DNA of 64,000 nt, the filler included, from Rhabdomonas costata (lineage: Eukaryota): the NCBI GenBank assembly GCA_019059605.1. It is 19 parts of 19 records of this genome, joined end to end, with 100 filler letters (N's around TTAATTAATTAA, not from the genome) between each part and the next. Parts side by side here need not be neighbours in the genome. Positions count along the whole stretch, not along the records: positions 33,747 to 37,024 come from JAHMHO010001082.1; positions 37,125 to 40,400 come from JAHMHO010001083.1; positions 40,501 to 43,775 come from JAHMHO010001084.1; positions 43,876 to 47,147 come from JAHMHO010001085.1; positions 47,248 to 50,542 come from JAHMHO010001086.1; 14 more parts are not named here. The stretch is one strand, 5' to 3'. This document shows, in pieces, positions 1 to 64,000 of this stretch. The translations under genes were made by a program, and so were the position numbers. Within the stretch, counting starts at the first letter, position 1, and each line of letters starts with the position of its first letter. A model generated the notes under the pieces. It made no database searches. It was not told where the DNA came from and saw nothing but the letters and a program-made list of their open reading frames with translations.

Positions 1-387
1 GTTGGGGTGGTAGAAGAGGTACAGCGCAAACGGGGGATAGGACAGTGACACGAACGATGAATTTGATGGAATGGTGCAAGGTACCCACGGAATTCTCGTT
101 TCGCCGGTTTGGAGACGCTCAGTCCAACTGCAAGGAATTGGACCCACATTGACGTATCAGCTAACACATGGGAGTGTCGCACGCCTCAAGGGGTCCGAAA
201 GAGACGAGTGGAGTGCTTTTGTGAGGGCTTGCAACGGTAGGAGAAGGGATGGATCTCGTGTGACGTCTACCCCTCGTGGGTCCTTGACGGGTGTGGGGGG
301 GCTCTCTGCACACAAGTTGCACACAAGAGGCAACTGGAAGGGTACTGCAAGTGGATGTGCAGTGTGTTTGTGTGTGGTTGGGAGGCG

Positions 388-870
388 ATGCACGCCTCCG
401 ATGGAATTCGGGCATTGCCTTTGCAGGTGGTCAGGAGGCGATGCCCAGGAAAGAAGGCGAAGCACTGGGGGGGGGGGCGGAGCCCCACCCCGCGCACATT
501 TCGGGCAAAATGTCGAAGTATTTCTGTATTTCAAAGCAGACCAAAACCCTCTACAGTTTCCGAGGCATGCGGAGTGAGAGAAATATATAAAGGCAGATAC
601 AAATTCGCTGCCAAAAAAGATACAAAAATCCACAGTTGATTTAATCCTACCTTGTTTGAAAACATTTTGTCGTACCAGAGCTTTGCACACACAGCAGATG
701 CCAGAACACCAACTTATGGCAACGTCGTATTTTATTTCCTACTTTTTTCTGACCATGTGGTTTTAAACATGTCAACAAGCACCCCCCGTGCGTGCTTCCC
801 CTTCCATCCTAGGCATCGCATCCTAACCCCTTGCAAAGGCAATACCCCGAATTTCAACGGAAGGTACATC
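388..870. repeat. Diverged inverted repeat (fold-back/MITE-like) with ~75-bp arms
   Basis: 395-465 (cctccgatggaattcgggcattgcctttgcagg...gaagcac) is the reverse complement of 793-863 (gtgcttcccc...gcaaaggcaataccccgaatttcaacggaag) at roughly 80% identity by eye. No TSD found. Confidence 0.75.
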
Positions 871-1394
871 CTTAATAAGTTGTTGGGGCCGAGCGTATAC
901 TCTCTCCCCGTTTAGTTGTGTTGAGGTTGGGCGGCTCCTGGAGAGAAAAGACACCACCTTTGGATAATTAATATTTGGTTCTAGTTCGGCAATGGGACTC
1001 CCAGCAGGCTGAGGCACCCCTCCTCCCCATCAGTTCGGTTGAGGCACCCACAGGGGGGGATCTGGGTAGTGTGCAATATACCTCCTCTCGCACATTATAA
1101 CCTCATCTGCTGATTGTTGGGCTGGGATACTCATTTTCTCCAAAGAGCTTTCTTTTTAACACAATGGAATGAGAGCAGCTGCGTCCTTGAGGAAAAACTC
1201 TGAAAAGGAGGAGATAACTGTGGCAGTAATTCTGAACGAAGTAGGATGCCCATCCAGAAAGAAACGCACCTTCGACAACAATGCCGACAGCACTCAAACC
1301 GGTTTGACCTACGAGATACCAACAAACTCCGCAATGGTGCAGTGGAACACGTTCGACAACAGGTGCGCAAGAATGAGAATCAGCGCTGAGTCGG

Positions 1395-1428
1395 GGAGAT
1401 CCTGTCAACACGAGTAAACAGGATCTCC
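1395..1428. repeat. Perfect 11-bp hairpin
   Basis: ggagatcctgt (1395-1405) pairs with acaggatctcc (1418-1428) around a 12-nt loop. Confidence 0.7.
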
Positions 1429-3280
1429 AGCGGGGCAGTGTCCAATGGTGGTGATATCGGATTCCCCAGACAAAAGACCCCAGGCCTGCTTCGGCTTAGC
1501 CCTCTCTAATACCCGGGCACAGAATGGCATCACCGAGACGATCTCTTAAAATGGGGAAGATGAAGATAAAGATTCGTTATTCGAGGGACAACTATAAGAA
1601 TGTCCAATGGTTCGATGGCCTTCGATGGCAGTTATCGCCAGTTGGCGCTGCGTCGGCAGCGTTTTGAGAACCACAAAAATACCTTAACCACCTAGGAAAC
1701 TTCGGTAGATGGGATTTCTGACAAAAACGAACGCGAAGTCACGCTAAGCTGGAGGAAAGCCCTCGAGTGACGGATCAACAAAAAGGGAAGGGAAACCTTG
1801 AGTATATCAGTTAGGTCGTCGTATTCTCCAGCTTCGCTAGAGGATAGCAGGTGTCGAAAGAGACTCACAGCAGCCACCAAAGCAAAACAAAGAACCTGAA
1901 ACGAACACAACGAAACGCAAAGCCACATATTTTGCTCCGGCGCGAAAAAAAAACTCTGTTGCTTCACAGCAAAAAGCGGGGAGTGCCGAAACTTTCTTGC
2001 GAGTGTGAAGCGACCCCAGGAGCATGTCCATATATCTTGTCCCAAAACCGGGCGGGGGGCAACATCGGTATCAGGTGGCACTTGTTCATCCAACACCCGT
2101 TCAGATGCTCAGTGCAAGGTGCAGTGGAGAAGGGCTCACCGGTCGCCGCGAAGCATCCACCAGTGCACCGTAAAACCCTCTCACTTTCCTCAGCCGATTG
2201 CTCAGCCAGCGGAAAGCTTCCTGCAGGGCCGGGTAGAGGAGGAACGACCCCAAGATGAGCATGCAGCATACCAACCACCTATCATTTTTGGTGTCCGCCA
2301 ATTAGTTCACTGGATGCTTTGTGAATGGACAAGGACCGACTCATAAAGCAGCCTCGGTCACAATCCAGTTCCAAGCGCAAAGTTGCGACAACGCTTACAC
2401 TTCTTCTGAAAAGGCTTTAATTTGTTGCCTCCCAACTGCAAGTGCTTAAAAAGGGTATAAACGCAGCGGGATAGGTTGAAGTCAGCCGGAAACAGCACGA
2501 TCACCCTCAATTTCTTCAATTCTCGTTTCTGTTCTCAGCAGCTTGTAAAGTTCCTTGCAAAAGAATCGTCGCTTCAAAAAAAACAAGCGTTTCGCATGAG
2601 GAACCGGTATATTGGGGGGGGGGGGCGTCAACGGAATGACGCCGTTTGGTGTTAAAGAGAGACGAAACTATATCCCGGGGCCCCGCCCACCTGGACACTA
2701 GTGTACACATGCTTCGGTTTGAGGTATATACACGAAATATTGAGAGCTTCCCCCAGAGGCAACGAAATGACCAAAAATCGTGTTTTTTTCATGTCCCGCC
2801 CCACGAACGTATAACAAAGTTATACCGTATAGCAGCGTATTACCGTTCAACCCCCCCTCCATAGACCGAACCGTTCATAAGGGCGAGGGACACAGATGCC
2901 ACAGATGCCACCAGCTCACAAGTCTCCGTGAGTATCGCACATCCCTCCCTGGCATCTCCGCAGAAAGAAATGCAAACAATATGGCTCGCCTATCCAAAAA
3001 ATCTTACCTCTCGGAGAGAAGGCAAAAGGGAACCGCTGTCACAGATGTCGACGGACACCCAAGTTGTACCTGCGCAATCCTCTCGTTGTCGGAGTCGACT
3101 TCACAAAGTCCCGGAACCTGACAGTTCAGAAACGTCAAGAATATCGAAGAAATTAGGGGAAGAAATGCAAAACACTGTTCCCAAACCCATACAACCAGCA
3201 GAAGAACGGAAGTTGAACTTTGCCAAGAGCGGCGCCTGTGCCAGGGGTGCACACAAGAGTGAGAACAACGCCCAACAACA

Positions 3281-3380
3281 NNNNNNNNNNNNNNNNNNNN
3301 NNNNNNNNNNNNNNNNNNNNNNNNTTAATTAATTAANNNNNNNNNNNNNNNNNNNNNNNNNNNNNNNNNNNNNNNNNNNN
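3281..3380. other. Artificial contig-joining linker (44N-TTAATTAATTAA-44N), first of 18
   Basis: The same 100-bp spacer, with stops in all six frames, recurs at 6659, 10038, 13415, 16795, 20174, 23553, 26933, 30271, 33647, 37025, 40401, 43776, 47148, 50543, 53915, 57287 and 60660. Contigs are all about 3.24-3.30 kb, so adjacency across linkers has no biological meaning. Confidence 0.98.
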
Positions 3381-4718
3381 GTTTGTGGTGAAAACGAGCT
3401 TAGCCCCTCTAGCCACCAAACCTCAGCCAAGGAGGCAGCGCGATGGGACTCAAACACGGCCTTCAGGCTGGACATCGGCTTTGATGGGGTCGTGTCCACC
3501 ACAGACTCCTTGCGACCTGCACGGCGCTGCACCCGCGGGCCAAACGTGGAGCCGGAGCGGTAGTAGCACCCCTGAAGGTTCTCCTGAGGATACGTCTCGC
3601 GCGGACTGACCACAGGGGCAGAGCCATTTCGACGACGAAGCAGGCGCTGCAAAGGCGAAAGACCCAATTCCGTATGTACAGCTGTTGTGAGTTTTGTTCT
3701 CGCTTCGCGTGCGCCCTTGAGCCCTTGAGTAGGACGAGAGCGGTATCCAATTCAGAAGGAATCTCGCCCAAAAGAAAAGAGTCCAGGTATTTCTGCTCTG
3801 ATGAATTTTGCGCATCATCCGGAAATTGGAACCTACTCTCGGTGCATCTCTGAAATCTCTGAAATCAAAATGACGCAGGGCTGGGAAAAAATGAAAATGG
3901 CGAGACAAAAATGCGTTGTATTCGTGCATGTTGCAAGCCAAATTTTTGCTCCGGATCCATTTTGTCTACAACGTTAACCCGCTCACAGAAAAAATGAAGG
4001 AGGGCAAATTTGCGCTGGATCGTGGGGTTTCCGCTGCACCCAACGGGTACCCACTTTGGTGCTTTGCCCTTTTATAGTGGGGGCTTGGCCTGTATTTGAC
4101 AGTTTTCTTCTCGGGGTTTCGTCCGTGAACTCACATGAGCAGCACCAAGAAAAAGGTGACATTTCCGCACTGACTAAACAAGCGGCAAAAAAGACGGTAA
4201 ACAGGACCCGCATTTTGTTGGGCCACTGCTTCATATCCCCACGGAACCAGAAACGGAACCAGGAAAAAGAAAAAACGCAAAAAGAAAAAATGCGATGCAA
4301 AAAAATAAAATGAAAAACTGCATTCCAAGCCAAAAATTCGGGAGGGGTCGAAAATGCAAAATATGTTTTATACTTTGACTTAGGGACAGTTGTGTCTGTT
4401 TGTTCGTGTATGCAAATTTTGCAGCTTGCACTTTTTTGCAGCCCTCAGTTAAACAGGATTCGCAACCCAAAGCACACGGCAAGGCAAGCAGAACGGAATA
4501 GCACAGACCTGTGCTTGCTGCTTCTTCCTAGCCAGACTCTCAAACGCAGCGGCCAAGGCAACGACAGAGCCAGATTCCGGTACAGTTCGGTCTTTGCGAG
4601 GAGAGCGCTTGCCTGTTTGGCTCTGATCATCAGAGCGAACGGAGCCATCAGAAGAATTCTTCAAGCTTGGAGGGGCCCACTCCTGATAACCAACAGCGCC
4701 AACGAGATGTTCGATCAA
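3381..4718 (-). CDS. Hypothetical protein, partial exons
   Basis: An exon ending ...VVALAAAFESLARKKQQAQ|GTCTGT and an exon starting tttgcag|RLLRRR...SSLKAVFESH are both phase 0 and share a related L..(A/V)FES motif. The coding strand is T-rich in the introns, as in other genes here. Confidence 0.35.
3692..3780 (+). repeat. Dispersed repeat family member (copy also in contig 4)
   Basis: ttttgttctcgcttcgcg...cttgagtRggacgaRag is shared with 10165-10205. The downstream gaatctcgcc(c)aaa block recurs at 11066-11080. Confidence 0.7.
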
Positions 4719-5829
4719 CCACAGTGCAAGGCAAGGCCCTAGCGGGCCAAAAAAAAAACAGCCGATATATCAGTCTGGCGAAACGTGCGGAAAAGCACCA
4801 ATATGAGCCTAGCCCTCGTCATGATTTAATATCCGTGATTTAATCATTTTGATTAAACCACGACAACTCTGGCGAAAAGGGTATCTGGGGGATGGGATGG
4901 TGTGCGGAAGTGGGTGAGTGGGTGTCAGCGTGTTACATGCACAAAAAGCGTCAATAGGCTAGTGTCATGGGAGTAATCTCTGAGAAGTGCGAAAAGAGGT
5001 ACAAACTTTCAATTTCGACCTCTCATGGAAAAGGTTCGGGCATTCTCAAAACAAGTGAGCACCAGACACCGTGGAGTTCTCTTTATCCAGCCAAGCAAAG
5101 GATAAGACTCCACCCATCGACGAGGACGATGAGTTTTCCAGCGGTAAAACAGCATCTGCACAAAAAAAACAGTAGAAACGGAAAATACATCGAGAAGTCA
5201 AGTCACAATTGAAGTAGCTTTTTCACCCAACCTTCATCAGAAGCAGCGCGGTGCTCGATTGGAAGGTTTCGGGTGCACGTTTCTTCCATTGTCAGCAAAA
5301 AAAAAAAGAGGGACAGAAGAAGAAGGGCTGTGCATAGCAAACGGAGCCTGAGACCTTTTTACTTACTGTTGATTTGTCACTTAAAGAGTCAATCCCACGT
5401 TTACCCTCCTGGTCTGTCACCAAAAGGTTCAATTCGGTAGGCACAGAAAAACGTACAACCAAAACCTATTACAGTGGCCAGTACCCTTTCCCCAATCACA
5501 ACTCCGATTCTATCCCCGCGTTATTGATACAAAATAACAAAACCCCCGCAATCCCGGCACCTCTTCAACACTGACGACGCTCACTTCGAAAGAGAAAAAC
5601 GAGTATTCTCCAGTCAACCGGGTCCAAATCACTTTCTACTCTCGCCAAAAACTCCGACCCGGTTCAAGAGCTGAAAGCTGAATTCAGGTACTAGTACTAA
5701 ACACCATATCTCTTCGCAGAGATTGTGTTAATCTCGGTGCTGTTTCGGAATTCCAGCCGAGTCCGCACAAGATAGCGAACCAGTAGGCAAAAAATACTGC
5801 CTTCAATGAAAACGATAGACACCTTATGT

Positions 5830-6227
5830 TCAGGGCTTACCGCATTGAAAAGGGCAAACTTTGCCCCCCTGAGTCTTTCTCTTCAGGCAAGTCCCGCAAA
5901 GTTCCCTGCCACAGCAAGGCATCTCGGCGTGATCCCTGGTTTTATTCTCACACAGAAGGCAGTCGAACCAGGCGTGCCTCCGCAGCACGCCACTGTCCGA
6001 AGTTTCCCTTGAATGGGAAGAAGCGCCGAAGGAAGTATCAGCAACCGATATTCTTGCGGAAGCGGCGCTGTGGGTGCGTGACTCAGCGGGTTGAGACGAA
6101 AGAGTCGAGTACCCTCCAGCGCACCGGGGACGAGGACCCTCACGCACGGTGGAGGAGGTTGATTCAGAAGGGGTGCTTGGCGTCCAGGTGGGAGCTGAAC
6201 CGCACATGGCCGAAGAATTGTGAAGAG
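5830..6227 (-). CDS. Protein with C-terminal RING-like zinc finger (terminal or single exon)
   Basis: CLLC-x11-CC-x4-CGTC-x10-CPFQC motif just before the stop at 5830. Polypyrimidine/CAG acceptor at 6228-6230 and ATG at 6207. The N-terminal part is Ser-rich. Confidence 0.65.
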
Positions 6228-7121
6228 CTGAAGCAAAAATGCCCACTGAATACCCAATCGGAAAGAAGGACTTCGGTGCAAACAAAAAGGTTTTTCTTTT
6301 CTTCCATTCCACATTTAATACAAGAGACATCATGAAAGGTCGCAAGACCGTTTGCCCACCCTGGAGAAAACCAGAAAAAAGCACACAAATTTTTCTGATA
6401 CTTTCACAGCCCACTGGGATTGTGTAAGCATTGTTCCCGTGGCAGTTTGAAACTGCAGGCTCAGGTAGGTAGGAAAGAGAGGGGGGGGGACTGAGAGAGA
6501 GAGAGAGAGAAGAATTGATGGGCCAAAAGGTGGGAAAGGAAATATAGAAAGACTAGCGGCTGAGAAGACATGGTGATGCAGGAGAAACTGCAGATTAGAA
6601 ATGGAAAAATGGGGAGGGAGGAATAGAGGAACAATAGGAATGAGTGTGCACCAACACANNNNNNNNNNNNNNNNNNNNNNNNNNNNNNNNNNNNNNNNNN
6701 NNTTAATTAATTAANNNNNNNNNNNNNNNNNNNNNNNNNNNNNNNNNNNNNNNNNNNNGTGGGGTGTGTGACTCACACATTGCTGTCTTGACTTTTGAGG
6801 AGACTATGTGTTAAGAGCTTCACCGCTGCCTTCACCAGAACTGTGGAGATGCGTTTATATTTATTACCTTAGATTGTGTGAGTGTGTGGGTGCGGAGGGG
6901 GGGGGCTGTTGCGTGTGGGCAACCGTGTCATCCGAATGAGGTGGAGGTCATTTTAAAACACTGGTCAATGATTGGTGTACCGATCCTTAAACGAGTGTTT
7001 CAACCTTCAAGGACAAAGTCGGCCCTTGTCGGTTCTAGCTCCGCTGTCTTACATCCACGCATCCCAACAGCACACGCTTACATCACGTGCCACTGACATT
7101 GGGGAGGGGCCACCTCACAAA

Positions 7122-7346
7122 TGTAATCCGATGGAAACCTTATGCGACTAGAGGACATTTAGGATTATCAGTGAAAATAGGATTATCACAATTCTTGATT
7201 ACCCACTGATTTATGATTAATGAGGAGCGCAGGAACTCACCGCTAGCATCCTAGCATCGGTCTCAGGGTTGTATCCTTCCCGTTGGTCTGGCGTGGTGGC
7301 TGCTGCCCTCTCAATCCCGCTACTTAATACTACATTGGTCACTTCT
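7122..7346 (+). mobile_element. Possible LTR (TGTA...TACA) followed by a primer-binding-site-like TGGTCACTTC
   Basis: TGTAAT at 7122 and ACTACA ending at 7334 form inverted termini, followed by T-TGGTCACTTC. A decayed low-complexity ORF follows. No second LTR copy is present in the contig. Confidence 0.3.
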
Positions 7347-7378
7347 CACTCTGGGTCTCAGGTTACGTTCTGACTGCA

Positions 7379-10037
7379 GTGGCCACCATCACAGCAATTG
7401 GAACAGAGCAACATCCCCAACCCACCAACAGCTTCACCCCTCCAACTTCCACCCCTCCAACTCAAGAACATGGACCCGCAGTAGACACCAAGAGAACACC
7501 AGCATCAGCAACCCTAACTCACCCTCCAACGAAATTCCAACCCATAATCCCCGGTAAAACATTGAGCCATAGTAGACAGCAAGAACACGCCACCCAAGAT
7601 GCAACACAGAACCCAAAACATGAACCCAAGGCCCCAACTCACCCCTCTCTCACCAACATGGACCCATAGTAGACAGCAGGAATATACCACTCAAGAGACC
7701 ACTCCAACACCAGCAGCAACAACCCAAGCAACCCCAACCCTCCAACACCAGAAAGCCCAACACCAACATTATGCGGAAATACATTGAGGAACAGCCACCC
7801 TACGCTCTGACTCCAGACGCCATGAACCAGACACCAACACCCAACGATGCCAAGAGCCAGTAACAGACACCCCACAGCACCAGAAGTCAGCACCAACAGG
7901 AACCCAGGGCCACACAACGATACCAGAAACAACGCTAAGCCCATGACCAACACCCTAACACCAAATACCACCAACAGGAGTCCCAAGGTTAGCACCCCAC
8001 CCCACACCACGACCCAGCACAGCATGAACCCAACGACCAACAGCACACACAACCCTACCACCAATGCCCTGAGCCGCAACACCAACACCAACACCATAGC
8101 CAACAATACCCTACCTCAACCATGCATAACCTCGAAGTACACGACACACCTTTACCAACAGCATCCCAACAACCAGTATCAAACCCCACCACCACAGGAA
8201 ACCGTACCCATACTCAACCCAGCAGCATACACCGAACCCTTAGCGCAAGAATCCAAAACCCCATGCATAGAATCAAGACCCATGTAACTCAGAGGAACCA
8301 CAGCACTAGATACATCCCCCAACGTAGCAACCCAACCAGCACCCTCAACCCCACGCATAGATGAAGAAACACCACCATGCACACTTGGACTCCAGAAACC
8401 CAGACATCGTCGACACTAAGAACACAGAAAGCACCCAGAGCACCAAGAGAAGCCACCTCTGTACCCACACAACAAGCGCTAGAACCCCCAAACCCACCCA
8501 TAGCTTCCGATATCCACACAACCACAAAAAAAAAACACGTGAGAACCCACGCAACTCTCCGATCCACACAACACAACACAACGCAACCTCACCCACACAA
8601 GCACCCCACTTAGCGCAAACACCACAGCTAACGAACCTGAAGGACGGCACCACAGCACACAGCGAACCCTTAAACACGATCGAAGCGGAAGAACCGAAAC
8701 CAGACACCAATGACACGATAACCTCACCATGCATCACGCTCGAACCAAACCAAGCACCAGCACAGTCGACACGATAACACGAAGGCATACCCGTAGCGGA
8801 GGAACCCGAAGTACAACAGAGACAGAATGCATAGCAACCCACGGAACCACACATGCAAGCACCGAGCCCCCAACCCACCAGCACTCCGCAACACCCCTCA
8901 CAACCTCGCCGAAGCACCCAATCCGAACGCAGCACACTTCACCAAACCCCAGAAATCCAATGGATAAGATGGGTGAGCCAAAACACGGCGAAGCAACCCG
9001 AAACCAAAGCACCTTCACCCCCCATAGAAGAACATGCACCAAGCTCGCAACACATACCAGAAGCACCCAAGAGAACCGAAGACACCCCAGCAGAAACCGA
9101 TACTGGCCCTTACACGGCATCCAGCAACCACAATAGCAAGTCCAAGAATACGGACATCGAAGAGGCACCCGAACCCAGCACACCGTAACAGTACTAAAAA
9201 GGAACTACCAGCGCGAACACCACCAACCCCGTGCATCCCAACCAGCCCATGCACCCAAGAAACACCCATAGCACCTGAGACACCATCTGTACCCCAACCG
9301 AACAAAGCACCTCCAGCGCAAGCGCAAGAATCACTCAACCCATGCATTGATGCAGAAGCCGACTCGACGAACGCAGCCATAGGAAATCCCAATCTTGACA
9401 CCCGAACCCACACCCGCAACACCACGAAGAGAACCCAAAACACCATGAGGACCATCAACATCGCACATGCAAGACACCTCGGCACCACCCATGATATCTA
9501 GCCAGAACAACGAAGCAACGGAGGGACCGAAACCCAGACCGAAACACACCCAGAGCACGAAGGAAAGCGCACTAACCCACGGAAACACCCTGCGACCGCT
9601 CACACACAAACAAGGGGGACAAGAATTCGTAAAAGCTTTGGGGGGGTAGATTTGACAACGAAGACGGAAGACGAAGGTCCGAAAGACCGAAGACCGTCAC
9701 CGAAGGCAGAAGACCGAACACCCAAGCCACACTCAGCACCAGAACCCAGGAGCATCGAAGACAGAAGGCCAACTCACCCACACCCACACCAACACCCACC
9801 AGCACAAGAGGAACCCAGAACAAATGGAAGCCGGAACCATATCGAGGACAACGGAGTCGTAAACGCATCGAAGGCCAGGAACACCACAACAGAAACCCAA
9901 GTACAACCCCTTGCATAGATCGCCCAACACCACCAAGAACCAGACAACCACCGAGGACCATGGTACACTCAACCCACTCGAGACAGAATCCAATCGGGAG
10001 ATCACCAGACGTAAAGCAGACACGCAGAAACCAAACC
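7379..10037 (+). pseudogene. Decayed C/A-rich repetitive coding-like sequence (Thr/Pro/Gln/Asn/Glu-rich)
   Basis: Chain of broken ORFs in different frames. Internal repeats: ccatagtagacagcaRgaa at ~7568 and ~7664, and a ccatgcat (P-C-I) motif at ~8120, 8260, 8727 and 9339, with variants at ~8351 and 9909. Extreme C+A strand skew. Confidence 0.45.
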
Positions 10038-10164
10038 NNNNNNNNNNNNNNNNNNNNNNNNNNNNNNNNNNNNNNNNNNNNTTAATTAATTAANNNNNNN
10101 NNNNNNNNNNNNNNNNNNNNNNNNNNNNNNNNNNNNNGTTTTGTTGGGACATACTCTTTTGCCC

Positions 10165-10205
10165 TTTTGTTCTCGCTTCGCGCCCGCGCTTGAGTGGGAC
10201 GAAAG
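10165..10205 (+). repeat. Dispersed repeat family member (copy also in contig 2)
   Basis: 18-bp exact match plus a cttgagtgggacgaaag block, both matching 3692-3740. Confidence 0.7.
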
Positions 10206-11757
10206 AGCATCACCACGGAAAAAGGACGTTGATTCTTTTCAAAGCGGGGTTTGGAATAAAAGCCATGTGCCATGCTCGTAATTTGTTTGGCGCCGGGATA
10301 GGTTTTTTCCGTTTCTGTGCAGCGAAGTGATGCGGTTGGTGCTGCAGCTGGCCAGTGAGGCCCAAACGGATGTGGAGGACGCCCCCCAACGGCCTCCTTC
10401 ATGGGTTCCCTTGTGAAGGCCCAGGGACTTGGACTCTCTCCTGGCTTCCGAGTCGTGCCGTACCGTACTGTGCTGTGCCGTGCCCCGCATTGTGCTGTAC
10501 ATATGTAATTGTAATGCGTTTGTGGCAACTGGTTTCTTGGTAGCTGTCCTCCTCGTCTGTAGCTCACCTGGGGGGCCCATATGGTGGGCCATTGGGCTGC
10601 TTTTCCTGCGCTATTTCCCAGTGAGTAAGCCTGCGCGCAGGAGCGAGGGGGTCGCGGGTTTCCGGCCAAAGTGAAGCATTTCGATTTGTCCCTTTCCCGA
10701 ATTCCTGTTTTCACGGCTGGAAGGCTCCGGAGCAGAGAGCAAAAGGAGGGTTGCGAGGGAGAACAAGGGATTTTTTTTTGGGGGGGGGGCGGCCATTGCA
10801 TTCTTTGGCTGGCCGTTACTTTGGTACTCGGATTTACCCCTCCAATTGCTCCTCGCTCTCACTGCGTTGGCGCTGACATTGCCTTCCCATTGTGCATGTA
10901 CCTCTTTTCAGGTGAGGATCTGTGGGCGTTGCCCGATTTTCCCAGTCCTTGTAGCTTGCTGCGAGTCGGTGCACTCGTGTAGGGACAACAACTACGGTCG
11001 GTCCTGGGGGCAAAGACAGTTATCATACGCGATCATATACACACTTTTGGGGTTGTAGGTCGGAAGAATCTCGCCAAAGACAAAAAGCTGCACAGCTTCA
11101 AAAAAATCGACAACCGAGTAGTAATGATAAAATTTGTAGCTCGTCATTCAATTTTAAAACTTGTACATCTTTTTCTTTTCTTCCCTTTCGAGAGGAGAGG
11201 AGAGGAGAGGGGGTTATTAAGGAAGACGCTACACACATACACATGTGCACATGAACGCACGAACTTGAAGGATGGCGAAGAAAGAATCCCCATTTCCCAG
11301 TCCCGGTCCCCATGCAAGGAAAGCGACACATCACACGCACTCAAATGCCAGAGGACTCGGGAGAGCTCTATTTACGGACCACGGCACCGGGAAGGTGAGC
11401 ATGCGGGGAATGGCGAAGCCTGGGCAATCTTAGCAGAGAACTGCTTTGTGGTGTGACTAATGATTTGTCCCCACCAGTCCTGTTATGGTTTGCTGCGCTG
11501 ACCCAACGTTGGTAATTACTCAGGTATGGGTGATGTTTTGTGGGTGGGAGTTTGAGGGCGAGTGTCATATTGTCCCAGTCACCACCCCGATGCGTACCAT
11601 TTCTAATCACGATTACCACTGCTAACCGTCATGTGATGCTGCGCCCACCCCAGCTGTGTACTGATCATCTTATTTCGGTTCTCTCGGTGCAGGGAGGTGT
11701 CGTCTCTGCTTTCAGGATCATTTTTCGTGCAGTATTTCCCCTCATTGTGCTGTTCAG

Positions 11758-13158
11758 GGTGGGGGGTCTGGTGTGCCCCAATGCCGCAGTGGTGTCCACC
11801 GCACTGCCTGGCAGGCAAGGTGGCGGTGGTCACCGGGGCCAGCACTGGCGTGGGCAAGGCCACGGCGGCTCAACTGTACCGTGCGGTGTGCGATGGCCCA
11901 CCCCCATCCCCGCCCCTCTTTCCACTGTGGGGCACATCAAGGAATCTCGCCAGTAGTCTTGAGGGGTTCGTGAGGGAAACTGTGCGCAATGCTTGACGTT
12001 TTGGTCAGACTGACGGGCTCTGGGGAACGCGCTTTTCTTCACTTGAATACGCAACGCATCAAGAATGTGAGGGAGGTGCGAAGGTCTCTGAACAGCCCTG
12101 AACGTTAATGCCCGTTGGGCCCCTTGTGTGCCGCAAAACCTCCAGGGCTTTGCTGGCGCGCTTGGTTTGCTCTGCTTGCGGAACCCCAGAGGCTCTTCGA
12201 CAAAGGGCTTGGGAGCCTATCCCCCATTGTGTCTTCTTTTCCACACCTTTGCCAGTTCTCGCTCTTTGGGTGTGTCTTGTTTGTGTGTGGACTTTTAGGG
12301 AGCCACTGTGGTGCTGGCTTGCCGCTCTGTGGAGAGGGGTGCCCAAGCTGTGAAGGACATCCAAAGGGCCGGCGGGGGAAATAGCGCCGAGTACGCAGGC
12401 TGTGGCACGCTGGAGGCATGCTGTCCCTGTTAGAGTACGTGTGTGTGTAAGTGTGAGTGCCCTCGAGCGCTCCGAGTCCCCAACCTGGAAGTTGCTGGCG
12501 GCCTATGTTTACAAGGGAAGTCCTGGTTGATGAGGGGTCATGAGTTGCCTTCACCACCATGCCTGAGCAATGCCAGCGAGTTGGACCGTGAATATGAACT
12601 CGAGCCGGTTTCGGTGCCTGACAGTATTCGTATCAGTGTTTCCCCTTCTTAGTTGTATGTGGCCGACGAGGGCATACATACATTCAACACATACACGCAT
12701 ACCCCTACTCCATTTGCAGAGGACGACTGTGGCGGTTTAAATGACGGGTGCGTCCTTGTCACGAGCACGTGGATGGGCCAAGAAAAAGTAGAGGTTGATT
12801 GTGGTTTGTTTTGAGCTGATGTGAGGGAGCCATTCCTCTGAGCACTGTTCCTCTCCGGGGACTTTGAAGGCAAACCACCGCTATTTTCGCTTGCCTTAAT
12901 AAAGATGGTTGCTATTTTGGCGTAACCTTTGGCGTTCTTTGCTCTCTGCTGTTGTGTTGTCGTGGTTTCGCTGAGGCTGGGGCCCCGCTTGTCCAGTATG
13001 TAATAAAAGGTGGAGGCTCTGGACTTGGGTGACCTGCGCTCCGTGCAGCGCTTTGCGGGAGCGCTGCGCGCCCGCCACCCCACGGTGGACGTGCTGGTCA
13101 ATAATGCGGGGATGCTCATCCGCGATGCCTACGACGGGCCGCGGTGGACGCCCCAAGG
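11758..13158 (+). CDS. Short-chain dehydrogenase/reductase (retinol dehydrogenase/WWOX-like), partial
   Basis: Exons 11758-11885 (GKVAVVTGASTGVGKATA, TGxxxGxG), 12299-12415 (GATVVLACRS...GTLE) and 13010-~13158 (VEALDLGDL...DVLVNNAG). Phases are consistent if intron 2 uses a GC donor at 12416. Confidence 0.92.
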
Positions 13159-13600
13159 GTTCGTTTGTGATCTCCCCCCCCCCCCCTTCCGAAAAAAAAG
13201 AAGAGGAGGGGGGGAGGGGGTCTGAGATCCTATTGCCCTATCAGCCTCCGCTGCATTTTCTTTTGGGAGTGTTTCTGTGACGAGGTCGACGGAAGATTTT
13301 GTTTGCTTTGTCGCGAGGTGCTGATAGAGGCCAAAGCTTCGTCGCTGGCCCTTTGTATGGGTCTCTGGCAGCACTTTTTTGTCGTCTTTTTGTGCCGCTG
13401 CTTTACCACACAACNNNNNNNNNNNNNNNNNNNNNNNNNNNNNNNNNNNNNNNNNNNNTTAATTAATTAANNNNNNNNNNNNNNNNNNNNNNNNNNNNNN
13501 NNNNNNNNNNNNNNGAATGGGAAGTATGTTTAGGCTTTCTTTCTCCCTATCGGCCCAGTGACACCGCGCCTTCTCTTCTTCTCACCCTTCTTCCCCTCAG

Positions 13601-16179
13601 CAGCAAATCCAAAGGCAAGGCGAACTACATCCCAGACCGTGATGAGCGGCAGCTGGGGGTGAAAAGCACCGCTACACAGGTGCGCCCTTCTGGGAGTATG
13701 ATGCGCTTGCTGTTCTTTTTCTTTCCAGGAAATCAGGTTCTGATGTCCGCAGACCAACTGAAGACTCGTTGGGGCATCTTTTGCAGTATGGTTCCGTGGG
13801 ATCCTACAAATGGAAGAGGAAGGTGGAGTGAAGGATGTTGGAGGACACTGTCATTTGCCCGGATCGCTAAGAATTCGGTTTCGGGAGGTGAGAAATCTTC
13901 CACTTATATAACTCAAAAAGTGATATACGAACTAACACTGTGTATGGAACGTTAGTGCGGAAAATGATGAATCTTGCTTACCAATGAGCTTGTGCTGATT
14001 TTTGGCTATGCTCCAGGAGGCAACGCAACCTTCTTCATTGCCAACCGTTCCTGCATCAGTGAACGACGTTACCTGATCACGAACATTTCGGCGGGGGATG
14101 GGGGGGGGGGTTAGGTCCACGTTTTTGCTGTGTTTGCTTGTTTTTTTGCACTGCCTCTGTCTTCAGCTGAATCTGCCTCACACGTACCTTGAGCAGCACC
14201 CGCAGGACATCGCAGTCAGCCTGCGAAAAACGGTTCCCGTTACAAATTGTTTCCTCTGCTCTGCTGTGTGCCTCGTGTCTTGTCTTTGGTGCACCTTGTC
14301 CTGCCGAGATATCCGAAGAGCCCATGTGGTCCTCGGACTGACGTTTTGCTTGAACTTGAGTTTGGCTGCGCTCTGTTGCCGGTCTTTGTGCCTAATGGTT
14401 TTTTTTGCATGATTAGCAACTTTTTTGCAAGCGGTGCGTTTCTATTGTCGTTCCACCTTTTGCAGCGAGACAAGAAGTCTTATCAGTTTACGTCAGTGAC
14501 CCCGCGTGGTCAAGTCTTCAAGGAAGTTGTGAGGTAAACCCCCATTTTACTTTTTCCCCACCGTTTCGCTCTTCACCTCCTGCGAATACTAATATAATAT
14601 GCTTTTTGCGCAGTTGTGGGATTGATGTGGTCTGCCATTATTGCATTATCCCGGGATGGGGGACAACCAGCGAGTTTGTGTATGTGGTTTCAGGGGGTTT
14701 GAATGATGGCAGTTATTGCCCAGGTGGAAGTTTTCGCGTTTTGGGGCAAGTTTCCAATTTAGGGCTTGTGAAGGTACGAAATGGGGGGGGGCAATTGGGA
14801 GGCAAAAAGTGTGCAAAGCGTATGCAGGCTGTATACATAGCATGACTTTTTTTTAACTACTTGACAATTCACATGGGGCCTTTTTTCCTTTCACGTTTGG
14901 AATTTTTTCTTGTCTTTTGACTTGACTCCGACATGCTTTGATTTTTTAAAAGCCCTGCTGAGTTTTTCATAATCCTGCACATTGTCAATTTTTTAGTGTA
15001 AGAACATAAGAACTCCTGAACACCCTTTACTTCCCGCCACCGTAGTGCCCGAAACGCCTTTCTCAAAGACCCTGATGGTTTCACCCTAAGCGCCATAACA
15101 CGCCCTTTCACGCACCCAAACTGCAACGGAACACATTTGTGCGTATGACACACCGTTTTGGGGGATGGTAGGTCTATGGACATCTAAGGCATGGTAGTGA
15201 TAAAAATGGATATGCACGGATGGGTGAGAAGGTAGGGACTGGATCTGGTGGTGCTTCTGTCATTTGGTACCCCGACCCCATGCATTAGCACCATCCAGTT
15301 CCCAGCTCGGGCATGCTTCCCCATACTCGCTTTGGGTGTTTCTGCCCCGTTGATGGGATGCCAACGCTGGAGGCTGAAGCTGACATTTTTGCGAGTGTGT
15401 CTGCCTCGTGGAGGGGCATGCCAGCTTCCGGGAATATAATATGTATCACTATGCTTTCCCCTCTTTTTTTCTCGAAAACATTTCAGCAGTTTTGTTTATC
15501 TTTCTCTCCAGGAATTCCAAACCGGCCTTGGGTCCGGGGACTTACGGCGATTCGGTCACAGACATTCCATTCAGCGCCCGCAAGATCAACACTAACCGGC
15601 CAATGGGGCCGAATACCCGAGGAAGGCCGGTGTGGGGCTGATGGGAGAAGTAGGCGAGCGTCTTTAATTGCCTCCTTTTCTTCTTGTGCGGCTCCCTCTG
15701 ATTGCGATCGTCGGTTTTTGTCCGAAAATCTGCCTAAAATTGTCTCCACCGTACTTGTGTGCTCGCTAGCTGCACCACGGGGCTCTTTTCACGACCCCCC
15801 CCCGCGCTCCCACAATTTGCTAGTGCTTGTGCGTCTGTGGCATTGTGCAGATGTAAAGAACCATTGTCATTTAGTTATTTTTTTTACTGCTTTTTGTGGA
15901 TTGGATTGGATTGGATTGGATTGGATTGGATTGCGTCGAAATATTGATTTGAGCGAATTTCTGTGTGAATGATATGCGCTGAGGATGCGCATTAGGGGAC
16001 CAACTCATTTCATCCAACGTCCTACAACAAAATGAGGCCGCACCGTTTTTGTGCAGGGACGGCACCGTTCCCCCGACAGGGACAGTCACCACCGAACGCA
16101 CATGTTTCCGGGATTTCCGGCCCCCCTCTGCTACTGTCTCTCGACCTGAACCCTCTGGGTTCGTGCTCTCTATCAACTT
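13601..16179 (+). CDS. Hypothetical multi-exon protein, possibly flagellar microtubule-associated
   Basis: AG/GT-bounded exons 13601-13679, 14167-14214, 14466-14533, 15512-~15629 (LGPGTY) and 16057-~16179 (TTERTCFRDF...EPSGFV). These motifs resemble axonemal repeat proteins. Some junctions are unresolved. Confidence 0.4.
15898..15932 (+). repeat. (GGATT)7 microsatellite
   Basis: Seen directly. Other SSRs: (GA)n ~6493-6509, (GATTCT)3 16211-16228, (GAGT)n 41683-41717, (TG)n ~60247-60264. Confidence 0.95.
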
Positions 16180-17234
16180 GTGAAGAGCTCTTGTCATCAC
16201 TTGGGTTGTTGATTCTGATTCTGATTCTGATTCATCAATCTCAAGGCCTCTGCCACTGCACGAGCAATTCTCCCGCCCCAATGGGCTCTCTTGGCGCTGG
16301 ACCTACCGGTGGAACCGGCAGGACCGTTGCCATCTCTTGGACTGGACCACCCCGCCCATGTGTTGCTTTGTTTTCTGCGCCTCTACTGGGCGCCTTCCGA
16401 CTGACGGTCGGGTGCCTATGGTGCATTGGGGAAACCCGGTCGCCGAATTGCAAAACGCCCCAAAACCCACCGCAAGCAATCACTCATTTCCCACCCCCCT
16501 CCCATCCCGGCGCTTTCTTTCTCCGAATCGGTCGTGAAACGCACTTCCCTTCATCTATGATTGGGGCCCAAGCTCCGGCTCTGTTGGCATGGGCGGTCCC
16601 TGCATCCGGCGCATTGTGTCGCTGCGGATAAAAAACTGGGGGGAAGGCGGGTCCAACACACCAGTCATAAAAATGGTCGAATCGAAGCTCCAAAGCGTGT
16701 TTTTCGTGTTCCCCTTGTTCAGTACTTGATTGGTGGGGGTTCGCCGTATCGAATGGTTCGCAGTGCCCCCTGCCACCACCTGCGCATGTCAGCCNNNNNN
16801 NNNNNNNNNNNNNNNNNNNNNNNNNNNNNNNNNNNNNNTTAATTAATTAANNNNNNNNNNNNNNNNNNNNNNNNNNNNNNNNNNNNNNNNNNNNGTGTTG
16901 GGTGTTTGGTGTGTTTGGGGTATTTTCTCTCGGGTGTTTTTTCGTCGTTTTCGGAAGTGCACTCAATCAATAGCTGCTTGAACCAATGCGACATTGGCGC
17001 TCGCTGACCACCACTGGCGTTCAGCGAGTGCTTTTTAAGACTTTGTCAGAAATTTCGGCACCTCCGTGTAGATCAAAGACAGTAGGCAGTAAATATTGTG
17101 GAATCATACGTTTTATCCTGGGGAAAGTTGTGGGTCAGACAATGGCGATTCTGCCAGAAAAGCGAACGCTCTTTCTGCCTTGCAGCTGCTCGAGCAATTG
17201 TTGGGGTATGCGACGCGTGGTTTGTGTCCGGCAG

Positions 17235-18715
17235 GTTATTCTGGAGGGTGCGCAAGGGGCCCTTCTGGACCCAGTGCACGGCGTTCCGCCTTACGTCACC
17301 AAAACACCATGTGTGGGCCGACCTGCGCTTGACCTTCTGGAGCGAACCAGGGAACCCTTTGTCGCTGTGCGGGTGGGTGTGCTTCGGAGCTACACGACGA
17401 GGCACGGCCCGGGGAGGTTTGAGGCCGAGGTCAGGGAGTGGGCAGCACGATTCCCAGAGCTCCACAACACGGCGGCGCGGTGGCAGGGAGAAATGAGAGT
17501 CGGCCCGCTGGATATTCCTGCAGCACGGGGTGGTGCGGAGATTTTTGGAGGCATGGCATTTCAATATTTCCTATATACTTTGCGTGCTTAGCACGGCATG
17601 CCAGCACAGACGGGATGCCAATGTTACAAATCATCATGCAGCACAGCGCAAACCATTCCGGCACTTGTCGAGTGAATGGGTGGACCACAACCACAAACAG
17701 GTCAGCAAGCCAACGGCGACACCATTGTGAAAAGGCGCGTGAAAGAGGGCAAATGGAGTGACGGGGACTGCGGTGAACACGCCGATGGGTCGAAACATCG
17801 GTGCATGCATGCATGGATTACTGCAGCTTGCTAGCTTGCTGATGTTGAGGCTCTGGATGGGCGCGACATAGATACATGTTATTTTCGAGTATTATTTTTG
17901 CCTGATGCGCGAATGCATAGTTTTACATACTCCTCAGGAGTGGACTTCCTCGCGGTGACTTGCCTGGACAGAATTTCTGAGCTTCCAATGCCTTTTGCAG
18001 CCGATCCGGATGGCTCGCTGGGGTGGCCGGTCTGCGTGGCACACACCAGACGAGTCGACAAGGAGTATGAGCGGCGCCATGTGGAGCTTCGATTGCTGCG
18101 TTCTGAGGTTGTCTGTTTGCTTTCTCTGAAGTTCTTGCTGTACCGTTATTCCACTTTCCCTGCTTTCCAAGGTTGAACTGCTCTGGTTGGGTTCAAGTTC
18201 CTTTGCTTTTTCCCCGTCCTTCCTCTCTTTAGTCTGGTCCCACTGACACTGACGTTGATACGTGCGTGTGGCTCCCAAATTTCCCCTTAGCTGCTGGCTT
18301 TCTTTGTTTTGTATTGTTTGTTTTTCCGTTTGTGTTTCGCTTTTACTGTTCCAGGTCCGCTTCTTTCCTTGGCTTGTCTCAGAATGGGGTGGGATTATCT
18401 TCTGGCAGTGCCTGCGCTGCTGTTCTGTTGGCCGCCGGAATGGACGCCGGGCGCGCCGGACTGGCCTCTCGGCTGCTTGAGCTTCTGGAGGAGCAACTTT
18501 GCGTGCCTGTGGGGATCATCTCATGGGGGCTGACCGCCGAACAGAAGGCGTCTGTTGGGACTTTTGCCAAGATGCTGCCAGTAATACCTTCCTCTTTCCA
18601 TGCTGAACATGAGAAGGATTTGACTTCCTTCAGCTCTGGTGATGCTCAGGCGCAAGCTTCTCCTGAAGACATTTGTATCGGCGCAGAGGGGAAAGGGAGT
18701 CTCAGCAACAGCTGA
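17235..18715 (+). CDS. purA: Adenylosuccinate synthetase, divergent type, C-terminal part
   Basis: Exon 17235-17550 (ILEGAQGALLD, PPYVT, YTTRHGPG, HNxxxxWQGEMRVG), exon 17938-18107 (GVDFLAVTCLD) and exon 18383-18715 (EEQLCVPVGIISWGLT). Intron 1 is GC-AG. The last acceptor is less certain. Confidence 0.9.
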
Positions 18716-20273
18716 ATGCGCATTACCGGGGATTTACCTTGTGTGCCGTTGTTTTTCCCCCGCCTGTCTCGTTGTCAGTGCAGAACATTTAAGTGTGCCG
18801 TGACGCCCACAACCTTTTCATTTTACATGGACCGTGGCGCAAAATATCCTTACACACGCCAGTTTTGAGCGTTCCGCCTGTCGTTTTGAGTCTTTTCAAA
18901 AACCGGTGAACGGTTTTTTGACGCCAAATGCAGCCCGTGAAAACTATGGTGTCGAAGCAAGTTGATCGATGGAATGTATCCAGCTTGACATACCCGATGG
19001 GAATGTCTGTCGATTTTTTTGTGGATTTTATCCGGACCACCCAGGAAAGGGGGAAACACGCGATTCCGTCGGCAAATTTTGAGGAAACTGCCGAAACGTG
19101 GCCGATAAGAATGCAACCGAATTGCCGCAGCGCCACGGCGCGTCATGCAGCCCGAGGCGCGGCGGCATGTGTTGTGCTGGGTCTTCTTGATAATCACTCC
19201 TCCAAATTATTTCCCGACGTCAAGCCATACGTGCGTGTGATTTCCTGGGTGGTTTTTCCTTGCTCTTTATTTCTTTTGTTTGCTGCGCCCCTTTTGGGGG
19301 CCGTTTTTTATGGTACTTGTTTGCGTCCTCCCCCGGCATCGCCTTCTGGCCGCGTTGTGCCCGTTCTACGGCCGGACCCCCTTCTGTAAAACCCGGCTGG
19401 CTCTTTATGCCCGTGCTTTTGTTTCTCTTAGTCGCTTTTCCAGCTTTACCCCTGCTTGGGTCACCCCGTGCCACCCGCGTTCTATTCTCTCCGCCCCCCG
19501 CCTTGGGGGATGCGACCGCCCAGAACGTTTTGGTCATTGCAGCTTTTGCCTTTTGTCGCTTTTCCCATTCCGGAAAACGATCGCCATAAAAAGTGGACGC
19601 AAACAACGTCATCTCCGGGGGTTTTTGAACCCAAAAGCAAATAGAACAAGCCCGCACGCCGAACAGGTCGAACAGAAGACGGTCTTTTCGAAGAATGTGG
19701 TCAGAATTGCCCCCGCCATTCGCGAATTGCAACAGCCACCCGCGCCGGAAAAATAAAATCTTCAAACCACCAGCATCAGCCACGCCCCAAAACGATCGGT
19801 TTGTGCTTCCGCAGTTTCAACTCCTGCAATCGGGGCTCCTGGAAACGTCATTTCATGGATGGGCAATCTCAAACACAAATCAAACACGAAACCAAAAGAG
19901 CACAATCGATCAACATCGTAATTTTCCTAGCTTTGAGGCAAAGGAAACTATCACCAAATCTGCCACAGCCTATTTTAAGTACTTGTGACAAGAAATAGTT
20001 AAGAATTAACCGCAGCTGGAGAAGATTCATGAGACAGATGATAAGATCAAAAGGCGATCCTAATCGGGATATGTTGTGGCGCCGAAGGTTTTCACTGAGC
20101 TATGTTAGAGGGAATAGCAGTATTCAAAGATGATATAAACAGCAATAATGAAAATAATTAATCACCCCCACACNNNNNNNNNNNNNNNNNNNNNNNNNNN
20201 NNNNNNNNNNNNNNNNNTTAATTAATTAANNNNNNNNNNNNNNNNNNNNNNNNNNNNNNNNNNNNNNNNNNNN

Positions 20274-21780
20274 AGTGCGCAGGTATGCGGAGGATCTTCG
20301 CGACGCTGTACGACGTGCTGTCGACGGGAACTCTCTTGCGGTTTCTTTGATTGCGATTTATGTCGCTGATCGCAATCCTCAAGGGAGCTCAGACGAGATT
20401 CTCTTCCAATCGTTCAAGTTTTTGGTTGAAGAGGTTATCGTTCGAGACCGCCGCAAACGGAACCGAGATCTTCCTGAGTCATCCTCTGATATTGGTTCCT
20501 TGGTTAAAGATTTCGGGGCAATATGCTGGCAGCTGCTCCGCCAGGGCCAGCCAGGGGTTTTGAGCCGACGAGACTTCCGTGGTGAATCTGGGATTTTGAA
20601 TTCGTTTTCAACGGAGACTTGCTACAAAGTTATCAGCGTGCACAGAACTATGGGCGAGTTTTTGGCGGCAGGTTATCTTTTGGAGAGGCAGGACAAGCTT
20701 CAGGAGATTGTTATTGAAAACGACAGTGCCACTCTTCTAGTATTCCTTGCCTTGGGAGCACAAAAAAACCCATCAAAGTTGAAAGCTGTTACTGACCAAG
20801 TCTCCAAACTGCTGTACGAGAAGTACTTTGCCGGCGAGGATGCAATGAATTCCATTATGCACTATATTGCGCCGTGCGGCGTTTCGATTGCTTAGTGGCT
20901 CCCAGACAGCTGGAAGAGCAGCTACACCCCAGTTCATGTTCGTCTCTTTGAGGAGCCTGCAGGGCGGTATGGGTGCCTGTCCCTCGTCAAACGAATGCTT
21001 GGGAACTGCGGAAGTGGACTCAAACTTGAGCGAGTGGTGGTTGGTGCCTATCAGGCTGAGTCCGGTCGCGTTGTCCGACAGTGGTGCACATCGCAAAAAG
21101 TTTTCCCGAGTGAGGATACGCTTCTCCGATACTCTTCTGTGTCCTACATCGGTCGGAAGTTGGCCGAGGGTCGGTACGGGGGACCAGAGGGCCTGTCCGT
21201 GAAGCTGATCACCCTGGGACGGGCTGATGCGCTACCCCTTGCCTTTGACCGGCTTACCGTGCTCAACCTCCGTTCTCGAATAAAGTCACCATATTTCATC
21301 GAAAATGTTAAGTGTGCTCGGCGAATAGCTGCCGCCTTAGAGGTAAGTACTACGCTGTCCAATGTCAACCTTCACGATGCCTGTTTTGGAGATGCAGGGG
21401 CGGAGTTCATTGCGGTTGTTATTGGAAAAAATACTACTCTTACCGCGTTGGACCTTGGCAGAAACAACATCAGCGATGCCGGCGCCTCCGCCATAGCAGC
21501 TGCTATGATCCGAAACCCATGTCTGAAACATCTTGTGTTGCAGCATAACTGCATTGGGGACCCTGGGGCCGGGCACCTTGCCACTGCTGTTCTGGAGGAG
21601 AACTGTTCGTTGGTCACGCTCGATCTTATGTGGAACAAAATCGCCCACTCTGGCGCGCAGTCCCTCACATGTGCCTTGCAGAAAAATTCATCCCTCGTGG
21701 AGTTAGATTTGCGGCATAACGAACGCTTTGATTCCGCGCTCTTTAGGGGGCTTCGCTCGACACTTGAGGTAATGTGCTGA
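20274..21780 (+). CDS. NLR-like protein (NACHT-associated helical region + RNI-like LRRs), 5' partial, one in-frame TAG
   Basis: ORFs 20275-20895 and 20995-21780 are in the same frame, separated only by TAG at 20893-20895. HRTMGEFLAAGYL resembles the NACHT winged-helix H..QEFLAA motif. Four to five ~28-aa repeats (LxxLDLxxNxIxDxGAxxIA) lie at ~21340-21730. Confidence 0.8.
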
Positions 21781-22418
21781 GCCAGCTGCGTGAAATCGGG
21801 GAAGGAATGAAGCTTTCCTTTGGCATTTCGAAGCCAGACAGACTCTTTGTTCGGTGTGAGTAACGGCAATAGCTACGCTGAAGTGAGACTGGATAGCTTT
21901 GCTCGTTCAAGTGCTCGGAACCCCCTGGGGGCTTGTTTCCATCATTTGACCACGCTCAAGCGAGTCTTCCATCTGTTGCCTTTTCCCCATGCTTTGAGTT
22001 GTTTTGTAGACATCATTACAATTGCTTCATGTGGCTCACTTCACGCTTTTTAGCAATTAACTGAGACTTTTTAGTTCAAATATAATGGCATTGCAATGTA
22101 TGGGATCAGCGGTTAATATTGAACTCGGGGTTCCATTTTGATTGCAGGGTACTTCGGGTATTACAGAATACCGGTGGAAAAACGAGGTTTTGTGTCCTGT
22201 TCCTCTTTTTGGGCCCGTCTTGTTCAAATGCATTGTGCTGACAGTTTTTTTTGCGATGAGGATATTAGAGATGGGCTCGGAAGTGCGCGTCACAGGCAAT
22301 GATTGCTATGCTTTTACATGCTGCAACGATCAACCGATCTACGGTGCATCTTTTCCAGTAGTTCCAATTTTCATTCGTGCCTTTTCTTTTCTTGTCTTGT
22401 CTTCTTTTTTTCTGTCCA

Positions 22419-23390
22419 ATGGTTCGTGTTGTGGTCTGTGGGCTGGGCTGCGAGTGCAGCACGTTCTCGCCGGTGCTGCAGTCCCGAGTAGAGTTCTGTG
22501 AGCGCCGTGGAGATGCCCTCAGGGACGCCCTGCCACACATTGTGAGAGACCCCGAGCTGCAGGAGGTGGACTTCCACTGGGGCTTCTCCGCAGGGCTTGC
22601 CTCACTTTGCTTTGTGAAATATTCCTTCCACCGGTGCGGTGCCGGTGCGCCCCCACGCTTCTCCAAATGTCAAGTTGCCGTTGCCATATTTCTTAATGGA
22701 CGACCACTAGCGTTGCCACCCGCATAATCTTGTTTTTACTTTTCTGTGCGGTACAAATGTGATCTCTTTTGTTTCGCAAAAGGGACTGGAGAGACTGACG
22801 AGTCTGAAGGGGCTGAAGAGATACCTTCAGAATCAGGCTTCACCTTCATGTTTGGGCCGCCGGATGAACATATGGCATAGGTCTACTTGACCGGCCAAAG
22901 GCAAAGGCAGCAAGGGGGCACCAAGTCACTGGAAGCAGCCTCTAGCTTCTCCTCATCACAACACAAATAAAGAAAACATGGCTGCAGGATGAAGAAAACC
23001 ACACCCCCTAACACGAGGTAAGTTGCCCGGGGGGGGGGGCTCCGCATGGCGTCCTAACCCCACATGATAAAAATACTTGAATTCCTTGGCCGCTCAAGTA
23101 GACCGCTGCCGAACATATTATGTCCATTGCTGCTAATGCACCGCTGCATCTCCTTAGGAAAAGTAGCACATACTCGCTGACTTACGATACGCTACGGCAT
23201 TGTTGGCAGGGCACTTCCCGGCGGGCGGCTCACGAAGGCTGCGTATGATGATCTATCGGCAGAGCTGCTGCAGTCTGTGAAAGAGGCCCTTCTGCAGGGT
23301 GCGGTGGACGGGGTTTACATCCGGTTGCACGGCGCTTTGTTCGTTGACTGCATAGAGGATGCGGAGGGCGACTTGCTGAGCAGGCTGCGG
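22419..23390 (+). CDS. mlrC: MlrC-like M81 family metallopeptidase, N-terminal part
   Basis: Exon 22419-22594 (MVRVVVCGLGCECSTFSP...RG) and exon 23210-23390 (ALPGG...DGVYIRLHGALFV...DAEGDLLSRLR) carry typical M81 N-terminal motifs. They join in phase via a GC-AG intron (22595-23209). The second exon is absent from the ORF track. Confidence 0.88.
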
Positions 23391-26300
23391 GTTTGCACGC
23401 CGCTTTGCAACAGATGAGATGAGGACAGGTAGGGTTGGTTGGCTCCGCATTGTAGAATGATCCTCGCGCGCATTGTAGAATGATCCTCGCGCTCGTCCAC
23501 AGTTGGCGTCTCCGAATCTTGCCAACAATGATGGATCTTGCCAACAAAACACNNNNNNNNNNNNNNNNNNNNNNNNNNNNNNNNNNNNNNNNNNNNTTAA
23601 TTAATTAANNNNNNNNNNNNNNNNNNNNNNNNNNNNNNNNNNNNNNNNNNNNGGTTGGGGGGGAGATGGCAGAGGATCGGGTGTGGAAGGACCGGGGAGC
23701 GAGGGTATGGGTGCAGCTGTGCAAACAACGATTCCTCTTAAACGGTAGCAACTTTCACAAAAGAAAAGCATGTCAGCGTTGGTTTCGGACTGCTTGAGTA
23801 TTGATGCAAGCTGAAGGCCCCACTTAAATTCCCATCTCTTACACTTCAACTCTAACCCAACCTGGTGCAGTTGGAAACGTTTTACTATGTCCACGCCTTT
23901 CAGGGCGGTCGTTTCGATGCGTGATCTAGCTCGTCAACACTCTGCACGTATAGTGCGTCGGAACAACCCTACCGAATTTGGACCAAAAATCGAGCCCCCG
24001 ATGGTCCTTAAACACGCATACGCGTTTGTATTGCCTGTCAGGCTAATTCGCTATTCGGTGTCTCCATCAGTGAGGTTGCTCCTTTGCGTGCATCGGGGAA
24101 GTTGAGTTGTTCATCCGATACAGCAGGTACTAATCTAAATCACAAAAAACGGAGGACATGGAAGATAATCCAATCAATCGCTATGCACTGTAAGAAGCGC
24201 AACGATATTTGGGCTCTGGGAACGGAGCAAACACGCAACAGCCCTGCTTCACAGCCGTGCATACTCTTACGTCAAGATCCTTTCTTCGATAAAAATTCCA
24301 CCCACTTTCACTGTGGCTTACCCCGATCGACCGCGGACAGAAATTCCATCCCTAAAATGCAAAGCGTTTTATTTGTCAATGCGCATTTTCCCGATATCCC
24401 ACATGCAACGCTACCGCCGCATTCTCCTACCGGAGCAGAAACGCAGAATGCGGAAAAGTCAAGCACAGTCGATTCGGTTCGGGTCCAGAGGCAGTGCAGT
24501 GCGTGCCGAAATATAAATGATGCGCAGCAGCACAGATATAACTCAGCCCATTCTCATGCGAAGGCTCATGAATGCGAACCCCACAAAAATATGGCCATGG
24601 ACTTTCCACACCCTGTGAAGGAGAAAAATAAAAAAAGGGTGTGGAAACAACTGCGCATATCTTTTAAGGTGGGTATCACTCAATTACGCGGTAACAAAAA
24701 GACTATGCTGGTCCAAACTCTTTCTCTGTTTCGTGGATAGAAGAAAACTGCCTGAAGCGTACGATGACGATACGAGACGCAAAACACTGGTATGCCATAG
24801 GCCCATTGTAGAAAGTGACATCATTCGCACCGTGCAGTGCAAATGGTCAGAAGGTACCGCGTATCCCAGATAAAAATGTCCCNNNNNNNNNNNNNNNNNN
24901 NNNNNNNNNNNNNNNNNNNNNNNNNNNNNNNNNNNNNNNNNNNNNNNNNNNNNNNNNNNNNNNNNNNNNNNNNNNNNNNNNNNNNNNNNNNNNNNNNNNN
25001 NNNNNNNNNNNNNNNNNNNNNNNGTGAAGCAAAGGATCTTGCCCCTTTGGAGTAGGTTTTGGTGGGGTCGGATGATGCTCCACTGTCATTTTGTCTGGTG
25101 TGTCTTCATCTACGCGGCAGGATTGAGGTCAGGAAGGGTACTTAAAATGCAAAGGGGAGCAGGAAGCACATACCGCAGAATGGAGAAAGTCAGAACGTGT
25201 CAGTGACAGGACACTCCGTTTATGTGTTGTTGAAAGAATGGCATACCACCCATAAGCCAACGCATGCCCCATACTCGGGCCCCAAGCCAAGCTTTCAACA
25301 ACATTTTATATGGGACGCCCGGTGGATGGGCAAGATTGGGTTCTGAAGGGGTCTTCCAGAAGGACACATCAAGCCTCCTCTGCCCACCTCTGCAGCTGTG
25401 TGTGCACCAATCCCCAATAGTCAAGGGTGACCTGGAAATGACGAGGAAAGACCACCTGCCTCGGGTCAACTCTTCACACCAATTGGTGGGTGACTTGCAC
25501 CGTACTCCTAGCGGTTCGAGCGAACCGGAGAACTTGGCACGGGAGCTTCTGAGTTGAGCGCACTGGCAGTTTTCGACAATCTTGCTTCACCTGAAACTTG
25601 AAGTTATGGGTGTTGAAGGGTCTTGGTCTGGTTGCTTGCAAAACATTTGGGGTGGACATTTTCCTTCAAAAGAAAGTAGACCGTGAAACGGCGCGGTGAT
25701 GCCCCCGGGGAGGAGGCTAAAAGAACAAACCAGGTCAGCCGTGCAATGCGCAGAACTGCGATGCTTTGCCGAATTGCAAAAAAGAGAAAGTGCCGCAGGC
25801 TTTCGCTCCAACGAATACAATCCAACCCTAAACAACCACAACAAAAAAGTCACTATGCACGGCCCCTTCACTGCAACGGACACGTTGGAAGACATTTCAG
25901 AAATAAGCAGACGCTTTGGCCTCGAAGAGTTCGGGGGTGTGGCATTATACTTTCGTTCAACAACTCAGAGAGTTCACCACCACTTGCGGATAGGGCAGTC
26001 TAAACGAAGCTGAAAGAATCCGTTCAGTTCGATGTGCAGTCAAAAAAGTTCTACTACTGCGATAAAACCCCAGCCACCAAAGTCCACCCTTCAATTGACC
26101 ACCTTGGCCGCCCCGCGGACTCGCCTAGATATGTCAGCAAGGCGCGACGACCAACACATCTGTATGCTTTCCACCAAAGCCATCCACCCGAATTCAAAAC
26201 GCTCTCGGGCAGATCAGCCGACCAAACCTGCCCGTTCAGGAGAAGTAGATACGAATCAGGGTGTTCCCTTAAAATATAGAGAAAAACATGAGTCGAGGGA

Positions 26301-29103
26301 AAAGCCCATGGGGAGCTGCTCTAGAAGCCCACGATCAAAACACGATCATGGGCCACATTATTTGCAAATAAAACGGTCTTTCCTGTGTGAAGGCAGAATG
26401 GGTTCAAAAACACCCAAAAGGGGCCGTCGAACAGCTTCAAGGGTGGTCGTATCTTGGCGTAGAGAAGGTATCCGAGGCCAGGATGCGGCCATACATCTCC
26501 TCTCCGGGGTACTACCGTCCCACCAAAAGTGAGCCCCAAACCTTCACTCCAGTTCGAGTTCTGAGGTCAACGTTCTCCGGTCTGGTCCGGGAGTGACCAT
26601 AGCGAATAGGGCGAAGTTTTGGGCCGAAAGAAGTGGTCCCCCCCCCCCTTCATTTCCGATGAGGCCTCCGACAAGTGGTGAGGTAGGTGAGGGTGAAGAG
26701 GCGAGATAGGTCCACCTGGTAGAACCCTCAGAACGGAGAAAGAACTGTAAAAGAAGAGGGGAACGCCAACTGGAAGCTCCTCTACAAGCCCAACACGATC
26801 ATGGACCGCATTATTAGCACGGACCTAAGTGCAGCAGTGGCTCGCGAATAGAGAACAGATGAGTCGAGAGGAAAGCCAACACGCAACTGCAGAAACCTGA
26901 GCGCATCTCTGGCTTGCGCGTGCCCCTGGTCTNNNNNNNNNNNNNNNNNNNNNNNNNNNNNNNNNNNNNNNNNNNNTTAATTAATTAANNNNNNNNNNNN
27001 NNNNNNNNNNNNNNNNNNNNNNNNNNNNNNNNGGCAACCGAAGCAAAAACTGCGCAAATTCAAGCCAAAACATTCACACCACAGAGGACAACGCAAGATT
27101 TTATCAAACTCATTGAGTTCAGCGCCACTCAGCCGGCGATCCTGCAAAACACAATATAGTGTCCCCCCGCCAAAAAAAACAGACGAGCGAGTGCAGCTGG
27201 CACTGGCGCAAAACTAAAACAACACCTTGTAAAAGGCCATGTTCCGCTGGTGAAACGCTGTTGAAAAAGAAGAGTGCGAAGTCTGCGGGAAAAATACGGA
27301 ATGGCGATGTCCGATTTCGGGTCCGGGAACGTGTTTTTTCTCACAATCAAAAAGAAGGAAGCGCAGTAGAATCTATAAAAGCGCAACATGCAGTGTCGGT
27401 GGGTATTGTGCGCCATCAGCCGCTTTCGTCAATCCCCAAGGATTAGTTTCAACTCAAGAAACGTACTGTAAAGCGGGAGCGTTTCGTAACTTGGAGGTTA
27501 AATGATGAACGTCATGTGCCCAGGGAAATCGGAAAAGTTCGCCTGGTACCTGGAGATGGGCTAAAAAAAACTGCCCCCCACCCCCTGCAATCACAAGAAC
27601 TAGGCACCGTAGTTCTTGAAGAGTCTGGGAAGCAGCACTATAAAAACAATGTACAAGAAGGAATGTGAGGGATCAGAGGGGGTTCAACAAAAATTGGAAA
27701 AAAAATAGAACGGCAAACCAGTGCAAACGATGAAACAAAGCAAAGGGCACTGTACAGTTCTAAATTGAAAAATGTGTTTCGTCGGAAAACCCGACCGACC
27801 ATCAACACAGGGAGGAAGGCAGGGATATATAATATCGTTTGCTCAAACGGAAGGTTGTGGCAGTTGCGCGTTCTACTTGCTCAGGGTCAGGGTGGTAGAT
27901 GCCGCCAGATGCCCAAATGCTTCTGGCCCTTAGGTCCACTGAGAAAACTCTTCTCAGTGGTCTTTTTGAGTCGCACTTTTCAGTTCTATGAACCAAGCGA
28001 CACACTAGGCGCAAGCTGGAGGGCCAGGAAAGTCTTGCCCTGGCCACCATTTTTGGTTTAGCTACGAAATGAACAAAATATTGGTCGCCGCTTTATCAGG
28101 TCTCTTTCACGGCACCTACAAGTGCACAAAACTCCACTCCAAAATGTTTCTCTGGGCGTGATCTGCGAGGGCATTCTCGCCCTTTAGCTCAGCACGGGCG
28201 ACAACAAACGATGAAAAAAGCCACCCCCGATGATGGGTTCGCGTTTTGTAAAAATCTGGAAAAACAAACCAAAAAATTATGCAAAGGTCAAAAAATAGGG
28301 CAATTTTTTTGTAAAGCTTCTCTGGCTCTGCTGTTTGCACTGCATTTTTTGTTCCTGCAGAGCTGTGGGAAGTTTTCGTTGCTAGCAATAAACAGCGGTT
28401 CCGGTTCCTCTGCACTCGCCCAGTCTGCTCAGCTTGCTATTGTATACCCTCGGAAGTGGCGCAAAAAGGATACCAAAGAGCCTATGACTTCCTATCTATG
28501 GCATCCCAACCGGCCGAGGGATAAAGGTCAGGAAAACCTCACCCCAAGTACCGGTCACGCAGCCTTTCGGGAGGCCTCCTGTGTCAATGGTGATTACATG
28601 CCACTTCATGCCTGCTTCGAGTTACTCCTCAAATAGGTAGGTTGGTGCCGTCGGGCTAGTCAATAGTCCCCGTATAAACCTGTTGAATGTTCAAAATTCA
28701 AAATCAATTCAACTTTCGGTGCAACCCTCGACTGCTGCCAGAAGGGAAGCCGCTTTTTGCCTGGACAGGAGACAGATGGCGAATCCAGTGGGCACACCAA
28801 AACAGATGGCGAATCCAGTGGGATCGCCAAAATAAGGCACATAGAGGAAGGTGGTTTGGGACGAGACCGTTGTTTCAATGCCAAAAAGACGCAAGGTCGT
28901 TGGTGGGGGTAGTTCTGTCTGTTGGCTGCCGCAGTGGCGGTGATCTGCTGGGCTGCTGATGTTGGTCCGGCGACATTAAAACAGTTGGAGACCTTAAGAA
29001 AACCACAAACGTGTAACGCGTAACCCTGCGGAATCTTCTCACGAAAACGTTGGAAAACGTGTTCCGTCTGGGAAAACAGCTTCAGCTATGTCTGGCGGTT
29101 TAC

Positions 29104-29720
29104 CCCTTCGTTCTCACTGCGCATCCGGACAAAGCCCGCGGAGACGAAGTCCTGGCAGCGGCTGGCAACGCAGCTGCAGCTGCAGCTCAGGCACTGCGTC
29201 ACGTGCTTCAGTTCTACCTCAGCCACAACACGGATGCCCCACAGCGAGAAACGCAGAAGTCACAGTGCCACAGACGCCAACAGAAGCCACCGGCTCCAAT
29301 GTCTTCTGAGATTTTCCAATGTTTTGTGAGCAGTTCCAGTGAATGGGTGCGTCGTCACCTGACCATCTCCAAAGGGTTGAAGAGAAACCAGGGAAACCCC
29401 TAATAACCTACTACTGCACTGTAACGCTGAGGAAATGAATTTGCCATCAGCTAATGAAAGAAATTGCTCTTCTGTGACCGATTGATAAACAACCCCGAAA
29501 CACACGCTCACCTGCAGCGCCGTTCCCGCAGTTCCAGTGCCAGTAAGTGGGAGAAATGACCAGAAAGTAGAACGATAACAGCTATACCATCTATCACCAT
29601 GACCAATTACAAATGTTGCCGAAGATTGCTTTCCAAAGAATCCACGAGGGATTGAGTGAGTGGCATTGATGCAGGCAGTAGGCACTTCCTTGTACTACTA
29701 CTTTGTACCGACGTTGCGGT
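29104..29720 (-). CDS. Possible exons of an unknown Cys-containing protein
   Basis: GC3-rich stretch ELKHVTQCLSCSCSCVASRCQDFVSAGFVRMRSENEG|GTAAAC, with an upstream CAG|GTGAGC donor near 29511. The contig is T-rich on the minus strand. Frame joining is ambiguous. Confidence 0.25.
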
Positions 29721-30868
29721 CTGCAGGGAGAAATGAACAGAAAGAAGACGAAAAAAGCTATGAAATAAAAATCTGGTGGATACTATTCACATTTGTACAA
29801 GTACATTGTTGCCTTTTCCCCGAACGATAACGTGCTGCTGAAGAGGAGCGGGTTGAACCCTAAAAAAGCCACGATAAATAACTTCATCTTCTTAAAATAA
29901 CCAATACGCGTTTTTGATTAATTGACCCTGGTGACCTTCGCTCAAAACTGTGAGGCGCAAAATGTCCCTCGTCATTACCCGGGTCCTTCCATGCTGCAAA
30001 ATTAAAATGCCCTGTATTGGACCATGGATTGCCTTCACAAAGCCAATACTGGAAACTCTTTGTAGGTAAAAAAATTTTCCATTCTCAGCGGCCATCTGCA
30101 ATAGCAAAGTTAAGTCGTAGGCCTTACTCCTTCTCTCCTGATTTTGACGTCAACCACGTGCTTGCTCACTCTATGTCACAAATTCTGCCCCACAACAACG
30201 CTATGCGGCAGTCGTATGCATCCTTGGCTTTCCTTTTCTTTCCAACGGTCACATGTTATTTGTCCCACAANNNNNNNNNNNNNNNNNNNNNNNNNNNNNN
30301 NNNNNNNNNNNNNNTTAATTAATTAANNNNNNNNNNNNNNNNNNNNNNNNNNNNNNNNNNNNNNNNNNNNGGGTGGTTTGCGGTGCATCCCTGGGGTAGT
30401 GCTAAGATTCCCCTCTTCTGAGAAGGGGGTGCTGGTGGCCTGGCAGCCCATTTCTTCGGCTCAGCCTGATCTGGACCTCACACCCGTTCAGGTATGACGT
30501 TCCTCGTACACCACGTCGTGGGTACGTTTGGGAAAGTTCCGGTGTCTCGAGGCTTTGTTTCTTCCTCCCAAAAATTGATCACTTCTGCATCATCTTTGGC
30601 TTATTGGATGGCAAGGAGGTCTCCTTGCTTTTTTCCCTCGTGAAGATTTTTCCCATACTTTTAGGGGTGCCGTTAGAGTGGGCTTTGCGCCCATCTGCAC
30701 ATGGCTGCATGACTGAATCAATGCGGGGTAATGGGGCAAAAAAATTGCGTATAAGTATTCCATGTTGTAACTTAGAGCAATGTGGAACTTCATTGAGCAT
30801 AGGAAAGGGCAAACTGTCTTAATTACACGTCCACCTCACACCTCAGACGGTGCCATACTCACTTTTAG

Positions 30869-33363
30869 GGTTCCTCGACATCAGCTCTAATTTCGGGAGC
30901 ATCGGTGATTACCAGCAGCATAGTCGAGGCCTTCCAGCGGTACATTGTGCATTGCCGCCGAGCAGCCGTGGCGGAGGTGTTCTCGGGCCCCGCCTCCTCT
31001 GCAGTAGCAGCGGATTCCTGTCCGGTCCTCCTCACAACAGAGACCACAGCGGCGATGGGGCTGGGCAATGCCGCGAGTGCTTTTCCGGGCATCTCTGGGA
31101 GTGGTTTCCAGTCCTCAGAGCACATTACCCCTCGTAGTCTCAAAGGCCCGGTTGCAGAAAGGGTACGGGCGGTGATGGAAAGGTACCCTGAGGGTCTTCC
31201 GCTGCCTTTTGTGGAGCTGTGATTGTGAGGAAGTGTGTGTTTGGTCGCCGAGGCGTCACGCACCCTGCCCACCCCCTTGAGTGTTTTTTTGTGCACTCTG
31301 CCGTACTGGTTTGCCTTCCTGGGCTCTACTTTTGTGGTGTTACTGATCCATTACAAGAGCGATTTCCATGTTTTGGAGATGTTTTTTCTTCCTCCCTCGA
31401 TCCCGTAATTGAAAATTTGGTGTGTGAAACGCCGAACGGCTGTCCAACCCACCTTTATGCTGCTTGGTCTTGCCGACGTCCTTTTTTCCGCCATCGTGAA
31501 AACTCCCAGATCGCGGTTGGCCTCCTGTATGTTTTTACGCAAGGGATGGTTAGAGCTGTGTTGGGTTGTGTGCTTCCGAAAGGTGTGGCACACATTTATA
31601 AGTGCACGCATACCCGGAAACAGGTCGAAGTGAAGGTTTTTTACGAGACCTCATCTTGTACGCTTTTTCTTCTCAGTTTTGGTCATATTGGTTGGCAGTT
31701 GTTAAGCTTATTATTAAATTTTATAGGGGATGATTGTCGTTGGGCTTCCAAGAGCATAGGTTCTTCCTCTCCTCCTGTGTCGCAGCAATGCGCACAGCCG
31801 TACTTTACTGTCATGGTATTTACTGGAAAGTTCTCTACTTAAGCTGTTGTCACTGGTTCGGGCACACAGGTTTCCACTGCAGGTTACTTATTACCGCCCA
31901 CCCCCGTACCAGTTGCTCCCTGGTTCTTCAAAGGGTAGGGTGTGTAGGGTGTGTAGGGAGAATAACCAACCATTCTGCAGCAGTCATTTCCCGTTTATCT
32001 TATTTTTCTGTGGGACTTTCGACTTTTGGTCTCAATCTGGAGGAATGCAGACCAGCAATCTCTCACTCCCTGGGGAGCGCTGCTGCCCATCCCCGCGCAA
32101 CTGCCCTCATCCCAGGAGCTGCCATGTCCCGGTCTGGGTGCTACTGGTTGGGCTCTCGACCCTTTCCGTGGTTCTGGTTGGGGTTCTGAGCTACAAGCTG
32201 ACTACGCTGTGGAGTCTGGATGCCATCGATGCCATAGGCGTGCAGTACCGGGAGCTGGCGTGCGCTGCGGTGGTGAGTCACGTGGTGAACTTCGTGGATC
32301 AGGTCATGGACAGCACGCTGCAGCTGGCGCTGTACGTGGCGGACTCCACAACTCTTGGGCCAGGTCTCTGGCTTCCAGGGCTTTGTGTATAGCACCTTAC
32401 CCCGTAAACTCAGAATACTTGCTTTTTAGCCTCAGGAGCGTGAAAACGTTTGAAATGAAATGAAACATAGCATTGGATACATAACGGCCTAGCAGCATGG
32501 TATTGCGTTCCCAGGACTGGAAAGTCGTAGCATACTGAGTTTCGGGATGTACCTTTGTTAGTTGGATGGTTCTTCGGGTGCATTTTGATACTGGATTTTT
32601 GTTGTAGCCGACATTTGCATCGTCGGTGGGGGCGCAGTATAGCGGCACAGGCTATCCTTCGCGCGGCTGAACGGGTTCCCCCTACAAAACGGCTCGCATG
32701 ATGGGGTAATGTAAAAATTTGACTTGATGTTTTGCAGTGTCAAAACGTTTAACGGCCTGACGATATGTGACTAGATGATGAATTTAAGGAAAGCTGGTAG
32801 ACTTTTCCACAGCTCCCTACCGGTAGATGCCGTTTTTTAGGTTCAGAAATTGCCGGACCTTTGAGATTTGAGGGCGTTAAGCGTTTAACATCCCCTCACC
32901 CCCGGGAAAAAAACAGACCCGAATTATCTGGTAAAGTTGTGGGACCAGGAATAAACTACCGACGCTCTAAACTTGTCTGCGTTGCCAATTATGCCCAGAT
33001 GATGTGATTTCCCTCCACCTATGAACTGCAGGGAACCCAAGCCCTTTGGAGCTGCGCAAGCTGATGCTCACCCGATTGATAAGCTTTCAGACAAACCAGA
33101 TCCTGGCTGGCACGGCTATTGCCCTGGGGGTGGCGACTGGGGAGCTTCTTTCAGTGGTGACGGACTCCTCAAATGGAGACCTCTTCTGGGCGGTGAGCAA
33201 CAATTTCACCGGGTACTCTCAAACCATGTGGCCAGCCACGAGAATGGAGAAGGACTGTGAGAGCTGCCCTCCTACGGAGCATGGACTTTGGGAGGATTCG
33301 AACTGGAGGTTGCTGATGAATGAGAGCGTGGTGGTTCCCGGACTGTATAATGCCTCCCAAAGG
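30869..33363 (+). CDS. Membrane receptor N-terminus (TM helix + probable extracellular sensor domain), partial
   Basis: Phase-consistent exons 30869-31182, 32116-32363 (TM helix VPVWVLLVGLSTLSVVLVGVLSY) and 33032-33363 (ends YNASQR, like the Cache YDPRxRPWY motif). The architecture is typical of receptor cyclases/kinases, but no catalytic domain is in the contig. Confidence 0.6.
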
Positions 33364-33892
33364 GTCTCTCGCCTTTTTCTTTTTTTGGTGGGGTGCGATG
33401 GTTCAACGTTTTGCGCTGCTACTTGTATTCGAATTCGACTACTGAGTTTTTTGAATCCCAGCGGACACCGTGCACCGAAACTTAAAGGTTATCTTCTAAT
33501 GCCGAGACACCACCCATCGCCCTCTCTCTCTCTTTACAGTCCTGTACAAGTGGTGGCGAACTACACTTTTTTCGCCACTGAAAGTGCAACCCCCCCCCCC
33601 CCACACAGGCTCCCTTGTTTTCTGGGCCCTGCCAGGCCAAACCAACNNNNNNNNNNNNNNNNNNNNNNNNNNNNNNNNNNNNNNNNNNNNTTAATTAATT
33701 AANNNNNNNNNNNNNNNNNNNNNNNNNNNNNNNNNNNNNNNNNNNNGTTTGTGGTTCCTGCTTTGGCTCCTCTCTAGTGGTGTGGGTATACGGAGGCAAC
33801 GGCAGCAGACTGATGGCTCTCCTACGCGTAAAAATACGTGCCAACCTACCGTCACCCGGCTCCTGGCCGTCCCTTTGCCCCCTCGCTCACAG

Positions 33893-36302
33893 GTACCTGT
33901 GGGGACAACTCCTTGGTGTGCCCCGTGGGCTACGGGAGGCTCCACCCGACCACCCGCTGTGCCTCGAACCCGTGCACCCAGGGCGAGTGCTGTCAACGTA
34001 TGTCAACGCTTTCCTTCATCGCACCACTCCTCCCTCGCCCTTCATGCGCTTGCGTCCTACATCTCACTGCTGGGCACGCAGCGCTGTACTCCTGGGTCGC
34101 CCTCAACACTTTGGCCTCTTCGGGGGCGTATTTCCGGACGGACCACTGCACGGTGACCTTCGGGGATGTGCTGCTTATGATTGCCGGTATTGACGCGAAC
34201 TTCAACCGTCTCAACGATGTGCTGTGGAGCAGGGACGGGCTGTCGTGGACCCAGAGCACGACTGCGGCGTTTTCCTCGGCACGATATGCCGCGGGGTGCG
34301 ATGTGTTAGGTTCCCGTGCGTATGTCCTGAGCGGCTACACCGACACCGATTTTCTGAGCGAGGTAGCCACGTGCTGGAGAGGTTTATGCGTTCCTAGTCC
34401 GCTGTATCCGCAGAACTCGTTCTGTGGTAATTTTCTGAGTGTCTCGTAAGATGGCTTCCTTTACACTGAACTGACGCCCCCATCCCCTCCGCTTCCGTGT
34501 ATCTGTGAAGGAAACCATTCCCATTCGGCACGGCATAGAGCAACACCCAGAGGTGTGTTCCCAGGATTGCCACGTAATATATCGGCCCTAGTTATCTGGA
34601 GCCTGGGGCTGGCATGGTAACCCTTACCCCCTCCGGCGAGAATGACGTGGCCCTGTGAGCTTGTAGTGGTAGTCCCAGAGCGATCAGAGCGATCGACGAC
34701 AAATGGGAAGAATTGCCGTTTTCTTCCTCCTTAACCGCCTGGAGCGGCTCTGCAAGAGGTAACGAGAGAAGACACAAGCGCGAGCACCCCGGATTGGGCT
34801 GCGGACAACCACGTATATAGTGGTGGTGGTGGGGAGCGCTGAGTGCAGTAGTTCCGAGCTAGGCTACGTCACGAGAAGTATGATCTTTGAACCACCTGTG
34901 GTGCAAAGATGCGAGGGAGGAGAGAGGGTTGTGAACGTTCCAGTGACAAATGCGGACTGCACAGCCAAGTGCCACCATGAAAGGCGCCTCTATGGCTGCA
35001 CCCCAACGTCTTCCTGCACAATGGAATCCTTCCATAGTGCTCTATTCAGCGTGTTCTCAACCCCTGCCTCCTCAGGTCTATTCCACGACTGACCCCACGG
35101 GCGCCACCTGGACCTTCCACGGTTCCGGGGGTTTTCCGGCCAGGGCTGGCTCCGGGGTGACGCCCTTCCTGGGCAGGCTGTGGGTCATTGCTGGATTCGG
35201 GGTTCCGGTGAATCCGGCCACCGGGCTTTTCAACGATGTGTACTTCAGCGGTGACCCCACTCTGGGCAGCGGCAGCTGGGCCCTGGCCACCTCCTCGGCG
35301 TTTGCTACGGGCGGCCGCTGCAGCTTCAAGACGGCGGTTCACCGGGGCCAGTTGTGGGTGATCGGCGGAGAGCAGCCGAGCTCTTACTCCGAAGTATGCG
35401 TGAGTTTTCGAATGCATATTTACCCTTCCCATAAGTAGGGTTATTCATGTTTTTCTGACTTCTGGACTGCTGGAGGCTCAGTGCCTCGTGTCACTCCCAC
35501 CCTATGCATGTGCTCGCCGGAGGTCGTCAAGGAGTGTTGATTGGATGGATTTGGTGTGGGGTTTTGCGGTTCGTTTGGTTAATGGTCTTTGAAGGTGCGC
35601 TTGACTGTGTGAGTTGCTGCTGCTGTTTCTACCACTTATGGGTGGCGTTTTTGAACCAACGGAGTCACTTCTGGCTCAGATGATAGTTCCCCATGGCACC
35701 TTTATCGCTGGACCCACAATTTTCTGTGTCCTGGCCTGGGTTGTTTTTGGTTGAGTGGGTTTGGCTGTGTGCATTCGTGGGCCTATCATTGTGTGCTTGA
35801 GATGTGGACGGTGATGTCTGTGGTTGCCTTGATGAGATTCGGTTCAAGGGAATGGGAGGTTGTATGGGGTGAGTGGTGGTGCTGCTTTCGCTTGCTTTCG
35901 TGGCCTCTCCGTTTGTGTTTGTGTTTGTCTCTCGCTGTCGGTTGATGCCATCCTGTCGTTCCTCTTCTCCGCTCCCAATAAGCTTTCCGCCTTTCCCTTA
36001 GGTGTACAGCAGCGGCGATGGGATTCGATGGAACCGAATCCTCACCACGGGGCATGATGCTTACCCCCGGAGCTTCGGGTTGACCCCTCTGGGAGGGCTG
36101 CTGTGGAACCTCAGGGGTGGGGATTCCTCCGAAGCGGTGTCGTGCCAGGTCTCCGCGGATGGGGTGCAGTGGGGAGCCTGCCCGGAGATGATGCCCAGAG
36201 CTCTGTCCTCTTTTATGGTGGGCCGGCTGGGCACCAACCTGGTGACCACGGGGGGCTACCTGTACTATGGGGTTCCGTCGACCACGTTGTACAGCCTCGT
36301 GG
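33893..36302 (+). CDS. Kelch-repeat beta-propeller protein with a Cys-rich module, partial
   Basis: GT-AG exons 33893-33997 (Cys-rich), 34082-34362, 35076-35393 and 36002-36302. Repeated LW(V/M)I(A/G)G...NDV(W/Y)xSxDGxxW kelch-like units. Confidence 0.88.
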
Positions 36303-36475
36303 GTAGGCTTGTCCCCTCCGACCTGCTGCCCCCCCTCCCTGACTGCATGCCCAGGCAGTCTCTATTTTTTGGTGTCCTGCTCCATTCTTGCTTTACTTCT
36401 TCCCCAGCTCCCGATTCACCTTCCTTACGATGTTTTGTTTGTGCCGCTTCTTTGCTGCTTCGTTACATTGTGAAC

Positions 36476-36891
36476 GGTGCTTTCCTGTTATCTGCCCCCC
36501 ATTTTCCAGTTATTTGCCCCCCAAATTTACCAACTGCAGGGATGACTCTTTTTTCTCTTCCAAAAAACGACAACTCCGCCATGAGATTTCTGCAGCACAA
36601 TGTCATTCCCCTAAGGGAGAGGACTTGCCATTTCAGCCACCGAATGTCACAAAGAATTGATGCCAAAGGGGACTTCCAATGGGTTAGGGTTAGGGTAAGG
36701 GTTAGGGTTACGGTTTGGGTTAGGTCTTGTAACCCTAACCCTAACCCCTGACCCTAACCCTAACCCTAACCCTGCAGAAGTCTCATGGCGGAGTTGCCAT
36801 GTTTTGGAAGAGAAAAAAGAGCTATCCCTGCAGTTGGTAAATTTGGTGGGCACGTAACAGCAAAATGGGGGGCAGATAACAGGAAAGTACC
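36476..36891. mobile_element. 416-bp non-autonomous TIR element (Merlin-like MITE) carrying telomeric repeats
   Basis: 120-bp TIRs at 36476-36595 and 36772-36891 (108/120 identical by hand count), starting GGTRC. Perfect 8-bp TSD TTGTGAAC at 36468-36475 and 36892-36899. Internal (GGGTTA)n at 36681-36724, then (TAACCC)n at 36730-36772. Confidence 0.92.
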
Positions 36892-37124
36892 TTGTGAACA
36901 AATCCATCTCATTCCTCGTCCCACACACCCTGTTACACAGCAGGGCTTTCCCACCCTGAGGTACGCCGTTGTGGAGGCTGTCGTGAGCTTTCTTCATGGG
37001 TGTGTCCCAGTATCCCAAAACACANNNNNNNNNNNNNNNNNNNNNNNNNNNNNNNNNNNNNNNNNNNNTTAATTAATTAANNNNNNNNNNNNNNNNNNNN
37101 NNNNNNNNNNNNNNNNNNNNNNNN

Positions 37125-38200
37125 GTTTGTGAGCCTTTATTGCAGGACTTGCGTGGCATGTCAACAGGCCAAGGCACAACATCATCTTCCACATGGAACA
37201 ATTGTATATGTCTATGAGTCAGTGACAGTCCAATTCCTTAGACAAGAGGAACCTGCTGAAGATCAAAACGTCACAGGGGCAGACTTTTAACCAGGTGCTG
37301 ACCGTTACGGACGGCGATAGAAAGCAGGTGATCTTGATTCCCTGCTTTTAAAAAGTGAAGGCACCTGCTTTTAAAAAGTGGCAGAGCTCTATTTGCACTA
37401 TGTGGTGCGACACAACGGATTGCCCTCCAGCATCATTTCCGACATGGAAATCAAGTTCACGAGCGCTTTGTGTAAGGCCCTGTCAGAGATAATGGAAATC
37501 AAGCAGCGGATGACGACCCCGTTCCATCAGCAGGCAAACGTCTCCGCGGATAGAACTAACCAGACAATGTCACAGGTGCTGCGGACAATTGTTCTCGTCA
37601 CAATGAAGGAAGTAGTGGATCGTATGCTGACCAAATTGATTCCACTGCTGGATTTGTTAAGATTGCTACCAACAACGTCCATCTCGGAGCCAGATAGCTC
37701 AGGCTATACTTCTTGAACATGGGCAACCACACTAGTTCTTTGACGTCCCCAACTTCTACAAGGAGAGGCTAACCGGCGAGAGCACGATGAAGATCATGGA
37801 ATGGATTGCGCATATGAACTCCTACTGGGCCTTTTTGTGCCGTGCTCTGTACCATAAACTGGCAATGGCAGCGGAGTTCTGCAACTGCAATCAATCAATA
37901 TGTGGCAGCGCAAGGGCCATCGGAACTAGCTGTACACTGACCACTTGCACAGAAGGCCGTTGGTACGTAAACAATCAAGATGCAGATCACAAATAACACC
38001 TTTGACATTAACATCTCTGCCAACATCAGCAAGAATATGTGGCTCGTTTTCCATTCTGATCCATTCGATGCGATAAAATTTGACCCCTTTCTTCAGTCGT
38101 CACAACATCATTAGGATGATGACCCCATTCTTAAACGAAGGAACAACGGGAGCTTGAACAAGCACTGATGCTTCTACTGGGAGATTTCAATGCATGGATC
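37125..38200 (+). mobile_element. Decayed Ty3/Gypsy LTR-retrotransposon integrase
   Basis: VLTVTD...KQVILIP, HNGLPSSIISD..KFTS, TTPFHQQAN..ADRTNQTM.QVLR (rve core). A GPY/F-like remnant (EGP...NNTFDINI...VFH) at ~37950-38060 and a chromodomain-like remnant follow. Contains stops, frameshifts and a 17-bp duplication cctgcttttaaaaagtg. Confidence 0.88.
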
Positions 38201-40380
38201 AGGACTTTCATTCTCACGGTGCGCCTGCTGAAGGTGATGTGTCAATGCCCCCCACATCTGACAAGCAAACCTGTGTTCTTGTGGCAGTATATGGAACCTA
38301 GAGTTGTGAGTTCCGTTGTACCAGTGTAAGTTACTTTCTTTCATTTTGCTTGCACAGCGTTTGCACCACGTTTTATGCGCGCATGCCATGTGGGATGGAA
38401 CAAACTTCAACCACAGTCAGCAGGAGAGTACAAAGTCCAGTTAGTTGTGAGAGAGAATGGATATTTTGTGGAATGTGCCACACAACCAGTATCACGTGGA
38501 GTGCGTGTGAAAAAGCCTCAGTTTTTAAGGTTGCGCCAAAAGGATCAATAAATCTAACACGTTCACAGTTCAAAGTAGTTCAACGTCAAGAAATCACGCA
38601 GTTAAATGCTCTCAAATCTCAACAAGTGACACTTCAAGGTTCAATGGATGATAGCACCACCATAATTTTGATGAAAGAAATTCGCGATGTGACATCAATG
38701 CCGTTCACTATGATGACCCGTTTGTGGTGTATGCATTTCAGTGTGTCAATGCTGAGAGGATCAGGAAGATATCAAACCTTCCCCACAAGTTGGTGCGTTT
38801 AGATCGGGAGATAATTGTGCTTCAGATCCAACACTAACCACCGGAAGAGGCTGCCACACTTTCAGTGAGGAAGCAATGCATGTGATTGGTACTATTCGGC
38901 GAATGTGCGCAGCTCGCACAGCGGTTTAGTCCACTTCCAGTGATGGAGCACTATCTGAATGAGCAGGGCAGTTCCTCGCCCATGAAGACTGCATTGGAAC
39001 CACACCCCAGCTTTGTAAATGAGAAGAATGTGATGCTATGCCCCACACTGTTCCTGGAAATTTGCCAGAACTTTGTTATGGTTTCTCAGGAGGATCTGTT
39101 TGCAGTACAAAAATTGCGCAGTTACTATTGGAGGACCGGACGGCCGACGGCTACAACGTCTTCAACAACCACTGTTGAGCGGACCAAATCATTTTTCTAA
39201 ATCCCCCGTGGTCCTTGTTGGGCTGTGTACTTGACAAAATCCTCGCTTACCTGATCAGGATACTGTTTGTTGCACCGTAATGGACGGATGCCTCGTGTTA
39301 TAATAAGCTGAAAAGACTGAGGCGAGATCGGAAGTACTGGACGCAACCGTTGTACTTGGAAGACAATGACACGTTGAGGCGCCGACATATGTGGCCAACT
39401 GTCTTCTCATAGATCAATTCAACAGAGGATTGATAGTACCAGTGGAAGGGCATATGCTTTTTCATGTTCCCACAACATCTATTGAGAAAATGTGCGCCTT
39501 TCGCCATTTGTGGTAAGGCATTTGACGCTCATAGGCCCCCCGTCCAGTTAATGGCATCTATTTCGACTGTACTGTATGGTGTCCTTTGCGGCAACTTTCT
39601 CAACATTCGAGGCTACTGGCCCTTCTGCTTCGGACGGTTGGCCCGTAGGGACCGCCAAAATGATGTCCAAAGGCCTCTTGCGGCAATTTACGCAGAAAAA
39701 TAGCGCCACGGCCAGCAGTTTAGGAAGTTTTGTGGCAAAACGACATGGGATGTGACCAGAAATGTGGGTACCAAGACCTTTGGACGAAGTTTCATGACAA
39801 TTGGCACAAGAATGTGATGAATGCATATTTTCCATATTTTCTCTCATGACCTTCTGTGCATGGACAAAAAACAGAAAGAACACGGTGAAAGCACCCAGGG
39901 TGACTAAGACCTTTCCAGGAGGGCGCCACGTGCCTTCAAATCAGTGCTTAGGTCTGCTGCCATGGAGGTAGCTGGACACAACGCGCGAAGCGACCACCAA
40001 TCCTGAGTTCACCACCCAGTTCAACCTCATCCCGGGGAGCCGATTCGGTCAAGCGACCATTGCCCTTGAACAGCAACAACAACGGCGGCGGCACCAGCAA
40101 CAGCAGCGCCGAGATAACCAAAGAAACCAAAGATAACGGCCCCCCACCACCACATAACACCCGGTCACCACCGGTTTTCGGCTGGTGGCTTAGCGGAGCC
40201 CCCAGCGACAAAGGCGGAGTCCGCGGCGTACCGCCTGCTTTTGGAGGCCCCATTTCAGCAGAGGGGCAAACTGCACACCAACAGCAAATTTAAGCTTTTA
40301 AATGAGTTTGGCTAGCACTTTCGATTCGGAAACCACTCTTTACCAATCCGGTTCAGACGATGTTTGCCCGAGTAACTCCT

Positions 40381-40400
40381 AGAAGTGGGGGTGTCACGAA
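40381..40400 (+). mobile_element. Possible polypurine tract plus start of a 3' LTR
   Basis: AGAAGTGGGGG followed by TGTCACG at the contig end, downstream of and on the same strand as the integrase remnant. Confidence 0.4.
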
Positions 40401-40598
40401 NNNNNNNNNNNNNNNNNNNNNNNNNNNNNNNNNNNNNNNNNNNNTTAATTAATTAANNNNNNNNNNNNNNNNNNNNNNNNNNNNNNNNNNNNNNNNNNNN
40501 TGTTTTTGGTGTTACGCACTTTATTTTCTCTGACCAACGAATGTCCACCCCTGCGTCCCGCCCAACCATGGGATCGAATGAGTGGGCCTGACTTGCAG

Positions 40599-43500
40599 GT
40601 ACTTCTGTCCCGTGGGGGTTTCGTCGCCCGTCGCCTGCCCAATTGGAACGTACGGGAACTCCACTGAGCTGCGCGAGCCGGACGACTGCAGTGACTGCCC
40701 AGCAGGTCCCTGCTTAGATTAAACCCTTCCGTTTTCGTATTACTTTCAGTCAACACCCCATTCGACTTTAAAGGTGACATGCCGATGCATTTGCATTGTA
40801 AGGTCTCCTCAAACCATCCTTGGAGGCTGGTGTCTGAATTCTGCTCGGTTGTGGGTGGGAAAGGGCAATTTTTCCCGTCTGCTTCAGGTTACTACTGCGA
40901 CGGCATGGGACTTCCGTATCCCACGGGACCATGTATGCAGCCTTTGCCTCCTCCCACCCCCAGGAAAGAGAGGGGGAATGAGGGATAAGTCATGTTTACC
41001 TCACTTTTACGTTCGCCTCGTTTGCCCCGTTCATTTGCGGTGTATCATCCGCTCTTGCCGTCGCTGCTTCACCAGCGATGGGGTTCTCTCTGGGGTTCTC
41101 CTCTTTCAGGCGACCCTGGGTACTACTGCCTTATGAAAGCGTATACCTCCGCCCCGCCGGGGTACCCCACTGGAGGACTCTGTCCTCGAGGTCTCTTTGT
41201 TGTTGTTGTTTTTCACGCGCTCACGAAATTTCAACCAACATTATTTTCCAGTTTAAACAATGTAATGTCATTGTGTGATTTGGGAATGCTATGTTGCAGT
41301 CCCACTGCCTTTCTGATCTCTCGTCTCGACATTGCCTCTCAGGGGGGTACTGCCCGGTCGGCAGCAGCTACCCCACCGCGTGCAATGCGGGGCAGTACAA
41401 CAACTTCACCGGGGGCAAGACCGCAGCGGACTGCTCGGCCTGTGACCCTGGGTACTACTGCGCGGGCACGAATAAGCCCGAGCCCACGGGGCCCTGTGCT
41501 GGTTCTCTCTTCCTCCTAAGATCTCCCGTGAACTGCTCACACCCGCATCACCCGCATGACGTGTGGAAACGGAAGCGAGCTGACCCTTGCATCCCCAGAC
41601 CAGTCTCGTCTATTTTTTGGCGAGTGTTGTGTATTATACATTCGTGTGTCGTTTGTGCCCTTGTACCCGTCCAGCAATAACTGAGTGAGTGAGTGAGTGA
41701 GTGAGTGAGTGAGTGAGCCCCAACTCGAGGTGGGGTGTAACGACCACGTGATGCCAAAATATCTGACACTGCCACACACGAAGGTGCTTACCCCCACCTC
41801 AACGCACATATTGCTTCACAGGAGATAGTTGCAATGAAGTTGCTGCTATTCGTGTTTCGTTTGACCGCTGTTTCACGTAATTATGTCGTGTTCCTCCCTG
41901 ATTCCATCGCTCAGCAGACTGTTGCTCCTCCCCTGTTTGTATGCTCGTGATTTCCACAGGGGGGTACTATTGCACCGGGGGTGCGACGAACGCCTATCAG
42001 TACATCGCTATGCCCGGGCACTACGCTCCTCCCGGCTCGCCAAACCAGATCGAATGCCCCGCAGGGTCCTTCCAGCAGTCCCCTGCCGCCAGCAGCTGCG
42101 ACCCATGCCGGCCTGGGTACCTTGTGTCCTTTTGCAATGTGTTGTCGTAGTGGACTTGAATATTGTGGGGCCAAAGTCGGCGTAGAGTCATGGCATTGCG
42201 CTCTCGGGTATACTCGGTCACGGTTGCTTTGAAGCATGTTTTTTTTCATAACTATGCCATGAGTCGATAGTGTGATTACGGATGCAGGTTTGTCGTGGGT
42301 CGCTTCTGCATTCAGTGGAAAAACGACGTGCTTGTCGATTTTATTGGCGGTGAGTGAAGAGCGTTTCTCTTTTGTTTACTGTGTGCTTCAGGTTCTACTG
42401 CCCATATCAGGGCATGACCTACGGCATTCCCTGCCGCATTGGGGGGTACTGCCCCTCGGGGAGTGTCTACCCCACGTTCTGCCCCCCAGGTGTGAAGAGA
42501 TGTCCAGTTTCATGTCGTGGCGTGCCCAAATGAGCAGTGGTTCTCAATTCAAGAATAGCAGGATGCTACACAAGCACGGGCGTGCTCCCACCGACCGCAA
42601 GGTCTTTCCAAAACCGCTGTCTCAAATGGACTATTCGGCCTTTTAAGCGTCTGTGTTGCCCTCGATTGGGGTGAAGTGAAAATGAAGGGTGGGTTCTACG
42701 CCGTCATTGAGATTGAGTCCCGGGTGAATCTGTCCAGTAGCAACAAACCAACACGAGATCCCGACCGCGCACATTTTCATTTCATCAGTTTACAAAAAGG
42801 CTTTTGTTCCGGTGCGGTTCCTGGTTTCTAACCGTTTAGCCAGATGCCAGAAATGCCGGGAAGCTTGGTGCCGAAATTCACCCACGACTGTGTTTTAGAT
42901 TTTTCTGCGCTACAGTGCTACAGTGCTACAGTGAATGAATCTCCTGAATGGAATTTGCTCAGGAACTTACAACGACGAGATCAACAAAGAGAATGTCACG
43001 CAGTGCAAGTACTGCCCACCTGGTGTGTATGTTGCTTCCTGTTGGTCTTGTCGACCGCTAGCTGTGGTGCCCCCACTGCACGCTCCGGCTTCATATCTGA
43101 CATGCACGCAGCCGTGCTGCTATGACCAGCAAGCCTTTCTTTGAGTTGGATTAATTTCTCGGAAGTGCTTTTTCGGGGGCTGTAGGGATGTACTGCTCCG
43201 GCTCGAACAACACCGTCCCCACGGGAACCTGCTCGGCAGGGTACTGGTGCCTCCAGGGCTGTGACTACTTCTTCTGCAACACCATGATCACGGGCAGCGT
43301 GGGAGGGGTTTGCCCCACCGGGCATTACTGCCCCAACGCCACGGCAGTCCCTGTGCCCTGCCCCGTAGGTGTGCCGTCCTCCTCTTTGAAGACTTTGGAA
43401 GCAGGGCATGACCAACCTAAATTTGGCCGACCTTTGCTCCCTCTAGCTTTTTTCTTGCTTCCCATTGTTGAAACGCTGGACTCCGGACAGCGTCTGGGTG

Positions 43501-43650
43501 GCACAATGGGTGCCGGAGTTCAGGTCAGGCTTTCGTTCAGTGTGCTTCACGAAGGTGCTTGCTTGAACGTGTTGCTCCGTCTTCCTGTAGGAACGTACAA
43601 CCCCTCACAAGGCAAGACTGCCGAGCGCGACTGCCAGCCATGCCGGCCAG
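40599..43650 (+). CDS. Large Cys-rich surface protein with GCC2/GCC3 (ephrin-receptor-like) repeats, partial
   Basis: Nine phase-consistent GT-AG exons: 40599-40705, 40888-40932, 41110-41190, 41343-41501, 41960-42116, 42392-42489, 42963-43022, 43186-43368, 43591-43650. Repeated CPxGxYC / CPxGTY motifs. Confidence 0.93.
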
Positions 43651-43971
43651 GTGTGCGTTCAAATATATATGTATATGTGTGTGGCGTGGTGTCCCCCCTC
43701 CTTCCCCGCTCGAGAAGGTCAGGTGCGCCTGGATGCACTGACCTGCACAGGCTTCTTTCGTTCAAACAACCACACNNNNNNNNNNNNNNNNNNNNNNNNN
43801 NNNNNNNNNNNNNNNNNNNTTAATTAATTAANNNNNNNNNNNNNNNNNNNNNNNNNNNNNNNNNNNNNNNNNNNNGGTTGGGGGGGGGGGAGGACACTAG
43901 ACAGGCACCCCCACTTCATCTGTGCTTCTGAATCATTAAAAACCCCACGCGAAGAAGCGTCGAAAGCATAC

Positions 43972-46815
43972 AAAGGCGGCTTTGTTGTCGCACCGGATCG
44001 TCGCCCCCGGCGCCCGAACGTTGACCGGCACTATTGCATGCAGCGTGGTCCCCTCCACGACTCCCGTCCGAGAAAAGTACCGCCGGAAAGCCCCCGCGGT
44101 CAGAGCGCACATCACGTCGTTCAGGGTAAAGTGCTCCCCTGAAAAAGAAAGCATAACCTTCACAGCCTCCACCTCTAAACCTTTGCATTGTTCATTTTCA
44201 CTCATTTTTCAGTTTCAGGGGTGACTTGGCTTCCTTCTTCTGATAGCACGCTCCACGAAAGCATCAATCGGTGGACAGAATTTGCCTTAATACATTCGCA
44301 AACACTCCTCATCCTCTGTTTAAAAGCCACATGTGGTGACCAGCTTCGCACAGCGCCAGGCGGGTAGTTTGCTGGCAATTTTTTTTGTCAAAACATTGCA
44401 AAATACATTTGTGAGGGCATCTGTGGGTCTAAATTCGTGTCCATGCATGTGTGTTAAAGTATGTGTATGTTGCCAGCTGGACTGATTATTGAGAGCTGCA
44501 TTGATGAACAAGCATGTGAAATTTCGAGATCAGCAGCATTAAACTTGGGGAATAGCCCAATCCCTTCGTTTCCGAGTACACCAGGTACACAGGGCGCGGA
44601 TATAAGGGCAAACACAAAATACACGATTTGGGACCTGCCCACCGAGAGGAGGGATTCGAGCATTCGGGGACACCACCCGATAGCTGTGCTGGGGGTAGCC
44701 CTGCTCTGGAGCACACAGCTCCACAAATCCAACACCAGTGCCCGTCTATGGATTCAAGAGATGGATTCAGTGCTTGTTCTATCCAATCTGTAGCCCCTCC
44801 TTCCCTTGAACCCATCCTTCACAACTACCAAAGTTCAGTTCGGTGGCAATATCATGCGTTTTTCTGAAATTGAGCTACAAAAAAAATAGAGCTGCTACCA
44901 CAACCCCTGTGTATCCCTTTGCTTTGGCAATATACAACAACGAAAACCTGTGGCTAGGCTCTTTTTCTGGCCAACTGCCTTGCCCTGGTCCACGGTGAGA
45001 AGACCGGACAGAATCGCGGTGCCCTTGCGACCGGACAGGGGGGCCTTCAAGACCGAAACAGAGTCGGGCCGCACAACACCGACAATGAAAAGGAAAACCT
45101 GCAGAATTTGCAAAGATGTGCAACAAAACAGCGAAGGCGTTCGCCAGTGTAAATCGCTTGCTGGATTTTTGCTTTGATCAGTTTTCATCACGTCAATGGA
45201 GGACAAAAGTCTCCAAAGAATGCGCAATTAAGCAATTTGCCCTCTCTCGCAAGCAAACAGGGATGCAGCAAAAGCCTGAAAAAAACGAAGGCGCCTCCTG
45301 CTCGGCATCTCCATTGCACAAGAGTTCATCAATATTCAGATATTCAGATTCATTTGAACAATGCAGAGCGGCAGGCAGAACAAGAAGAGAGGCAAGCGAG
45401 GTGCAACGGCTTTGCGACGAAAATTAGGATGCGCTGAGGGCACCGCTCCAAAAACGCGATCACTTCAAGCAAAAAGGGTGTACTGCGGCAGAAACTTCTT
45501 GCCCAGCTCCCTAACCATAGAATGGGGGAAGCACCCGCGAATACCCGAACTAGCGCGCAGCCCCAGAACAACCCCACGGTCCCCCACAAGGACACCGCCG
45601 TGCACAGCAGCACGGACTGCAGGCAGCCCTGTTCAAAGCTGATCACTGCGGTACACAAGGAGGAATGAAGCCCAAAAAGTCAACCAAACTTGCGGGGGCG
45701 GATGTTTCGCTACCCTTTGCGGACAAACTTAACATCATTGATATTTGATATTGTCACTGTAGTGAAGACCCCCATTTGATATTGTCACTGTAGTGAAGAC
45801 CCCCGTAGTGGTGATTTGATCCCTATAGGCCTATAGGAGGCCTATAGGCCTATAGGAGACAGAGAACGTGCCTTTCAAGAAAGAAAGCTGTAATAATTCA
45901 TCCCAAATCCTTTACCAGCGCATGTGGCCATTTAGTCTTCTTGCCATAATGACTACTATATATTGAGGGCTCAAGCCGAAGGGCCTCGGGTCTTATTTTT
46001 TGACCGTACAAACGAGGCAAAAAGTCTGCGCTGCAACCCTGCTTTTTCGAGCATTCATACTGTTTCACATGGCCCTTGGGGCATTTCCAAAAGTTTCTTG
46101 AAAACCCTATTTGCGTCCAAATGGGTGATTAGATCCGGAGGACTACTTTTTTCTCTCGAAAACCTGTCTAAGGTCAAATAGCGTTCGCGTTTTGTCACAA
46201 CACCCACACTTCCATGAGTGAAATCCCGGTGTCCACAGCGGTATGTATTTTGAACTAGCGACTTGCAGACTCGCGAGCAAGTGTAAGTACTGAGCGCAGG
46301 TTGCGGCATTTTCGTAAGGTCTTGTTTACAAGTGTCCACATGAATCCGATCCGTGCTATCTTTCCATCATACAGAAATTTTTGCACCCAAACCTCTTCGT
46401 TGACTTCCGGCAGATAGATTTTTCCTTTTCAGGATACACAGATCGAACTCCTTGCGCGAGAACCATGAAGCATGAAGCAACCTGCGCCGGAAAGCAACAG
46501 GGTCAGCCATGAGACGGCGAACAAGAACGGTGTGGAGGCTGCCGCTCCAGTCATTGGAGGGGCTACAACACAGCTGCTTGAACCTGTCGAGCATTGCAGG
46601 GTCTGATCTGCACAGCTCTGTGGACTCTTCGGGGAAGCAGCGGAGTCAGTGGGCAGGGGCTGACATGGAGGGGTCGCATTGGTGGAGACATCGGTGAAGA
46701 TGCTGCGGAAGACCATCACCAGCCCGGTGCCGTCGCAAATGCAGTGGTGCACCCGCCACAGTAGCACACAGCCGCCCCCCGGGACGTTGGAGATGCGGTA
46801 CATCCTCCACAGACA
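43972..46815 (-). CDS. Wax ester synthase/diacylglycerol acyltransferase (WS/DGAT, WSD family), partial
   Basis: Exons 46815-46584 (catalytic HHCICDG = HHxxxDG), 45645-45464, 45098-44948 and 44138-43972 (TLNDVMCALTAGAFRRY...PVNVR...DN). All GT-AG and phase-consistent. Confidence 0.93.
45743..45858. repeat. 31-bp tandem duplication plus four CCTATAGG palindromes, in a WS/DGAT intron
   Basis: atttgatattgtcactgtagtgaagaccccc twice (45743-45804). CCTATAGG at 45822, 45830, 45841 and 45849. Confidence 0.9.
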
Positions 46816-47593
46816 CTGCAAGGGACCCCCGCCCTTCTTTGTCCATCACCTTCAAAATTACGCCATCCCGAACGGCAGCGGGATTGTCAGAAAAATACAC
46901 TTGCATTGGAGACTCATCCCTGGGTTTGCATACGCTGGGTGGGCAGAAGAACATAATGAATACCACTGACGTTGGGGGGGGAGGGGTAACAGTTGCCATT
47001 GGTACCATTATTACCACTGGTGCCCCCGCGTGCTTTCTCTCCCCCTCCCCCCAGTTACAAAAGGCACAGTCTTGCACCAACCCTGACACAAAACCGGCGA
47101 GAGCGCACCTTTATGACTTACCAAACCCCACCAAACACACCCACCACNNNNNNNNNNNNNNNNNNNNNNNNNNNNNNNNNNNNNNNNNNNNTTAATTAAT
47201 TAANNNNNNNNNNNNNNNNNNNNNNNNNNNNNNNNNNNNNNNNNNNNGTGTTGTGGTGACTGACGTATCATACTGGTTGTGCATGTCCCACAAGTCAATA
47301 AACTAATCCTGCACATTTTCACTTGCATACACAAAAAAGGAGAAGTTTGGCGAAGTGCGAGGCCACCGTAAGCCATCGGTCGCCATAGTGCGCCATATGG
47401 TGGCCCTATTATTGGCCTTGCAGGGAGTTAGGTGGCAATGCCCCGAGGACTGTCGTGAGTCATCGTTCTCCATCGTGCGCCCTTGACGCCGTCCATACTT
47501 GGAGTATGGATAATGTGTGTGCGCACGCGGTTTTGGGGGGAACCCAGGACCGGCCACGCAGAGTTTCGGGAGGCCTGTCGTATATGCATAATA

Positions 47594-47852
47594 GGCATTA
47601 CTTTAGAATTGTACCCACGGCCAGGAACCCTAACCCTAACCGTATCCCTAACCCTAACGCTAACCCTATCCCTAACCCTAACCCTAACCCTAACCCCCAA
47701 AGGTAACGTCAAAGAAGCCAATAAACACATGTCACTGAAAGTAGCCGTCACGGATGAGCTCACATTTCCAAAAGATCATAAAGCGTAAGCATCTCTCTCT
47801 CTCTCAAAAAAGAACCTGAAGACAGAGGTGGGTACAATTCTAAAGTAACGCC
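47594..47852. mobile_element. 259-bp non-autonomous TIR element (Merlin-like MITE) carrying telomeric repeats
   Basis: 25-bp TIRs GGCRTTACTTTAGAATTGTACCCAC at 47594-47618 and 47828-47852 (1 mismatch). 8-bp TSD GCATAATA (47586-47593) / GCATAACA (47853-47860). About 12 (AACCCT) units at 47626-47698. Confidence 0.9.
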
Positions 47853-48245
47853 GCATAACAATACACCAGGCCTGCTTCCGCTTAGCCCTCGTAACGCCTC
47901 CTCTCAAGGTTCTGGAACCCTTCTTTGCAGATGCAGATATCGCAAGGCGGGAAGGATGCTCATTGTGAGTGTAAGCTGTGGTGCCGAACGGGGAATAGGC
48001 GCAAGAACATCTCAGAGGGGTCAAGCCAAGACAGACTGGGTTTTGCGGGTCCACTCAACGTTGCGGAAAACCCGTCTTTCGGACCTTAACTTTTACTATC
48101 GACGGGGTTTCTTTTCTTCAGAATTTGAGATATTACACATGACATATGACACACACACTCACACTCACACTCACACCAGGACTTCACAACAGCATCCACA
48201 GCATATATATCTAGTAGGTAGTACGTACATATCACCACCACTCAC

Positions 48246-50436
48246 CTCGACTCCCATAACGAGTTCAAATATGTCCGCTGCGCTCTGCAGTGCTGGGCGG
48301 GTTTTTCCGCGCATTGTTGCAGTGCTTTTTCGGGAGAGAAAAGCATGCCTGTCGTTGAGGCCACCATAGGAGTGCCAGTGCGGGGCATATATGAAGCTTG
48401 GGTTCAGCTTGTGCAGCCAAGTCAGAGGGTCGAGGTAGAGCACGTCCATCCGAGCTAAGATTATCCACTGAAAGTGGTTCCCCTGCGGGGAAGTGTAACA
48501 AGCTGCTGAAGCGGGGATACCCGCAACATACAGAAAATGCGTGGAAAAAGACAGGCGGGCAATAAAATGCAATGTTCCTGTGTAAGACCCAGGCCAAGGC
48601 GAGGTTGCATTGGAAAAAATAAAGTGGTTCCANNNNNNNNNNNNNNNNNNNNNNNNNNNNNNNNNNNNNNNNNNNNNACAGGCGGGCAATAAAATGCAAT
48701 GTTCCTGTGTAAGACCCAGGCCAAGGCGAGGTTGCATTGGAAAAAATAAAGTGGTTCCATCAACAAACGAATACGCCGATTAAAAATGAAAACTCAACAG
48801 CAATAAACAACCGCAACGTGCACCGCTTGGATTGGAAGCAAAAACATGCAACAATGGCCCAATGATGCGAAGGGGTGGTGGTGGTGGTAACCATATGAAT
48901 CCACACAGCCACCCTTCTCCTCTTGAATTTCACCAGCCCTCACTCATTTGATGAAGCCTTTCATCGTTGCAAGGTTGCAAGCGTTGAGAATTCCACAGGA
49001 AGTGATGTCGACACCGCTAGGCTAGATCTACGGCAGGTAACCCAACAAAAAACACCAGAACAACACAGAGCGGCAACCGTTTCCGCCTCCCACTGCAAGC
49101 GCATCGCGTCACAGATGCTGCGAAAGTGATGGGTGGACAAGTACTCGTTGATGTAGCCGCGCCCAAACTGCCGGATGTTGATCTGCGTCCATCGCCGCAG
49201 CAACGCTTGCACGCACCTACACGACACGCCCACGGAAATAAACGCAGGAGGACCAGGACGTGGAGTACAACTTTCCAACTTTATGGGTCAACCGACGGGT
49301 CTGGCCTTTGCCTACACACATGGGAACCTTTTTATTTTGCCCGGTGGCCATGATATTGCCGAATACCCCCCCCACACACACCAAGCAATTGCTTCAAGCT
49401 GTCTCTTTGTATTTCTCTCTTTGTATTTTCAATCACAACATCACAAGAGGACAACGCCTCTAGAACCTTGCATCTGGAGGTCCCCGAGAGGCCCCACAGA
49501 CCAGGAGGCTTGAGGACAGACTCCCAGCCACCTCTTCCCTCCCCATACATACGGTCAGAATGGTTCAGCTGACGATTCTCACAGACCTGATGCAACAACC
49601 CAAAGTTGTGATCAGCGGAGATGAAAGCCCCGAAGGTTAGGCGTCGACTCCGAGCGATAGAACACAGCCCTCACAACATAGGAAAGGCACAGACGGAAGG
49701 CTGCAAAAGCTTTCAGAAATGATCCGCCCTGGCCCGCTTGTGCAGGAGAAAGGCAAGCTATACCGGGAGGGTGCCGTGGGACGCTTCATGATTCTTAGGT
49801 GCAGATGCACGCCATTCACATAGCGAAACAGCTCCGTCTGCGCGGCAGTGTCATCTCTGCGCAAGCGAGCAGCACCGACAGAAGCTAATTGCTCCCTCCC
49901 CTGCCGTCCGTTCAACCTCCTCAGAGCGCAGCGTCTGCTCTTGGGAGATTACTGGGGGTGTTGTGGCGATGGTCTATTATATGCATTCCTTGCCTCGTTG
50001 GGGAACAAGTGTAGTTGGTGCCCTCCCAATAAGAAGAGCAGGTGACAAAGATTGCCTAAACTGCTGTTGTCGCTTCCCCACCGTCCTGCTCATATACTTT
50101 CATTCTTTCATTCTTTCGGCAAGGGACTTCTGCTGCCCTCCCTCCTTCCCTCCCCATATGCTTTCTTGGCGATACCCCCTGATGCCGAAACCCAGAAAGC
50201 CCTTTTTATGTGATGATTCCGCTTCACTTGGGAGCAAACAGAGGTTTCCGAAGGAAACGTGTTCTTTTGGGGACTAGAACTCAGATCATCCGTATGGATT
50301 GCTGGCACATATGTTCGTAGTATTTCCCTATTACTGTTCAGCAATAAGGGGGGAGGGGATTCACCTCTCGGCGACCACGAAGACATGAACTGTATACCCG
50401 CCCCGCAGCACCGGCAGGAAGACGTTGCGGTGAATG
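48246..50436 (-). CDS. Glycosyltransferase-like protein of the R-x-D / GLNDR-motif family, partial (paralog 1)
   Basis: Phase-consistent GT-AG exons 50436-50365 (IHRNVFLPV...VHVFVV), 49856-49764, 49216-49078 (C..MR...E) and 48482-48246 (FQWIILARMDV...P...YGGLNDRHAF). The gene structure is solid; the function is inferred. Confidence 0.8.
48551..48759. other. Assembly artefact: identical 82-bp sequence on both sides of an N gap
   Basis: 48551-48632 equals 48678-48759, flanking 45 N. This is the pattern of an unmerged contig overlap. Confidence 0.9.
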
Positions 50437-50957
50437 CTGCAAATCGTCCTGTTCAGCGTCCGTGCCTGTGCAAGACATCAGCCAGAGAAGCTCGGCATCA
50501 GATTACAACATGCGGATTATCTGAGTTCTAGTCCCCAACCACNNNNNNNNNNNNNNNNNNNNNNNNNNNNNNNNNNNNNNNNNNNNTTAATTAATTAANN
50601 NNNNNNNNNNNNNNNNNNNNNNNNNNNNNNNNNNNNNNNNNNTCAATTTTAAACCATTTGTTTGAACGGAGATTCGAAAATGGATGGGGTAGAGGTTGGG
50701 TTAGGGTGTGTCACCCAAAGGTGAGTCTTTGCGAACAAAGGCTGTGCCAACAACTCTCTCTTCCCACAAGCCGCCGCCGGCCAACCGGAAAAATGAATGT
50801 TAAAAGCGAGCTACCGCAACTTATGGGTTTCGGGTTGCCGGTAGTCGGTTGCATATTTTGGTTTTTTGTGAGCTGCAATAGAGCCGACATTCTCACCCTC
50901 AGAGAAAGGTTCGTACCTGTCTTTTGCTTTGTTTCGTTCTGCTGCTTTCCGAAAAAG

Positions 50958-53914
50958 ATGCCCAGCATTGCCGAGGTTTTGGACGGCATGCGTCAGAAGG
51001 TCGAAGACAGGCTGGCTCAACCTTCAGACAGCTTTCTTGTGCGAATCCAAAAATTCTATCTCGCCTTCATGCTGGCTGTGCTGATCTTTAGCTACTGTAC
51101 GGTTTCCGCGGTAGACGTCTTTATATTTTCAAGGAACGTCTTCTTGTTCTCCTTAATATACCATCTTCTAGTCGCGGCCATTCTGGTGGGTTGCCTGGCG
51201 GCTCTAATCCTAACTCAGCGCATCGAGTGGCCCCGAATGGTCTGCCTCTCAGTGTGCTGGCTGAACCTTCCTGAGGCCGTGCTCTTCTACGGTGGCTTCG
51301 AGCACGGCACCCCGGTCACATTGATCCTGCTGTTCCACTTCTTCTTTGGGCTGCTCTTCTACGACACCTACGTTGTCCCTGCACGATGGCTGATGTTTTC
51401 GGTCCTGTCCGCGGCAGTCCTTGCCGGTTTTGAAATTGGCGGTGACCTCCCCAGCTTTTATCGTCTGAGCCGTGAGTGGACCGTAGAATCTCGGCCTCTC
51501 TGACCATCTTCTTTGCGGTCTTTCTGTTTGTGTGCATGTGGAGCTTGGTTCGCCGCTTGCAAGAGCAGGCGGAGGCTTGCAGGGTCGCCGAGACCAAAGC
51601 TGTGAAAGCCCTTGAAGCAAAATCAGCTTTCCTTGCCATGATGAGCCACGAGCTTTGCACTCCGGTATGCACCTGCTCACACTGTTCAGAGAAGGAACCC
51701 AGGATTTGTGCCGAAGGTGTTTTACAGTCGAAAACTGAAGCATCTTTTGACATTGATTCCCAGATACTGTTGCCGAATGTCAGTGGACTGCTCTGCCGAT
51801 GTGAAAAAGAATGATGTGTGACACCTAGCAAACTGTTAGAGAGAGAGAGCAAGAGTCGTTTTCAATTTAGAATGGGCGTCTGTAAATGCAATGCAGACGG
51901 AAGATTACCTGTCCACCTCCTCTGTATCCATTCTAATTATGGTGGCACAGTGCAATGTGTAATTTATGTGCTTAATTCTGGTATCTCGGGGTCGTAGTGC
52001 CTCTTCCAAGTAATGTAAAAGGGCAACAAGGTCGACCCTGCAACCACGGTGGCGGTGGCCTGTTTTCACGTTCCTGTAATTCTTTCCCATTCTCCGCTCT
52101 CCAAGACCCCTCAATGTGCTGAGGGGTAGGGGGGAGCAGGGGGGGGACTGCACAAGCTCGGGAATCAAACCCAGCCCCAGCCTTACCATGCCTCACCGCT
52201 CACCCAAGAACCCCGTCATTTTTTTAGAAGTGGTGGTTGCTCTCGAGTTTCTTCTCAAACGCGTGCGCAATTGAAAACAAAACAAGAGAGTAACAGGGAA
52301 CGTCGTCATACCCTTTGTGCAACGTTAATGCTTATTTTTGCTCTGTGGGTGGTGAGATTCTCATGTCGAACTGCACAGCTCAATGGCATCATCGGATTTG
52401 TGGAACTTCTCCGGATGACTCCACTTAATGATACGCAGCAGGGCTATCTCAGCTCGATGGGATTCAGTAGCAAAACGCTGCTACGGCTGCTCAACGACGT
52501 ATGCCTCTTTGTGTTCACTGTTTGGCTCTCGTTTTCGTTGGCTGGGGCTCGGAGGTGTTTGGATTTGGTTTCTGACTTGATTCCCGTTTGCTCCCCTTCC
52601 CGTGTACCTCGTTTCAGTTCAAGAAAGGGCACCAAATTTATGGATTTGGGCATTTCTTGTTTACTTTTTTGTCGATCTCCGGGGCGTTTGTTGTTGTTGG
52701 TTTGTATATTTGGTGAATTGCCCTCAATTCACCAAAATTCGGCGTGCTCAGAAAGTTCGTACATTTCCTTTTGGAAGACGCAGACGAGTCACGGGATACT
52801 AACGAGAACGGATAGCATGAGCGATATTGCTCTCAGCCGGCCTCGGTATGCTCAGTGGTATTCCACACACAGTGAATTTCTACCTCACCCCAGGTCCTAG
52901 ATTACTCCAGGATGGAGGCTTCCAAGGTTACGTTGGAGGTAATGCCGTTCAACCTCCGGGCCTGCCTGGAGAATGTGGTGTCGATGATGAGGGGCCCGAT
53001 CGACCAGAAGGAGCTCGAGCTGGTGCTTCACATCCCAGCGGACTGCCCAGAGGTCGCCCATGGGGACGAGGCTCGGCTTACGCAAGTGCTGTCAAAGTAT
53101 GGTGTATTTCTCCGTTTTTTTTTACTTCTCAACTCTTGTTTTTGGAATAGGCGTCCCAACCCCTTCATGCCGTCTGCAGTAATCAAATATGACAAAGTTT
53201 GGTGCTGCCGGTGCTCGCGGAAATGATGTTGCTATTTGGTTTTTTTTCGAATATCGCATTGAAGGAACTCGTATTGCAGGCATTGTAAAACGGTCCTCCG
53301 TAATTCCCGCAAATGAGCTCAGATGTCAAAGGTTGCGGATAGCTATGTTTTGTGGTTGAATTCGAACACACGAACCCACTTTGTAACGGATGATGTTATA
53401 CTGGCTGGGGTGGGTGTATTTCTCCAGCTTGGTCTCTAACGCCACCAAGTTTACAAACTCGGGAACCGTGGAGATCATCGTCGAATGTAGGGAGCTATCT
53501 TCCACCGTTCTGCAAATGGGGCTCGGCACCACCGATGTTTTCCCTATGACTCCGGAAGACCAGGTCGGCCACCCCCTCTCGCCGATGAGTCAAGATTCCA
53601 ATGCTTCGCCTGGAGGTCAGCCCTGCGCCGATGCTTTGTACGCCTTGAGCTCAGATGTTCGCACAGTTAACTTCACCGTTCGTGACACAGGCATCGGGCT
53701 GACTCAAGAGCAAATTGCGATTCTCTTTCAGCCCTTCGTGCAGGCCGATCTCAGCACAACCAGGCGGTTTGGAGGCACCGGCTTGGGCCTCAGCATCTGC
53801 CAGAACATAGTCTCTCTGTGGAAAGGACAAATAAGAGTCCAGAGCAGAGGCTTAGGAACGGGCTCTACATTCACCTTCACTTACCCACTTCGGTGCAGTC
53901 GGCCCCAACCCACC
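50958..53914 (+). CDS. Multi-TM sensor histidine kinase (HisKA + HATPase_c), 3' partial, with an apparent frameshift
   Basis: Exons 50958-51664 (about 5-6 TM helices, AKSAFLAMMSHELCTP), 52379-52498 (LNGIIG...LLND), 52894-53096 (VLDYSR...GDEARLTQVL) and 53428-53914 (NATKFT, DTGIG, FVQAD.STTRRFGGTGLGL). Frame change near 51475. Confidence 0.93.
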
Positions 53915-54421
53915 NNNNNNNNNNNNNNNNNNNNNNNNNNNNNNNNNNNNNNNNNNNNTTAATTAATTAANNNNNNNNNNNNNNNNNNNNNNNNNNNNNN
54001 NNNNNNNNNNNNNNGGGTTTGGGGCGGGTGGTCACTGCTGCCAAGTTTCTTGTCCTCTGACTTCCTGCACACTGTACGATATTTATGATTTACCTGTTTT
54101 TTATGCTAATTCGGTGCTTGCGTCGGAGGTAAAAAAGGATTTGGTGGGAGTTGAGCTCTCTGCTCAATACGACTGATCCCGTGACCAGAAACTGGACAAG
54201 TTGACGTGACTCGAGATTTGCTCCTGGGGGTTTGTGTTATTCCAGCGCTGAAAGCCAAAATGGTCAAGCCACGCGCTGAGAAGGGGCGCATGGCGGGTAA
54301 CTCCTGTTAGACTTCTCTGCTCTCTGACATTTGGAGTTCAGACATGTTCATTCGCGAGTCCATACTTTTTGAACTTCAGCCTTCTTCTGCTTACGATCCT
54401 TTTTCTTCTGCGGAGGGTGAG

Positions 54422-55849
54422 ATGGCCCGGCCACCTAAGAAGCAGAAGGCGGGTAAGTCCCGCACCCTAACTCGGTTCATGGCAGAGGTGCACAGCTTCT
54501 CCGCGCAGTTTGAGAGGGATTGGGCCAGCGTTCCGAACGCCAAGGACGGGGAGAAGCTGCGGGTGATCGATCAGCTAGTGCAGGACCTGGTCCGCAAGGG
54601 GGGCCGGTTCCTGCGTCAGTTTGTGGCCAGCCACATGGACTGCGCTGGTAGATCCTGTGGGCTTGGATTGGTTGAACGTGTTTGCTATCATAAAGGCCAA
54701 TCCTGCTTGAAGGCGCAATGAACGCAAGCCCTTCTTTTCTCTTGCTTATCTTTGAGCTTCCCCCGCAGTGCTGTACCCCCTTGCTCCGTGCACTGTGATT
54801 CGCAGCAAAAATTACGAAAAGGGCCTTCAGGGGCCTTCCTGAGGACGCTGAGCACTGAAACTCATCTCCCGCCCCTTGAGCGACGTTGCATTTTTTGCTC
54901 GTTGTTACACTATCGCTTGTGCTGCTGGGTCTACGCTCTGTGTGGCGCTTGGCACCCCTTTCTTGCGCTTTCGGGATGTGGGAAATCTCTCAGATTCGCC
55001 TACATTTCCTCTCAGGAAAGATTGTCAGCGTTCTTGCTCGGTGCAAGCGGTCGCTGCCCTCCAGGCTTCAGCCGCGTTTGCATGAATTTCTGTTGGCCTG
55101 CCGGGAATTTCTGGAAGGGCGGTCTCCTGCAGGGTGATTTCCGTGCGCGCCATGCTTATGTGTATTTTGGTCCAGAAGGAGCATTACCCTACTTTGCCGA
55201 GATCTTTTGTAGAGGAAAGGGGGAGGTCAGACTTTGTCCACGTCGTCAGAAGACGAGTCAACGGCTCAAAAAAAGTGGCCTTTTTCCGACCCAGCATGAA
55301 AAACTACAAGAAGAAATGCGCTGATTCTTCGTATGTGGCATCGTTGTTTTATTGCACCTTGAGCTTTGTTAAGACTATTATTAGTTCTCAGCTTTCCTCC
55401 AATTCAAAGGTAGTTGTGCAAGCCTTCCTCTTTTCTAACGGGAGGGATCGGGCAGTCGTGATGTCCTCCTTAATGTTCCTCTCAGCTCCGTTTCGGCCTC
55501 GAAGAGCCCAGCGGGTGCTCGGGACGCGATGCTGGCCTCCCTGCCCTTGCTGGAGGACCACGACCGGGCGGGGCGGCTGCGGACGGAGATTCAGGGCTGC
55601 GGGGAGGCCCCCGCCTTCGTGGAGTGGCTGCAGCGCAGTGGCACTGAGGTCGCTGCGATGGCCGCCGAGTCACAGGCCTCCGTTATAGCAAGCCAAGTGT
55701 TTCACATCTCAGGGTTGGAGGCATTAAACCTCCACCAGCCTACCACCACTGTCTTGGCTACATTGTGGTGTACGTCAGCTGCCCCACCCCACCCATCCCC
55801 AATTACCACTTTTGGAAAAGAGATGACGCCGAAAGAGAAGCAAAAGTAG
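54422..55849 (+). CDS. Hypothetical protein with N-terminal basic NLS-like motif
   Basis: Exons 54422-54647 (MARPPKKQK...), 55016-55133 and 55486-55849 or earlier. GT-AG, phases 1 and 2 consistent, GC3-rich. The 3' end is uncertain. Confidence 0.65.
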
Positions 55850-56029
55850 GGGAAGAGAAGGAAAGAGCACAATCAATGAGTTGTCAACAACAGAGAGGGA
55901 ACCGGAATGTGGTGAAGGACACGCACAAACACTTTTCAAATGTCAAGAACTGCCACCCACCAAGTGTGGAGCAAACAAAACCATCCAGGTGTTGGCAAAA
56001 ATAAAGGTCAAAATAAGAGGGCCAGTCAC

Positions 56030-57217
56030 CTCCAGCAGGATGTCATTGATCAGCTGGATGGCCTGGGAGCAGATCAGGAAGTCTGCGTCGATGTCTCGCT
56101 TGCGGTCTTCTCCGCCAGGAACCTCGTGCTGCAACCCAACCCAACCCGCTCCACCCATTGCCAAAACCTTCATCATTACCTCTATGCTGGAGCCATCGCC
56201 CTTCTACACACAGAGAGATGAAGGAAGTAAAAAGGGGCGTGCAGATCAGCTGAGCATGAGTAATGCTGCTCAGAGGATTAATACCTTTACCACCGTGAAC
56301 GTCGCCCAGTGCACACAAGTGCACAATTTGTCAGCAAAGGGTAGGGATACAGACATTAAGCCCGGCATTGAACACATTATCAATTGCTCATTGTTTAGGG
56401 GAGGGGGAGCCCATGGCTAATTTGGAAAAGTCCGAACACCCACCGGAAATCATGGCACCTTCTCCAGTGTACCCCCTGAGCACTGAGAAGGGGTGAAAGG
56501 GCAGGTGGTTGGCTTTTCTGCTCAAGCTTGACGTGATCCTGCACTCTCTGTCCGAAGAACTTAAAATCAAAGTGGAGCTCCAATCCTCTGCCCCATTCAA
56601 GCTGCGGAGGACCTCGTTCTCCCTCCAGATGCTAAGGAAGGAGTTGATGTCGGCCTCGTTGTTAACGTCGGGCAGGGTGGAGTCCCGCACGATGCTCGCC
56701 CACCGCTGGTGCTTCTCATACTCCTCCAGCGCGAGGTCGATGCGAAGCGTGAAGTTGGCCCATACAGTCTTGAATTCCTCCGCCTGAAAGGTGAGTTCAA
56801 ACTATCCAGCCACCACCAAAAAGCAACCCAGCCAAACAGTGAGTCTTGGGCAGCATGTGGCAGGGGCATTGATGTGCGAGTGTGTGTAAAGCACATAAAG
56901 CGAAAGAAGAAACACTCACTGTGAGCAATGCCGATACAAAGGCAGGCACCTTAATCTTGTCTTCACCAGCGTAGTCTCGAGACGATCACGACACAGTGAC
57001 AAGAAATCAACAGATGGCGAAGGACCTAAAAATCAACCCACCACGCCGCTTCCTCCTCTCCCGCCGCGCGTGCGGAGGCGTGCCCCTGACCTCGGCCTTG
57101 AGACGCTCCACCTCGCGTTCCCCACGGACTTGCTCCTGGTGCCGCTTCAGGCGAACAGTCTTCTCTTGAGTCTGCCGCTCCTTTTCATGGGCTTTGAAGG
57201 CCCTCAAAGACAGCTCC
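56030..57217 (-). CDS. DNAI7: Dynein axonemal intermediate chain 7 / CASC1 (IC97)-like N-terminal region, partial
   Basis: Exons 57217-57091 (coiled coil), 56783-56613 (RWASIVRDSTLPDVNNEADINSFLSIWRE, like the Casc1_N W...LPD....IN(T/S)F.S.W.E motif), 56547-56473 and 56128-56030. Confidence 0.72.
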
Positions 57218-59251
57218 CTGAACCCCCCCCCACAACACACACACAGCAAGACACAAAGCCGGATGCTCTCTCAGTGCCCACAACCCNNNNNNNNNNNNNN
57301 NNNNNNNNNNNNNNNNNNNNNNNNNNNNNNTTAATTAATTAANNNNNNNNNNNNNNNNNNNNNNNNNNNNNNNNNNNNNNNNNNNNTTTTGGTGGGGAAC
57401 CACGGGGCCCCAAGAAAATTTGGTTTTTCTTTATATTGTTGTGCGTCCTAAATAGGTGTGTGAGTTGATTTTTTCCTTAAACCAAATTATATATTTTGAT
57501 TTTTAATATTTCTTTGGGGTCACCAGTCACCGAAATCCTCCAAGGCGGTTTGCCGTTTAACCGCCGAAGTCCCTAAGTATGTTTCTTCTTTGCGCTTACC
57601 ATCTGCTTGGCTAGGGGTACCAGACCGTCCACTCAACCTTTCTCCTGGTGGAACGTTTCTTCATTCCATCGCAGCCGCGGAGTTCAGGAACACCAGGTCT
57701 ATTTTCATTCCCCATGGCATCTGGTACTGGGAAGCAGTTGCCTGAAATGGGCACCGCCTCATAACAATAAAAGCAATCAATGGAACACTTTCAAATGAAA
57801 AAATGAATGACTTTACGGTCTGTAGAGGAAGCGCGGAGCACATAATGGAATGGCGTATCACTTTGAAATCGAGCTCTTCCTGGTAGTCAAATTTTGGACC
57901 CAGAAATACACTTTTAGAGCCCCAGGTGGGTGCAAGGCCAAAACAGCCATTAAACCTTTGGACCCAGGTTTTCGGAATTTACGGGTATAAGATGATGCTT
58001 TAAAGTCTCCGAAAGTGTTTTTCCGACTGGACTACCCCAAAACCGTGGGTAGATACCAACATGTCTCGCAATCTGTCTCCGCGTGTGCTATTGTAGCACG
58101 CTGCCGTGGTCGCCACCTTACTTTCCATTATGCGCCTTTGCAATTTCTTGGTGTATACGGAGCGTTCAATCTGGAAAAACCTGTTTCGGTTTTAAACCAT
58201 CCACAAGGTGGTGGAATCGTTACTGGGTCTCAGGTACAACTTGAAACCTAAAAAACTGGTCCTGTGGTTTGAACTCGCGCGGACTAAAACTAAAAAGCAA
58301 TTTAAACTTAATTGCAATTTAAAGGCAACTAAAAAGCTAAACTTAAAAAGAAATTTTTGTCCATTTTGTTGTTTTTCACGTTGGTCAGTTTTGTTGTAGA
58401 AATTCATCGCCAAAAGTAATTTGATTAGTTTAGTGATGGAGTCCACCCGCAGCGCAGCGCAGCGCTGCCTGAGCGGGCGGCTTAGGCATTAACGTTCAAT
58501 GGTGCTAGATTTTTTGTGGCAATAAACCTCAAACTGAACCATGAACAATAGTGTTTAGGTGGGCCGGTTCCACTGGATTTAGTTTCTTCCCTCATTTTAT
58601 AGCACACTTATAACGTATAACGGAGTGGAGTTATACCGTTTAACTTCACATAACAAAGTTTTATTCTTTGACTTAACCTAAAGTTTTGAGTTGACTCAAT
58701 AGACGTAAGTGGTGTAACGGTTTAATTTTGTAAAGCTGTTGCGCTTGGACCTGCTGTCGTTTTAATGAACTGACTTAAATACTTTAAAAGAAAGAAATTG
58801 ACTTCAGCTGAGAATCTTCAGACTCTTGAAGCCTCACAAGAATCCATTGTTCCAAACAAAGCACGAGAGCGCTTTTTTGCCTGCCCTGTTTGGGCGCTTG
58901 CCCGCCAGGCTATTTCAAACTTTTGAAGCCCTCGATTTCCATGGGTTCCTTTGTTCTTTGAAAGGTAGCCGACAGAACGACGGATTATCATCAACGCTTG
59001 ACCGATTGGTCTAGAAAACATCTGTTCAACTTGATTCGGCCACCTCAAAGCCAGATGTTTCTGTTCTCTTGGTGGATTCAGGTCTTTGGCAAGGCGGTTG
59101 CGATCGACGGCGAAAACACTCATACCGGCGTGTTCAAGGCAGCCTTCATCAGCAAGTTTGCCCCAACATCCAAATTTCACTATGGGTGATATACAACAGG
59201 TCACATGAAAACAAACAAGAAACCTAACCCAGTACACATGAACTGGACCGA

Positions 59252-60650
59252 CTAGGATTTCAGCACTGGACTCCGTCCTTCAGGTTCCTCAAAGCAGCTG
59301 CTGTTCGAGCATACACATGGCGCAGCCTCTTCCAGCCGAAGTAAGGCGGAGCGGTAGCTCCTCTTCCATTTCTCGGGGCACAGAAATTTTGACCCAGAGA
59401 AGGAAGAGCCTGTCACATGCTGAGATCTTCGGTGAGGGTAGGGATCCTGCACCGAAATCAGCCTCCCCTGTCCTTCACACCAACGCCCTCCACGGGTGTG
59501 CAGCCACTTCGCTGTCGCAGCCGCCCACAGGGCCTCATCCCGATGCTTGGCGTAGAGAACCACGGAGGAGCCAAGCGGCTGCGCTTGCACAGGCACACAG
59601 GCCCTTCTCCAACACGAGCTGTCATTGGAGGCGCAGCACGAGAGGTAGGCCACTGGCGGGAACCGCGCCACACGAAGCCCTGAGATGGCGAGGTGCATCC
59701 GGAGGAACAGCTCAGAGTTGGTGTTGCGTAGACACAGCGCCGTGGAGGCCTCTCCCGAGAGAAGATTACTCCACCGCCGCAGGTAAACCTTGGGACGATC
59801 ATGCGATCAGGTCAGTACAACGGTCTGTGCAGTGCATTACTGAGAGGTTTTAAAAAAGCCGCCAAATTCGACTCAGCTGGCGTCTGGGAGGGACGTGACA
59901 ACGATTGTCAGCAGTAACTGAAACAAATTTCCATTTTGACAGGAATTCCACAATACTCAGTGTTTCAGCTTACCGTACTCACCGTAATTACATTACAAAA
60001 CTCAATTTAAAAAGGATCCTCTGTTCGCAGAAAATTTCAAAACAATTCCAGTCTTTCTTGAACTCAATGCCTAGGGCCCCTCTTGGACCCCAAGACACAG
60101 TACTCTCTCACAATTTCTTCCTGCACCGAGACCTCCTCTCGCTAGCTTGTGCGGTCTCCAGGAGGAACTGAAAGAAGGTCAATTTTGGCAAAAATGCCCA
60201 GAAAACGTTTATTTTGAGGTTTGTCTTTTATTTGTGTGTGATCAAATGTGTGTGTGTGTGTGTGCAAATTCTCGTACGATCAGTGAAGCCACCGCCCCAC
60301 ATCACTGCAACGTTCTCTTGCTGGAGTTTGGACGAGATGAGAACCCATTAGCCCGGAACGGCAAGAACGGCTGGCCGAGGCAGAAATGTTGCCTGGAAGG
60401 CCTTTAACGGTGTGGGTTACCGCAGATCACCTTCCCTCCGGCTTAAGCAACACAACACCGTCAATGGTCTTTGCATCCTAAAGGAAACACGCAGAGGGAA
60501 ACCATGTGCCTGAAGCAACGAGGATTTGGAACCGTGACAGGGGCGTACCTCCGCTGCTGCTCGGCTGCACACGACGTGGCGGTCGTTCAGCCCCAGCAGT
60601 CCGTCTGGGCCCCAGTCCTGGCCAGCGGGGATCCACACCCACCCACACAC
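59252..60650 (-). CDS. Glycosyltransferase-like GLNDR-motif family protein, 3' part (paralog 2)
   Basis: An exon ending at 60549 (VWIPAGQDW...GLNDRHVVCSRAAAE) splices to 59788-59252 (VYLRRW...NSELFLRMHL...RFPPVAYLSCC...YAKHRDE, stop TAG). Confidence 0.82.
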
Positions 60651-61092
60651 ACCCAACACNNNNNNNNNNNNNNNNNNNNNNNNNNNNNNNNNNNNNNNNN
60701 NNNTTAATTAATTAANNNNNNNNNNNNNNNNNNNNNNNNNNNNNNNNNNNNNNNNNNNNGGTTGTGTTTGTGTGTGTTGGGCGCATAGCGCGCTGGCTGT
60801 TGCCTGACTGACCGTTGGTGACCGTGTGGACTAACGGGCGCAGGCGCCGTTGGCCACGGGTGCTCGCAAGAGGTACCGTTGGAGCGAACGGTGGCGTGGG
60901 GTACGGGATCACCGCCGAACGTTTTTGCCACAGGGGCCCTTTGTCGCGCAGCTACTCTTTTCCACCAGCTGCCACTGCTCCGTTGCTGATCGGGTCTCCT
61001 TGGTGTTTTTTTGCTTCTCGATCCACCTTGTGTGTGTGGGTGGGTGTGGGTGTGGGTGTACATTGGAAAACTCTAAGCAAGTGAAAGCACAC

Positions 61093-63166
61093 CAGTCCGT
61101 GAAGTGCCTCGTCAGCAGCAGCCGGAACCACCCCATTGTGTAGATCCTTGCGTTGAACACCTTGATGTTGCCCAGCCGCACACGGTCGTCCCTGGGGTCG
61201 ACCCACTCCACCAGCAGAAGCTTGCGGGTCACCCTCCTAAGGTTCAGAATGGCGTTTTCAAGGGAGTCCCCCTCGCTGTGCCCGCACAGCCAGTGCAACA
61301 CACCGATGGCCGTCACCACGTCAGCCTTGCCTGGGTACCGCCCCAGCTTCCCGGAAAACACCGACCTGCGGGTCAAAACCGCAAACAAAGCTTCTCTACT
61401 GCTTTTCACTCGACATTCGTGGCAATCGGTTACATAGCTTCAAAATCGAATGTGATCTGAAGACCGCTTAAGGCTCTGTGTAGGTTTTACTACACGAGTA
61501 TTAGCTACCGTTGCCATGACGTGGCACCAGACATGGGCTTGAGATTGCAGGAAGCCCATGGGGAAGTTCTGTCACTCCATCCAGCCCCAATGCCCCAAAG
61601 CGACGTTTTGGTGCGGAGAAAAAAAATGAACTCTGAAGAACTGTGGACTGTTGCCAAAAAGTATGGTGGTGCAGTTGGGAAACATGGGGAACAGCTTGGG
61701 GCACCTTTTGCACCTGACTGGAACCGATAAAATGGGATATGGTTTTCTGTCACCTTTACCTTTCTGACTCAAACAGACAAACTGAAACAGGACACCAGGA
61801 CACAAACCACCACCGAACGGAGCAAGGCACGCGAAGGGCTGCAATTCGGAAAGAGTCAGAAAGTTACTCGCGGGCGAGGGAAGGGGAAGACCAGTTGTCG
61901 ATGTTCAGGAACTTCTTCACGCTCTCCATTCCCCGAATCGAGCCCGGGTCCATCTCCACCCCGGTGACGTGCTTCGCCCCGCAGTACAGTGCCATCGCAC
62001 ACCACGCGCCATCGTTGGCGCCCACGTCCAGATAGGTGTTGCCGGCCATGAAGGAGGGCTGGAAGAACGCGCCCGCGGGGAAGGACCCAGCGGCGCTGTA
62101 ATACATCCACTTTGGGCAAATTCTGCAGAGCGGTGGGAGATAAAGATCGTCTCCATCCAGCGGAAAAGTGAAAAAACAAAGGGGGAAACAAGCGCAAAAG
62201 GAGCTCGAAGAAGGTCTCCGCAAGCAGAAGTTTTTTTGCGGCGTTGAGCAGAAAAATCTTGTCCCTCTTTTTGTTCTGACTCCTGACAACACATTCAGGA
62301 CGTTTCTCTGGATGACGCAAACAGGAGCCAGACGCTCTCCACCGTCTGGAACTAACGCTGATCTCATAGGTCCTCTACGCTCAGAGACCAAAGGCACGTC
62401 ATGCAGGACCCTCTGGATGCAACACTAAAAACCGACCATTGCGCAAACTCGAGGACAAATGGCGCATCTGAGCAAAAGGCTGCGGCTGCGAAGAAACACA
62501 CTACCCCATAGCGTATCACTCGTTCTTGCATCAGCAACACCAGTGGCGAGGTAAATAGGAGGCGATATACAGAACCCACAGACGCCAGCGCGGTGATCTT
62601 CTCGGCAGGACCTTTCCTACTGGCGTTGGAGTGTGGTTCCATGTCCCGGATCACTCCGAGATTGTCATCGATAAGACTGCACTACTCTCTCCTCATTTGT
62701 TGTGTGCTTGACTCTTCCGACTTGCTAAAGGTGGTGTGACGGTTAGGTTTTCAGGTCCCATACCCAAATCTCCGCGCTCGTGCGTTACCCTGCTGGTTTT
62801 TCTTCCAGCAGTGAGAGAGGCCGCTGAATGGTGGACTCCTGCGCTTCTCTGCACCGGCTTTCCATACACAGAGACATACCGGTAGCGCTGGTACCCCCGC
62901 ACCAGTACACAGCCGTCGGCGGCCTGGGTGACCGACACGTGCTTCTCCATGTGAGTGGTCTTCTGGTCCACGAAGGTGTGGTTTTCCTTCGCAACGTACC
63001 GCGGGACCTCGTGTTGCGACAGCGCGGCGTACGTAGCGGACTGCAGGTACTCCGCGCGGGTGTATGCCGGGGGAACGGGCGACCGAATGGCGAGGGAGTT
63101 GGCGAAGGGCAGCCATGCCAGAGGCAGCACCAAGGCGCAGCACATAAGAAGGGTGCATTGAGCCAT
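61093..63166 (-). CDS. Class I SAM-dependent methyltransferase with N-terminal signal peptide/anchor, 3' partial
   Basis: Exons 63166-62880 (hydrophobic N-terminus), 62122-61892 (YLDVGANDG motif I, VTGVEMD motif II) and 61365-61093 (ADVVTAIGVLHW, LLLVEW). GT-AG and phase-consistent. Confidence 0.88.
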
Positions 63167-64000
63167 CGGTGCTGGGGCAAAAGCTTACCTCGAGTACAAG
63201 TCTAGAAACGCCCCTGTTGGGTCTTGCTCACCATTGAAAAATAGAGGGAATGGCCCGGTAGAAAGAAAAAAGGGGGAGGGGCTAAAATTGGAAAGAAAGG
63301 TGATGTCCACATACAAAGAAGGTTTATTCGCATTCGTCACGTTAAGGATGCAACCCGAAAACAAACGAAAGTGCTTGGGTTTAAAGCAGGTGCTTGATGG
63401 TGAAGATATATAATGAAAAAAGTTCTGTGGACTTCCTTCCTATTGTCCACTTATAGGTGATGTAACAATTGCGAACAGGAGTGAGGATCTCGACCACCTT
63501 GAACTTCCTCTTGCCAACACCACCGCAGTCCGTTTCTTACTCTTTCCGCTTCTTACGCTTTCCTCAGAGAGATTTCAATTTTTCTTGTGGAGCTTCCAGC
63601 AAAAAGAATAAGAACCACACAAGCGGCGCAACTACACTTTGTGCATTCCCACCTTCGGGAACCTGTGAAGGAAGGAGAGGGTATGCCATTTTCGTCCAAA
63701 GGTCAAAAGTTACATGCACGTCCCCTTGGGTGAGCTTACTGGTCTCTACGGGAGTTGTTTCTTACTCTCTCTCCCCTTGGGCGAATGTCATGCCCCGCTC
63801 CCTTTACGTCGTGGGCATCGTACAAAATTCATTACGCATAGTGCAAAATGAGCTGGGTATCGTTTAAAGACAGGCCGAAAATGCCCCTCATCTCTCTTTC
63901 AGAGGAAAGCTGACAACAAATATTCACAACAGCGACATTCACAGTATCCACAGGTAAGCACACCAGCACAAAAAAAGTGTGGACTGTGCGACATACAACA

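Follow-up and report, generated by a model that had tools for sequence, protein, structure and literature searches.

Telomere-type repeat arrays inside Merlin and Merlin-like elements of Rhabdomonas costata

Mobile DNA with telomere repeats includes TBE/Tel-1 of ciliates, Helitrons of nematodes and Paramecium, and the Penelope-like elements Athena and Coprina. In these elements, the repeats lie at the very termini or in 3′ tails. Short telomeric sequences also occur inside chromosomes. Nergadze, Giulotto and colleagues are said to have shown for vertebrates that such interstitial sequences were inserted by telomerase during the repair of double-strand breaks. Among DNA transposons with an 8-bp TSD, the hAT superfamily has termini of the form (C/T)A.... 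High copy number is a defining property of a MITE family.

The Merlin/IS1595 superfamily, as described by Feschotte (2004) in the summary given in PMC8101967, has TIRs that begin with 5′-GG and TSDs of 8 or 9 bp. Two Merlin families of E. gracilis, F1 and F2, are aligned in the same paper, and neither alignment contains an array. The string “telomer” does not occur in the main text of that paper. Part of its supplement presents a Ptychodera flava Merlin family with TTAGGGTTAGGGTTAG inside the 5′ end shared by at least seven copies. A literature search that took in PMC9498494 gave, in the portions of the papers that were accessible, no relevant report of Merlin or MITE elements with telomere arrays.

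Here, we describe three elements in 64,000 nucleotides, spacers included, of the R. costata assembly GCA_019059605.1. This window consists of 19 pieces of about 3.3 kb with N/TTAATTAATTAA spacers between the pieces. By “telomere-type” we mean a TTAGGG-type unit, which may not be the host’s own telomere repeat.

GG...CC elements in the window

The window was scanned blind for pairs of GG...CC inverted ends that have an 8-bp TSD. This identified three elements, E1, E2, and E3, against none in any of 10 shuffles, and the scan returned no element with a TSD of 9 bp. A further candidate at 14854-15877, with 15-nt arms and a poly-T “TSD”, was put down to chance. The features of E1 are as follows.

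36468..36475, no strand: left TSD TTGTGAAC, identical to the right copy (8/8)
36476..36891, no strand: E1, 416 bp, gene-less Merlin-like element, a near-complete palindrome (from TIRs, TSD, hairpin, and terminus match)
36476..36595, plus strand: left TIR, 120 nt, an inverted-repeat arm
36481-36501 and 36503-36523: 22-nt subterminal direct repeat, inside the left TIR
36596..36680, no strand: unique 85 nt, in the left half only, with no protein similarity
36681..36724, plus strand: G-arm, (GGGTTA) x 7.3, 85 nt from the left TIR
36730..36773, plus strand: C-arm, (TAACCC) x 7.2, adjoining the right TIR
36772..36891, minus strand: right TIR, 120 nt, an inverted-repeat arm
36892..36899, no strand: right TSD TTGTGAAC, identical to the left copy

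E1 starts with GGTGC and ends with GTACC, the general form of its ends being GGT(A/G)CTTTCCTGTTATCTGCC. The TIR arms are 90% complementary over 120 nt. The G-arm and C-arm, equal in length at 44 nt each, form a head-to-head pair with a 5-nt spacer between them, and the element folds into a single hairpin (dG -155.5 kcal/mol, z -22.7). The terminal 16-mer of E. gracilis Merlin F2 has a sole match in the window, the right terminus of E1, where 13 of the 16 positions agree in register. Against F1, the E1 terminus matches at 18 of 26 positions, counted by eye. Given the GG ends, the 8-bp TSD, and the 13/16 terminal match, E1 may be classed as Merlin-like. No transposase was found for E1. An autonomous element with its TIR was sought in viral, metagenome, and genome contigs, with no matches to the E1 subterminal 21-mer. 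A peptide encoded by the TIR gave two matches among 1.84 billion representatives, both to unrelated repetitive proteins at 28-34% identity, and these were dismissed as chance.

The second array-bearing element is E2. Some of its features come from alignment to L001, a locus on a metagenome contig that is described in the next section.

47586..47593, no strand: left TSD GCATAATA, 7/8 against the right copy
47594..47852, minus strand (transposase sense): E2, 259 bp, derived by internal deletion from an autonomous Merlin of 1.1 kb (alignment to L001)
47594..47618, plus strand: left TIR, 25 nt, the two arms 24/25 complementary
47626..47696, plus strand: array, (CCCTAA) x 11.8, 9 nt from the left TIR
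47763..47764, no strand: deletion junction with 2-nt (AT) microhomology (L001 alignment)
47792..47801, no strand: (TC)5 insertion relative to L001, 10 nt (L001 alignment)
47828..47852, minus strand: right TIR, 25 nt, with G at position 4 where the left TIR has A
47853..47860, no strand: right TSD GCATAACA, 7/8 against the left copy

E2 starts with GGCAT; its end was noted as GCGCC... and, in reverse complement, as GGCGT. The third element is E3.

22866-22873 and 23111-23118, no strand: TSD GAACATAT, perfect 8 bp
22874..23110, no strand: E3, 237 bp, third GG...CC element, its 25-nt TIRs matching at 22/25

E3 has no telomere-type array. Its lone CCTAACCC word was considered as the relic of an array and rejected, since the number of such 8-mers is within chance (16 against an expected 11.4). 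No transposase for E3 was found, and its core has no match in viral contigs. E3 is probably a non-autonomous Merlin copy.

All 49 telomere-type 12-mers of the window fall within E1 or E2. The array-bearing elements make up about 1% of the window sequence and hold all of its telomere-type arrays; outside them, shorter telomere-type words are at chance level by window count. Similarity between E1 and E2 is confined to the hexamer arrays. In a search of the window, the TIR of E1 and that of E2 each match only their own two ends, and two matches were seen in 0 of 100 shuffles. The window holds no further copies of either element. By sampling logic only, from two to three elements per 62 kb, E1 and E2 would be expected to be multi-copy.

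A preliminary description of this DNA had placed E1 and E2 on different pieces, with TIRs of 120 and 25 nt and a GG start in both, and had called their arrays the only telomeric ones of the window; all of this stands. It had also given both elements 8-bp TSDs, which are perfect in E1 and agree at 7 of 8 positions in E2. A position just downstream of a splice donor was not confirmed for either element, the GT motifs lying 173 nt (36303) and 138 nt (47456) upstream of E1 and E2, respectively.

Elsewhere in the window, a Pfam search of 61 open frames returned only AdSS, LRR, weak Kelch, and HisKA matches. The best matches of the AdSS exon have 48-53% identity, and that of the LRR frame has 46%. 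Rfam found nothing in the window, and transposase remnants are absent from it except for E2’s own ends.

An autonomous relative of E2 and its transposase

A search of metagenome contigs with the E2 TIR found one locus, L001; in viral and genome contigs the TIR has no match. L001 contains a 1,100-bp full-length element with 25-nt TIRs as in E2, a perfect 8-bp TSD (GAATATAA), and an intact open frame of 311 aa for an IS1595/Merlin transposase, P0121. E2 aligns with L001 38-1137 over 225 nt with four mismatches, an identity of 98.2%, and the difference between the TIRs at position 4 is present in L001 as well. The segment L001 184-1058 is missing from E2, an 875-bp internal deletion that leaves the first 9 and the last ~8 codons of the transposase. 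E2 is a non-autonomous copy of a Merlin element of the L001 lineage.

The (CCCTAA)n array of L001 adjoins the same TIR as in E2 and lies between the stop codon and that TIR. Read along the sense strand of the transposase, the stop codon is followed by 33 nt, GGGGG(TTGGGG)(TTAGGG)n, 9 nt, and the TIR, in this order. The array accounts for about one third of the 3′ non-coding DNA. Its G-rich strand is in the mRNA sense and runs 5′ to 3′ toward the nearest element end, in a telomere-like manner. The E2 array is homologous to L001 70-118, with a CTAACG variant unit common to both, and exceeds it by 24 nt (12 vs 8 units). Since the array is found in the autonomous L001 element and in E2, it belongs to the autonomous transposon and is carried along when that transposon moves. 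The flanks of L001 have a GC content of 31%, against 51% for the window. L001, with flanks so much AT-richer, may therefore sit in another organism.

P0121 matches Pfam DDE_Tnp_IS1595 (PF12762; E 9e-10, 39.2 bits, cut-off 27) and NCBIfam transpos_IS1595 (NF033547; E 3.3e-22, 79.4 bits, cut-off 75), and has no match to the N-terminal Zn_Tnp_IS1595 domain (PF12760) at E <= 0.01. Its 27 homologues show 39-100% identity; for the distant relatives P0122-P0147 the range is 39-82%. Bacterial-type IS1595 proteins are only remote relatives, the best match having 23% identity (E 4e-4). The family has a CxxC...C...C motif with three invariant cysteines (C33, C36, and C53) and a nearly invariant one (C58). 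Among 14 aligned family members, D139, D213, and K265 are invariant, and D258 is nearly invariant. The AlphaFold model of P0121 (pLDDT 85) has an RNase-H-like core, with D139 on β1, D213 after β4, and D258 at the start of the following helix. The solved folds nearest to the model are retroviral integrase cores and the transposases of Sleeping Beauty, ISCth4, and Mos1. Inspection by eye and of the model suggests that the third residue of the catalytic triad is D258, with K265 seven residues on, and not E. In viral contigs, 23 pattern matches to the P0121 family were obtained, none of which was confirmed. To the superfamily this adds a compact and intact Merlin clade with a likely D-D-D triad, represented so far by metagenome contigs alone.

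GG starts and CC ends are found in E1, E2, E3, and L001 (4/4), as is an 8-bp TSD (8/8 in E1, E3, and L001; 7/8 in E2). The superfamily proposed at the outset, Merlin, is upheld by the IS1595/Merlin transposase, GG termini, and 8-bp TSD of L001, and by the resemblance of the E1 terminus to E. gracilis Merlin. A search for a transposase with matching termini had been suggested; such an enzyme, with DDE_Tnp_IS1595, was found for E2 in L001, and none for E1. The two families had been thought unrelated, and both now appear to be Merlin. The single design attributed to them has to be loosened: GG ends, TSDs, and arrays are shared, but the arrays have opposite orientations to the nearest end, E1 is head-to-head, and E3 is array-free. 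Nor are the repeats simply MITE cargo, as they are already within the autonomous transposon in the E2 lineage. The hAT superfamily fits E1 and E2 in TSD length, but was rejected in view of their GG ends and of the IS1595-type enzyme that the autonomous relative of E2 encodes.

Origin of the arrays

We lean towards the following account, to which we give somewhat better than even chances. E1, E2, and probably E3 would be non-autonomous Merlin copies, and the arrays would be telomerase scars that were spread by transposition and not selected. A DDE-type transposase would recognize the GG-terminated inverted ends and insert the elements through a cut staggered by 8 bp; judging by the TSDs, the targets may be AT-richer. 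The 875-bp deletion in E2, with its 2-nt microhomology junction, is as expected from abortive gap repair. The array in the 3′ non-coding DNA of the autonomous element would spread passively with each transposition of the element or its derivatives. E1 would represent a different Merlin lineage, its whole interior replaced by the G-arm and C-arm pair. We infer that the arrays start as telomerase-made repair scars at breaks inside break-prone elements. The scar would be one-sided in the E2/L001 lineage, and in E1 either two-sided or one-sided with a later fold-back, and scarred elements would subsequently be amplified by transposition. The preliminary description had listed telomerase healing of broken elements among several options, and this is the origin that we would now favor.

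The geometry of the arrays bears on this proposal. The G-strands of E1 run inward and meet tip to tip over 5 nt, as expected of two telomerase-extended ends that were joined. The equality of the arms (44 + 44 nt), however, fits a symmetric origin, such as fold-back or array-bearing long TIRs, better than two independent cappings. The G5 run at the start of the L001 array would be a suitable primer for telomerase. E3 is without an array, so arrays are not universal in such elements; with F1 and F2 of E. gracilis also array-free, arrays seem to occur sporadically and not as a constant feature of Merlin elements. Counting against a view based on scars only is the survival of the array in an apparently functional, compact autonomous element. 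Moreover, two Merlin lineages of one genome have arrays and the rest of the 62 kb has none, a distribution that selection could explain just as well.

It is possible, though we think it unlikely, that the arrays are a selected module. They would bind telomere-repeat proteins that tether or protect the excised element, form a 3′ end or G-quadruplex of the transposase mRNA (with TERRA-like UUAGGG), or nucleate base J, which at arrays in a euglenozoan could stop read-through. Such a role is consistent with the maintenance of an array in an intact and very compact element, where it takes up so much of the 3′ non-coding DNA, and with its retention, at greater length, in the deletion derivative E2. 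The sense of the G-rich strand in L001, which points to the nearest end as at a real telomere, agrees with it as well, as do the array-bearing state of both Merlin lineages, the other ~98% of the window being without arrays, and the Ptychodera flava family in that part of the supplement of PMC8101967 (TTAGGGTTAGGGTTAG inside the 5′ end, at least seven copies). Against selection are the lack of arrays in E3 and the E. gracilis F1 and F2 Merlins, the opposite orientation of the arrays to the nearest end in E1 and in E2/L001, and the variable length of the arrays (8 vs 12 units), whose units are degenerate.

Distinctly unlikely, in our estimate, is an origin that does not involve telomerase, in which the arrays arose by slippage from a G-rich subterminal seed or by pick-up from a telomeric tract, and the paired arms of E1 reflect no more than the fold-back dimerization of a single end with its array. 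The inner edge of the L001 array does grade into GGGGG and TTGGGG units, and the differing array lengths of the near-identical E2 and L001 indicate that slippage occurs; the near-complete palindrome of E1, with its equal 44-nt arms, would suit a fold-back. Slippage would, however, have to converge on exact canonical TTAGGG in two unrelated sequences, and outside the elements telomere-type words are at chance level only.

Improbable in our view is a further reading, in which Merlin elements of independent lineages have repeatedly kept a short host-telomere array just inside an end as a functional accessory. It would serve to recruit telomere proteins or telomerase, either to the element or to the linear form released by excision, or to shape the mRNA 3′ end. 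The lineages named under such a reading are E1, E2, perhaps the Ptychodera flava family, and dinoflagellate copies near (CCCTAAA)n arms. If the reading were true, the elements would plant interstitial telomeric sites throughout genomes and might pass from host to host, as the AT-rich flanks of L001 would allow.

Finally, it is most improbable that E1 is a local palindromic break-repair scar with a coincidental 8-bp repeat and GG ends, or a member of another superfamily (hAT, P): although no other copy or transposase was found (in the window and, for the TIR, in the contig collections), a perfect 8-bp direct repeat lies exactly at the ends of the 120-nt inverted repeat, a structure seen in 0 of 10 shuffles, the outermost 16 nt agree in register with those of a Merlin element, GG stands at the ends where hAT would have (C/T)A, and the 22-nt subterminal direct repeats resemble putative transposase-binding sites.

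Comparison with known systems

Under the favored account of telomerase scars spread by transposition, the elements provide a concrete source of interstitial telomeric repeats in a genome. In the window, all such repeats are transposon-borne, and in one family they are in the autonomous element. If this is true genome-wide, annotation should not treat such arrays as remnants of fused chromosomes. Telomere seeds dispersed in this way might also influence fragile sites, the healing of chromosomes, or chromatin marks. An internal telomere-type array that travels with a Merlin element is a curious, if modest, variation on known mobile DNA.

The elements resemble Merlin/IS1595 in the ~300-aa DDE_Tnp_IS1595 transposase of the E2 lineage, in TIRs of at least 24 nt that start with 5′-GG, and in 8-bp TSDs. 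L001 is equal in size to E. gracilis Merlin F1 (PMC8101967), at ~1.1 kb, and like it is compact and intron-less. With F2 of the same paper, E1 has GGTACTT..CTGTTA in common, as well as subterminal direct repeats inside the TIR. The first 400 characters of the long FASTA lines in the PMC8101967 supplements contain no E1, E2, or E3 strings, which is weak evidence. E1 and E2/L001 differ from these Merlins by the internal telomere-type hexamer array.

Like MITEs and foldback elements, E1, E2, and E3 are short (416, 259, and 237 bp) and non-coding, with TIRs and TSDs. E1 is, as foldback elements are, almost wholly self-complementary. E2 differs from MITEs as a simple, recent deletion derivative that is 98% identical to its parent. 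The arrays of E1 and E2 are similar to the short interstitial telomeric sequences of vertebrates in being short (40-70 nt), exact in their units, and internal. In contrast to those sequences, the arrays of E2 and L001 lie inside a mobile element and are copied by transposition, so that the putative scar is dispersed. TBE/Tel-1, the Helitrons, and Athena/Coprina belong to other classes (Tc1/mariner-like, rolling-circle, and reverse-transcriptase elements, respectively), whereas E2/L001 is Merlin and E1 is Merlin-like, and the arrays are internal, just inside the TIR in E2/L001 and central in E1.

E2 and its autonomous relative

The element E2, one of two GG...CC elements in the window with telomere-type arrays, has a full-length counterpart. 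When metagenome contigs were scanned for exact matches to the core of its terminal inverted repeat (TIR), a single contig came back, L001, of 1,263 bp.

Features of E2 (window positions) and of its relative (positions on L001)
47594-47852: E2, 259 bp; arms of 25 nt, matching at 24/25
Flanks of E2: target-site duplication (TSD), GCATAATA and GCATAACA, 7/8
Within E2: array (CCCTAA)x11.8, 9 nt inside the left TIR
L001 38-1137: element of 1,100 bp with 25-nt TIRs as in E2
Flanks of the L001 element: perfect 8-bp TSD, GAATATAA
L001 70-118: the same array as in E2, 9 nt inside the corresponding TIR
L001, opposite strand: 311-aa open frame, the transposase P0121

The two elements share 225 aligned positions, of which 4 are mismatched (98.2% identity). 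E2 is missing 875 bp (L001 184-1058), with a 2-nt AT microhomology at the deletion, and has an array 24 nt longer plus a 10-nt (TC)5 insertion. The identity and the deletion indicate that E2 arose recently, by internal deletion, from an autonomous Merlin element, Merlin being the eukaryotic superfamily of bacterial IS1595 type. In this lineage the telomere-type array is part of the autonomous element. It was inherited and, having travelled with the element, is present at two or more insertion sites; a CTAACG variant unit is common to both copies. In L001 the array lies between the stop codon, 33 nt off, and the TIR, and its G-rich strand is the sense strand, pointing to the element end.

P0121 scores above the curated cut-offs of both Pfam DDE_Tnp_IS1595 and NCBIfam transpos_IS1595. 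When 5.8 billion proteins were searched through a word index, 28 came up, of which one is P0121 itself, 26 are related at 39-82% identity and one, at 23%, is a distant protein of the bacterial IS1595 type; 27 of the 28 are on contigs of 0.85-2.1 kb. An alignment of 14 members shows no variation at D139, D213 and K265 and almost none at D258, and a CxxC...C...C motif is kept as well. In a confident AlphaFold model (pLDDT 85, pTM 0.79), D139 lies on core strand 1, D213 comes after strand 4, and D258 opens the next helix. Among solved structures, Foldseek matches the model best to retroviral integrase cores and to the Sleeping Beauty, ISCth4 and Mos1 transposases. Since the block STQGIDGVWGNLK can be aligned by eye with the Merlin block of F1, a Euglena gracilis family, we read the catalytic triad as a putative D-D-D with K seven residues on; this is our own reading rather than the output of a tool. 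The E2 lineage shows all the Merlin features tested but one: no match to the Pfam zinc-finger model was reported. A hAT assignment of E2 is excluded, because its autonomous relative encodes an IS1595-type transposase.

The two ends differ at TIR position 4, left versus right, being A and G in E2 (47597/47849) and L001 (41/1134), and G and A in the other array-bearing element, E1 (36479/36888). This looks like a family feature telling the two ends apart, rather than random decay. The L001 flanks (1-37 and 1138-1263) have 31% GC and the L001 element 50%; the window has 51%, and only 0.2% of its 160-nt windows are at or below 33%. This may place the L001 element either in another genome, rich in AT, which would suggest horizontal transfer, or in an unusual region.

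E1, E3 and the rest of the window

Features of E1 and of a third, array-free element, E3 (window positions)
36476-36891: E1, 416 bp; arms of 120 nt, 90% complementarity
Both flanks of E1: TSD TTGTGAAC
36596-36680: extra 85 nt of the left half
36681-36724: G-arm, (GGGTTA)x7.3
36730-36773: C-arm, (TAACCC)x7.2, adjoining the right TIR
22874-23110: E3, 237 bp; arms of 25 nt, 22/25; perfect 8-bp TSD GAACATAT

The G-arm and C-arm of E1 stand head-to-head with 5 nt between them, each TIR arm contains a 22-nt direct repeat, and the entire element folds into a single hairpin (dG -155.5 kcal/mol, z -22.7). According to Lopes et al. 2021 (PMC8101967), the TIRs of Merlin elements span 24-462 bp and have GG as a conserved terminus, TSDs are 8-9 bp long, and two Merlin families, both with TSDs of 8 bp, occur in E. 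gracilis. These families start with GGTACTTGTTCGCTATGCGACCCCC (F1) and GGTACTTGTCTGTTAG (F2) (PMC8101967, supplement 3); the right end of E1 is GGTACTTTCCTGTTAT. When the F2 16-mer was searched through the whole window with up to three mismatches, the one match was the right terminus of E1, in register. Chance alone would give about 0.35 matches window-wide, which makes it very unlikely that one would fall on any of the six element termini. Like E1, F2 has within its TIR a subterminal unit that is repeated. On these sequence grounds E1 probably belongs, as a non-autonomous element, to a Merlin lineage akin to the E. gracilis ones. The GGTACTT start may be widespread among Merlins and says nothing about which organism the host is.

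The superfamily call of the preliminary description is upheld for E2, by a DDE_Tnp_IS1595 transposase with matching termini, and is probable for E1, from its F2-like terminus; no such transposase was found for E1. Its subterminal 21-mer had no match in viral, metagenome and genome collections, and its TIR-encoded peptide gave two matches, judged to be chance, among 1.84 billion representatives, and no partner. These negatives carry little weight because the host seems to be missing from protein libraries (two window coding frames have best identities of 46-53%). E1 and E3 agree with Merlin on DNA features only.

A blind scan of the window for GG...CC ends with 8-bp TSDs found three elements, E1, E2 (TSD 7/8) and E3, and none in each of 10 shuffles; the observation of E1 and E2 is confirmed. 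The ends of E3 begin GGCA, as do those of E2. Each E1 and E2 TIR occurs in the window only at its own two ends, and E1 and E2 share no sequence beyond hexamers. All 49 telomere-type 12-mers of the window lie inside E1 or E2, which had been described as holding its only clear telomeric arrays. Outside them, 8-, 9- and 10-mers number 16, 3 and 1 (11.4, 2.8 and 0.7 expected); shorter words are thus at chance level there, and E3 is without an array. There are three Merlin-like elements in ~62 kb, Merlin-type elements make up ~1.5% of the window, and arrays are confined to them. GT motifs, at most putative splice donors, occur 173 nt upstream of E1 and 138 nt upstream of E2.

The earlier interpretation is partly supported. 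GG ends, 8-bp TSDs and arrays are common to E1 and E2, but "unrelated families with one design" goes beyond the evidence, as both read as Merlin and E3 is array-free. A high-density "system" and intron targeting also exceed it.

The TSDs (TTGTGAAC, GCATAATA, GAACATAT and, in L001, GAATATAA) are AT-rich despite the 51% GC of the window, which hints at an AT-rich target preference. The window comprises 19 pieces of ~3.3 kb each, with N/TTAATTAATTAA spacers and internal N gaps in two, and is about 50-51% GC overall. Its exon-like frames and GT...AG borders look eukaryotic. Among 61 frames, Pfam recognised nothing beyond an adenylosuccinate synthetase exon, LRR_6, HisKA and a weak Kelch_6. The synthetase exon (16974-17588, plus strand) has best matches of only 48-53% identity, the named ones including Patescibacteria and actinomycetes; it is either a divergent gene or a purA of bacterial type in eukaryotic surroundings. 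Positions 8001-10000 show extreme strand asymmetry (GC skew -0.37, AT skew +0.62) and many short A+C-rich tandem repeats, e.g., CAACAC, ACACA, CACCCA and CGAAGAC. Perfect two-copy tandem duplications occur at 45743-45804 (31 nt), 45822-45858 (19 nt) and 23446-23492 (23 nt). A degenerate 27-nt telomere-like stretch, GGGGTAGAGGTTGGGTTAGGGTG, at 50682-50707, is 40 nt from a piece start, too short and too near the edge to judge.

Origin of the arrays

Neither E3 nor F1 nor F2 has an array. Our tentative proposal, given close to an even chance, is that telomerase first added the arrays at breaks within elements. Transposase-cut DNA would be a natural site for such breaks, and vertebrate precedent for additions of this kind has reportedly been described by Nergadze, Giulotto and colleagues. 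In E1 the two G-strands are directed inward and their tips meet, as would be expected if both sides of a break had been extended and then rejoined. A single capped half-element that was copied back on itself would be equally expected to give this arrangement. That the two arms are each 44 nt long and the palindrome nearly complete favours a symmetric route. In L001 the single array begins on a G5 run and stops 9 nt from the TIR, which would fit one-sided addition followed by rejoining.

Next to telomerase-made addition, it is rather unlikely that the arrays are kept for a selected function, and their having arisen without telomerase seems more doubtful still. Several counter-points keep the functional reading alive. 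Two distinct Merlin lineages of one genome have arrays, with none elsewhere in the 62 kb; the L001 array is retained in an autonomous element that is very compact and apparently functional; and its orientation mimics a real chromosome end.

In the portions of the literature searched, PMC9498494 included, no Merlin element or Merlin-derived MITE is described as containing telomere arrays. The main text of PMC8101967 never mentions telomeres, nor does the paper comment on the following repeats, which come from its supplements and also bear on function. In a Ptychodera flava Merlin family, TTAGGGTTAGGGTTAG lies inside the shared 5′ end in 7/7 copies seen, and one further copy adjoins a long array of CCCTAA at the start of a contig (PMC8101967, supplement 2). 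A dinoflagellate contig (BGNK...), extracted around a Merlin match, has inverted degenerate (CCCTAAA)n arms flanking a palindromic core (PMC8101967 supplements).
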